Below are positions 1 to 64,000 of a DNA stretch of 64,000 nucleotides, piece after piece (the first letter of the stretch is position 1; each line of letters starts with the position of its first letter). Location of the stretch: assembly GCA_964016885.1 (NCBI GenBank), contig OZ024741.1:365490001-365554000 (forward strand), in the 5' to 3' direction. The position numbers were made by a program, and so were the translations under genes. Below the pieces are notes generated by a model. That model made no database searches and was not told the DNA's origin. It worked only from the letters and a program-made list of their open reading frames with translations. The DNA comes from Eledone cirrhosa (Eukaryota).

Positions 1-432
1 AGGGTTTCCTCACGTGAGTTCAAGATGTTAGTTGATGAGTGTATTTAGATTTTCAATCATACATAAATGGTATCTCGTGCCAAGTCTGTTATAGGATTTC
101 GCCTTTGCCACAAAGTGGCGTTTCATCTTACATTTATCAATCTCCTTGTCTTTCAATTCTCAAATATATTTTGACAGAGATGTTGAATTGTGCAGTCTTC
201 TGTTATTGAATGTATTCAGGTATTGAAGCGGCATTTAAAGGTATTTTAAGTCAATCCAATGTAAAATTTCCGGTATGTTTTGGGTTTATATACGAGATCC
301 CTTGATAGGAATTTATAGTCCAGCGATGTATACTTGAGATGCCTGAGACGTGTTGCTAGTTTGTTCACGATTAGTTATCCTATATTGTTAAGGTAGCTGT
401 AGCTTACCTTAACTGTATTCTTGTTAAAACAT
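1..432 (-). pseudogene. Decayed PLE fragment (linker and GIY-YIG C-terminus)
   Basis: Minus-strand pieces translate to FNKNTVKVSYS, ELKDKEI, AKAKSYNRLG..HLC..E and NILNSREE. These match FNRSTINISYS, ARSYNG.CDLC..E and ILNKKSE of the other PLE ORFs here. Stops and frameshifts; ends at (TA)n. Confidence 0.7.
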
Positions 433-695
433 TATATATATATATATATATATATGTATATGTATATGTATGTATATGTATGTATATGTATGTATGTGTA
501 TCACAGAGGTCCGACGAGCTTTTGATTTCAGAGTCGGGCTAGATCGATACAGATCGAACCTTGAGCTGATCAGTAGAGAAACACACGTTACCAACCAATA
601 AACGTAATGAAGGAGTAACCATTCGTCCTTGTATTATATCTCGTATATATGTGCGTGCGTGCGTGCATGCGCGCGCGCGTGTGTGTGTGTGTGTT

Positions 696-1453
696 GCGAT
701 GCGAAGGGGTTTGGTTTATTAGGTTGTTTGTCTTATGATATCGATTTTTAGCGGAGCGTTGTGTCTTTGAGCAATATATTTTATTTTACATTGTTTTAGT
801 TCACTCATCTAGCAAATGTGAGTTGTACCTATAATTGAAAGGCCAACATATTCTCATACTGTCTCACCTATATAACATCCTTAAAGTTACACGAGTTTAT
901 GGAGAGCTCTGACGGCGCCAGTGCCAAGCTGTATCGGCTCACGGCCTTACCACTTCGGACGACATTGGAAAGTCGGTCGATTTTGCAGACTCATTCGAGT
1001 GTTGAATATTTGTTCCGTCTCTATGCACTCTCAGCTCAAATCCCGCCGAGGTCTACGTTGTCTTTCCTTATTTCTCGGTCGATAATTACCGGTTATCGGA
1101 CACTGCATCTTCCGCTGAATCAAAGCTATAAAATGTGTGTGTTGGACGATTGTCAGTTCTGACAGCAAGGATTCCAGATATTGGATAAACGAATATCCTT
1201 CTCGTGAAATTGATACATACGTGGGTGAGAATTCCCTAGGCATGTGCGCCCTTAACGTAGCTCTGAATGAGACTGAACATAACCCAGTTCCTGACAAGGC
1301 TGGCCCTTTGAATTACAGTTACATCTCATGTATGACAGATGAGTGGAGTAGATCAATGTAAAATAAATTACCTTGCTCAAGGACACAACATGTCACCGTT
1401 ATTCGAAATCATAAACTTACCTTCGTTAGTTAAAGACCCTAACAACATAGCTA
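696..1453. mobile_element. Decayed SINE-derived repeat with two inward-facing SINE-like ends
   Basis: ttgtgtctttgagcaa...ttattttacattg..tt.a.t.cactcatct at ~759-810 recurs inverted at ~1338-1392. The body at 1240-1330 resembles 17995-18090. Boundaries approximate. Confidence 0.5.
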
Positions 1454-1792
1454 TGAAATACTGCGAAATGCATTAACGGTATAGCGAGAGACAAGGTCGA
1501 GATGCAATGAGGATGGTGATAAGGGGTGCGAGAGAAGCACAGGGGAGAGAGAGAGAGGGAGAGAGATAGTAGAATATGATTTCATAAATATTAAAATGAG
1601 TTGATTGGAAATCGATATATAATGCCGACAATAATCGAATATAAACTTACTCTGGAGCTGTTTATCTCTACTTGTCTATCTTTAAAACAACCTGTAGCAT
1701 GCGTGCATAAGTTTAGTTATTCTATCAAACTAATACACACAGGACCAGACAGACAGACACCCACACGCACTCTCTCTCTCTCACACACCCAC

Positions 1793-1869
<77 letters not shown>

Positions 1870-2799
1870 CGTATCTGTTTTTCTCTCTATATATATATAT
1901 ACAAATAACATAAGCCAATATTGATTAATATGCTCTCTATAAAATGTCTAGTTTATAGTCGACTAAGTTATAAAGTGTAATTCTCTTAAAATGTCACACC
2001 TATTAAAATGTCAACAACTCAGCTTTCCTTTCGGATAACTAAAACATATGGCATAAGAAACATACAGAAATCTTCACATACATATTGTATAGCTATGTAT
2101 ATTGCCCTTCAGTATCCCGGCATCGAACGTTATAAACTATTTATCTAGACAAATTTAGTATTCAAGAAAATATACAATATAAAAATATTGTTATTTCACC
2201 TTCTTTTATTCTACAGAGAGGTGATTTTTTTTCTCTGCAAAGTTTTGCATATATATATAGAGATAGATATAGTTGCAATTTATATACTATATATTTTACA
2301 AACTTGAATGAATTTGAAATGGTTAACTAGAAATGAAATTCATGGGTCAACTGTTTAAATACATTCTGTTTACTTCTTTACTTGGAAAAGTGGCTGAATT
2401 TTCTTTAGTTACAAAATAGGAAAATATCTCTTTGTGTGAAGTTTGCCAACAAAAGACCAAGAAATTGTAAAGTTTCGCGTTTTCCAAAAGTGGAAACTTA
2501 CGTATCAGTGAATAATGGTGCAATTCGAATTAAGCGCTCAACATTATATTTTCTTTCAAATTTAAATTGTCAGTTCGTGCGGGAGTATATGCAAAATAAG
2601 GATAAATGCAATGTTCGGCTAGATAAGAACACAGAAGTAGAGTAAAAGATATTTGGCTGAATAGAACTCCCCCCCCCCCCCCCACACACACACACTCGAG
2701 TTGGTGACCGTAATATCTCACTAACTGTGAGGGAGGGAGGCTTTGATGTGTTAGATAAGCTTGACTGTGATTAGCTGTTTGCCGACAGACAATTGGTCA

Positions 2800-3060
2800 A
2801 TCAATCCTCCACCTACACATCTGCGTACAACTGTAGAGTGGAAATAAACTTCCCCAGCGGAACTGACATCGGCAATGAAAACAGGATATCTGTCCGTTCC
2901 CTTGTCTTTAGATTGGATTGCCTCGAAAAAGTAATGGTATTACATACGATGCTGTAACACATTGCTTGATCGAACAAACACGTAGCTGTAATTACCATTG
3001 AAATATGTATTATAGCTTTATTAATAAATCTACACCGAACTCCGCCTTGATCCTTATTCT
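2800..3060 (+). repeat. Diverged dispersed repeat, copy 1 (paired with 4830-5107)
   Basis: Shares colinear blocks caactgtagagtggaaataaa, tatctgtccg.tcccttg.ctttagattg, gcttgatcgaac and agctttattaataaat with 4830-5107. Confidence 0.7.
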
Positions 3061-3913
3061 ACATATGCTCCGGCACGGACTGAGAAAATATTTTTGAGAG
3101 AAAATACAGGACGTTGAGTGCTTAAATGAATTGCATCATTATTAACTGATCGGTGTGTTGCATACGAAACTCCAATTAGTCAACATCTTTACGGTAAGAA
3201 TATAGCTCCCAATTGTTGAGCACTCTATGAAGTATACGATCAAGTGAAGGCTTTCGCTCTCAGAAATCTCCGAGAAATCCCTGCACCATGATGGCTAAAG
3301 TACACCAATTGGATGTTCTTGCCTGTGACACATTTAACCTAATAAATATTCAGAGGATAAACTTTCCACCGGGAGTCTAAGATGATTAAAAGAAGGGCAA
3401 AACCTTTCATCTACTCGCAATACTCTTTATTTCAGGTGTAACCCCACAACCAGACCCACCTAAGTGGAGAGTCTTCACCAGCCACCTCTCGCCTTAGTGG
3501 ATGGATATACAGCTGGTAACTTTTATAAGGATTTCTGGGATCTGCTGAACCAAAGGGACCCATAGAAAGACACAGCAGTTTAGTATACCTGTTCCTTCGG
3601 CACTGGGATTTCAATTCTTCCATCTCTTATCTTTTTCTAGTATCTTTATTTTCCATTTTGGCAGCTTTAACTTTTTTCGTGTTCATTTTTTTCCTTTTTC
3701 GCATTGTTATTTAATGAATTGATTGAATAATTAACTAATTAATTATTACTTATCCTGTTTTAGATTTCTTTTCTATATTGTATCTCTGTATTCCAAATTT
3801 TGTCTCTGTATTTTCCTATCTGGGTTTATTAGTCACTCGATTAATAAGTTTCTTTACTTGCCTCTCGTATAGGTTATATACGTCTTCTAATTGGACACTA
3901 CTTAATGTTTAAA

Positions 3914-4131
3914 CCCTTTAGCATTTACATTACTCTATATATACTATTATATGTTCAAAGTAAAAGCTTTACCTCACATAATTATCTCACAAAACAACGA
4001 ATCTATGAGATTCTGATATTTATCTTCAGAACAATACGCTAACATAGGCATGAGCATCCGGTTACGGCCGGTTTGAACAGACAGAGTAGAGAGTATTCTG
4101 GACGGATACGGCCGGTTTAAACACTAAAGGG
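3914..4131. mobile_element. piggyBac-type non-autonomous element (MITE)
   Basis: Terminal inverted repeats CCCTTTAGcaTTTA / TAAAcaCTAAAGGG. Right flank is TTAA (4132-4135) and left flank TAAA, a degenerate TTAA. No ORF. Confidence 0.65.
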
Positions 4132-4829
4132 TTAACTCTTACCTTTCAAATTTTATCTGAATATTCAATTTCAATGTAGAATCATAATTTCTAACATTGA
4201 TTTATACATCTTCTCATTTGTTTTTTATTGTTAATTGTTAATTCGCAATTTTTAATTTTCATTGTGGATTTTGAAATTCTAACCCATAGCATTAATGTAT
4301 TTATTCGCTAACAAAGTAAAGTAGAATTTTTTTTATTGGTTTTACTGAAATTTGATTCATAGATTGATAAAATCTGTTTGTAAGGAGATCGAATTTAATA
4401 GAAAATAGTAACCTAAGTAAATATGAAAGAAGAGCCTAACTCCCACTGTCATCGCCTCCATCTCTCTCGCTCTCTCATCTCTCCGTATGGGGAGCAAATG
4501 GGGTTCCACGTGCTGGCCTCCCCACAGCCCCGGTGGACAGATGGAGAATCACTTATGGGTGAATTAAACAATAATTCACTGATCACTTTTGCGGTCAGTG
4601 TGATGACATGCGTTGTCCTGCCTTAAAATAGTGGTAGTAGGCGGGGGAGATGCATATATGCATCTGAATTTTTAATTTGCTACTGCTGTCGACTCCTGGA
4701 CGAGAGCCCAAAAGTAAATCAAAATGTCTTAGGCAGAATTGAACTCCGTGACTGTAAGATCGCACCGAGTGTTGGGGAGGGAGACGTTGGTGTCTCTGCT
4801 TGAGGGGAGGGGGAGATACACTGATGATC

Positions 4830-5104
4830 AATCCATCTTCCTCCTCTACGCCTGCGCACAACTGTAGAGTGGAAATAAAGTTCAGGGGGAACAAACATTG
4901 GAAATGAAAATACTATATCTGTCCGCTCCCTTGCCTTTAGATTGCATTGACTCGGAAAGGTAGCCTTATTATTACATATAATATAGTCTGTTGACGTAGC
5001 TTGATCGAACCATCACGTAGCCGTGATTGCCATTCAGATATGTACCACAGCTTTATTAATAAATGATTTTGAATCATCTACACCGAATCTCGCATCTATC
5101 CTTA

Positions 5105-5107
<3 letters not shown>
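4830..5107 (+). repeat. Diverged dispersed repeat, copy 2
   Basis: Colinear with 2800-3060; followed by a (CT)n/(TA)n tract. Confidence 0.7.
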
Positions 5108-5152
<45 letters not shown>

Positions 5153-5228
5153 CCCGCTTTCGCTCTCGCTCTCTCCCACCCCTCTCTCTCTCTCCCTCTC
5201 TCACCCTCTCTCTCTCTCTCCCTCTCTC

Positions 5229-5340
<112 letters not shown>

Positions 5341-5369
5341 ATCAAAAGATGGTTAAAGGAGTTCCATGT

Positions 5370-5438
5370 ATTTTATTATGCGCATTTCAAAAACAAACAT
5401 CATCATGCAATAATATTTGTGTTTTCATCAGATAAAAC
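5370..5438 (-). ncRNA. Type I hammerhead ribozyme, family A
   Basis: Reverse complement of 7191-7259. Confidence 0.85.
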
Positions 5439-7190
5439 AGGAGAACATGATATGAAGGCTAAAAAACACTTGTGGATAGTGCAGTTTTAAATCAACATAT
5501 GAAAAGTGGTTTTAGATTGATGTGTGATATTGGGAAAAATATTTTATTTAGAGGGGGGGGGCTGGAAAGGATGAAAAAGGGAAGGAGATGAGAGGGAGAG
5601 ATGAGTGATAGAGAGAAAGAGATAGTTTTTATAACTGAGAGGAGATATATTGTTTTACATAGAGAGGTTAAAAACCGTTGGAAGATAATGTATAAATTAA
5701 AAATAAAAAAAAATTTTGAAAATTAACGAAGGGAGGATATGTGCGAGGAAAAAATATTTTATTTAGGGAGGGGGGGGAAGGATGAAAAAAGGAGGAGATG
5801 ATAGTGAAGGTGGAGAGGGAGAGATGGGTGATAGAGAGAAAGAGATAGTTTTTATAACTGAGAAAAAGATGTATAGTTTTACATAGAGAGGTTGGGAACC
5901 GGTGGAAGATAATGTATAAATTAAAGGAATTTGAAAATTAACGAAGGGAATTTATGTATGAAGATAGAGAGAAAAAATAATAATTGTGGATGAATATTCT
6001 AACGTCAAAAAAAGAAATGTATGTTGATAAGATATTGTGGCAATTTAAAAATTAACGAAGAGAAAAATTATTAAGGTTTGTGTGTAGAAGGATTTGAGAA
6101 AAATAATGTGGAGTTAAAGTTTGTATATTGAAGGAATTGATAATATATGCGAATAAAGAGTTAATATGTATTAATAATGAGTTCGTTGATGGGGAGAAAA
6201 AAATAATAAATTAAAGATGAAATTGAGATTAAAAAGATTTATGATAGAGAGAAAAAATAATAATGATTGCGGATGAATATTCTAACGTCAAAACAACAAA
6301 TGTATATGTTATGATTTTACAAGGTGGAGATAGAATGAGGGTAATGAGTAAACAAGTATTATAGAGTGTATAATGCCCTTTAAAGTAAGGTAGATGGGTA
6401 TATTTTAAAGAGGTGTATGTATATGTGCCTTTGAGAAAAGATTCTAAATTGATAAAGAATTGAAGATTCTAAAGATTCTAAATTGATAAAGAATTGAATA
6501 TACAAACTTTAACTCCACATTATTTTTCTCAAATCCTTCTACACACAAACCTTAATAATTTTTCTCTTCGTTAATTTTTAAATTGCCACAATATCTTATC
6601 AACATACATTTCTTTTTTTAACGTTAGAATATTCATCCACAATTATTATTTTTTCTCTCTATCTTCATACATAAATTCCCTTCGTTAATTTTCAAATTCC
6701 TTTAATTTATACATTATCTTCCAACGGTTCCCAACTTCTCTATGTAAAACTATATATCTTTTTCTCAGTTATAAAAACTATCTCTTTCTCTCTATCACCC
6801 ATCTCTCCCTCTCCACCTTCACTCTCATCTCCTCCCCCTTTTTTCATCCTTTCCACCCCCCCTCCCTAAATAAAATATTTTTTCCTCGCACATATCCTCC
6901 CTTCGTTAATTTTCAAAATTTTTTTTAATTTTTAATTTATACATTATCTTCCAACGGTTTTCAACCTCTCTATGCAAAACAATATTTCTCCTCTCAGTTA
7001 TAAAATCTATCTCTTTCTCTCTATCACCCATCTCTCCCTCTCATCTCCTTCCCTTTTTCATCCTTTCCACCCCCCCCTCCCCCTCTCTAAATAAAATATT
7101 TTTCCCAATATCACACATCAATCTAAAACCACTTTTCATATGTTGATTTAAAACTGCACTATCCACAAGTGTTTTTTAGCCTGTTCTCCT

Positions 7191-7259
7191 GTTTTATCTG
7201 ATGAAAACACAAATATTATTGCATGATGATGTTTGTTTTTGAAATGCGCATAATAAAAT
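7191..7259 (+). ncRNA. Type I hammerhead ribozyme, family A
   Basis: GTTTTAT-CTGATGA-[stem II aaac.caaatattatt/gatgatgtttg.tttt]-GAAA-TGCGCA-TA-ATAAAAT. Stem I ttttat/ataaaa; palindromic stem III ATGCGCAT; predicted AUA site after 7252. Confidence 0.85.
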
Positions 7260-7381
7260 ACATGGAACTCCTTTAACCATCTTTTGATCTTATATTATGT
7301 ATACTCCAGTCCTACAAACTGTAGAGTGCTTCTTATCCGATATCTGCATTGCTTTATTGTACTACAATAAAACTCACCTCC

Positions 7382-7437
<56 letters not shown>

Positions 7438-7438
7438 A

Positions 7439-7496
<58 letters not shown>

Positions 7497-7662
7497 AATT
7501 AGTATATCTAGTAACATATATATACACAGATGCATACTTATGTTAGCAAATATATAGGTTTTGTCTTAGTAACTATGTGGTTCAATGCATGGGGTTGCAG
7601 AACAATAATATGAGAGACGTAAAATAAGAAAATTATAAAATTAACTTACTTACTTAAATTTC

Positions 7663-7744
7663 ACTCCCAACTAATTAGTTTCTGAAAGGGATTAAACGTA
7701 CTATCCGAAGAACGCACTGAGAAGCCTTTCGTCATCAGGGAAGT
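7663..7744 (-). ncRNA. Type I hammerhead ribozyme, family B
   Basis: Near-identical reverse complement of 8068-8149. Confidence 0.8.
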
Positions 7745-8067
7745 CTATTCTCAGCTAAGTTACTAGATATACTATGTTACTAGATATACTAATTCTTTAT
7801 AATTATCTCCAAAATTATTTGTCGAGCAAAAATGGCCAAGACTGCTGCTATAGTAGCAGTGCGGCTGCTGTCTTACAAACAAACCACTATCCACTGATTG
7901 ACCTCGATGTCACGTGATTGATTCTTTTGAATTTGCCACCGACGCAGTAGGCAGTGATTTTATCAATGGCTTGGAATTAGTCCTCGCTTTGCTTTTTCCA
8001 TCCACTGAATTATTTTTGTATAAATTCCCTGTGTCCACGTATTGCCTGGAAACTTAGCTGAGAATAG

Positions 8068-8149
8068 ACTTCCCTGATGACGAAAGGCTTCTCCGTGCGT
8101 TCTTCGGATAGTACGTTTAATCCCTTTCAGAAACTAATTAGTTGGGAGT
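8068..8149 (+). ncRNA. Type I hammerhead ribozyme, family B
   Basis: ACTTCC-CTGATGA-c-GAAAGG...CCTTTC-a-GAAA-CTAATTAG-TT-GGGAGT. Palindromic stem III; predicted GUU site after 8143. Confidence 0.8.
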
Positions 8150-8216
8150 GAAATTTAAGTAAGTAAGTTAATTTTATAATTTTCTTATTTTACGTCTCTC
8201 ATATATATATATATAT

Positions 8217-8522
8217 GTAGATAAATCTACCAAAATATACGGTAGTGTCCAATCCGTATGAAGAACTCAATGTAATCCAAATATCATGAAAAGAGAAGAT
8301 GCATTCAAAATTTTCGATGAAAATCATAGGAAAACAGAGTCAAGATAAATTAATAAAAACAAAGAACAAGTTGCTTATATTAAAATATTCATCATTTTAC
8401 GATCGTTTCAAGGATATATATGTGTGTTGGTATGTATATCATATAGATCTATGTAAAAATATTACAAACTATCAGAGGAAATATACATACCTTCACATAT
8501 ATATGCTGTCTTCAGAAATGAT
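8217..8522 (-). mobile_element. 3' terminal fragment of a PLE related to family E (family E')
   Basis: Colinear with 40109-40452 and ends at the same tgtagataaatctacc terminus. Confidence 0.8.
8391..8522 (-). ncRNA. Type I hammerhead with ~100-nt stem II, family E'
   Basis: Minus strand: ATCATTT-CTGAAGA-[atatatatgtg..ggtatgtatat / atatacatacc..cacatatatat]-GAAA-CGATCG-TA-AAATGAT; GUA site. Confidence 0.75.
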
Positions 8523-8582
8523 ATATATATATAAATGAAAAATGGCGAGCTGTGTTTTTGCATATAGAATATATATAAACAC

Positions 8583-8835
8583 GAGGTATTAGAAATAGAA
8601 GCCGTCATCAGTGGTCTATTAGCCATCATAGGCATTTCTTCGCATTACAGACCATATATCTCAAGCTAGGGTGATACAATAACTAAAATAAGTTATTGGG
8701 ATAAAACGAGTTGGGTGGAGAGAGAGTAAACAAACACGAATGGTGAGGCAAGGTAAAGAGCCTGAGGTATATGGTCTGAAATGCGAAGAAAAACCTATGA
8801 TGACTAGTAGACCACTGATGACAGATAGTCCTAGC

Positions 8836-8840
<5 letters not shown>
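8583..8840. mobile_element. Short inverted-repeat element carrying a conserved CTGATGA-adjacent stem motif (family G)
   Basis: 8597-8668 is an imperfect inverse of 8759-8840; the motif is homologous to 21464-21525 and 22172-22232. Confidence 0.55.
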
Positions 8841-8912
<72 letters not shown>

Positions 8913-8936
8913 ACAGAATAGAGGTGTAACACACGA

Positions 8937-9274
8937 GTAAAAGGAAAAGAAAATGCTGACAAATTGTTCCCAGTGAAAAATAGTTTAATTAGGAATAAGT
9001 AAAAATTAGTAATAGTATTGGTTAGTATTCAGTTTTGGTTTTAAGTTTTACCCGTTGCGCATTTCTAATGGTTTTCAAAAATAATTTTGAGATAGAGCGC
9101 AAACATCACGGGCGTTCTATCTCAAAATTATTTTTGAAAAGCATTAGAAATGCGCAACCGATGAAACTTAAAACCAAAACTGAATACTAACCAATATTAT
9201 TACTAATTTTTACTTATTCCTAATGAAACTATTTTTCACTGGGAACAATTTGTCAGCATTTTCTTTTCCTTTTA

Positions 9275-9276
<2 letters not shown>
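8937..9276. repeat. Near-perfect fold-back, ~165-bp arms with an ~11-nt loop
   Basis: 8937-9100 is the reverse complement of ~9112-9276 with a few mismatches; next to (TA)n tracts. Confidence 0.9.
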
Positions 9277-9333
<57 letters not shown>

Positions 9334-9361
9334 CATTGCCTGGAGACTTAACTGAGAATGG

Positions 9362-9443
9362 ACTCCCTGATGACGCAATGAATTCTCGACAGTTGGATTA
9401 CGTAACTGTCTTTATCCCATTGCAGAAACTAATTAGTTGGAGT
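9362..9443 (+). ncRNA. Type I hammerhead ribozyme, family C
   Basis: ACTCC-CTGATGA-c-GCAATG..GACAGTT..AACTGTC..CATTGC-a-GAAA-CTAATTAG-TT-GGAGT; predicted site after 9438. Confidence 0.85.
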
Positions 9444-9922
9444 GAAAATTTAAGTAAGTAAAAAATTTAAAAAAAAAATTTTTTTTAAAGAATATTTTCT
9501 TATTTTACGTCTTTTATATTATTGTTCTGCATTCTCCTGCATTGAACCACCTAGGTACTATGACATAACCTGTGTATTTGCTAGCATGGGCGTGCATCTG
9601 TGCGCTTATGTTAGTTGATATATTAAATTATCTATATTTATCTCCAAATCACTGATTTGTCGAGCAAACTTGCCAAAACCACTTCTAAAAAAACTTTTTT
9701 TGGGGGGTGTTAGTAGGCGTCAGTCATCTTACCATCCCATTCCTTCTAACTAGCCTCTGTGTCACGTGATTGATTCTTTAGAATCGGCCATTTGACTTGA
9801 AGCAGTGAGAATTTCGGTACATAGAATCCAGTCCTCGCAAGCTGTTCGATCTACCGAATTATTATTATTTTTATATGAGCCGCCAGTGTCCGCGCATTGC
9901 CTGGAGACTTAACTGAGAATAG

Positions 9923-10004
9923 ACTCCCTGATGACGCAATGAATTCTCGACAGTTGGATTACGTAACTGTCTTTATCCCATTGCAGAAACTAATTAGTTG
10001 GAGT
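9923..10004 (+). ncRNA. Type I hammerhead ribozyme, family C (second copy)
   Basis: Same sequence as 9362-9443; predicted site after 9999. Confidence 0.85.
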
Positions 10005-10191
10005 GAAAATTTAAGTAAGTAAAAAATTAAAAAAAAAAATTTTTTTTAAAGAATATTTTCTTATTTTACGTCTTTTATATTATTGTTCTGCATTCTCCTG
10101 CATTGAACCACCTAGGTGCTATGACATAACCTGTGTATTTGCTAGCATGGGCGTGCATCTGTGCGCTTATGTTAGTTGATATATTAAATTA

Positions 10192-10225
<34 letters not shown>

Positions 10226-10592
10226 TGCACTAAATATATATATATATATATATATATAAGTGCACTAAATATATATATATATAAGTGTGCACTAAATCCC
10301 TTTCTATCACGCTCCACTCTCCTACCCATCACAGGAAGATGTGTGTGTGTATATTGCTTCCACCCCCTCACTGACCAGCAGCTGGCCAGTTGGTGATTGC
10401 TAAATCTGACCTTTATAAAGTGACCCACACCCCAAATAGCTTCTCATTCACTACCAGAAGGGGACACAGCAGTCAACCTGTTGTTGCTACCTAGATGAAA
10501 ACTGCTATGAAATCCCACAATGAATTTTATACTTGAATTTTCAAGTCTCAAATTTTAACTCTTCGTATTATTAATTTTTCTTAATATTAATC

Positions 10593-10640
10593 AACATTTG
10601 AAAAGATGGCTTTTGCAGACCCATCGAAACCGGTCATTTT
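10593..10640 (+). ncRNA. Degenerate minimal hammerhead relic
   Basis: aacat-TTGAAAA-GATGG..CCATC-GAAA-CCGG-TC-atttt. Stem II and the palindromic GAAACCGGTC are intact; the core has two changes from CTGAAGA. Confidence 0.45.
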
Positions 10641-10740
10641 TTATACCCTTTATTATTTCCTTACCTTATAAAATTATGTTTTTTCACAAAAAAGTATTCT
10701 GTCTCTTATATATTCCATGTGCCATTACCAACCTCAATTT

Positions 10741-10799
<59 letters not shown>

Positions 10800-10944
10800 T
10801 TATGATTATTACTATATATATATATATATATATAGTAATAATCATAAATTTGAAGACTAAAATCCAAAGAGGGCTCGATAAGGATAAAAATATATCAAAT
10901 ATATAAGAACCGTAGAGCAAATATTTATTAAAATAACAGATTAA

Positions 10945-10995
10945 AGTTTAAGCAAAGAATCGCTGCTTTCACCCTTAACGGGATCTTCTGAAACT
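10945..10995 (-). ncRNA. Hammerhead-like motif with CAGAAGA core, family D
   Basis: Minus strand: AGTTT-CAGAAGA-t-CCC gttaa GGG-t-GAAA-GCA gcgattctt TGC-TT-AAACT. All three stems form. Confidence 0.65.
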
Positions 10996-11940
10996 AACAA
11001 AGTCAATCTGTAAACGCAGAAGTGGATATTTCAAAAAACGTTGCAACCGGAGGAAGACAGAAAGACGATACTTTGGTTCATGGAAACGTTCGCTGGCAAA
11101 GAACGGGAAAAAACGAATATAATACGTCATTAATAGGAGCGGTGAAAAACAATTACGAGCAAAGACAGAACCACTTTTATGGTATAAAAGAGGTCGTAGA
11201 CTAATGTTCTCTTAGGTGGTTCATAGAGACGTTCTCTGGCAATGAACGAAAAAAAACGAAGATAATACGTCATATGTGGGGCGTGGAGAATAATAGCACG
11301 CAAAGACAAAACCACGTAAATGGTATAGCAGAAGTCGTAGTCTAAAATACTAACAAGGAGACCGAATGAATCTCCGCTTCAGAGTTAATAACAAAGTAAA
11401 TAAATACAATACAGAAGTAATAGAAATAAATAAATACATACACGCAAACAAATACGTACATACACAAGCATACGCAAAACACTTACCATAGGTATACAAA
11501 ACCACGCACATATAAATATGTGAGTGTGTGTATGCGTGTATACAAATAAATAAATAATTATATAAACGCATATAAATAAATAAATACGTATATAACAAGC
11601 GCACACACATACCTACATGTAAATACACGAATGTTCGGAGACGTAAGTCAACCAAAACATGAAGTACACATATACACACACCCTACATATGTACGAAGCT
11701 GCATACTCGCACAGACACAAAAACCCCGAATAAACATAGCCAAACCATATGTACCAGAATATATAAAAATATACGCCATAACATAAACAATCAAATATAC
11801 GTACGAGAAGGTATGCGTACCTTCACAAAACATACGGGTAATATATACTTACCTATGCAAATAAGTAATGGTATAAACAAAACATATACTTAGCTCCCAC
11901 ATCAAGACGTAAAATATCCACGTATAGATCGTACTATCTG

Positions 11941-14061
11941 TTAGGGTATAACGTGGGGCTGTAATACAGGAAAGTTTTGTGCAATTTATGTTTACAAGCC
12001 TAAATGCCTCAGATTTTTTGTTTAAGATGTGGTCTGTGGCGTAGAGTATTTCCAGGGCCTCAGCGGCGCATATGTCACATGGTCTTTTATTTCCGTTATA
12101 TGATCTAGCCCTAGCTAGCATCTCCCAGTGTAACTTATATTGGGTGTGGTTGTCTTTTAGACACCAGATATAAGCTGAAAGTGACGTCATATTCCTTCTT
12201 AGAGGGTAACGAAAAGAATGGGTATGCATGTAAAGACGCTGCTTGAATCTATTGGCGGTTAACCCTCTGTAGGCCCTACGGGACGTGGGTGTTACAACCT
12301 TACATTTGTAGACAAAGTTACTAGAGAGGCATTTCCCGGATAGGGGGGCAATCAACCCGATTCCTACAATTACAGTTAGTACTAACTACAGGGTTGCACG
12401 TGTTCCTACGGCTAGGTAGTTTAGCTAAATTTGAAGCTGTAATATTATGTGCGAAGTTAGGAGTCGTAGAGTAAGAAATGTTAATAGTACTTCTATTAAA
12501 AATGTTACTATATTTATGTGTAGGGGGAAAATGTTTCGTAATAAGGGAAAGAAAGATCTTAGCTAATGTTGTGGCCACCTCCATATTATATGGTGGGTTA
12601 TACCAACAAATGCGACGGGATCTATTTCTTCTAGGTCTATTTTATTACTCTGTATATGCTACCTTATCAACAAATCCACTTCGAGCAAGAGCTTCATTGT
12701 AATAAGTGGAATGGTCGTTGAAAATACGCTCGTTAGAGGAAAGACGGAAAGCCTCAACGAAACGTTTCTTACCAGGTTCTTGGTTATGCTGGCAGGATGG
12801 TTGGAATGCTTACTTATGTAATTAAGCGTATCATTCGGCTTTCTAAACGGGTAATACAACCCATTCAATAAATTGAGGCTAACGTCGAGGTAATTAACGA
12901 CCGAGAGATTGGCTTCAACCTGTATAGAGAGGTTGAAGCCTTTAAAGAAGGCTGTGAGTTCTTTTCTGAACCTGTCTCAAGCAAGAGGTCCGCACTTAGT
13001 CATGGTCAAAAGACCATCGTCACGGTACAAACCACTGCCCGCGTTGAGGAATTCGTCCTTGATAGAGAAAAGAAGGAAAAGGCCGATAAGATCAGTAACC
13101 TCCGCAGAATCACTGGCGCCCATACTCACGTCGAATGGGGTACTATTGGATTTTTTAATCCAAATAGAGTCGTCGAAATTAATCACCGACTTTCGGGCAT
13201 TGAGGATGACATCAACGCGAAATCCTTAACCACTGTGAGTGTTTTAGCGAAATTGATAGCTCTAAGGAGAAGTGGTAAAGTGATGGAGGAGTAGTAACTG
13301 TTGATGTCGAATTGGATAAAACGGTAATGTTCCTTGTTACATATGCCGTTCAACCAATCAATCACGGCGAAAGAATTGTTCCACAGTGCAAGAGGGGCCA
13401 AACTTCTAATTTCAGGTATAATTCTATCAAGAATCGTTTTACTAAGTCTACCTAAATCGGACTTCGTAGGGTTAATAAGCCGAATAGAGGGGTTGTTCGG
13501 AAAATTGGATTTGTGATCCTTCAGGGTATAGTGGGGAGAAATAGGGTCCAGAGGTTCGGTCAGGTCCAGGATGTTGAGATCAGATGTGATTTTAAACCCA
13601 GCATCGTTGATTTCATTGATGACGCACCGATTAGTTTTAGGGTAATCCTTAGTTACAGCATTATGTAGTAGTTGATGGTAAGTACTGCGCTCCACTTGAT
13701 ATAGGTTGCCAGTTTTGTCGGAATGGACGTGCAAGGCATTAGAATCCTTAATAGAACGAATTCTATTCTTCAGGTCTTGCTGGAAGGAATTACTCCTATT
13801 CCGAAATTTGATACTCCGAATGAGTTCCAAGACATCATTTTCGAAGGGTAGCAATGCTGGGTTACACGGGGGGTTATTATAGGTTTTAAATCCAAATTTA
13901 TCCTGTTTGTTGTCTGCTTTTCGCTGATTATCGAAATAAAAGTCACGCCAACGCAACCTTTTAATGAACGCGTCTGTTTTCTGTATCAGGAGTTTTAGGT
14001 ATGTTTTTCTGCTTGGTACGGGTATGTTCTTTGTAGAAATATTCAGATGTTGTTTCTGCAT
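11941..14061 (-). pseudogene. PLE RT/GIY-YIG polyprotein, frameshifted (~700 codons)
   Basis: Motifs in order across several frames: STKNIPVPS, SDKTGNLY, LKDHK, IRLINPTKS, QFDINSYYSSI, FDVSMGASDSAE, GLYRDDGL, SNHP, WYNPP, CNCRNRVDCP.SGKC, FVYKC..AY.GLT, CDIC..E, LNKKSE. Confidence 0.92.
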
Positions 14062-14201
14062 GATGAATATAAGTCAGTAGAGTGCCAAATAGTAATAATA
14101 ATAAATTTGAAGACTAAAATCCAAAGAGGGCTCGATAAGGATGAATATATATCAAATATATAAGAACCGTAGAGCAAATATTTATTAAAATAACAGATTA
14201 A

Positions 14202-14252
14202 AGTTTAAGCAAAGAATCGCTGCTTTCACCCTTAACGGGATCTTCTGAAACT
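14202..14252 (-). ncRNA. Hammerhead-like motif with CAGAAGA core, family D
   Basis: Same sequence as 10945-10995, ~140 nt upstream of the ORF start. Confidence 0.65.
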
Positions 14253-15557
14253 AACAAAGTCAATCTGTAAACGCAGAAGTGGATATTTCAAAAAACGTTG
14301 CAACCGGAGGAAGACAGAAAGACGATACTTTGGTTCGTGGAAACGTTCGCTGGCAAAGAACGGGAAAAAACGAATATAATACGTCATTAATAGGAGCGGT
14401 GAAAAACAATTACGCGCAAAGACAGAACCACTTTTATGGTATAAAAGAGGTCGTAGACTAATGTTCCCTTAGGTGGTTCATAGAGACGTTCTCTGGCAAT
14501 GAACGAAAAAAACGAAGATAATACGTCATATGTGGAACGTGGAGAACAATAGCACGCAAAGACGAAACCACGTAAATGGTATAGCAGAAGTCGTAGACTA
14601 AAATTCGAACTAGGAGACCGAATGAATCTCCGGTTCAGAGTTAAGAACAAAGTAAATAAATACAATACAGAAGTAATAGAAATAAATAAATACATACACG
14701 CAAACAAATACGTACATACACAAGCATACGCAAAACACTTACCATAGGTATACAAAACCACGCACATATAAATATGTGAGTGTGTGTATGCGAGTATACA
14801 AATAAATAAATAATTATATAAACGTATATAAATAAATAAATACGTATATAACAAGCGCACACACATACCTACATGTAAATACACGAATGTTCGGAGACGT
14901 AAGTCAACCAAAACATGAAGTACACATATACACACACACTACATACGTACGAACCTGCATACTCGCACAGACGCAAAACTCCCGAATACACATAGCCAAA
15001 CCATATGTACCAGAATATATAAAATTATACGCCATAACATAAACAATCAAATATATGTACGAGAAGGTATACGTACCTTCACAAAACATACGGGTAATAT
15101 ATACTTACCTATGCAAATAAGTAATGGTATAAACAAAACATATATTTAGCTACCACATCAAGACGTAAAATATCCACGTATAGATCGTACTATCTGTTAG
15201 GGTATAACGTGGGGCTGTAATACAGGAAAGTTTTGTGCAATTTATGTTTACAAGCTTAAATTGCCTCAGATTTTTTGTTTAAGATGTGGTCTGTGGCGTA
15301 GAGTATTTCCAGGGCCTCAGCGGCGCAGAGGTCACATGGTCTTTTATTTCCGTTATACGATCTAGCCCTAGCCAGTGTAACTTATATTGGGTGTGGCTGT
15401 CTTTTAGACTCCAGATATGAGCTGAAAGTGACGTCATATTCCTTCTTAGAGGGTAACGAAAAGAATGGGTATGCATGTAAAGACGCTGCTTGAATCTGTT
15501 GGCGGTTAACCCTATGTAGGCCCTACGGGACGTGGGTATTACAACCTTACATTTGTA

Positions 15558-16300
15558 AGAAACGTTTCGTTGAGGCTTTCCCGTATTTCCACCAACGAGC
15601 GTATTTTCAACGACCATTCCACAAGAAATAGATCCCGTCGCATTTGTTGGTATAACCCACCATATAATATGGAGGTGGCCACACCATTAGCTAAGATCTT
15701 TCTTTCCCTTATTACGAAGCATTTTCACCCTACACATAAATATAGTAACATTTTTAATAGAAATACTATTAAAATTTATTATTCTACGACTCCTAACCTT
15801 GCACATAACATCACAGCTTCAACTACCTAGCCGTAGGAACACATGCAACCCTGTAGTTAGTACTAACTGTAATTGTGGGAATCGGGTTGATTGCCTCTAT
15901 CCGGGAAATGCCTCTCTAGTAACTTTGTCTACAAATGTAAGGTTGTAACACCCACGTCCCGTAGGGCCTACATAGGGTTAACCGCCAATAGATTCAAGCA
16001 GCGTCTTTACATGCATACCCATTCTTTTCGTTACCCTCTAAGAAGGAATATGACGTCACTTTCAGTTTATATCTGGAGTCTAAAAGACAACCACACCCAA
16101 TATAAGTTACACTGGGAGATCCTAGCTAGGGCTAGATCGTATAACGGAAATAAAAGACCATGTGACCTCTGCGCCGCTGAGGCCCTGGAAATTCTCTACG
16201 CCACAGACCACATCTTAAACAAAAAATCTGAGGCAATTTAGGCTTGTAAACATAAATTGCACAAAACTTTCCTGTATTACAGCCCCACGTTATACCCTAA
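15558..16300 (+). pseudogene. Inverted PLE family D fragment (linker and GIY-YIG)
   Basis: ORFs 15570-15830 and 15891-16241 give ICWYNPP, SGKCLSSNFVYKC..AYIGLT..CDLCAAE. An internal deletion lies near 15622. Confidence 0.88.
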
Positions 16301-17242
16301 CGGATAGAACGATTTATACGTGGATATTTTACGTCTTGATGTGGGAGCTAAGTATATGTTTTGTTTATACCATTACTTATTTGCATAGGTAAGTATATAT
16401 TACCCGTATGTTTTGTGAAGGTACGTATACCTTCTCGTACGTATATTTGATTGTTTATGTTATGGCGTATAATTTTATATATTCTGGTACATATGGTTTG
16501 GCTATGTGTATACGGGAGTTTTGCGTCTGTGTGAGTATGCAGGTTCGTACGTATGTAGGGTGTGTGTATATGTGTACTTCATGTTTTGGTTGACTTACGT
16601 CTCCGAACATTCGTGTATTACATGTAGGTATGTCTGTGCGCTTGTTATATACGTATTTATTTATTTATATGCGTTTATATAATTATTTATTTATTTGTAT
16701 ACACGCATACACACACACACATATTTATATGTGCGTGGTTTTGTATACCTATGGTAAGTGTTTTGCGTATGCTTGTGTATGTACGTATTTGTCTGCGTGT
16801 ATGTATTTATTTATTTCTATTACTTCTGTATTGTATTTATTTACTTTGTTCTTAACTCTGTAGCGGAGATTCATTCGGTCTCCTTGTTAGAATTTTAGTC
16901 TACGACTTCTGCTATACCATTTACGTGGTTTTGTCTTTGCGTGCTATTGTTCTCCATGTTCTACATATGACGTATTATCTTCGTTTTTTTCGTTCATTGC
17001 CAGGAACGTCTCTATGAACCACCTAAGAGAACATTACTCTACGATTTCTTTTATACCATAAACGTGGTTTTGTCTTTGCGCGTAATTGTTTTTCACCGCT
17101 CCTATTAATGGCGTATTATATTCGTTTTTTCCCGTTCCTTGCCAGCAAACGTTTCCACGAACCAAAGTATCGTCTTCCTGTCTTCCTCCGGTTGCAACGT
17201 TTTTTGAAATATCCACTTCTGCGTTTACAAATTGACTTTGTT

Positions 17243-17293
17243 AGTTTCAGAAGATCCCGTTAAGGGTGAAAGCAGTGATTCTTTGATTAAAGT
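17243..17293 (+). ncRNA. Hammerhead-like motif, family D (mutated copy)
   Basis: Same CAGAAGA core; point changes weaken stems I and III. Confidence 0.55.
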
Positions 17294-17401
17294 TTAATCT
17301 GTTATTTTAATAAATAATTGCTCTACGGTTCTTATATATTTGATATATATTTATCCTTATCGGTGCCCTCTTTGGATTTTAGTCTTCAAATTTATTATTA
17401 T

Positions 17402-17439
<38 letters not shown>

Positions 17440-18574
17440 TATATATACGTACACACACACTTTTGCAAAATGGAAGTAGCAAGGTTATTCCAATGACTAA
17501 TATTATTTTGATCATTATTGAAAGTACGGGAGTAAATTCCGGATCTGTTTCGGTTCGGACTGGTCTATTTAAGCCTACTTCATGCTAGAATAATCCTGAT
17601 CGATATATAAATCCCATTAATATAACTATAACAAATAGTGCTCAATTTAGATAAGCCCTCTTCAATTCCATGTAAGCCAGCACGTACTGGAAAAAGTAGA
17701 TAACGATATAAGTGTATCAATAACAAGATAATTGTCATTGGAAACTATTGAACACTGCGCTAATTGAATCAGAGCTATGTATTTTTTTCAATGAACATAT
17801 CCAAATGGCATTGATATTACATTTTGTAATGCTGCAATAGTTATTAGTATCACTAATATAGTGAGGTTTATTCAGTTAATTGAATCGTAACCTAGAATAA
17901 AATGAACCTTCATCAGTTTCGACGATGACTGTTCCTGGTATTTGATCAATAGAATAAACTGCACGCGAAATTCGCATGCAAGTGAACTAAGTATTCCACA
18001 GATACGTGTACCTTTAACGCAATTCTCAGGGAGATTCAGTGTGACAGAATGTAACGAAAACGGGCATTTGAATTACAGGTGCAGCCCATCAGACGAGTTT
18101 CCAGGTAGTTTCCTTCTACTCAAATTCATTCACAAGGCTATGGTAAATGATACCTTTGAACGTGGGATCCAAGAGTCCCTATGATTTATGAATTCCAAAT
18201 GGATGAATGGCAATTGCGGACTTAACTGGATTTGAACTCAGAATATAATGGGAGGCAACTAAATGAGAAATTAGCTCTGCCGCTCTATCGATTTTAAGCT
18301 ATAAGGATGATGGTTTATCTATCAATTTCGACAATGAGTATTCAATTCAATCATCTGGGCGTCCATTTGTGAATTAACTTGTAAGCGGTTGAGTATTCCA
18401 CAGAAAAAAATGTATACTTAACGTAATACTCATGACACGATGTATGACAATGACATTACAGTTATAATCCACAAGACTAGCTTTTATACAGTCACTTTAC
18501 CCAATTAGAAGATGTATATCTACCCATAGCACTTGCCTAATATGTCACGCAGTAGGATCGAATTTGCAATCACA

Positions 18575-18810
18575 TGACTGTGTAAGGCTATAATGCTGAT
18601 TGTAAATTTAGCCATAAAGCCAGTATATTTGTGGGAAGGGGAAAGTTGATTAACACAACCTCAGTATTTGACTGTTACTTTATTTTATCCTGGAATGGTG
18701 AATGACAAATTTGACCTCGATGGCATTTGAACGCAGAATGTAAAGACCTAGAACAAATGCCACAATAGTATTTTATCCGACGCCCTACCAATTCTACCAG
18801 TTTGGTTACG
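18575..18810 (-). mobile_element. Decayed tRNA-derived SINE
   Basis: Reverse complement resembles 19133-19324 (gttcaaatgcc..cgaggtcaa.tttg.c.ttcaccatt..ggataaaataaagta.cagt). Confidence 0.55.
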
Positions 18811-19132
18811 ATGTTGAGATAGCATAAACGGAAGCTGATGTTTAAATCGCTGATGAAAACCATGAGACCGGATTATATCTCAAGAGAACGGAATAGTTTG
18901 TTTTCTTTGATTCAGTCCCTGTTACTACTGTATTACTATCACTGACATTTCCCTGTCAAATGCTTTACATTGCTGTTGATGACTGTGATAATGACCACAC
19001 CACTACATGGTCATGCGGCCTGCTAGAAATAGCTGTCTACCATATTGAAAAGAGAAATACGTCCTGGATAATGTAGTTCTAGATATGTCTAGATAATCTG
19101 AATTATTCTGAATACATTTCCATTGCTAGGGT

Positions 19133-19324
19133 GGTGGATTGGCAGTATCGGTAGAGGGTCTGACACTATGCTTTGCAGTAAAGAGTTACGGCCCTTATGG
19201 TCTGAGTTCAAATCCAGCCGAGGTTAACTTTGCCTTTCATCCTTGCGGGGTCGATAAAATAAAGTACCAGTAATACACTAGGATAATTACTGGTCTTGTG
19301 CCAAAAGTAGAAACAATTATTATT
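19133..19324 (+). mobile_element. tRNA-derived SINE
   Basis: A-box-like tggcagtatcggtag and B-box gagttcaaatcc, body gccgaggttaactttgcctttcatcc..ggggtcgataaaataaagtaccagt, tail attattatt. Multiple copies in the window. Confidence 0.8.
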
Positions 19325-19904
19325 TTCATTGCCGATACTTTCCGCCTAGGCAGAGGAGGCAGGGTTTGAAGCACAGAGCATGGTGGTATACAGCAAAGTG
19401 TCTCTTCCGTTTCTTTATCAATTCAGCCAATCTTTCGCTTCCTAGACTGGTATTTGATTCATCGACGCTGAACGGATGAAAGGTAAAGTTACCCTCGGCG
19501 AGATTTGAACATTGTGCACGGTCAGTCGGAAAAAATATCGAAGAATTGAACTCAATACCTCAAAAACTTTCTTAAATTGCTGCCCTATAATCAAATTTTG
19601 TCCAGCAATACCAACTCATGTTTTTCTACAAACAGAATTTACTATATTAAAACATAATCCAATGTGTCTACGACAGAACAGTATAATCTTAGTAAAGTTG
19701 TGTTGCGGCAATTACATACTCCTTTATTCTATTACTGGTTTCAGCCATTGCACGGCGGCCAGGTTTCGACACCACCTCAAAGTGATTTAGTTCATCATAT
19801 TGAATACAGTTTTTATGGTTTCAATCCTGGTAAATATCGGATCTATTCTTTTTTGTCCGCACACCAGGTTTCGAGACAAAAAAAATGACAGGCATAGACG
19901 CTCG

Positions 19905-19961
<57 letters not shown>

Positions 19962-20463
19962 TTATATAATATAAACTAAAACCAAGTGGTTGCAAAGCGA
20001 ATATCTAAACTACACAGCTCGCTGTTCCTCTCTAGTGAAACACATTTATATAAATTTACCCACGAAGATATTGCACTAACGGATAAAACGTTAAATATAT
20101 TGACTTATAACACTGGTGCAAGGCTATATATTTTGAGGTAGGACATGTTATATTCGATCACTCTACTCCATTATTAGATTGATGCAGATTTCAACAACAC
20201 CAGTAGCATAACAAACGAAATTGACCGCGACGTAATTTGAACTTAGATCATAAAAGACGCGAAATTTAGTACTGTACTCTAATCAGTCAACTAACATGAA
20301 AACATTAAATGAATGATGTATGATGTAGTGTACATTGAGCCATTGTTCATCAACACCAGAAAACAAATTGGCCCGTTTGATTTGACCTTGATCCCAGAAC
20401 GTAAAATTAGTTAACATTTAGTATTGGTTCTAAGCACTCGATTAACACTAAACTATTATATAT

Positions 20464-20650
20464 GTGGATTGGCAGTATCAGTAGAGGGTCGGATGCCATG
20501 CTTTCTAGCATAGTTACGTCCCTTTACGATCTAAGTTCAAATCCCGCCGAGGTTGACTTTGCCTTTCAGCTTTACGGGGTCGATAAAATAAAGTACCAGT
20601 AATGCACTGGGTAATTGCTGGCCTTGTGCCTAAAGTAGAAACAATTATAT
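20464..20650 (+). mobile_element. tRNA-derived SINE (same family)
   Basis: Colinear with 19133-19324 over its whole length. Confidence 0.8.
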
Positions 20651-21406
20651 ATATCAAATTTAGTACGACTGTCTCCAGTACGCTTCATCGTACGCTGAGC
20701 CATATAGTATATTATTCTGGAGGTTACAGAAGATCAGCTACTACATTATATTTCTTGAAATACAGATGCATAAATCGTTATATATATAATAATAAATACA
20801 AGTGGCTTTCTGCCTTATAGACTCAATCTAATGAAGCTGAATATTAGCCTCGTGAAATAACGTATTCGTGGTATTAAATTCCAGCGGCAAATCAAATTGC
20901 CTCGTGTGAATTATAATTACTGAGGCGGCAAAAATGTTATGTTCACTTATAAACACAGTCAACAATAATATATACATATATTCTTTATGAAGTCCAAGTT
21001 TGAGTCTTGTTACTCTGGAGATTCTGTGTACGCACATGTTTGTCAGTTTTAGTGTATATTCATATTATCAGTCGATCATAATATAAAAATGTATGAATGC
21101 ACAGACGATATGTTTATTATATACTAGACCAACCGTTGGGTCACGTTCACTTCAAAATATTTTTAAAAAAATCATGTTCACCTAAAAATAATTTTGAAAT
21201 AATCAAAATATACACAAACATGTATAGAATGTGAAATGAAAATGGAAGACCCATATATATATATACGTGTGTGTATGTGTGTGTGTATATATATATATGT
21301 GTGTATGTATATATGTGGGTGTCTGTGATCTATATACACTGGTGATAGACACACACACACATATATATATACACACACACTCATATATATATATATATAT
21401 ATATAT

Positions 21407-22260
21407 ATGATAATAATGGAGCTGCGGCGTTGCAAATGGGTTACATATGAAAAAGTTTGTCCTTCATCAGTGGCCGTCCAACCGTCGTAGGCATTTCATC
21501 GCTTTAAAGGCCATATACCTCAGGTTGGTGCGAGCAACGGCTAAAAAAGTCGTTGGGACACGTAAATAAAGCAGACGCTAGGGTAAACAAACAAAATGGT
21601 TTGAGCAACAGAAAGTGATGAAGAAAGAAACAAGTCCCAGATTTCTATGAATATAAATTCGGTGGAATCGTGAACGAGAGAATAAAGACCATCAAACCTG
21701 GTTGAAATGTGAGCAAGGAAGGAATTTCGCACAGGTCTAACGGGAGGAAGAAGGGGTCTGGTCTGCGAATTCGGTAAACATAAGTTCTGTGAAGTCGCAG
21801 ACGAGAGAGAGAGACAAAAAATTCATACCGGCTTGGCCAAGAACGCGCGAGAAAAGGATTACGGACAGGTCAAACGGGAAGAAAGGGGAGGAGGAGAGGT
21901 AGTGACAGAGAATGAGTGAGTGAAAGGTGAGGAAGAGGCTAACAGAGAGAGAGAGACTGCTAGAAAGGGTAAAGATACAAAGAACGAAACAGTTGCAGCA
22001 GAGGAAAAAATATGTGTAAATATGATAATAATGGAGCTGCGGCGTTGCAAATGGGTTACATATGAAAAAGTTTGTCTTTCATCAGTGGCCTTAAACCATT
22101 TTGTTTGTTTACCCTAGCGTCCCCTTTATTTACGTGTCCCAACGACTTTTTTTAGCCGTTGCTCGCACCAACCTGAGGTATATGGCCTTTAAAGCGATGA
22201 AATGCCTACGACGGTTGGAAGGCCACTGATGAAGGACAAACTTTTTCATATGTAACCCAT
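21407..22260. mobile_element. ORF-less ~615-bp element with tandem and inverted termini (family G-related)
   Basis: 21407-21474 repeats directly at 22021-22090; 21426-21601 is inverted at ~22093-22260. The left end abuts (TA)n. Confidence 0.7.
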
Positions 22261-22402
22261 AATTATTAAGAATATTTCTCGAATGATGAAAATAGTTTAT
22301 GTCGATTTAAGTGAAATTTGTTTTATCCCTATTTCAGGGTTATGTCACTTGCAGGGCTATTTTTCCATTATGCACCGTTTTTTGGCTATTTACGAAGGTA
22401 TC

Positions 22403-22447
<45 letters not shown>

Positions 22448-22660
22448 TATATATATATATGTCTCTAACTTAAGTACTGTTACACACACGCACACACACA
22501 CATGTCTCTAAGTACGTAAACACATGCACTGGCACACATAAACATACAGATACTCACGGTGGCAGTAGATCTGTGAGAGAGAGAGATAAAGAAATTACGT
22601 TATGGATAGGCGGGGAGTTAATATAAATAAAAGTTAAGGACGTTGACTTTTTCCCTATCT

Positions 22661-23000
22661 GTCAACCCCTCTCTCTCTCATCCCCTCACTCTCTCTCTTT
22701 CTCTTTCTCACCTCATTCTTTCTTTCTCTCTCTCACCCTCACTCTCTCTTTCTCTCTCTCACCCTCACTCTCTCTTTCTCCCTTTCACCCTCACTCTCTC
22801 TTTCTCTCTCTCTGTCTCTCCCTCACCCTCACTCTCTCTTTCTCTCCCTCACTCTCTTTCTCTCCCTCAACCTCACTCTCTCTTTCTCTTTCTCACCCTC
22901 ACTCTCTGTGTCTCTCTCTCTCACTCTCTCTTTCTCTCTCTCACCCTCACTCTATGTGTCTCTCTCTCACCCTCACAATCTCTTTCTCTCTCTCACCCCC
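22661..23000. repeat. CT-rich complex microsatellite (tctctctcaccctcac units)
   Basis: Visible directly in the sequence. Confidence 0.9.
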
Positions 23001-23425
23001 TCTGGACAACCAAAATACAAATGGATTATTTCTTTCGATATTCATTATAAAATAAATCGAATTTAGATGAATTCCTTGCTATCCACGTGCGATTTACGCC
23101 AAACTTGTTTTATTCAGAGTATTTTCTCATTATGCAATATTTTGGCTATTTACGAAGTTTTGCAGGGTTATGTTAATTTCGAAGTATTTTCCCAGTATGC
23201 ACCGCTGTGACTATTTACGAAGGTGGCCCCAAAACCCGCGAACCTAGGGAACCCGGGGTCAGATCTTCGCGAAACTTGTTTTATTCTATTTGTATTCCTA
23301 TTTCAGCGGCAACTTGCTTTCAAAGTATTTACCCATAATGCGCCCTTTTGTCTGTATTACATAACAGACAAGCAAGCAAGCACGCAAGATCAGAGTTTCA
23401 GTAGTATATAGATAGATAGATAGAT

Positions 23426-23819
23426 ATGTTTCTTTATTAGCCACAGGGGCACAAAAGAAGGGGACAAATACAAAGGGGGAAGTTTACATACAATAAAAAC
23501 GTGTAAAATGTTATCACAAATGCAATTTAATAAATTAGTCGATTTTCCCCAATGGGGGGAGACAGTTCATATGGGTAACACATACCCCCTAAAAAATGTG
23601 CAACCCTCATCTCCAGGAGTACGAAGAGTTTGTACTCCTTTCCTCTCCTCCTCCTTTTCCTCAACCTACAGGCTGATATAGAGAGAGAAGGCCCAATCAC
23701 TCGGGCCATTCTCGCCACTTTCACCCACCTTTCATAAAACTTGCTGGGGTACAGCACCTCTCTCTCCATCCTGATTCTTCTTCCAAAGTGGTATTTGAAA
23801 AAGAATCAGTTGTTGGCCG

Positions 23820-23820
<1 letters not shown>
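23426..23820 (-). mobile_element. Short 5'-truncated L1/Tx1-like 3' end flanked by (GATA)n
   Basis: Encodes MEREVLYPSKFYERWVKVARMARV, homologous to the ORF2 end at 24160-24260. AATAAAGAAA at the 3' end. Confidence 0.85.
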
Positions 23821-23870
<50 letters not shown>

Positions 23871-23891
23871 TGATAGATAGATAGATATATA

Positions 23892-26460
23892 TGTTTCTTT
23901 TATTTGCCACCAGGGCATCAAAAGTGGGACAAGTACAATGGAGGGAGTTTACAAAACAAGGCGTCCTCAATAAGGAGGAGGCAATAACAATATATAAAAA
24001 TAAAATAAAATATAACAAAAAATAAAATTTATAACAAAGTCCTCAATAGAGAGGAGGCGCCTTGGGAGGTCGCACACACCCCCGAAAAAAAGTGTGCAAC
24101 CCTTTTCCTCGGGAGCACAGAGAAGAGGTGCTCCCTTGGTCTTTCATCTTCCTCACCTATAGTCTGATGTAGAGTGAAGGCCCATTCACACGGGCCATTC
24201 TCGCCACTTTCACCCATCTTTCATAAAACGGCTGGGGTGCAGCACCTCTCTCTCCATCCTGATCCTTCTTCCGAAATGATATCGGAAGAAACGGACCAGT
24301 TGTTGGCCAGAGAGAAAGGTGTCTGACCTCAGTACTTTCAGACGCGTCCACCATACAACCTCTTTCGCCATGGCTATTACGCACAGAAACACCGACTCTT
24401 CTTCGTTTTTGAAGAGGGGAGGCGGCTTGATCGTTACAATAGACTCGGTGGTCAACCGAAATTGTCCCACCCTTGACAGCAGTTGTTCGACATAGCACCA
24501 CAAATCGGCAATGCCCGAGCAGTGTACCAATGCGTGTGCAACGGTTTCCTCGTCGCACACGCATCTGGAACAGATCTTTTTCGAGGGGTCCCTACCCGGG
24601 CGCCCGTGTCTGTAGAGCCTTTCTCTAACGGGCAGAGCCCTTCTGTAGCATTGCCAGGCCAGGGACCTCTGGAAGTTATCCATGGGTCCCGGGCTGAATG
24701 TCCTACCGAACAGGTTGGCCAGTTCGTCTTCCTCCATGCCTAGGGCTTCTCCGAGGGCGTCGTCGCACCTGCTAACCACCAGCCCTCTATAGAATGACGA
24801 GGTGGATTCTCCACTGACAGCCGGGTCCGCCTGCCAGATAGCCGTGAGCGCCTGGGCACACTCGGTGTGCCAGGCGCCCAGTTTTCTTGGTCTTTGCTTG
24901 AACCAGGATTGCAGCTCGGTGAGTGAGATGAGTCTGGGAAAGGCTCGCCTCACAAACGGGGCCCACACCGGTTGACCGGAGAGGAATACCTGAAGGTGCC
25001 GTAGCCTTAATGCGTGTTTACGTATCATTAGCCACGGCATCCCCAGCCCTCCTTTCGAAGGGTGTTGACATGATGGATCTCCTCACCATAGGAGCCCGCT
25101 TCTTCCAAAGGAATTGGAAGAGTGCGCGCTCCATTTTGGCGAGCGTTTCCCTTGGGCAAAGCACAACGGTCAGGCGGTAGTAGATGACGGACGCTATATA
25201 AGTGTTCGCCACCTCCGCCCGACCTTTCAGGGACAGTTTGCACTCGGCCCACTTCTGGGTCAGTGCAAACACCCTGTTCGTTACCTCACCCCAGTTCTTC
25301 TCCACCTGGAGGTCTGGTCCGAACCAGACCCCGAGCAACTTCACCGGGCCCTCCGTCCAGCGCCCGACGACGCCATCGGAGGGCATCGATCTGCCCCTCC
25401 ACTTGCCGAGTTGCAGACCGATCGACTTGTCCCGGTTCAGCTTAGCCCATGTAAACCTTTCGTACTCCTCCAGTAAGGTGCCGATCGCCCCGATTTCCGA
25501 GGCCGTCGACACCATTACTGTTACGTCATCGGCGTAGGCTGACACCGCTTTCCGCAATCCCGGTTCCAACGGGATGCCCTGCAACAACTCCAATTTCCGC
25601 AGCAGTGGCTCTAGAGTCACTACATACAGAAGGGAGGAGAGAGGGCACCCCTGTCAGATGGACCGCGCGATTTCGAACGGCTCCGAGAGGTAGCCGTTCA
25701 CCTTGACCCTAGAGCAGATGAGGCTGCTGTGCATGGCATTGATCCAGCTCCTGAAAACGGGTCCGAAGCCTGCCGCCGCTAGCACCGCATCCGGGTAACC
25801 ATGGTCGACCCTATCGAATGCCTTAGATTGATCCAAGTTGATCAGGGCCCCACCAAAGCCGGGTTCGTTCCCAACCCTCTCTATGATGTATCGCATGAGG
25901 TGGAGGTTGTCGTGGATGGACCTGGACGGGATAGCACATGTCTGCGCATCTCCCACCAGGTTACCCACGACAAGCGCCAACCTCTTTGCTAGCACCTTGG
26001 CCAAAATCTGTAACTCTGTATTTAGCAGAGTTATGGGCCTGAAATTATTTATATTGTCCCCCTTGTTCTCGTCCTTCCTCACTAGCGTGACTACGCCCTT
26101 GGTCACAGCACAGGGAACTCTCCCGTCCTGTTGCCAGTTGCAGTACACCGCCTCGAGGAGATCGGGGAACAAGTCCGGCATAGTTATATATAGTTCGTAT
26201 GGAAGACCATCGAGACCCGGGGATTTGCGTTTGCCGCATTGGCTCAGCTCGTCCTCTATCTCAGCGGCTGAAATCGGCTCCTCGTAGGACTTCGCCTCCC
26301 TGTCCGAGAGACGCGGCAGGCCGTCGAGGTATGGACCGAAGTCCACATCCCGAACCGGCTCCACGCCCCTTCCGAACAATCCGGCAAAGTGCTTTTGAAA
26401 AGTCTCGCACATCTGCTTAGGTTCAAGGATCACCCGTCCATCCTGGTCTCGCAAAGACCG
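23892..26460 (-). mobile_element. 5'-truncated L1/Tx1-like LINE (ORF2 RT and CCHC finger, frameshifted) flanked by (GATA)n
   Basis: KSPGLDGLPYE, NFRPITLLN, DQSKAFDRVDH, QGCPLS, AYADDVT, KLLGVWFG, CSRCVCDEETVAHALVHC. Confidence 0.92.
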
Positions 26461-26532
<72 letters not shown>

Positions 26533-26533
26533 T
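26461..26533. repeat. (GATA)n microsatellite
   Basis: Visible directly in the sequence. Confidence 0.97.
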
Positions 26534-26639
26534 ATCTCGCTATGCCTATTTTTGGATTATTTTATCCATCATCAATGATGTTTCGTACGCAAAATGTATA
26601 TCAGCTATAGCTTATTTTATGCTCAGCACTGAGTGTATC

Positions 26640-27040
26640 ACTCCATTTCATTCTGTAGCTTCATTTCTCTCGTTCTATTCTGGCATTCCGTTATTCCATT
26701 CTGTCGTTCTGTTCCGTCATTCCATTATGTCGTTCTATTCAGTTATTCCATTTTGTCGTTCTATTTAGTTATTCCATTTTGTCATCCTATTCCGTTATTC
26801 CATTCTGTCGCTTGTATCTGTAGATTCCTTCTGTCGTTCTATTCTATGGTATTATTCTCCAATTCCTTTATTTCCTTCAGTCTTTCCATTTCTGTTGTTC
26901 CATTCTCTCGTTCTATTCTGTCATTACATTATTGCCTTCAGTAGCTCCATTCCGGTCGTTTTCTTCTCTCCTTCTATTATCATCTCGTTCTATTATTCTA
27001 TCCTTCTATTATTCTGTCGTTTCATTCTATTTCATTATTT
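26640..27040. repeat. Degenerate pyrimidine-rich minisatellite (ttccattctgtcgttctattc-like units)
   Basis: Repeated ttattccatt.tgtcgttctatt motifs. Confidence 0.7.
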
Positions 27041-27480
27041 CCAAGAATACACAAATTTTAGAACTAAGAATGTCTATTGTAACGTGTGTATTAGTTTTCA
27101 ATGAGATAATTATTATCGCCCTCTGTTAAAGGACTATTTATGTTTTTTCTTCTGTCCACAAAAATATTCCCGAAATCATGCCAAAATAGCTTTTCCCTTT
27201 TGTTTTCCATTTCATTCATAATTTGTTTTGCTTTCTAGTATGTTTTTTCTATGAAACATAGAAGTCACATAATCCCATTAGCAGTATAATTTGATAACAA
27301 TCCGTTATAAATAGATAGTTTATCATATAACTATCACAAATGAATTATTCAAGAACTAATTTGGTGAGGTTGCCTTTGAAAAGATATATTGACGGCCCAT
27401 TTAACAAGTCAGTAGTAAATACAGACAACAATATGTATGCAAATAACTCATAAACTATAATCCACTCTCTCACCACCTAT

Positions 27481-27547
<67 letters not shown>

Positions 27548-27563
27548 TAAATATATATATATA

Positions 27564-27615
<52 letters not shown>

Positions 27616-27904
27616 CTGACACACACACACATATATATATATAAAGAAAGAGAGATATAGAGAGAGAAGGAAGAAAGAGTGAACAAGAAAGAGTGATTCA
27701 TATATATGTTGTGTATGTGTGAGATAGAGGAATATGTTAGCGTGAGTAGTTGAGAGGCAGACGAAGGAACGCTTTCAATTGTATATTTATACGAACATTT
27801 GTCATTGAAGAACATCAAATAAAATGTCTACGCGAGTCTTTGTTTAGATTAAATGTTTGGAGTAAACACACAACTAAAGAAAACTATTACCGCACCATAC
27901 GTAT

Positions 27905-28670
27905 TGCACACATAAACACACACATACACACCCGCATACACACACACACATACGCACACACATACACACACACATACGCCCACACATACGTACACATACA
28001 CACACATACGCACACACATACACACATACAGACATACACACATACACGCAAACACACACAAACACATACGCACACACATACACATACACACACACATACG
28101 CACACACATACGCATACACATACTCATACACACAAACACAGACACACACACACAAACACACATACACACACAGACACACGTACACACATACGCATGCACA
28201 TATATATATATATATATATTTATTATGTACTATATCTATTATATGCATTAAACATATATGTTTACCCCCACTCACGCACATACATGTGTTTGTATTTGTG
28301 GTGGCTTATGTGTGTGTGTGTGTGTGTGTGCGTATGTGACATATGCATATGTCTGTATATGTGAACATCAACTTATATTTATGTGTGTTTGTGCGTAGGT
28401 GGGTGTTTGTGTGTGTATGTATGTGTGTCTGTATATGTGAATGTCAAATTATATTTATGTGTTTGTGGTGGTTTATGTGTGTGTGTGTGTGTGTTTGTGT
28501 GTTTGTGTTTGTGTGTGCATATGTCTGTATATGTGAACATTAAATTATATTTATGTGTGTTTGTGTGTGTGTGTATTTGTGTGTGGGTGTTTGTTTGTGT
28601 GTGTATGTATGTGTACGTGTGCGTGTGTGTGAATGTGTCAAATATGCATATGTCTGTATATGTGAACGTC
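27905..28670. repeat. Complex (CA)n/(TG)n microsatellite with a ~70-90-bp higher-order unit
   Basis: atatgtctgtatatgtgaa..tcaaa.t.tatatttatgtgt recurs about four times. Confidence 0.85.
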
Positions 28671-29277
28671 AAATACAGATCAGAAAGTATAATTTTGTGT
28701 GTGTTTGTGACATTGGTAAGTTAGTGTTAATGTTGTATCAAACATGTCCACACATGTGAATACCTGTGTGGAATAATGGTCAAGGTGTTAGTCTCACGAT
28801 CGTCGGGTGGTTTCCGCGCGTTGCATAGTGTCCTAGTGTATGACACGTCATTTCGCCTTGCTTGAGTCTACCAAGCTGGCATGAAAGAAACTGTTTGGAA
28901 TCTTATCAGATGGACTGCACACGTAGCTCATGAGGCCAGCCTAGTTACACAAAAGTCATACTGTAACTCCCTGACAACAACGCTAAAGCTTCGCGGTTCA
29001 TGTGTATGCACAGACACTTGCAAGTTAATTTATTCAGTTCAGCATCTATTATATTCCTCAAGAGCATGGAATCAACCGTGGTTCGATATGTATATATATA
29101 TATATGTGTGTGTGTCTATATATGTGTGTATGTATATATATATATATATAATGTAGGAGGTGAGTTTTATTGTAGTACAATAAAGCAATGCAGATATCGG
29201 ATAAGAAGCACTCTACAGTTTGTAGGACTGGAGTATGCATAATATAAGATCAAAAGATGGTTAAAGGAGTTCCATGT

Positions 29278-29346
29278 ATTTTATTATGCGCATTTCAAAA
29301 ACAAACATCATCATGCAATAATATTTGTGTTTTCATCAGATAAAAC
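29278..29346 (-). ncRNA. Type I hammerhead ribozyme, family A
   Basis: Reverse complement of 7191-7259. Confidence 0.85.
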
Positions 29347-30022
29347 AGGAGAACATGATATGAAGGCTAAAAAACACTTGTGGATAGTGCAATTTTAAAT
29401 CTACATATGAAAAGTGGTTTTAGATTGATGTGTGATATTGGGAAAAATATTTTATTTAGAGAGGGGGGGTGGAAAGGATGAAAAAGGGGGAGGAGATGAG
29501 AGGGAGAGATGGGTGATAGAGAGAAAGAGATAGCTTTTATAACTGAGAGGAGATATACTGTCCCACACAGAGAGGTTGAAAACCGTTGGAAGATAATGTA
29601 TAAACCCCCAAAAATTTTTGAAAATCAACGAAAGGAGGATATGTGCGAGGAAAAAGTATTTTATTTAAGGAGGGGGGCTGGAAAGGATGAAAAAAAGGGG
29701 GAGGAGATGAGAGTGAAGGTGGAGAGGGAGAGATGGGCGATAGAGAGAAAGAGATAGTTTTTATAACTGAGAGAAAGATACATTGCCTTACACAGAGAGG
29801 TTGAGAAACCGTTGGAAGATAATGTATAAATTAAAGGAATTTGAAAATTAACGAAGGGAATTTATGTATGAAGATAGAGAGAAGAAATAATAATTGTGGA
29901 TGAATATTCTAACGTCAAAAAAAGGGTATGTTGTGGCAATTTCAAAATTAACGAAGAGAAAAATTATTAAGGTTTGTGTGTAGAAGGATTTGAGAAAAAT
30001 AATGTGAAGTTAAAGTTTGTAT

Positions 30023-32135
30023 TGTAGCGGTTGTCTCCCTTGTTTTGATTAGGATCTAGACGGGAAGTGGAACCCTTTCTGCAACTTCCGGTCAGAGCCC
30101 TATAAAACTAACAACTTTAAGCTTCCTTTCTCTCATTGCCTTTTCGGCACCTGTTCAAGAGCCTCACATTTGGCTCTGTTATTAATTTGGCCAACAGGCG
30201 CCTGGCCTTAGCCAGGCGTCCTCTGCCAGCCGCGTTTGCCTGGCAATCAAAACGGTAACTACTAACTTTGTGTCATTCTAACATCTATTCCTATTGACAT
30301 GTCAACTATAAAATCTACTGTTAATTAAATATTATACACCAAACCATGTATTCCTTGTTACATTCATACAATCCAGTAATCCCGCTATATTGGTAACCCT
30401 GACGTGATACGAACACGCAGCCGTTCATCGCTATAAGTGGTCACCCCCCAAAAAAAGAAAAAAATAGCACATCTGGTTTTGTGAGTAACATTACGAATAC
30501 ACAGCAAATTTAGCGACAAACTATGAAAATACTCAAGGACACGCACACACGCACATGTGGAATTCGCACAGACAGACTTTTTCTCTCACGCATCAATTAA
30601 CTGTCGCATTTCACCAATATATATATATGTTTCTCGTTTCTTACAACGAACACTTTCAAAACAAAAAAAAAACAAAACATTTCACGATATATATATATGT
30701 TTCTCGTTTCTTACAACGAACTCTTTCAAAACACAAAAAAAAAAGAAATTTGATATTCTTTAAAAAAACATTTCAACAGGAACATTTATTTTCGATGAAC
30801 CATTGCCTTTTTGTTCATCGTTTTCTTCATCGTTCAAGTTTTTTTTTTTTTCCCAAAGTTCACACCAATAATTATGCTGAGTGAAGCCTTTCTTTTTCAT
30901 CATTGTCACTTTCAAAATTGCACTATCATTTTCTCGCGCGTTAGAAATATTATTTTTTTCAACCTTGTATTGGCACGTGTAGGCAGCACAAATTCTCGAT
31001 TCACAGAGATGTCTCTACTCACAGACAGCCGCACGCCAGAGATATCATTTCTCACCAGGGATTCTTCAGCCTTAAGCTATATTCTTCTATTTGCCGGTTT
31101 ATAAATTTACAATGTAAATTTACCGTTGATAACCGCGCATTTATTAAGAATGCTTATTTCTCTGGTCGCTGGCCTCTTGACCCTTCCAGGTCAACGCATT
31201 CTCAACATCGACCATCAACTTCGGCTGCTATTTCTAGCACTTTGCGCAACTCATTTTTTCTAAAAAAAAATTTTGTTACTGTGAATTTAAACACCGAATA
31301 CGCTCACTCAGCGAGACAACAGCAGCAGCAACAGCAATATAACAGCAACAGCAATACATCAATACAGCTTCACGAAAGCCAGAGAATTCATTTTTGCAGC
31401 ACTCTTCCTGTGAGAAAATCCATTCGGAGGTTGGAAATTTCACGATATACCACAGAACAGAAACCACCTGCATTCATTCTCTGGAACACACTTTCTTTCC
31501 TGCTGTCATGTGATTGCACACCTGTGAACTATATTTTGAACTTTGAGCTCTTCTATTACTTTTACTTTATTACGTTGTATCTTTGGGTGATGGATAGATG
31601 GATGTCCAGTCGTTCTCTGGCCAAGAGCGGTTGGCTACCTTGATATCTATCATTGATTTTTTCCAAACATTCTTTTGTCGTAATTTTCATGCCTGTTACA
31701 ACATTCTCGCCAACTTGCTACATATTTTCATTTCGATTTTTATACACTAAAATTCTGGCGGGAGGTTATGTAGCGGTTGTCTCCCTTGTTTTGATTAGGA
31801 TCTAGACGGGAAGTGGAACCCTTTCTGCAACTTCCGGTCAGAGCCCTATAAAACTAACAACTTTAAGCTTCCTTTCTCTCATTGCCTTTTCGGCACCTGG
31901 TCAAGAGCCTCACATTTGGCTCTGCCATTAATTTGGCCAACAGGCGCCTGGCCTTAGCCAGGCGTCCTCTGCCAGCCGCGTTTGCCTGGCAATCAAAACG
32001 GTAACTACTAACTTTGTTTCATTCTAACATCTATTCCTATTGACATGTCAACTATAAAATCTACTGTTAATTAAATATTATACACCAAACCATGTATTCC
32101 TTGTTACATTCATACAATCCAGTACTCTCGCTATA
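30023..32135 (+). mobile_element. Non-autonomous LTR retrotransposon (Ty3/Gypsy-like), 367-bp LTRs, 4-bp TSD GTAT
   Basis: LTRs 30023-30389 and 31769-32135 (TGTAGCG...CGCTATA) differ at few sites. TSD GTAT at 30019-30022 and 32136-32139, with the empty site visible in the opposite arm (~32975-32992). PPT ggcgggagg ~31757-31765. No long internal ORF. Confidence 0.92.
30391..30422 (+). other. Primer binding site complementary to the tRNA-Trp 3' end (extended)
   Basis: TGGTAACCCTGACGTGATACGAACACGCAGCC against the recalled metazoan tRNA-Trp complement TGGTGACCCCGACGTGATTCGAACACGCAGCC (29/32). Confidence 0.8.
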
Positions 32136-33658
32136 GTATATTGGAGGAATTGATAATATATGCGAATAGAGTTAATATGTATTAAGAATGAGTTCGTTGA
32201 TGGGGAGAAAAAAAAAAATTAAGGATGAAATTGAGATTAAAAAGATTTATGAGAGAGAGAAAAAAATAATGATTGCGGATAAATATTCTAACGTCAAAAA
32301 AAAAAAAACAGATGTATATGTTATGAATGATTTTACAAGGTGAAGATAGAGTGAGGGTAATGAGTAAACAAGTATTATAGAGTGTATAAAGCCCTTTAAA
32401 GTATGGTAGGAAGATGGGTATATTTTAAAGAGGTGTATGTATATGTGCCTTTGAGAAAAGATTCTAAATTGATAAAGAATTGAATATTAACTGTATACTT
32501 TGTGAAAAGTTGTATGGAATTTATGCAGGCAGATAGAAAACAAATCTGTGCGTCTATTTATTATAGAATCTAGATTTGTTTTCTATCTGCCTGCATAAAT
32601 TCCATAGAACTTTTCACAAAGTATACAGTTAATATTCAATTCTTTATCAATTTAGAATCTTTTCTCAAAGGCACATATACATACACCTCTTTAAAATATA
32701 CCCATCTTCCTACCATACTTTAAAGGGCTTTATACACTCTATAATACTTGTTTACTCATTACCCTCACTCTATCTTCACCTTGTAAAATCATTCATAACA
32801 TATACATCTGTTTTTTTTTGACGTTAGAATATTTATCCGCAATCATTATTTTTTTCTCTCTCTCTCATAAATCTTTTTAATCTTAATTTCATCGTTAATT
32901 AATTTTTTTTTTTCTCCCCATCAACGAACTCATTCTTAATACATATTAACTCTATTCGCATATATTATCAATTCCTCCAATATACAAACTTTAACTTCAC
33001 ATTATTTTTCTCAAATCCTTCTACATACAAACCTTAATAATTTTTCTCTTCGTTAATTTTGAAATTGCCACAACATACCCTTTTTTTGACGTTAGAATAT
33101 TCATCCACAATTATTATTTCTTCTCTCTATCTTCATACATAAATTCCCTTCGTTAATTTTCAAATTCCTTTAATTTATACATTATCTTCCAACGGTTTCT
33201 CAACCTCTCTGTGTAAGGCAATGTATCTTTCTCTCAGTTATAAAAACTATCTCTTTCTCTCTATCGCCCATCTCTCCCTCTCCACCTTCACTCTCATCTC
33301 CTCCCCCTTTTTTTCATCCTTTCCAGCCCCCCTCCTTAAATAAAATACTTTTTCCTCGCACATATCCTCCTTTCGTTGATTTTCAAAACTTTTTTGGGAT
33401 TTATACATTATCTTCCAACGGTTTTCAACCTCTCTGTGTGGGACAGTATATCTCCTCTCAGTTATAAAAGCTATCTCTTTCTCTCTATCACCCATCTCTC
33501 CCTCTCATCTCCTCCCCCTTTTTCATCCTTTCCACCCACCCCTCTCTAAATAAAATATTTTTCCCAATATCACACATCAATCTAAAACCACTTTTCATAT
33601 GTAGATTTAAAACTGCACTATCCACAAGTGTTTTTTAGCCTTCATATCATGTTCTCCT

Positions 33659-33727
33659 GTTTTATCTGATGAAAACACAAATATTATTGCATGATGATGT
33701 TTGTTTTTGAAATGCGCATAATAAAAT
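33659..33727 (+). ncRNA. Type I hammerhead ribozyme, family A
   Basis: Same sequence as 7191-7259. Confidence 0.85.
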
Positions 33728-33844
33728 ACATGGAACTCCTTTAACCATCTTTTGATCTTATATTATATATATATATATATATATGTCAGGTCACCAGTTG
33801 GTGCTACTGGTAACATGTATGCCAGTACAACCTGTCCCTTGGTA

Positions 33845-34009
33845 CCATGGGCCCAGCACTATGTGTCAATAATTGTCACAAGTGTAGTGTTTGTACCAGA
33901 GTTTTCAAGTCGCTGGCTGGACTAAAATGTCACTCGTTCAGCGCATTGGTAGGGGTTCTCCTACATGGATATAAAGTAGTGGCCGTACTCGAAAACGAGT
34001 TGGCAGCCA

Positions 34010-34012
<3 letters not shown>
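33845..34012 (+). mobile_element. LINE 3' end fragment (RTE-like) with C2H2-like tail
   Basis: Encodes [18 protein letters not shown], then a short 3'UTR and (TA)n. Second copy inverted at 54498-54667. Clade assignment is inference. Confidence 0.6.
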
Positions 34013-34057
<45 letters not shown>

Positions 34058-34072
34058 GTATATATATATATA

Positions 34073-34147
<75 letters not shown>

Positions 34148-34190
34148 GTATATGTATATATATATATATATATATGTGTGTGTATATCTA

Positions 34191-34238
<48 letters not shown>

Positions 34239-34736
34239 CGTATATATCTACACGTATATATATATATATATATATATAACGAAGGAAATGTGGTAAGGAA
34301 CCAGGTGGACCATAACGAACTAAAGTACTCAATACTTAGGGTAGTAGAGTGGGTAATAGGAACGAGTAGGAACGAGTTTCTTACACTAGGACACTATGCA
34401 ACGCGCGGAAACCACCCGACGATCGTGAGACTAACACCTTGACCATTATTCCACACAGGTATTCACATGTGTGGACATGTTTGATACAACATTACCACTA
34501 ACTTACCAATGTCACAAACACACACAAAATTATACTTTCTGATCTGTATTTGACGTTCACATATACAGACATATGCATATTTGACACATTCACACACACA
34601 CACAGACACACATACGTACACATACATACACACACAAACACCCAGCCACACACAAATACACACACACACAAACACACATAAATATAAATAAATGTTCACA
34701 TCTACAGACATATGCACACACAAACACAAAAACACA

Positions 34737-34796
<60 letters not shown>

Positions 34797-34803
<7 letters not shown>

Positions 34804-35252
34804 AATTTCTTTAAGTCGTTTGGAAGCCTCAACAATGCAAATGGGTAAATCTCCGGGTAACAAGATCTGGTGGTGGAGAGAGAGATGTAAGTGGGTGTAC
34901 GTTGAGATGCGTGGTGTGTATAAGACGTGTAGAGAAATGAAGGAAAGAACATAAGGGATAAAATTAAAATAACAACACGAGAGAGAGTTACCTTGGGACA
35001 GATTTAATTGTCCCTATATATTTCGGATTCACATCCATCAACTGGGGGGGGTTCCGGGGTGGGGAAAAGTTTGTCTGTCGGAAAGGTGCGAAAAGCATCC
35101 TCCGCTGTTCGTTGTTTTGATATTCAAAACAACGAACAGCGGAGGATCCTGTTACCCGGAGATTTACCCATCTGCATTGTCGAGGCTTCCAAACGACTTA
35201 ACGAAATTTACCTTATTATTCCACAATGCTTCAAGCAAACTTCAATACTCTC
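34797..35252. mobile_element. Short fold-back fragment of a further PLE-like family
   Basis: 34797-34868 is inverted at 35145-35214, with a perfect hairpin at 35097-35148. Ends in cacaATGcttcaagcaaacttc, resembling a PLE ORF start. (TA)n flanks. Confidence 0.55.
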
Positions 35253-35279
35253 ATATATACATATATATATATATATACG

Positions 35280-35345
<66 letters not shown>

Positions 35346-35370
35346 TATATATATATATACGTATATATAC

Positions 35371-35427
<57 letters not shown>

Positions 35428-35469
35428 TATATAATATAAGATCAAAAGATGGTTAAAGGAGTTCCATGT

Positions 35470-35538
35470 ATTTTATTATGCGCATTTCAAAAACAAACAT
35501 CATCATGCAATAATATTTGTGTTTTCATCAGATAAAAC
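35470..35538 (-). ncRNA. Type I hammerhead ribozyme, family A
   Basis: Reverse complement of 7191-7259. Confidence 0.85.
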
Positions 35539-36554
35539 AGGAGAACATGATATGAAGGCTAAAAAACACTTGTGGATAGTGCAGTTTTAAATCAACATAT
35601 GAAAAGTGGTTTTAGATTGATGTGTGATATTGGGAAAAATATTTTATTTAGAGAGAGGGGTGGTGGAAAGGATGAAAAGGGAAGGAGATGAGAGGGAGAG
35701 ATGGGTGATAGAGAGAAAGAGATAGTTTTTTTATAACTGAGAGGAGATATATTTTTTACATAGAGAGGTTGAAAACCGTTGGAAGATAATGTATAAATTA
35801 AAAATTTTGAAAATTAACGAAGGGAGGATATGTGCGAGGAAAAAATATTTTATTTAGGGAGGGGGGGGGGGGAAGGATGAAAAAAAGGGGGAGGAGATGA
35901 GAGTGAAGGTGGAGAGGGAGAGATGGGTGATAGAGAGAAAGAGATAGTTTTTATAACTGAGAAAAAGATATATTGTTTTAACATAGAGAGGTTGGGAACC
36001 GTTGGAAGATAATGTATAAATTAAAGGAATTTGAAAATTAACGAAGGGAAATTATGTATGAAGATAGAGAGAAAAAAATAATAATTGTGGATGAATATTC
36101 TAACGTCAAAAAAGAAATGTATGTATTGTGGCAATTTCAAAATTAACGAAGAGAAAAATTATTAAGGTTTGTGTGGAGAAGGATTTGAGAAAAATAATGT
36201 GAAGTTAAAGTTTGTATATTGATTGAATTGATAATATATGCGAATAAAGAGTTAATATGTATTAATAATGAGTTCGTTGATGGGGAGAAAAAAAAAATAA
36301 TAATAAATTAAGGATGAAATTGAGATTAAAAAGATTTATGATAGAGAGAAAAAATAATAATGATTGCGGATGAATATTCTAACGTCAAAACAAATGTTAT
36401 GATTTTACAAGGAGAAGATAGAATGAGGGTAATGAGTAAACAAGTATTATAGAGTGTATAATGCCCTTTAAAGTAAGGTAGATGGGTATATTTTAAAGAG
36501 GTGTATGTATATGTGCCTTTGAGAAAAGATTCTAAATTGATAAAGAATTGAATA

Positions 36555-37835
36555 TTAACTGTATACTTTGTGAAAAGTTCTATGGAATTTATGCAGGCAG
36601 ATAGAAAACAAATCTGTGCGTCTATTTATTATAGAATCTAGGTTAGAGATAATGGTAAATTTTTCATTTAGGCAGAGATTACAGATTTTAGATAGAGAGC
36701 TGTTCAAGTATGAGGATGCAGAAGAAATCTTCTTCCAAAAGATGGTATATTTAATGTTTTTGTCTTTTAAGGACCATATGAGTTCTGAGAGAGCAGTGTT
36801 AGTTCTTTTAAGTTTGTATTTGAAAGATGAATGATGATTATAGAGACGAGCTTTAAAAGAGGTGGAAGTGGAGCCAAAATAGGTGAAGGAATTGGTGCTA
36901 GTTATAATTTTACATTCATAAATTAAGTTTTTATCGAGACAATGGTTGTTGAGAGGACATTTATTTTTAATGTCGCAGTTGCAATTAGAGAGATTATTAA
37001 TGAGTGATCTAGTGTTATCTATAGAAGGATTGGAGAAGTTGTTTGCGATAGGAATAATAGAATAATAGGATAATAGTTTCTTGATTTAGAGTTGGATTAT
37101 GAACATTTAGCGAAGTTGTGTTTGACGTTGTATTTGGGTTTACAGAAGTTAGCCTAGGGTTTACAATGACGTCGGGAGTACTATTACTGTTATTATGAAA
37201 TTCAATATTGGAAGGAAGAGATTTAGTATTTAGTATTTTATTGTTGTGTTTAGAGATGATGTTGGAAATATTGGAGGATGTAGAATACGAAAATTTGATG
37301 GTGTGTTTGTTAAATATTTTACTATAGATATGTGAGGGAGGGAAGCATTTATTTAAGGCACTAAAAAATAATTTAGGAATATTGTTATTAATAGAGATGG
37401 AGAAAGGAGCATTATACCAGATTATGTTTTTGTATCTAGGTCTTTTATTAAAATTATTGGAATGGTCATGATTAATTATTCTACTGTAAGTTTTTCTAGA
37501 ATTTGTTTCTTTATTATATTTGATTTTATCTGGATAGCCGGCTTTAGAAAGTGCGTTATTATAGTTATTGGCGTTAGCATCAAAGATGTTTTTATTAGAA
37601 GATATGTTAGATATTCTATTTTCAATATTATTAACTATAGCATTCTTGATATTGGTAGGATGGTTAGATTTAAAGTTAACATAATTAAGGTTCTCATTGT
37701 TTTTATGGTAAGGGTAATATAGGCCAGTGTCAAGATTAAGAGATACATCCAAGAAATTAGCTAGTTTGATACTATTATCAAATTCAATTTTTAGGTTATG
37801 TTGGTTAAAGAGATTACGTATATTGTTCTTAATAA
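36555..37835 (-). pseudogene. PLE RT C-terminus, linker and GIY-YIG, frameshifted
   Basis: [83 protein letters not shown]. Confidence 0.9.
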
Positions 37836-37845
37836 TATTATATAA

Positions 37846-37891
<46 letters not shown>

Positions 37892-37929
37892 GTATATATA
37901 TATATACGTATATATATATATATATATAC

Positions 37930-37971
<42 letters not shown>

Positions 37972-38010
37972 GTATATATATATATTTATATATATATATG
38001 TATATATATA

Positions 38011-38042
<32 letters not shown>

Positions 38043-38226
38043 TAATACAATAACAGAGATAGTTTAAAGCTAAACTCTGACTGGTAACCATCTCACTCAA
38101 CAAACATTAGGTTATATTTAAATATAAACCCAATTTAAGTGTTTGGGGTGCTAACAATATGTATAATGTGGAAAAACAAGTTGTATTATTTTATGAGATA
38201 TAATTAAAGTTAAAGTACATCTCTCT

Positions 38227-38351
38227 TTCCAAACAATTGTTTCATTATAAGTTTTCTACAAGTTGGGAGAATATTTCCAGTTTATCTAGAAGCATAATAT
38301 ATATTCATGTAAGAATATATTTAGGTGGGCGCTTATAAATCATCAGTGGAA
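38227..38351 (-). ncRNA. Type I hammerhead with ~95-nt stem II domain, family F
   Basis: Minus strand: TTCCA-CTGATGA-t-TTATAAG...CTTATAA-t-GAAA-CAATTG-TT-TGGAA. Palindromic stem III. Lies in a ~750-bp non-coding island (38041-38796) between (TA)n tracts. Confidence 0.72.
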
Positions 38352-38796
38352 GCCCATTAAACTTTGATATAAGAAAGAAATTTTTACCGCAGTCAAAAAT
38401 AGTGTCTGTTAAGTTGCTCCTTCTCGCATCGAATGACCGCAAAATTTGAATTCCAGCAGTTTTTGACTGAGGAAGTATTATAGTGACACGTAGCGGGAAG
38501 GGGAGACAACTACGATCCACGAAAGGAGGAAAAAAATAATATACACGCGGGTTAATTACTTTTTTCGAAAACATTATCAATCCAACGTGTTAAGAACTCA
38601 ATTGAAAATAAAAAAATAAATATATGCGTGTATAAATTACACACGCATATAGATATTTTCTTAGGCTAAAATCAGAAGTTGTACCCGAATAAGAACCGCA
38701 TCTCATAACCGCAGTAAATGCAGAAAGTCATGCTTTAAAGGGCAAATGGGAATGCAAATCTCCGGCCGAATTAAGAGTAAAATACAAAACACACAC

Positions 38797-40108
<1,312 letters not shown>

Positions 40109-40297
40109 TGTAGATAAATCTACCAAGAGTTTACGGTAGTGTCCAATCCGTATGAAGAACTCAATGTATTCCGGATATCATGGAAAGAAGAGATGTAATG
40201 AAAATCCAATTTCGGTGAAAGATAAACGGTATACAGAGTCAAGATAAAATATTAAACAAATAATGAACAAACAATTCCTTATATTAAACAAAAAAAG

Positions 40298-40452
40298 TTC
40301 ACTATTTAACGATCGTTTCTAGGGCATATATGTGCTATAATTGGTATGCATATTTAACAGATCTATGTACAAAATTATACAAAATTATACAAATTATCAA
40401 GATTAAATATACATACCTAACTCATATATACGCCGTCCTCAGAAATAATGAA
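40298..40452 (-). ncRNA. Type I hammerhead with ~115-nt stem II, family E
   Basis: Reverse complement of 48067-48221. Confidence 0.78.
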
Positions 40453-41221
40453 GTATATTTATTGATAATAACAACAATTCAAAATATCAGTTCAAAATTG
40501 ACCAATGAAAACACAAAGGGTTAAAAAGCAGTTTGGTGTGTGTATATACATGTAAAACCCTACACACATTTTACAATAATGTGTGTATAATATGTATGTG
40601 CATACTAAAAAGATGGATGCAAATAAAAAATTTCAAGGTTAATATCTCTGTAAGCTTAATGCGCTGATAAGATACGCAATGATACTTATGTAGTCAAGCA
40701 TATAAATATATTTTTTTCATACTCACACATATCAGTATAATCACACATACATGTGCGTATATATATAAATATACACATAACCACGAACACACAAACACAC
40801 ACCCACCCCCCACTCACATTTATATATGTGGATATAAAATCATAAGCAAATAGAAATTAAGTCACTCACATAAACACACTGGTACACACATTTCAAGATC
40901 AAGATACAGAAATTAGGTGGGAGGGGGGGGGAGGGGTCAGTATTAGGTTGTCAGACCAGACAGCCTAATATAAATGTATCTATAAATTATGAAAAATAAA
41001 AAAATAAAAACAATAAAATATATTACATATAATATAATGTACATACGCATACAGATATACATACACATACATACATGTACGCGCACATAGAGATATCTAC
41101 ACATACATACATACACACATACCTATACTGTCATACACACACATACATTTACACGAACATACACATACACATATAAAAAGATAAAAATACGGACACACAC
41201 ACGCGCAACACATACACACAT

Positions 41222-41266
<45 letters not shown>

Positions 41267-41377
41267 TATACACACACACACATAGACTCATATATATATA
41301 CATACACATACATATACTTATACATAAACATATATATCCCACACTCATACCACCATGAAAACACATACAAACATCCA

Positions 41378-41428
<51 letters not shown>

Positions 41429-41520
41429 ATACACACACGTACACATATATGCATATATACATACATATATACACACATACACATATATATATATACACAC
41501 ACACATAAAATACAGACATG

Positions 41521-41551
<31 letters not shown>

Positions 41552-41647
41552 TTCATTACCCTTATATATACACATAGTATATATACATACACAACCTCAC
41601 TTATACACATATACACATAAGTTATATTACAATAATAATAAAGAATA

Positions 41648-41678
<31 letters not shown>

Positions 41679-41817
41679 TATACACACATATACACATATA
41701 CATACATACACATACATATACATACATACATACACATACATACATACACTTAAATATAAACATATATAAATACACACATACGAATAAAGACATATATTCA
41801 CACATAGACACCTATAT

Positions 41818-41865
<48 letters not shown>

Positions 41866-41952
41866 ATATACACACACATACACATACATACACATATATA
41901 TATATATACACATATATACACACGCACACACATACAGACACACATACACACT

Positions 41953-41987
<35 letters not shown>

Positions 41988-43674
41988 ATGTGAGTGTGCG
42001 CAAATACATACATATATATACACACACACATACAAACACACACAAACACATACATATGCATACATGCACACACACACACATATATCACATAGATACGAAG
42101 ATAAACATATAAATAGAGAGACATACAAATATATACAAAACCCATATACACATACATGCAAACACGCATATACATATATACATATATACACACATATATA
42201 TTCCTATATACAAGCATACACATACACACACATATATACATATACCTACACATATATATACCACACATTCACATACACGTACATATATAATACCTATATA
42301 CATACATATACATACATATGTATGTACAATCATATATACACACTCAATCTTACATTCATATTTACATGCTCATATATGTATTTTTATATCTAGAAATAAA
42401 TACCAAAAAAACTATATAGACACCCATCTACCCATATATTCATACATATACACTTACAAAAACAGATGATAATAGTATGGGGGAAAGGGGGGGGTTTGGA
42501 GAAGGGGATCAAAGTAAATATATGTTTCAAGAAACCTATAATATTTTCCATATCTTAATTCAATGTATGTTCTTACATATTTTCAATGCTAGGAAATACG
42601 AAATCTATGCATCACAAAATAAAAAAGTATACCATTAATCATATGTCAACTAAACCAAAGATAGTCAACATATTGATTTCCAAGGTGTAAATTAGTTAGG
42701 TTTATAATATTTGAAGCAGAATTATGAAGTCAAACAGTAGTAGATTATTAATTACATTATAACTAAATTAAAGTTAATAATAGGGAAAAGAAACCCAAAT
42801 AAAAATAAAATAAAGTATTACATCGGTAGTAGCATATAAATTATATGTTAACTAAGTTAAAAATTATATATTTATTTCAATAGTATATGTTAATTAGTAT
42901 ATGTTAATTAGGTATACAATACATAAAGCAGATATTGTATTTCATCAATAGCATAATATAATTATATGCAAATAAAAATCAAAATTAATACGCATACACA
43001 TACATATACATACACATACACATACATATACATATACATACACATATATATATATATATATATACATATATATACACACATACATACATATATAGTCACA
43101 TAAATATACATACAGATACACATACAATACACACATATACATATACATATAGATATACATATCTTTTTCAAAAAATTTGCACAGAATATATTAACTAGGT
43201 ATATATCCAAAAACACCTCCCATTCTATGATTACATGAAATTCTGCAATTCGTCTGTACAAGGATACTAATTTTAAGCAAATTAAAATTAAAATTAAAGT
43301 TTTAGGTTGATTAAAGCTAAAACCAAATAATAAATATATTTCCAAAATGTATATTAATTAGGTCAATAATACTAAAAATTCTTTCTCCGTCATAGGATAC
43401 ATGATATTATTTTGTTATATTTTATCTGTAAAAGAATTATAATAAAAAAAATTTTATAATAAAAGGTTAAACTAAATTAAAAAATTATAATAAAAGGTTA
43501 AAATAAGTTAAAATTAATCTATAAATTAAATTACTGAATATATATTAGTAATATTTAAAGGTTTTTCAAAATTAATGATTACATAATATTTTCTCATCTG
43601 TAATAAAATATTAATTAAATTAAATTTATAGGTTAACTAACATTTAAATTAAATTAAATTCTAGAATAATGTTA

Positions 43675-45606
43675 TTAATTAGGTTTATAATATTTAAATG
43701 TTTTTTTTAGTTTATGATTACACGATATAATTAATTCCTGTCTTTTATTTAATAAGATATCCCTAGACTTCATTATTTCAAATAGTTCTTGGGAACATAA
43801 TCTACATTCCTTTCTATTATTTTGATAAGGGGTGGCTCTTTTGAGCACACTCCAGGTCAAATCATATTTTATATTTTTATTTTTATAACTATTGATTTTT
43901 TCTGCTAGAGATGTTGTATTAGCCAGTGCGGCATTTTTAAAGCTATGTTTGTGGGTATTATACCTTGTCTTAAAATTGTTAGAGGTAGCTCCTATATATG
44001 AGCAAATAGAATCTTTAGTTTTAACATTACATTTATAGACTATGTTGTTAACAAGACAATTCCCTTTTAATGGGCAGTTTGTTTTGTTTCTACAGTTACA
44101 TCCTTTCGTTAATTCTGTATTTGAGGAGATATTATTGTTAATTTGATGTACTGGTGGTATACTTATAGTTTTCTTACATTTATATGCATTATATGCACTT
44201 ATATTTTGTTTTATGTTATTTGTTGTAGAATATGAGAATTTAACTGTAGACCTATTTAAGATTTGATGGTATTTGTGGTTTGGCGGGAAGTTTTTCTCAA
44301 GGATATAAAAAAATTTTTTAGCAATATTATCCTTAACTTGTAAATTAAAAGGAGCATTATACCAAGTAACTCGTCTATTACGGTTTCTATGTTGTTTATT
44401 ATTTTTATTATTTTTATATGTTGTATCATGATTTTTACTAGGAGGAATAATGTTAATGATCTCACCACAACTATTTTTAGTTATATTTGTAGATTTAGGT
44501 GTTTTATCTTTTTTATTAGGAGTTTTATTATTAATATTTATTATAGTCTTATGATGAGTAGTTTTTTGAGGGTTACTATACTTTATATTAGAAGATTTAG
44601 TATTTTGGGGTATACTGTGGGTGGCATTTAGGTGTGTACCTTTCATTTGGTGTTTGTTGGTAATATTATGCTGTATGTTTTCAGTATTTTTAGTAGAAGT
44701 TATATACTCTAATCTATTTTTGTGGCCACTTCTATCTAGAGCTTCATTATAAAAGGTCGCATTTTTATCAAATACATCTTGGTTAGAAGAAAGGTTAGAA
44801 ATTCTAAGTGATATATTATATGCAAGGTTTTTAAGGATAGATTTAGGGTGATTAGATTGTGAGTGTATGTAATGTAAGTTTTGGTTAGGTTTATGGTAAG
44901 GTTGGTATATACCCGTAGCTAAATCTAAAGTTATATCTAGGAAATTTACTACTTTACTTGTTTTTTCAAAAGTAATATTAAGATTATAATAGTCCTTAAG
45001 GAAAGTTCTAATATGCTTTTTGTTTTTTTCGATTTCTGAAAGGCTAAGGTTGTTAGAAAGAAGAAGACAGTCATCACGATATAAACCACCTTTGAGGTGG
45101 GGAAAAGAGGCATTTATGTTGAAAAGGAGAAAGAGGCCCACAAGATCAGTAATTTGGGCAGAATCGCTTGAACCCATAGTAATATCAAAAAGATTACTAT
45201 AAGTGTTTCTGGTCCAGTATTCATTCTGAAATTCAATAAGTGTTTGTCTAGCATGTGTAATAATGTTAATGTCATCCGAAGTTAAATTAGATCTATTTTT
45301 AGCAAATATTAATGCTTTGTTCAGGAGTATGGGTGATATAGAAGAATAATAGTTATCTATATCAAACTGTAGGAAAGAAGCAGAAGATTTACACCTAATA
45401 TTTTTAAACCAATTAATTACCTGGGAGGTGTTTTCCCAGAGTGGTAAAATAACGTATTTTCTTATTTGTGGGATGACTCTATCTAAAATTTTTTTGCTAA
45501 TTATTCCAATATCTGATTTGGAGGGACATATAAGTCTAATAGAAGGATTAGAGTTAAAATTAGATTTGTGATCTTTCAGGTTGAAGTGTGGACTTCTCAA
45601 TGCCAA
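43675..45606 (-). CDS. 5'-truncated but uninterrupted PLE RT/GIY-YIG ORF (family E)
   Basis: Open from LALRSPHFNLKDHK through QFDI..YYSSI, MGSSDSAQ, GLYRDD, CNCRNKTNCPLKGNC, IVYKC..YIGAT, CRLCSQE and LNKRQE to the stop. The first residues in the ORF track come from the inversion junction. Confidence 0.9.
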   Translation of the reverse strand: MALRSPHFNLKDHKSNFNSNPSIRLICPSKSDIGIISKKILDRVIPQIRKYVILPLWENTSQVINWFKNIRCKSSASFLQFDIDNYYSSISPILLNKALIFAKNRSNLTSDDINIITHARQTLIEFQNEYWTRNTYSNLFDITMGSSDSAQITDLVGLFLLFNINASFPHLKGGLYRDDCLLLSNNLSLSEIEKNKKHIRTFLKDYYNLNITFEKTSKVVNFLDITLDLATGIYQPYHKPNQNLHYIHSQSNHPKSILKNLAYNISLRISNLSSNQDVFDKNATFYNEALDRSGHKNRLEYITSTKNTENIQHNITNKHQMKGTHLNATHSIPQNTKSSNIKYSNPQKTTHHKTIININNKTPNKKDKTPKSTNITKNSCGEIINIIPPSKNHDTTYKNNKNNKQHRNRNRRVTWYNAPFNLQVKDNIAKKFFYILEKNFPPNHKYHQILNRSTVKFSYSTTNNIKQNISAYNAYKCKKTISIPPVHQINNNISSNTELTKGCNCRNKTNCPLKGNCLVNNIVYKCNVKTKDSICSYIGATSNNFKTRYNTHKHSFKNAALANTTSLAEKINSYKNKNIKYDLTWSVLKRATPYQNNRKECRLCSQELFEIMKSRDILLNKRQELIISCNHKLKKTFKYYKPN

Positions 45607-46537
45607 AGTATACCTAATTAACATATACTAATTAACATATACTATTGAAATAAATATATAATTTTTAACTTAGTTAACATATAATTTATATGCTACTACC
45701 GATGTAATACTTTATTTTATTTTTATTTGGGTTTCTTTTCCCTATTATTAACTTTAATTTAGTTATAATGTAATTAATAATCTACTACTGTTTGACTTCA
45801 TAATTCTGCTTCAAATATTATAAACCTAACTAATTTACACCTTGGAAATCAATATGTTGACTATCTTTGGTTTAGTTGACATATGATTAATGGTATACTT
45901 TTTTATTTTGTGATGCATAGATTTCGTATTTCCTAGCATTGAAAATATGTAAGAACATACATTGAATTAAGATATGGAAAATATTATAGGTTTCTTGAAA
46001 CATATATTTACTTTGATCCCCTTCTCCAAACCCCCCCCTTTCCCCCATACTATTATCATCTGTTTTTGTAAGTGTATATGTATGAATATATGGGTAGATG
46101 GGTGTCTATATAGTTTTTTTGGTATTTATTTCTAGATATAAAAATACATATATGAGCATGTAAATATGAATGTAAGATTGAGTGTGTATATATGATTGTA
46201 CATACATATGTATGTATATGTATGTATATAGGTATTATATATGTACGTGTATGTGAATGTGTGGTATATATATGTGTAGGTATATGTATATATGTGTGTG
46301 TATGTGTATGCTTGTATATAGGAATATATATGTGTGTATATATGTATATATGTATATGCGTGTTTGCATGTATGTGTATATGGGTTTTGTATATATTTGT
46401 ATGTCTCTCTATTTATATGTTTATCTTCGTATCTATGTGATATATGTGTGTGTGTGTGCATGTATGCATATGTATGTGTTTGTGTGTGTTTGTATGTGTG
46501 TGTGTATATATATGTATGTATTTGCGCACACTCACAT

Positions 46538-46572
<35 letters not shown>

Positions 46573-46659
46573 AGTGTGTATGTGTGTCTGTATGTGTGTG
46601 CGTGTGTATATATGTGTATATATATATATATGTGTATGTATGTGTATGTGTGTGTATAT

Positions 46660-46701
<42 letters not shown>

Positions 46702-46840
46702 ATATAGGTGTCTATGTGTGAATATATGTCTTTATTCGTATGTGTGTATTTATATATGTTTATATTTAAGTGTATGTATGTATGTGTATGTATGTATGTA
46801 TATGTATGTGTATGTATGTATATGTGTATATGTGTGTATA

Positions 46841-46871
<31 letters not shown>

Positions 46872-46967
46872 TATTCTTTATTATTATTGTAATATAACTT
46901 ATGTGTATATGTGTATAAGTGAGGTTGTGTATGTATATATACTATGTGTATATATAAGGGTAATGAA

Positions 46968-46998
<31 letters not shown>

Positions 46999-47090
46999 CA
47001 TGTCTGTATTTTATGTGTGTGTGTATATATATATATGTGTATGTGTGTATATATGTATGTATATATGCATATATGTGTACGTGTGTGTAT

Positions 47091-47141
<51 letters not shown>

Positions 47142-47252
47142 TGGATGTTTGTATGTGTTTTCATGGTGGTATGAGTGTGGGATATATATGTTTATGTATA
47201 AGTATATGTATGTGTATGTATATATATATGAGTCTATGTGTGTGTGTGTATA

Positions 47253-47297
<45 letters not shown>

Positions 47298-48066
47298 ATG
47301 TGTGTATGTGTTGCGCGTGTGTGTGTCCGTATTTTTATCTTTTTATATGTGTATGTGTATGTTCGTGTAAATGTATGTGTGTGTATGACAGTATAGGTAT
47401 GTGTGTATGTATGTATGTGTAGATATCTCTATGTGCGCGTACATGTATGTATGTGTATGTATATCTGTATGCGTATGTACATTATATTATATGTAATATA
47501 TTTTATTGTTTTTATTTTTTTATTTTTCATAATTTATAGATACATTTATATTAGGCTGTCTGGTCTGACAACCTAATACTGACCCCTCCCCCCCCCTCCC
47601 ACCTAATTTCTGTATCTTGATCTTGAAATGTGTGTACCAGTGTGTTTATGTGAGTGACTTAATTTCTATTTGCTTATGATTTTATATCCACATATATAAA
47701 TGTGAGTGGGGGGTGGGTGTGTGTTTGTGTGTTCGTGGTTATGTGTATATTTATATATATACGCACATGTATGTGTGATTATACTGATATGTGTGAGTAT
47801 GAAAAAAATATATTTATATGCTTGACTACATAAGTATCATTGCGTATCTTATCAGCGCATTAAGCTTACAGAGATATTAACCTTGAAATTTTTTATTTGC
47901 ATCCATCTTTTTAGTATGCACATACATATTATACACACATTATTGTAAAATGTGTGTAGGGTTTTACATGTATATACACACACCAAACTGCTTTTTAACC
48001 CTTTGTGTTTTCATTGGTCAATTTTGAACTGATATTTTGAATTGTTGTTATTATCAATAAATATAC

Positions 48067-48221
48067 TTCATTATTTCTGAGGACGGCGTATATATGAGTT
48101 AGGTATGTATATTTAATCTTGATAATTTGTATAATTTTGTATAATTTTGTACATAGATCTGTTAAATATGCATACCAATTATAGCACATATATGCCCTAG
48201 AAACGATCGTTAAATAGTGAA
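48067..48221 (+). ncRNA. Type I hammerhead with ~115-nt stem II, family E
   Basis: TTCATTATTT-CTGAGGA-c-GGCGTATAT..GGTATGTATATTTAA..TTAAATATGCATACC..ATATATGCC-cta-GAAA-CGATCG-TT-AAATAGTGAA. 10-bp stem I; predicted GUU site after 48211. Confidence 0.78.
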
Positions 48222-48564
48222 CTTTTTTTGTTTAATATAAGGAATTGTTTGTTCATTATTTGTTTAATATTTTATCTTGACTCTGTATACCGTTTATCTT
48301 TCACCGAAATTGGATTTTCATTACATCCCTTCTTTCCATGATATCCGGAATACATTGAGTTCTTCATACGGATTGGACACTACCGTAAACTCTTGGTAGA
48401 TTTATCTACATAATTTTGCTCCTATTTTCACGGAAATATTCGTATTTTTGTACTGTATGTGTGTATTAATTTTATATTTATGTATATACATATATATATG
48501 TATGATTTTGTAAACCCATATACATTTAGTTGAGCTCTTTCAATTGTCCATCATCCATATCACA

Positions 48565-51008
48565 ATGGAAAAACAATATTTAGGAACCTCCTTAAAAAAC
48601 ATACCAATACCTTCTAAGGACGACTTCTTACTCCTTATGATTCAGAAAACTAATAATTTTATCAGAAGGGTTAGATGGAGAGCCTACCACTTTGATAGAA
48701 AATCTAAACAAGCAGATCGGAAATATATGTATGATTTCAACACTTACAAGAATCCACCACACAACTTTTTACTTGAAGACTTCGAGAAAGACCTTTTTAA
48801 TTTAATTAAACACCTCAAATTTAAAAAGTATAAATCCGTCTTTCAAAAGGACCTTGATTCTACCCTATTGGACCTAAAAAAGTCTAAAAAAATCCATGTC
48901 CACTCGGACAAAACTGGTAACTTGTATCATATGGATATTGAACATTATAATGAGTTCATATATAAAGAACTCAGAAAAAGTTATAAAAAATCTAATAATG
49001 CGTCACTCACCAACATCAACAACAAAACACACAACATAGTAAAAAAACTAAATATTGAAGATAGAACTGAACCTTTGGCATTGAGAAGTCCACACTTCAA
49101 CCTGAAAGATCACAAATCTAATTTTAACTCTAATCCTTCTATTAGACTTATATGTCCCTCCAAATCAGATATTGGAATAATTAGCAAAAAAATTTTAGAT
49201 AGAGTCATCCCACAAATAAGAAAATACGTTATTTTACCACTCTGGGAAAACACCTCCCAGGTAATTAATTGGTTTAAAAATATTAGGTGTAAATCTTCTG
49301 CTTCTTTCCTACAGTTTGATATAGATAACTATTATTCTTCTATATCACCCATACTCCTGAACAAAGCATTAATATTTGCTAAAAATAGATCTAATTTAAC
49401 TTCGGATGACATTAACATTATTACACATGCTAGACAAACACTTATTGAATTTCAGAATGAATACTGGACCAGAAACACTTATAGTAATCTTTTTGATATT
49501 ACTATGGGTTCAAGCGATTCTGCCCAAATTACTGATCTTGTGGGCCTCTTTCTCCTTTTCAACATAAATGCCTCTTTTCCCCACCTCAAAGGTGGTTTAT
49601 ATCGTGATGACTGTCTTCTTCTTTCTAACAACCTTAGCCTTTCAGAAATCGAAAAAAACAAAAAGCATATTAGAACTTTCCTTAAGGACTATTATAATCT
49701 TAATATTACTTTTGAAAAAACAAGTAAAGTAGTAAATTTCCTAGATATAACTTTAGATTTAGCTACGGGTATATACCAACCTTACCATAAACCTAACCAA
49801 AACTTACATTACATACACTCACAATCTAATCACCCTAAATCTATCCTTAAAAACCTTGCATATAATATATCACTTAGAATTTCTAACCTTTCTTCTAACC
49901 AAGATGTATTTGATAAAAATGCGACCTTTTATAATGAAGCTCTAGATAGAAGTGGCCACAAAAATAGATTAGAGTATATAACTTCTACTAAAAATACTGA
50001 AAACATACAGCATAATATTACCAACAAACACCAAATGAAAGGTACACACCTAAATGCCACCCACAGTATACCCCAAAATACTAAATCTTCTAATATAAAG
50101 TATAGTAACCCTCAAAAAACTACTCATCATAAGACTATAATAAATATTAATAATAAAACTCCTAATAAAAAAGATAAAACACCTAAATCTACAAATATAA
50201 CTAAAAATAGTTGTGGTGAGATCATTAACATTATTCCTCCTAGTAAAAATCATGATACAACATATAAAAATAATAAAAATAATAAACAACATAGAAACCG
50301 TAATAGACGAGTTACTTGGTATAATGCTCCTTTTAATTTACAAGTTAAGGATAATATTGCTAAAAAAAATTTTTTTATATCCTTGAGAAAAACTTCCCGC
50401 CAAACCACAAATACCATCAAATCTTAAATAGGTCTACAGTTAAATTCTCATATTCTACAACAAATAACATAAAACAAAATATAAGTGCATATAATGCATA
50501 TAAATGTAAGAAAACTATAAGTATACCACCAGTACATCAAATTAACAATAATATCTCCTCAAATACAGAATTAACGAAAGGATGTAACTGTAGAAACAAA
50601 ACAAACTGCCCATTAAAAGGGAATTGTCTTGTTAACAACATAGTCTATAAATGTAATGTTAAAACTAAAGATTCTATTTGCTCATATATAGGAGCTACCT
50701 CTAACAATTTTAAGACAAGGTATAATACCCACAAACATAGCTTTAAAAATGCCGCACTGGCTAATACAACATCTCTAGCAGAAAAAATCAATAGTTATAA
50801 AAATAAAAATATAAAATATGATTTGACCTGGAGTGTGCTCAAAAGAGCCACCCCTTATCAAAATAATAGAAAGGAATGTAGATTATGTTCCCAAGAACTA
50901 TTTGAAATAATGAAGTCTAGGGATATCTTATTAAATAAAAGACAGGAATTAATTATATCGTGTAATCATAAACTAAAAAAAACATTTAAATATTATAAAC
51001 CTAATTAA
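48565..51008 (+). CDS. Full-length PLE (Naiad-like) RT/GIY-YIG polyprotein, ~813 aa, with one +2 frameshift in an A-run
   Basis: Starts MEKQYLGTSLKNIPIPSK. The only lesion seen is A8 at 50362-50369, which is A6 in the inverted copy. All RT and endonuclease motifs are present. Confidence 0.92.
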
Positions 51009-52695
51009 TAACATTATTCTAGAATTTAATTTAATTTAAATGTTAGTTAACCTATAAATTTAATTTAATTAATATTTTATTACAGATGAGAAAATATTAT
51101 GTAATCATTAATTTTGAAAAACCTTTAAATATTACTAATATATATTCAGTAATTTAATTTATAGATTAATTTTAACTTATTTTAACCTTTTATTATAATT
51201 TTTTAATTTAGTTTAACCTTTTATTATAAAATTTTTTTTATTATAATTCTTTTACAGATAAAATATAACAAAATAATATCATGTATCCTATGACGGAGAA
51301 AGAATTTTTAGTATTATTGACCTAATTAATATACATTTTGGAAATATATTTATTATTTGGTTTTAGCTTTAATCAACCTAAAACTTTAATTTTAATTTTA
51401 ATTTGCTTAAAATTAGTATCCTTGTACAGACGAATTGCAGAATTTCATGTAATCATAGAATGGGAGGTGTTTTTGGATATATACCTAGTTAATATATTCT
51501 GTGCAAATTTTTTGAAAAAGATATGTATATCTATATGTATATGTATATGTGTGTATTGTATGTGTATCTGTATGTATATTTATGTGACTATATATGTATG
51601 TATGTGTGTATATATATGTATATATATATATATATATATGTGTATGTATATGTATATGTATGTGTATGTGTATGTATATGTATGTGTATGCGTATTAATT
51701 TTGATTTTTATTTGCATATAATTATATTATGCTATTGATGAAATACAATATCTGCTTTATGTATTGTATACCTAATTAACATATACTAATTAACATATAC
51801 TATTGAAATAAATATATAATTTTTAACTTAGTTAACATATAATTTATATGCTACTACCGATGTAATACTTTATTTTATTTTTATTTGGGTTTCTTTTCCC
51901 TATTATTAACTTTAATTTAGTTATAATGTAATTAATAATCTACTACTGTTTGACTTCATAATTCTGCTTCAAATATTATAAACCTAACTAATTTACACCT
52001 TGGAAATCAATATGTTGACTATCTTTGGTTTAGTTGACATATGATTAATGGTATACTTTTTTATTTTGTGATGCATAGATTTCGTATTTCCTAGCATTGA
52101 AAATATGTAAGAACATACATTGAATTAAGATATGGAAAATATTATAGGTTTCTTGAAACATATATTTACTTTGATCCCCTTCTCCAAACCCCCCCCTTTC
52201 CCCCATACTATTATCATCTGTTTTTGTAAGTGTATATGTATGAATATATGGGTAGATGGGTGTCTATATAGTTTTTTTGGTATTTATTTCTAGATATAAA
52301 AATACATATATGAGCATGTAAATATGAATGTAAGATTGTGTGTGTATATATGATTGTACATACATATGTATGTATATGTATGTATATAGGTATTATATAT
52401 GTACGTGTATGTGAATGTGTGGTATATATATGTGTAGGTATATGTATATATGTGTGTGTATGTGTATGCTTGTATATAGGAATATATATGTGTGTATATA
52501 TGTATATATGTATATGCGTGTTTGCATGTATGTGTATATGGGTTTTGTATATATTTGTATGTCTCTCTATTTATATGTTTATCTTCGTATCTATGTGATA
52601 TATGTGTGTGTGTGTGCATGTATGCATATGTATGTGTTTGTGTGTGTTTGTATGTGTGTGTGTATATATATGTATGTATTTGCGCACACTCACAT

Positions 52696-52730
<35 letters not shown>

Positions 52731-52817
52731 AGTGTGTATGTGTGTCTGTATGTGTGTGCGTGTGTATATATGTGTATATATATATATATGTGTATGTATG
52801 TGTATGTGTGTGTATAT

Positions 52818-52859
<42 letters not shown>

Positions 52860-52998
52860 ATATAGGTGTCTATGTGTGAATATATGTCTTTATTCGTATG
52901 TGTGTATTTATATATGTTTATATTTAAGTGTATGTATGTATGTGTATGTATGTATGTATATGTATGTGTATGTATGTATATGTGTATATGTGTGTATA

Positions 52999-53029
<31 letters not shown>

Positions 53030-53125
53030 TATTCTTTATTATTATTGTAATATAACTTATGTGTATATGTGTATAAGTGAGGTTGTGTATGTATATATAC
53101 TATGTGTATATATAAGGGTAATGAA

Positions 53126-53156
<31 letters not shown>

Positions 53157-53248
53157 CATGTCTGTATTTTATGTGTGTGTGTATATATATATATGTGTAT
53201 GTGTGTATATATGTATGTATATATGCATATATGTGTACGTGTGTGTAT

Positions 53249-53299
<51 letters not shown>

Positions 53300-53410
53300 T
53301 GGATGTTTGTATGTGTTTTCATGGTGGTATGAGTGTGGGATATATATGTTTATGTATAAGTATATGTATGTGTATGTATATATATATGAGTCTATGTGTG
53401 TGTGTGTATA

Positions 53411-53455
<45 letters not shown>

Positions 53456-54224
53456 ATGTGTGTATGTGTTGCGCGTGTGTGTGTCCGTATTTTTATCTTT
53501 TTATATGTGTATGTGTATGTTCGTGTAAATGTATGTGTGTGTATGACAGTATAGGTATGTGTGTATGTATGTATGTGTAGATATCTCTATGTGCGCGTAC
53601 ATGTATGTATGTGTATGTATATCTGTATGCGTATGTACATTATATTATATGTAATATATTTTATTGTTTTTATTTTTTTATTTTTCATAATTTATAGATA
53701 CATTTATATTAGGCTGTCTGGTCTGACAACCTAATACTGACCCCTCCCCCCCCCTCCCACCTAATTTCTGTATCTTGATCTTGAAATGTGTGTACCAGTG
53801 TGTTTATGTGAGTGACTTAATTTCTATTTGCTTATGATTTTATATCCACATATATAAATGTGAGTGGGGGGTGGGTGTGTGTTTGTGTGTTCGTGGTTAT
53901 GTGTATATTTATATATATACGCACATGTATGTGTGATTATACTGATATGTGTGAGTATGAAAAAAATATATTTATATGCTTGACTACATAAGTATCATTG
54001 CGTATCTTATCAGCGCATTAAGCTTACAGAGATATTAACCTTGAAATTTTTTATTTGCATCCATCTTTTTAGTATGCACATACATATTATACACACATTA
54101 TTGTAAAATGTGTGTAGGGTTTTACATGTATATACACACACCAAACTGCTTTTTAACCCTTTGTGTTTTCATTGGTCAATTTTGAACTGATATTTTGAAT
54201 TGTTGTTATTATCAATAAATATAC

Positions 54225-54379
54225 TTCATTATTTCTGAGGACGGCGTATATATGAGTTAGGTATGTATATTTAATCTTGATAATTTGTATAATTTTGTAT
54301 AATTTTGTACATAGATCTGTTAAATATGCATACCAATTATAGCACATATATGCCCTAGAAACGATCGTTAAATAGTGAA
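54225..54379 (+). ncRNA. Type I hammerhead with ~115-nt stem II, family E
   Basis: Same sequence as 48067-48221, 6158 bp downstream. Confidence 0.78.
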
Positions 54380-54424
54380 CTTTTTTTGTTTAATATAAGG
54401 AATTGTTTGTTCATTATTTGTTTA

Positions 54425-54474
<50 letters not shown>

Positions 54475-54497
54475 CCTCTTCATATATATATATATAT

Positions 54498-54667
54498 ATG
54501 GTGGCTGCCAACTCATTTTCGAGTACGTCAACTTCTGTATATCCATGTAGGAGAACCCCTACCGATGCGCTGAACGAGTGTGACTTTTTAGTCCAGCCAG
54601 CGACTTGAAAACTCTGGTACAAACACTACACTTGTGACAATTATTGACACATTGTGCTGGGCCCATG
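54498..54667 (-). mobile_element. LINE 3' end fragment (RTE-like)
   Basis: Reverse complement of 33845-34012; encodes [19 protein letters not shown]. Confidence 0.6.
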
Positions 54668-55061
54668 TTACCATGTGACGACAAGTGCAGAGAGATCTCC
54701 AGATATAAAGCAATGCCTGTGCCGTGAAGCTTTTATAGTGTGCAAAGGCACTGCACAAAGCCAGTCCCACTCTCTTAACCAAGATGATAGTTACCAAAAA
54801 GAAGAACAATTCAACATCATTGGATACCATCAGGGTTGGAGGTGTTATATCAGGGTTTTCCTTCTCCTAGAATTCTGCCTTGACAAAGGCTAAGGGGTCA
54901 TCTCTCCCGGTGATTTTGGATGGCCATTGACTCTTAAGAGCTCCTTTGCCCTTTGACAGGTTTTGTTTTTAGTCCTGCAGGATGTCCAAAGTCACCCTCC
55001 TCACCAAGAAACCTTGGTGGGGTTGCCAGTTTAGTCGCCCAACGACCCGACCATGATATAC

Positions 55062-55167
<106 letters not shown>

Positions 55168-57007
55168 ATATTAAAACTATAAGCTTTCACCGTATTTTTT
55201 GACTACAGAAATTTTGGGGCCTGATAGTGGGGTTTAGAACCCTCAGAGAAATGGAAAAAGATGAGTATTGACGTACATACTCAACTTTATTTGCTGAGCA
55301 ATATATATATATTGCGAACTTATATATAAGCGAACTTCTTAACCCTTCGGCAATGCTGCTTCTACGCTCCTCTCACTAAGCTCTAAATTATTTATATATG
55401 TTTTTTGAAGGATGCATGAACTCGAAATAGGGCTCGCTGTATTACAAGGAACGAGTAAATCAAACAGAAAAGATAATGAGAAAGCGAAGAAGAAATACAA
55501 AAGGGATTAATAATCGCTGGTGTCAGAGGTTGACAATTAATCAATCAGTTAATTAAACATCGGACTGATGAATTAATTACCTGATGAATGAATTTGAATT
55601 GAAATCCAAACTGTGCGTGGGCTTTTCATAATTGTATGACTCTCCTAAAATACAACAATATTCATTTCAACACATGTTTTCACATCGAGGATTTAGCTAA
55701 ACAAATCAAAAATAAGAAAATGTAAATGCCGTGACCCTAAACACACTAAGATATTTGTTGCACCATAATACCCTTTCATTTCAATGTAAACTGCAAGAAA
55801 ATATTTAAAGCATTCAATAAACACGTGTTTTATTCTACGTCCAGTTGCACCATATTTTACTCTGCTGTACGTCTTGGTATGTGGTTAGTGTATTTAATTC
55901 TGAACTATTTGGTTTCATGCTCTATGGCTACTGCACGAAACATCGGACAAGTTTGTTTCACCACACCTGCCAACTCTCCCAGACCGACGGGGAGATCTCC
56001 CACCCAATTTGAAAATGTAAAAAGGGGTATAGCTTTTATTATGTAAAATCTCCCCATTTTACCTCATTTCTTCTCGTTTGGAGGCACTCTTTTCATGGCA
56101 CTCCTCGTTTGGGATTCTAGAAGTTGGCAGGTCTGGTTTCACCAGATCGATCAAAGCCCTGGATCGATCAAAGTTTTCTGAATGAAAGTTTTCAGGCAGA
56201 AAGTATGCAGATGGGCTAGTAAAGAGATATTTTGGGCGATGGTGGACGTAATATTTCAGTCGATTTAACAGCATGATTACCACTATGCTACTTTTAAATT
56301 ATGACAATCTGATGCAAATAATAAGGCCAGGTTTCCTGGCTGATGATAACATTCTCCCACTTGTGCTAACTGCCCTTCATCCTCTGATTACGTCAAATAT
56401 AATAATTACATAAACGTTTGTATATAAGTAATTGATAGTAAATGAATAATTAATGAATTAAACGCATAAACCAAGAAATAAAACGATTAATTTAAGACGA
56501 TTTTATTTCTATACATCAGAGACGTATTAAATTGTTTGCTTTTATTGCTCGTTACAATTTTAAATGCTTTAATGATTTGAAAGTTCAAATGCGAATTTCT
56601 TTTGATTAGGCCTCATTAGTTTCCTGTAGCTGCACAAGTAATATAACATAGAATGAAACATTTTTCATTGAATATTTTAAAAGGCCAGAATCACACCAGC
56701 GTAAGTTTAAATATAGTAACAAATGAGTCGGAAATTTCTCATTGCTATACACAGCAACAACTATAAACATTTTAGCATGAACGATTGTCGGCAACTCATA
56801 TAAGACGTGTTAGTTGCTGGAGTAGGTAATCGTGTAGTAGTTGACGATTTTGAAAACCTCGGTTTCAATTTGCGGTTGGAGTTTCGTTCCATTTTTAACA
56901 AAAAAGAATGTGTGACGCGTTAACGTATGGTTCAAATATCCGAAAATCCTTTCCTCTTTGCTACAATCAATAACTATGTTGCTTCTTATGAGCTTGATCT
57001 ACTTATT

Positions 57008-57052
<45 letters not shown>

Positions 57053-57301
57053 GAAATTGATTTCTAGTCGATATAAAAGCTCTGATCTATTCATTGAAAT
57101 CTTTGAGCATATTCTACAGTGGATATGGCGCATGTCTCGGACACCCTTAATTTAATTTTGTATATATATATATATATATATGTATATATACCTATTTCGC
57201 GGCGCCGAAGACGCTTCGTCCTCCAGGACGCATCCTAATTTTGAGAACAAAAATTTGAAAAAAGAAATAATAAACAACCTTCGGCCTCCAGGACGCATGG
57301 T

Positions 57302-57342
<41 letters not shown>

Positions 57343-57403
57343 TAAACCACCGGGAGGTTATATCCGTAGTAAGTAGAGCACCAATTCCATAGGACAAATT
57401 CGG

Positions 57404-57518
57404 TATAAAATTAGTTCCACAACAAATTAGCAAACCATCATCGAGTTGAGAATTTGTTCGGTGAAACGTGTGCCCTCGAATGTAGTTTTGCTAATTTGTT
57501 ATTGAACTAACTTTATAT
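57404..57518. repeat. Imperfect inverted repeat (~30-bp arms)
   Basis: tataaaattagttc.acaacaaattagcaaa / tttgctaatttgttattgaactaactttata. Confidence 0.7.
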
Positions 57519-58792
57519 ATATGGTATATACATATTTGTGTGTGTGAGAGAGAGTGTGTTTGTCTGTGTGTGTGTGTGTGTGTAAACTGTAGGTATAACT
57601 ATGCACTCAATACTACATCTAGATATGACTATATATTGAATTTGATCATATATGTATGAGCATGTTTAATATTCATAAACTGCCTTTAAAAGTTCTGAGT
57701 AAAATTCTCACTAAACGACATTCACGCGACGATTTGATTTGAATTCATAAGAGCAAGCTTGTGGCATTGTCGTTAATTATCCAATACAAGCACTACAAGC
57801 ACTGAGTTGTAATTATGCCCCATCATGGCCTCAGCTTAAAGACTAAAAGTCTAGTTATAATTTCGGAAAATGCAAGCTTTTCGACTCTTGGCATATTGAC
57901 ACAGTATATATGTATATTTTCAGAATACAAATCATATATAAATCAAAACGGTAGTTCGATGTAGTTGTGGACTTTATTATAACAATTAATTATTCGAACA
58001 TTATAGCTGAAGCATTAAAAATGAAAGGCACTCGAAGCATACAAGTTTAGCGTATAAAAGCGTTAGGGAATCTCCGTCACAGTGGAATATAAATATTGAA
58101 TACATTCCATTCCGTAACATCACAAAATTATACACCGTAATGTATTTAATGTGCTTCACATTTACGATGGAATGTTATATAATATATTCGTTTATATTTT
58201 AGGAGAATATTGGTTTCTTGCTTATATAATATAATAGTATAATAACAACATATATTTGATACTTCATAAAATTGACATTGAAAATTCAAAAGCGATAACG
58301 AAAATCTTTATGAATTTATTACTCGGGTGGATAGAGAAACTCCGTAGTAAAAATAGTTCTTTGATAATATCTTTTATTTCTTAGCTTACATATACTCTGA
58401 AAAAGTTCAGAACATATGCAGGTCAGTGATTTTAGATGATCTTTCATTGCAGACTCTTTGATAAAAAGACATCAGTAAAATCGAAATATAGCTAAGTTCA
58501 AAGAGCAAATTTCTTTACTACAAAGTTGATTCATTATCTGGCAGTATATAAAAGAGTAGTTTCTAAGTTAAGACTAAACGATACATCTAAGTTTGGTAAC
58601 ACAAAGTTTATTCCTCAAGATGTAAAAGATAAAAGTTTAGATTGATAAATAAGAAGGAACGGTTTTCAAAAGAGTTTCTAAATATAGAGAAATAACATTT
58701 TCTTTTATAAAAATTAGACGGCGAACATTTCTCTAACAATTAATGATTACCACTTTCTCGCTATGTGTTTTGTCTGTCCGTGTGTCTGTATG

Positions 58793-58823
<31 letters not shown>

Positions 58824-59294
58824 ATATACATACATACATACATACATATATAGAGAGAGAGAGATTAACAAAGTTATCGCGAATATCGAGTTTGAAATGC
58901 GAGTGTATAAGAATTCGTGGGATAATGGGAAAATTCAGCGCAAGGAAGCTGGTAAAACACCAAAATGCCGTCAATGGCACAGTCGGGTAAAATTTACCTC
59001 AAAGGATAGAAATCTGCGACGAAAGGTGAAAAGGAGTAAAAACGACGAGAGGAGATCACACAAAGATTTAAATACCCACATAAGCTTTAAGACCACATGT
59101 GGTTCAACGATTTAACTAAAAGTACAACGTACGATAGACAACTCGTAACAACGGAGAAATAAATATCTATATTGGTATAATGTTAGGAACGAATAGATTA
59201 GATAGGTTTCTTTATTTGCCACAAATAGATTAGATGCACAGACAGATAGGTTCAATCGGTTGCAGGTCATCACAAGAAGGCAAATATAATGGTT

Positions 59295-59472
59295 TCTTAT
59301 ATAGATACAAGGCCAGCAATTTTGGGGGAGGGGGAAGTCGATTAAATTTTTATTTTATCGACCCCGTAAGGATGAAAGGCAAAGTTAACCTCGGCTGGAT
59401 GTGAACTCAGGTCATAAAGGGTCGTAGCTCTATGCTTCAAAGCATGGTGTCCGACCCTCTACAGATGCCGAT
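59295..59472 (-). mobile_element. tRNA-derived SINE (same family as 19133)
   Basis: ttttatcgacccc..aaggatgaaaggcaaagttaacctcggctggat.tgaactcag is the reverse complement of the 19200-19260 body. Confidence 0.78.
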
Positions 59473-59975
59473 GACTGTAAGCGGAAGGGACGAGTAGGAG
59501 TGGCGGGTACGAGAAGGAAGATGGAAATAAAAGAAGTAGTAAGAGGCACGGAAGAGCGGGGAGGGAATGGAAGTACGAAGGAAAGGGGAATAAGGGAGAG
59601 GGAATATTTTGCCGTTGATTTCTATCCTTTGAGGTAAATTTTACCCGACACCATCATTAACAGCATTTTGCTGTTTTAACAGCTCTCTTACGCTCAGTTT
59701 TCCCATTATCCTATGACCATATATTTAATGCGTTCTTATTAACTGTTTTGTTATGTTCGTATGAGATTACCAATTCAAAATCTGCAATTGTTATATTAGC
59801 TATATTATTACGGTACTCTCCGGCCGAAATACCATAGAGTTACAACAAGTTAATTTTGTTTTTCCTCTCTCCTGGGACGACGAAATTAGTTCAGTCAATC
59901 TTTTAACACCCTTTTTAATGAATTTATGATGATGTCAGACAATAGATGTTGTATAATATCTATTATTCTAAATTT

Positions 59976-60015
<40 letters not shown>

Positions 60016-60017
<2 letters not shown>

Positions 60018-60265
60018 CATGAGGTCAAAGTGGTCCCGATTGTCATAGGCGCACTAGATACTATCTCAAAGAGTTTCCAAGGTTGGTTAAAGAAAATTGG
60101 TCCCGCCCTGCTTTTTGAAACACTTCAAAAGGCATGCTTACTGGGAACAGCAAGAACCCTCCGATACGTCCTGAATATCTGAGGCTGCAGGTACAGGTAA
60201 TGGCTTGATATTCATTTCAACAAACTTTCCAGTTAAATAACATCAATGACTGAGACTCAAAGAAC
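60016..60265 (+). mobile_element. 5'-truncated R4/Dong-like non-LTR element in (AAT)n
   Basis: VKVVPIVIGALDTI...LQKACLLGTARTLRYVL matches the C-terminus of R4-clade RLE proteins as recalled. Short 3'UTR; (AAT)n at 59978-60016 and 60266-60301. Confidence 0.78.
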
Positions 60266-60301
<36 letters not shown>

Positions 60302-60302
<1 letters not shown>

Positions 60303-63300
60303 CTTTCTTTATTAACTACAAGGGTTTACATAAAGTAGACATTAAGGACAGTACAGGGCGGTACAAATGGGCATTTCTGCATGTAAAAAACAAAAACAGA
60401 GGATGTAACAAAAAAATAACAATGAAAAATTCCCCAATAGGGGGGAGACTTCCGAGGGACATTTGTGGAGAAAGCAAATTAAAAGGCCACAGTCTGACCA
60501 CCAGGGCAAGTGCCCTCTACCAGTTTTCCACCTTTAATTTACAGACACATACTCAGAGTAAGCCCATTCACTCGGGCCATTCTTGCTTCTCTCACCCATC
60601 TTTCAACAAACTGCTGGGAATAGAGCACTTCCCTCTCTACCCTGATTTTCCTTTTCAAATGAAATTTGAAAAAGTTAATCAGGGCATCACCGTGGAGGTA
60701 AGTGCTCGTCTTCAGCCCTTTCAAACGTGTCTACCATACTATTTATTTCGCCATGGCCACCAGACAGATAAAAACTGCCTGCCCTTCCCGGCTAAGGGAA
60801 GAGGGCGGGGCAATCCTCACGATAGAATCAGCAGATAGCCGGATCCGTCCTACACGCGACAGCAGGTGTTCGACATAAACCCACAAGTCAGCAATGCTCG
60901 CACATTGGACGAGTGCGTGCAGGACGGTTTCGTCGCCCTGCGCGCATCTCGGACATGCCCGGCTGACGGCACCTCCATGCCTGTAGAGTTTATCCCGAAC
61001 TGGCAAAGCTTCTCGGTAGCAGTGCCAGGCCTGGGATTTCTGGAAGTTGTCCATAGGCCCCGGCCCGAAAGTTCTTCCGAAGAGATTGGCTAGTTGATTT
61101 TCGTCGACGCCTAGAGTTTCCCCAAGTACGTCGTCGCTCTTCCCCTCCACTAATCCTCTATAGAACGCCGAGGTGGAGTTACCACCGATCACATTGCCCG
61201 ATTCCAGTCTCCAAGCGCTCCCTCTCGGTGTTCGCTTGACCCAGGACTGCAGCTCCATCAAGGAGACGAGCTGGGGAAAGACGCGTCGAGCAAACGCCGA
61301 CCACACCTGATCACCGTCGAGGAAGAGGTGGAGATGTCGTAGCCTGAGCGCGTCTGCGCATCATCAGCCACAGCATGCCCAGCCCTCACGTTGCGGGGGT
61401 TGACAGCAGGTGTACCTCCTGACCATCGGAGCGTGTCCCTTCCACAAAAAGCGAAAGAGCAAACGCTCCAGCGCAGTCAGGCGGGGCTTAGGACAAGGTA
61501 CGACGGTCAGGCAGTAGTAGATGACGGACGCGATGTACGCGTTAGCCACCTCCGCTTGACCTTTCGGGGATAGCTTCCTCTCCGCCCATTTCTGGGTGAG
61601 AGAAGCCACACTGCTCGTCACCTCGTCCCAGTTTTTGTCCGTTTGGAGGTCCAGACCGAACCAGACCCCTAGCAATTTAACCGGTCCGTCCGTCCAGCGC
61701 CCGACCACGCTGTTGGACGGCATGGACCTGCCTATCCGGGTGCTGAGCTGCAGGCCCACTGACTTTTCCTGGTTGATCACTGCTCCTGTCACTACTTCGT
61801 ATTCTCTTAGTGTAGTGCCGATCGCCTCGATATGTTTGGCGTTCGACACCACCTCGGTGACATCGTCCGCATATGCTGACACGGATCTTCCGCATCCTAG
61901 TTCGCTCGGGACCCCCCTCAACGTCTTCAGTTTGTGCAGTAATGGCTCGAGAGTCAATACGTACAAGAGGGACGAGAGAGGACATCCTTGGCGGACCGAG
62001 CGCATGATGTTGAACGATTCCGAAAGGTGACCATTCACTCTCACCACTGAGCAGATGTCGCTGTGCATGGCATCGATCCAGCCTCTGAAGACGGGCCCAA
62101 AGCCAGCCGCCTTCAATACTGCCGCTAGGTAACGATGGTCGATCCTATCGAAAGCTTTCGACTGATCTAAATTGATCAAGGACCTACCCGTGCCAGGTTC
62201 CCTAGCTACCCTCTCTACGATGTATCGCATGAGGTGGAGGTTGTCGGGAATGGCGCGTGTCTGCGCCTCTCCCACCAGACCACCAACGACAAGCACCAAC
62301 CTCTTTGCTAGCACCTTGGCCAAAATCTTGAACTCTGTGTTTAGCAGAGTTATGGGCCTGAAATTATCTATGTTATCCCCCTTGTCCGGATCCTTTCTCA
62401 GCAGCGCCACCGCTCCTCGGTTCACAGAGCTGGGAATAATCCCGTTCTGTTGCCAATTGCAGTAGACGTCCGCCAAGAGGCCTCCGAACAAGTTTGGCAT
62501 CTGTACGTAAAGTTCATAGTGCAGACCATCCAAACCAGGCGATTTACCCCTTGTGCAGCCAGTCATTTCCTCCCGTACTTCAGCGGCTGTTATCGGCTTT
62601 TCGCAACACTCCGCCTCAGTGGCCGAGAGACGCGGTAGTCCATCCAGGTAGACACTAAAGTCCATCCCTCGATCCGGCCCGCCGTTGCCCCCGAACAACT
62701 GAGCGAAGTGTCACTGAAAAGCTTCACATATTTTGCCGGGGTCGAGTAGCATGCGCCCGTTGTGGTCCACCAAAGACCGGATCGTGGCTTTGTTGCCACG
62801 ACGCGCCTCCGCCACTCGGGCCCATTGAACGGCTTTCGTCCCCTCGTGTCTGAGAGCACGCACCCTAGCTCTGATAACGCAGCCCTCGTGCTTTGCATTG
62901 AAGAATTGGTCAAGGGCCAATTTCGCCACAATTACGTCGGTCGCAATGCCTTTGCTAAGCGCCCCGTCTAATTGTTTAACTAGTTCTTCCTCTGCTCTAT
63001 TTTTCTCTATTGCTAAAGCCTTACTAAATATAATCGACTCTATTCTAATCGCTCTTTTCAGAGCAAACCACCACTTGTTGACGATGGCCCCCGTCAACGC
63101 TCGCTTAACTAGTTCGCTAATCCGGTCTCTGTAGGCCTTGCGCGCTGGTAAGGACGCGTTTAGCTTCCAGTAGCCGGGTCCTCGTCTATGAAGCCTATCT
63201 AAGTCAAGCACACAGATCAGGAATTTGTAGTCCGTGTAGCTGAATATCTTGAATTGTGGACAGCCTATGCTAGACCTATCTATTTCCCTACAAAATACTC

Positions 63301-64000
63301 TATCTAGATATGATCTGGATGACCCTATGCGGTTTGTCCAAGTCCACATTGGCACATTCGGGAAATCCAATCGGTACCTGTCAGACAGTTCAAAACGCCT
63401 GAGCAGGTTGGTGAGACTCTTGCACCCTCCTCCCCTATCCACTAATCCCACACAGTCCCAGCGTGCATCTAAGATCCCGTTCCAGTCGCCCACTAACACT
63501 AAAGTGCGGGACGTTCCTAGAAAGGTCTCCAGATGCCGGAAGAAATCAGGCCGCTCTGCTACTGTCGGGGCATAGACGGCCACTAGCCTGAAAACTTGCC
63601 CGTCTCCGCTGGTGACGTCCAGCACCACCAACTTACCTTCTGGGTCCAGGATGATGGCCCGTATGGCGAGATCCAAACCTCTCCGAAGGCGACGATGCGC
63701 TGCTTCTGCGTTTGTGCCTTCTTACGACCTTTTGCCATCCCTCTCCCACCTCACACTCCATGTCCGATTCTGTGAGGTCGGGGAGGGGTACCAGCTCCAC
63801 TCTTTCACTTGTTGTTGTTGGTGATGGTTGCAGTGGAGTCTCTGTTGTAGCTGCAGTTGGTATTACTGTTGTTGTTGTTAATACCTCCACTGCAGCTGCT
63901 GTTCTTGATTTCCGTGGCGTGGGTATGGGTGCCACGGACCTATCCTTTCTGCTTGCCGCCTGTCCTTTTGCTGGTAGCAGTGGAGCCGGTTTCTGAAGGA
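60302..64000 (-). mobile_element. L1/Tx1-like LINE (ORF1 end and frameshifted ORF2), continuing beyond the window
   Basis: APE motifs VAVYAP, VGDWN, WTW..SYLDR; GPGYWKLN; RT motifs KSPGLDG, RQGCPLS, AYADD; CPRCAQGDETVLHALVQC. 3' AATAAAGAAA next to (TTA)n. Confidence 0.93.
60539..63676 (-). pseudogene. L1/Tx1-like ORF2 (APE, RT, CCHC), disrupted
   Basis: ORF pieces 62711-63676, 61364-62698, 60743-61306 and 60539-60724. Confidence 0.9.

What the first reader, a model, noticed from the sequence alone, without database searches (positions are those of the whole stretch)
7494..8202. Sister non-autonomous family B shows compensatory changes relative to family C
Seen: joining the inverted and direct pieces rebuilds a ~550-bp monomer colinear with family C but clearly diverged. 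The hammerhead core and ACTAATTAGT are invariant while stems change in pairs: stem II GAAAGG/CCTTTC versus GCAATG/CATTGC; stem I ACTTCC/GGGAGT versus ACTCC/GGAGT. A third relative lies at 39721-39826. Inference: the ORF-less unit is an old, diversified lineage under selection for ribozyme structure, and its inverted 5' piece indicates PLE-type integration.
Basis: partly seen in the sequence, partly recalled or inferred. Interest (0 to 1): 0.7.

Follow-up and report, generated by a model that had tools for sequence, protein, structure and literature searches.

The report
Penelope-inserted retrozyme with variant hammerhead
This is one copy of a non-coding jumping repeat, present thousands of times in this animal genome, whose predicted self-cutting RNA motif keeps its base pairs through paired mutations and has an unusual core, and whose mirror-image insertions suggest that a Penelope-type enzyme likely copies one RNA circle from two fixed start points.

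Summary
Observation confirmed, with corrections. B is a 521-bp (not ~550) ORF-less monomer, contiguous and tandem at other loci and 71% identical to C (561 bp). B and C are not sisters: they sit far apart among at least 8 subfamilies (516-590 bp; 8,677 intact-core ribozyme copies). The paired changes hold up. Stem II position 2 takes all four Watson-Crick pairs. The type I hammerhead has an extra C and an extra A flanking G10.1-C11.1 (227 of 228 copies); Rfam misses it. Insertions end in (TA)n at two fixed sites about 120 nt apart. All 65 classifiable inverted insertions use one of each site, as does an ORF-bearing Hydra-like Penelope family in the window. Both arms derive from one subfamily (17 of 17). 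Verdict: a non-LTR retrozyme, a known class, with a variant ribozyme, likely copied by a Penelope enzyme from a circular or multimeric RNA. Cleavage, expression, age and the partner element are not shown. The scan noted the two-end pattern before, in other retrozyme families of this genome.

The parts
7494..7761 (-). Inverted arm of subfamily B: 5'-truncated, crosses the ribozyme and ends at the long (L) end, ~175 nt after the predicted cut, in (TA)n
7663..7752 (-). Type I hammerhead copy 1 (pseudoknot strand 7752-7748, core 7738-7732, extra C 7731, stem II 7730-7725/7689-7684, extra A 7683, predicted cut 7669/7668)
7494..7612 (-). ~118-nt tail between the S and L ends, with two conserved hairpins; the long one shows weak covariation
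7762..7772 (.). Head-to-head junction with a short duplication (GTTACTAGATATAC at 7759-7772 and 7776-7789) and GTT microhomology
   Evidence: sequence
7767..8202 (+). Direct arm of subfamily B: 5'-truncated, crosses the ribozyme and ends at the short (S) end, ~57 nt after the predicted cut, in (TA)n
8060..8149 (+). Type I hammerhead copy 2: pseudoknot GAGAA 8060-8064 with TTCTC 8089-8093; stem I 8068-8073/8144-8149; CTGATGA 8074-8080; extra C 8081; stem II 8082-8087/8123-8128 with branch hairpin; extra A 8129; GAAA 8130-8133; palindromic stem III ACTAATTAGT; predicted GUU cut after 8143
7385..7493 (.). (TA)n target tract, left
   Evidence: sequence
8201..8215 (.). (TA)n target tract, right
   Evidence: sequence
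9332..10195 (+). Subfamily C insertion, 1.5 monomers of 561 bp, two ribozymes (cores 9367, 9928), L end in (TA)n
39721..39820 (-). Tail-only fragment (L end) of a third subfamily; +-strand GTCTCTTATAT at ~39820-39830 may be a minimal S arm (inferred)
5338..7381 (.). Neighbouring comparator: inverted pair of PLE family A 3' ends (S end at 5338 on -, L end at 7381 on +) with its own hammerhead
35426..38013 (-). Comparator: ORF-bearing (split ORF) copy of PLE family A, GIY-YIG with CxCx5C, hammerhead 1,024 nt after the stop; not the sequence partner of B

Best explanation
B is one subfamily of an abundant ORF-less 516-590-bp tandem repeat with a covarying type I hammerhead motif (a non-LTR retrozyme), whose RNA is predicted to self-cleave and likely circularise, and is likely inserted into (TA)n by a Penelope-like RT/GIY-YIG protein, probably of the Hydra clade. 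Shown: the repeat and its copy number, no ORF over 67 aa, covarying stems, the invariant extra C and A, (TA)n junctions, two fixed 3' ends ~120 nt apart flanking a hairpin-rich tail, one S and one L end in every classifiable inverted insertion, both arms from one subfamily, and arms that read through the predicted cut site. Inferred: a transcript of a tandem locus self-cleaves at GUU (as a monomer helped by the pseudoknot, or as a dimer through palindromic stem III) and is ligated to a circle. A PLE protein, possibly a dimer, binds the tail hairpins and nicks both strands of (TA)n. One target end primes at S and the other at L on the same RNA. Each RT runs backwards, often more than one lap, and the two cDNAs join head to head by microhomology. 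If only one end primes, a plain 5'-truncated copy results. Selection acts because only RNAs that fold and are packaged found new subfamilies; inserted copies then decay.
For: Copy number and diversity. Covariation on 25 ribozyme types: 90% of cells paired, 9 of 23 pairs with double changes, 52 double-change cells against 16.9 in shuffles (0/500), slid controls 36-56% paired. Stem II haplotypes seen at 2 or more loci are fully paired in 7 of 8, single-locus ones in 2 of 17 (Fisher p=5e-4). Ends: 176 of 192 3' ends are at S or L, and 173 of those abut TA/TC tracts. Of 77 head-to-head junctions, 65 were classifiable and all 65 are S+L (one is a duplicate); 40 of 40 in the position-ordered subsample. 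Non-inverted copies use both ends (20 S, 16 L, 4 other). The window's ORF-bearing PLE family shows the same pairing in 3 of 3 inverted pairs. Window PLE proteins carry RWR, DKT and CxCx5C, like the Hydra marks in PMC8557442 (RWK, DKT, CxCX5C). Arms are of the same ribozyme type in 17 of 17 (5.9% expected across loci), and 23 of 65 cannot be a DNA fold-back copy of the other arm. Units within an arm differ by 1.2% against 3.8% between loci, and locus-private variants are fixed in both arms at L132, L134, L137, L138 and L040. 5' truncations: 17 in +1..+20 after the predicted cut against 1 in -20..-1 (7.9 and 7.6 expected; 175 arms; p=1e-4, or 0.005 if two microhomology cases move). PMC11167929 shows internal RT initiation at two sites bounding the PLE tail and a predicted PLE dimer.
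Against: No autonomous partner sharing this ribozyme or tail was found. Cleavage is untested. A mispair next to the core was a rejection criterion in PMC3088659, 8 of 9 Xenopus retrozyme constructs did not cleave in vitro, and PLE transposition in vitro did not need ribozyme cleavage. The minimum-energy fold of the isolated motif mispairs the core (CUGAU with AUUAG), z=0.5. Pseudoknot covariation rests on one lineage (2 rows) and one pair; tail covariation is weak by pair count (3 pairs, 349/500 shuffles reach it). Most locus-unique variants lie in one arm only (63 of 67 in B, 70 of 77 in C). Arrays L129 and L133 share variants among some units, with a 3-unit pattern in L129, which a single monomer circle does not explain. 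The truncation step could be an RT stall at stem I or AT-rich microhomology. Relatedness inflates covariation counts, and loci were mostly chosen by core patterns.
Confidence: 0.72

Rival explanations
1. Same element and PLE enzyme, but the template is an uncleaved multimeric read-through transcript. The ribozyme fold is kept as an inherited protein-binding or processing signal, and no circle is needed.
For: About nine in ten passes read through the cut site. Ribozyme-dead PLE RNA is still inserted in vitro (PMC11167929). 3-unit variant pattern in L129.
Against: Locus-private variants are fixed in all units of both arms, in up to 7 units. Truncations step up just after the predicted cut. Related retrozymes accumulate as circles (PMC7229834).
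Confidence: 0.17
2. One priming event only. The second arm arises by template switch or fold-back, and the S/L difference comes from endonuclease resolution within the element's own tail (the 'tail' model in PMC8557442).
For: This is the published reading of PLE tails; 42 of 65 loci are geometrically compatible with one arm being copied from the other.
Against: 23 of 65 loci, including this one, have arms that are not contained in each other. Non-inverted copies end at either site. Both tail ends are RT start sites in vitro.
Confidence: 0.07
3. A DNA-level satellite or decayed pLTR, amplified by recombination and rearranged; the covariation reflects shared ancestry rather than selection.
For: Tandem arrays up to ~12 units with signs of later unit duplication; covariation controls do not correct for relatedness.
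Against: Dispersed over many chromosomes with variable 5' and fixed 3' ends at (TA)n. One stem II position holds all four Watson-Crick pairs in multi-locus haplotypes, while single-locus ones are mostly broken.
Confidence: 0.04

Closest known systems
Metazoan non-LTR retrozymes (Cervera and de la Pena 2020, PMC7229834, parts 2-4 of 6 read; Li, Clavereau and Pollet 2026, 10.64898/2026.07.22.740005, parts 1-3 of 5 read, supplements closed)
   Same: ORF-less tandem unit with one type I hammerhead per monomer, low GC, thousands of copies, proposed PLE mobilisation via circles. Axolotl HHR_Amex2 also has a mismatch (U-U) at the base of helix II.
   Different: Unit is longer than the 170-400 nt circles tested (but within the 51-972 bp range of Li et al.). 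Ribozyme has a branched stem II, a predicted pseudoknot and a C/A pair of extra bases. The parts read report no inverted arms or two-end rule.
PLE pseudo-LTR hammerheads and insertion structure (PMC4209133, PMC8557442, PMC3846280: passages; PMC11167929: part 2 of 4)
   Same: Extra nucleotide between 9 and 10.1, conserved G10.1-C11.1, long helix II, palindromic helix III; 5' truncation, head-to-head inverted copy, optional tail at one end; (TA)n targeting as in the Hydra clade.
   Different: No ORF; tail ~120 nt rather than 30-40; additional invariant A between C11.1 and G12; strict S+L pairing quantified here.
Dolichopoda pDo500 hammerhead satellite (PMC2837043, passages)
   Different: Compared across species as a satellite; a 49-nt ribozyme; no insertion-end analysis in the passages seen.
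Pseudoknotted hammerheads (PMC3088659, passages and section 8)
   Same: A pseudoknot between the stem I and stem II regions is common (~40% of representatives).
   Different: A mispair next to the core was a rejection criterion there; U10.1-U11.1 is noted, and an insertion before G12 is not mentioned in the text seen (figure not held).

Membership tests
non-LTR retrozyme | Short tandem unit with a type I hammerhead in each monomer | tested here: met
non-LTR retrozyme | No coding capacity, no LTR structure | tested here: met
   longest ATG ORF 27-67 aa in four monomers; variable 5' ends, no LTR pair; PBS/PPT not searched
non-LTR retrozyme | Dispersed, high-copy, mobile | tested here: met
   8,677 core matches; dispersed loci on many chromosomes
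non-LTR retrozyme | Transcribed, self-cleaving, circular RNA | not testable with these tools
   no run on record as RNA; only an indirect truncation step
type I hammerhead ribozyme | Core C3-A9, G12-A14, A15.1-U16.1, H17 and three stems | tested here: met
type I hammerhead ribozyme | Stem II pair directly adjoining G12 (canonical consensus) | tested here: not met
   C and A flank the G-C pair in 227 of 228 copies. A pattern for a C directly before GAAAC found 9 copies, all A>C point mutants rather than forms lacking the extra base, and 13 copies have G there. No Rfam hammerhead match at E<=10. Filed as a variant.
PLE-mobilised element | 5' truncation, head-to-head inversion, optional tail, microsatellite target | tested here: met
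PLE-mobilised element | Sequence shared with the pLTR of an autonomous PLE | tested here: inconclusive
   none found in a small sample of a very large PLE population (58,865 first-look EN candidates)
type-SGC permuted hammerhead | Non-circular permutation of core strands | tested here: not met
   strand order is ordinary type I; family known to me only from a search listing and scan notes

The most novel reading that the evidence does not exclude
An undescribed, active hammerhead subtype (C/A-expanded base of stem II, branched stem II, pseudoknot to the 5' flank) defines a radiating retrozyme lineage, and its insertions record a PLE protein dimer priming both target strands at two fixed sites on a single self-cleaved RNA circle, with a minority of linear templates running off at the cut site.
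Probability: 0.35. Interest if true: 0.72.

Novelty: new variant of a known kind. Interest (0 to 1): 0.52.

Why it matters
How animal retrozymes get back into genomes is proposed but untested, and the origin of PLE inverted arms and tails is open. This family gives a compact 520-nt substrate with named priming sites, tail hairpins and natural compensatory variants, so the mechanism can be tested directly. If the ribozyme cleaves, the hammerhead consensus must allow an extra base before G12, and Rfam-style searches are missing thousands of copies in one genome. The compensatory-change claim itself has precedent (pDo500), so the class is not new.

Tried and rejected
Rfam: no hammerhead family in the window's top 150 listed matches or in 7500-10190 at E<=10. 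No RNA holder listed. Laying three contig sets of unknown kind from one sample showed related variants only, and it is not used as evidence. No match in metagenome or viral contigs. Partner search: the 38 short-stem variants are nearly all deletion derivatives of this lineage; the pattern for other stem III sequences gave 1 unrelated hit. No PLE ORF runs directly into a monomer 5' end among the non-inverted runs listed. 30 loci of another Hydra-like family have different 3' ends, and a hammerhead family sharing a CACGTG motif is not homologous. RNA-editing signature is inconclusive: fixed A>G vs T>C is 10 vs 2 in B but 14 vs 13 in C. L1-style twin priming, in which one arm stops at the other's priming site, is not supported (10 of 65 within 35 nt). 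The tree was spoiled by truncated rows and set aside; the tree (8 whole monomers) was used. One search's ruler spanned an inversion and was redone; its anchor spacings stand. Whole-monomer circular folds are only moderately stable (sense z -1.8 to -4.3, 25 shuffles). No target-site duplication can be read inside (TA)n. Literature searches found no description of this family or of the extra A. Non-open journals, figures and preprint supplements were not visible, so absence from print is not established.

Full report
Setting. The window lies in a 3.0-Gb animal assembly rich in (TA)n and Penelope-like elements (PLEs). Earlier scan notes call the organism a cephalopod; I did not test that.

Observation. 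The minus-strand arm 7761-7494 and the plus-strand arm ~7767-8202 both align colinearly with family C and together cover a 521-bp monomer. C is ~560 bp and forms arrays of up to about 12 units. The stems are as described; the stem I difference is a compensated indel. The 39721 piece is a ribozyme-less tail fragment, 99/100 identical to a third subfamily.

Size and shape of the lineage. A pattern for the intact core gives 8,677 matches against 0 for the reversed control; 1,832 are neither B nor C at stem II position 2. From 140 fetched loci (overlaps included), 68 distinct whole monomers fall into 8 types of 516-590 bp at 68-91% identity. On a tree of one monomer per type, with all 5 inner branches well supported, B and C lie far apart, and B's sister is the L112 type. 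The best-matching copies are 94-99% (B) and 93-99% (C) identical to the window copies. So several subfamilies spread recently; the age of the lineage cannot be read from these data.

Ribozyme. It is a type I hammerhead: stem I of 5-6 bp, CUGAUGA, an extra C, a 6-bp stem II opening into a bulge and a branch hairpin, an extra A, GAAA, palindromic stem III ACUAAUUAGU and a GUU triplet. On 25 types and 23 pairs, 90% of cells pair, 9 pairs have double changes, and 52 double-change cells compare with 16.9 in shuffles (0 of 500); slid controls pair 36-56%. That control ignores relatedness, so I also compared haplotypes in 228 copies from 108 loci. Stem II haplotypes seen at two or more loci are fully paired in 7 of 8, single-locus ones in 2 of 17 (p=5e-4). 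Position 2 takes A-U, C-G, U-A and G-C. This is the pattern expected if folding is selected in the RNA that founds subfamilies and inserted copies then decay. The bulge UUCUC can pair with GAGAA just 5' of stem I; one lineage has GGAAA/UUUCC, a single double change. The extra C is a known PLE trait (PMC4209133). The extra A before G12 is present in all 228 copies (C with A in 227); genome-wide only 9 copies have C and 13 have G there. I found no description of it, and Rfam gives no match. Caveats: most loci were found with core patterns, the minimum-energy fold mispairs the core, and cleavage is untested.

Insertion ends. Of 192 distinct 3' ends, 176 fall at one of two sites, S (~57 nt after the predicted cut in B) or L (~175 nt), and 173 of these abut TA or TC tracts. 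Of 77 head-to-head junctions, 65 had both ends classifiable and all 65 pair S with L; none is S/S or L/L; 12 were unclassifiable; one of the 65 is a duplicate. In the position-ordered subsample the count is 40 of 40, with 7 unclassifiable. Non-inverted copies use either end (20 S, 16 L, 4 other). The finding's locus is an L arm plus an S arm. The tail between the sites folds into two conserved hairpins; the long one has 3 double-change pairs, weak by pair count. The window's ORF-bearing PLE family A, with its own hammerhead 1,024 nt after the stop, shows the same pairing in 3 of 3 inverted pairs, one of them just left of this locus. Window PLE proteins carry RWR, DKT and CxCx5C, like the Hydra-clade marks, and that clade targets (TA)n. 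Inverted 5'-truncated copies and an optional tail are PLE hallmarks, and both tail ends are RT start sites in vitro.

Template. Both arms carry the same ribozyme type in 17 of 17 position-ordered loci, against 5.9% expected (35 of 35 overall). In 23 of 65 loci, this one included, neither arm is contained in the other, which excludes simple fold-back copying there. About half of the arms exceed one monomer (52 of 107), and most passes cross the cut site, so the template is circular or multimeric. In C arrays, units within an arm differ by 1.2% against 3.8% between loci, with locus-private variants fixed across both arms at five loci. Against a pure single-circle reading: most locus-unique variants are in one arm only, and two arrays share variants among some units. 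5' truncations number 17 in the 20 nt after the predicted cut against 1 in the 20 nt before (175 arms, L002 dropped as wrongly split). That fits some cleaved linear templates, but also an RT stall at stem I or AT microhomology.

What is missing. No autonomous PLE sharing this tail was found in a small sample, and no RNA run was listed.

Comparison. The element meets the testable criteria of a non-LTR retrozyme. Compensatory changes in a ~500-bp hammerhead repeat have precedent in pDo500. It differs by the ribozyme variant and by the quantified two-end rule. I had noted that rule before seeing that other follow-ups report it for other retrozyme families in this genome; those notes are not independent support.

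Verdict: real, a new variant of a known kind, interest 0.52.

Noticed in passing
window 5338-7381, 29156-33763, 35426-38013: PLE family A (Hydra-like motifs) has its own long-stem-II hammerhead with palindromic stem III ATGCGCAT and S/L ends about 90 nt apart.
   Followed up: partly
window 43675-45627 (-), 48514-51008 (+), 40113-41036, 47483-48406: Large inverted PLE (family 3, RT plus GIY-YIG); a 75%-identical fragment of its terminal repeat abuts the finding at 8220-8522; no canonical hammerhead found in its 3' UTR by my scan.
   Followed up: partly
window 10835-17404: A further Hydra-like PLE family with an inverted arrangement and ~143-bp repeats in the 3' UTR; no canonical hammerhead found.
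   Followed up: no
window 8018-8067 and homologues: A conserved alternative helix (TTATTTTTG with TGAGAATAG in the consensus fold) would sequester the pseudoknot strand, a possible off-switch for the ribozyme in the circle.
   Followed up: no
window 7909-7926: Strongly conserved TGTCACGTGATTGATTC motif in the monomer; a similar CACGTGATGATTC lies upstream of an unrelated hammerhead family (L112, L196). Possible shared promoter element.
   Followed up: partly
L015:2685, L070:186, L105:2565(-), L153: Other hammerhead families in this genome also show an unpaired A before GAAA with C or A after CUGAUGA, so the expanded base of stem II may be wider than this lineage.
   Followed up: no
L129 (G000:C3:9135500-9144000): 12-unit C array with variants shared in a 3-unit pattern, suggesting later duplication or a multimeric template.
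   Followed up: partly
window 8940-9280: Long inverted repeat resembling a MITE; related sequence flanks a C insertion at L107.
   Followed up: no
window 24180-26556 and 60562-63721: Two decayed non-LTR (LINE-like) RT/endonuclease elements, 69% alike.
   Followed up: no
L051-L153 flanks: Dozens of other hammerhead families crowd the same (TA)n tracts.
   Followed up: no
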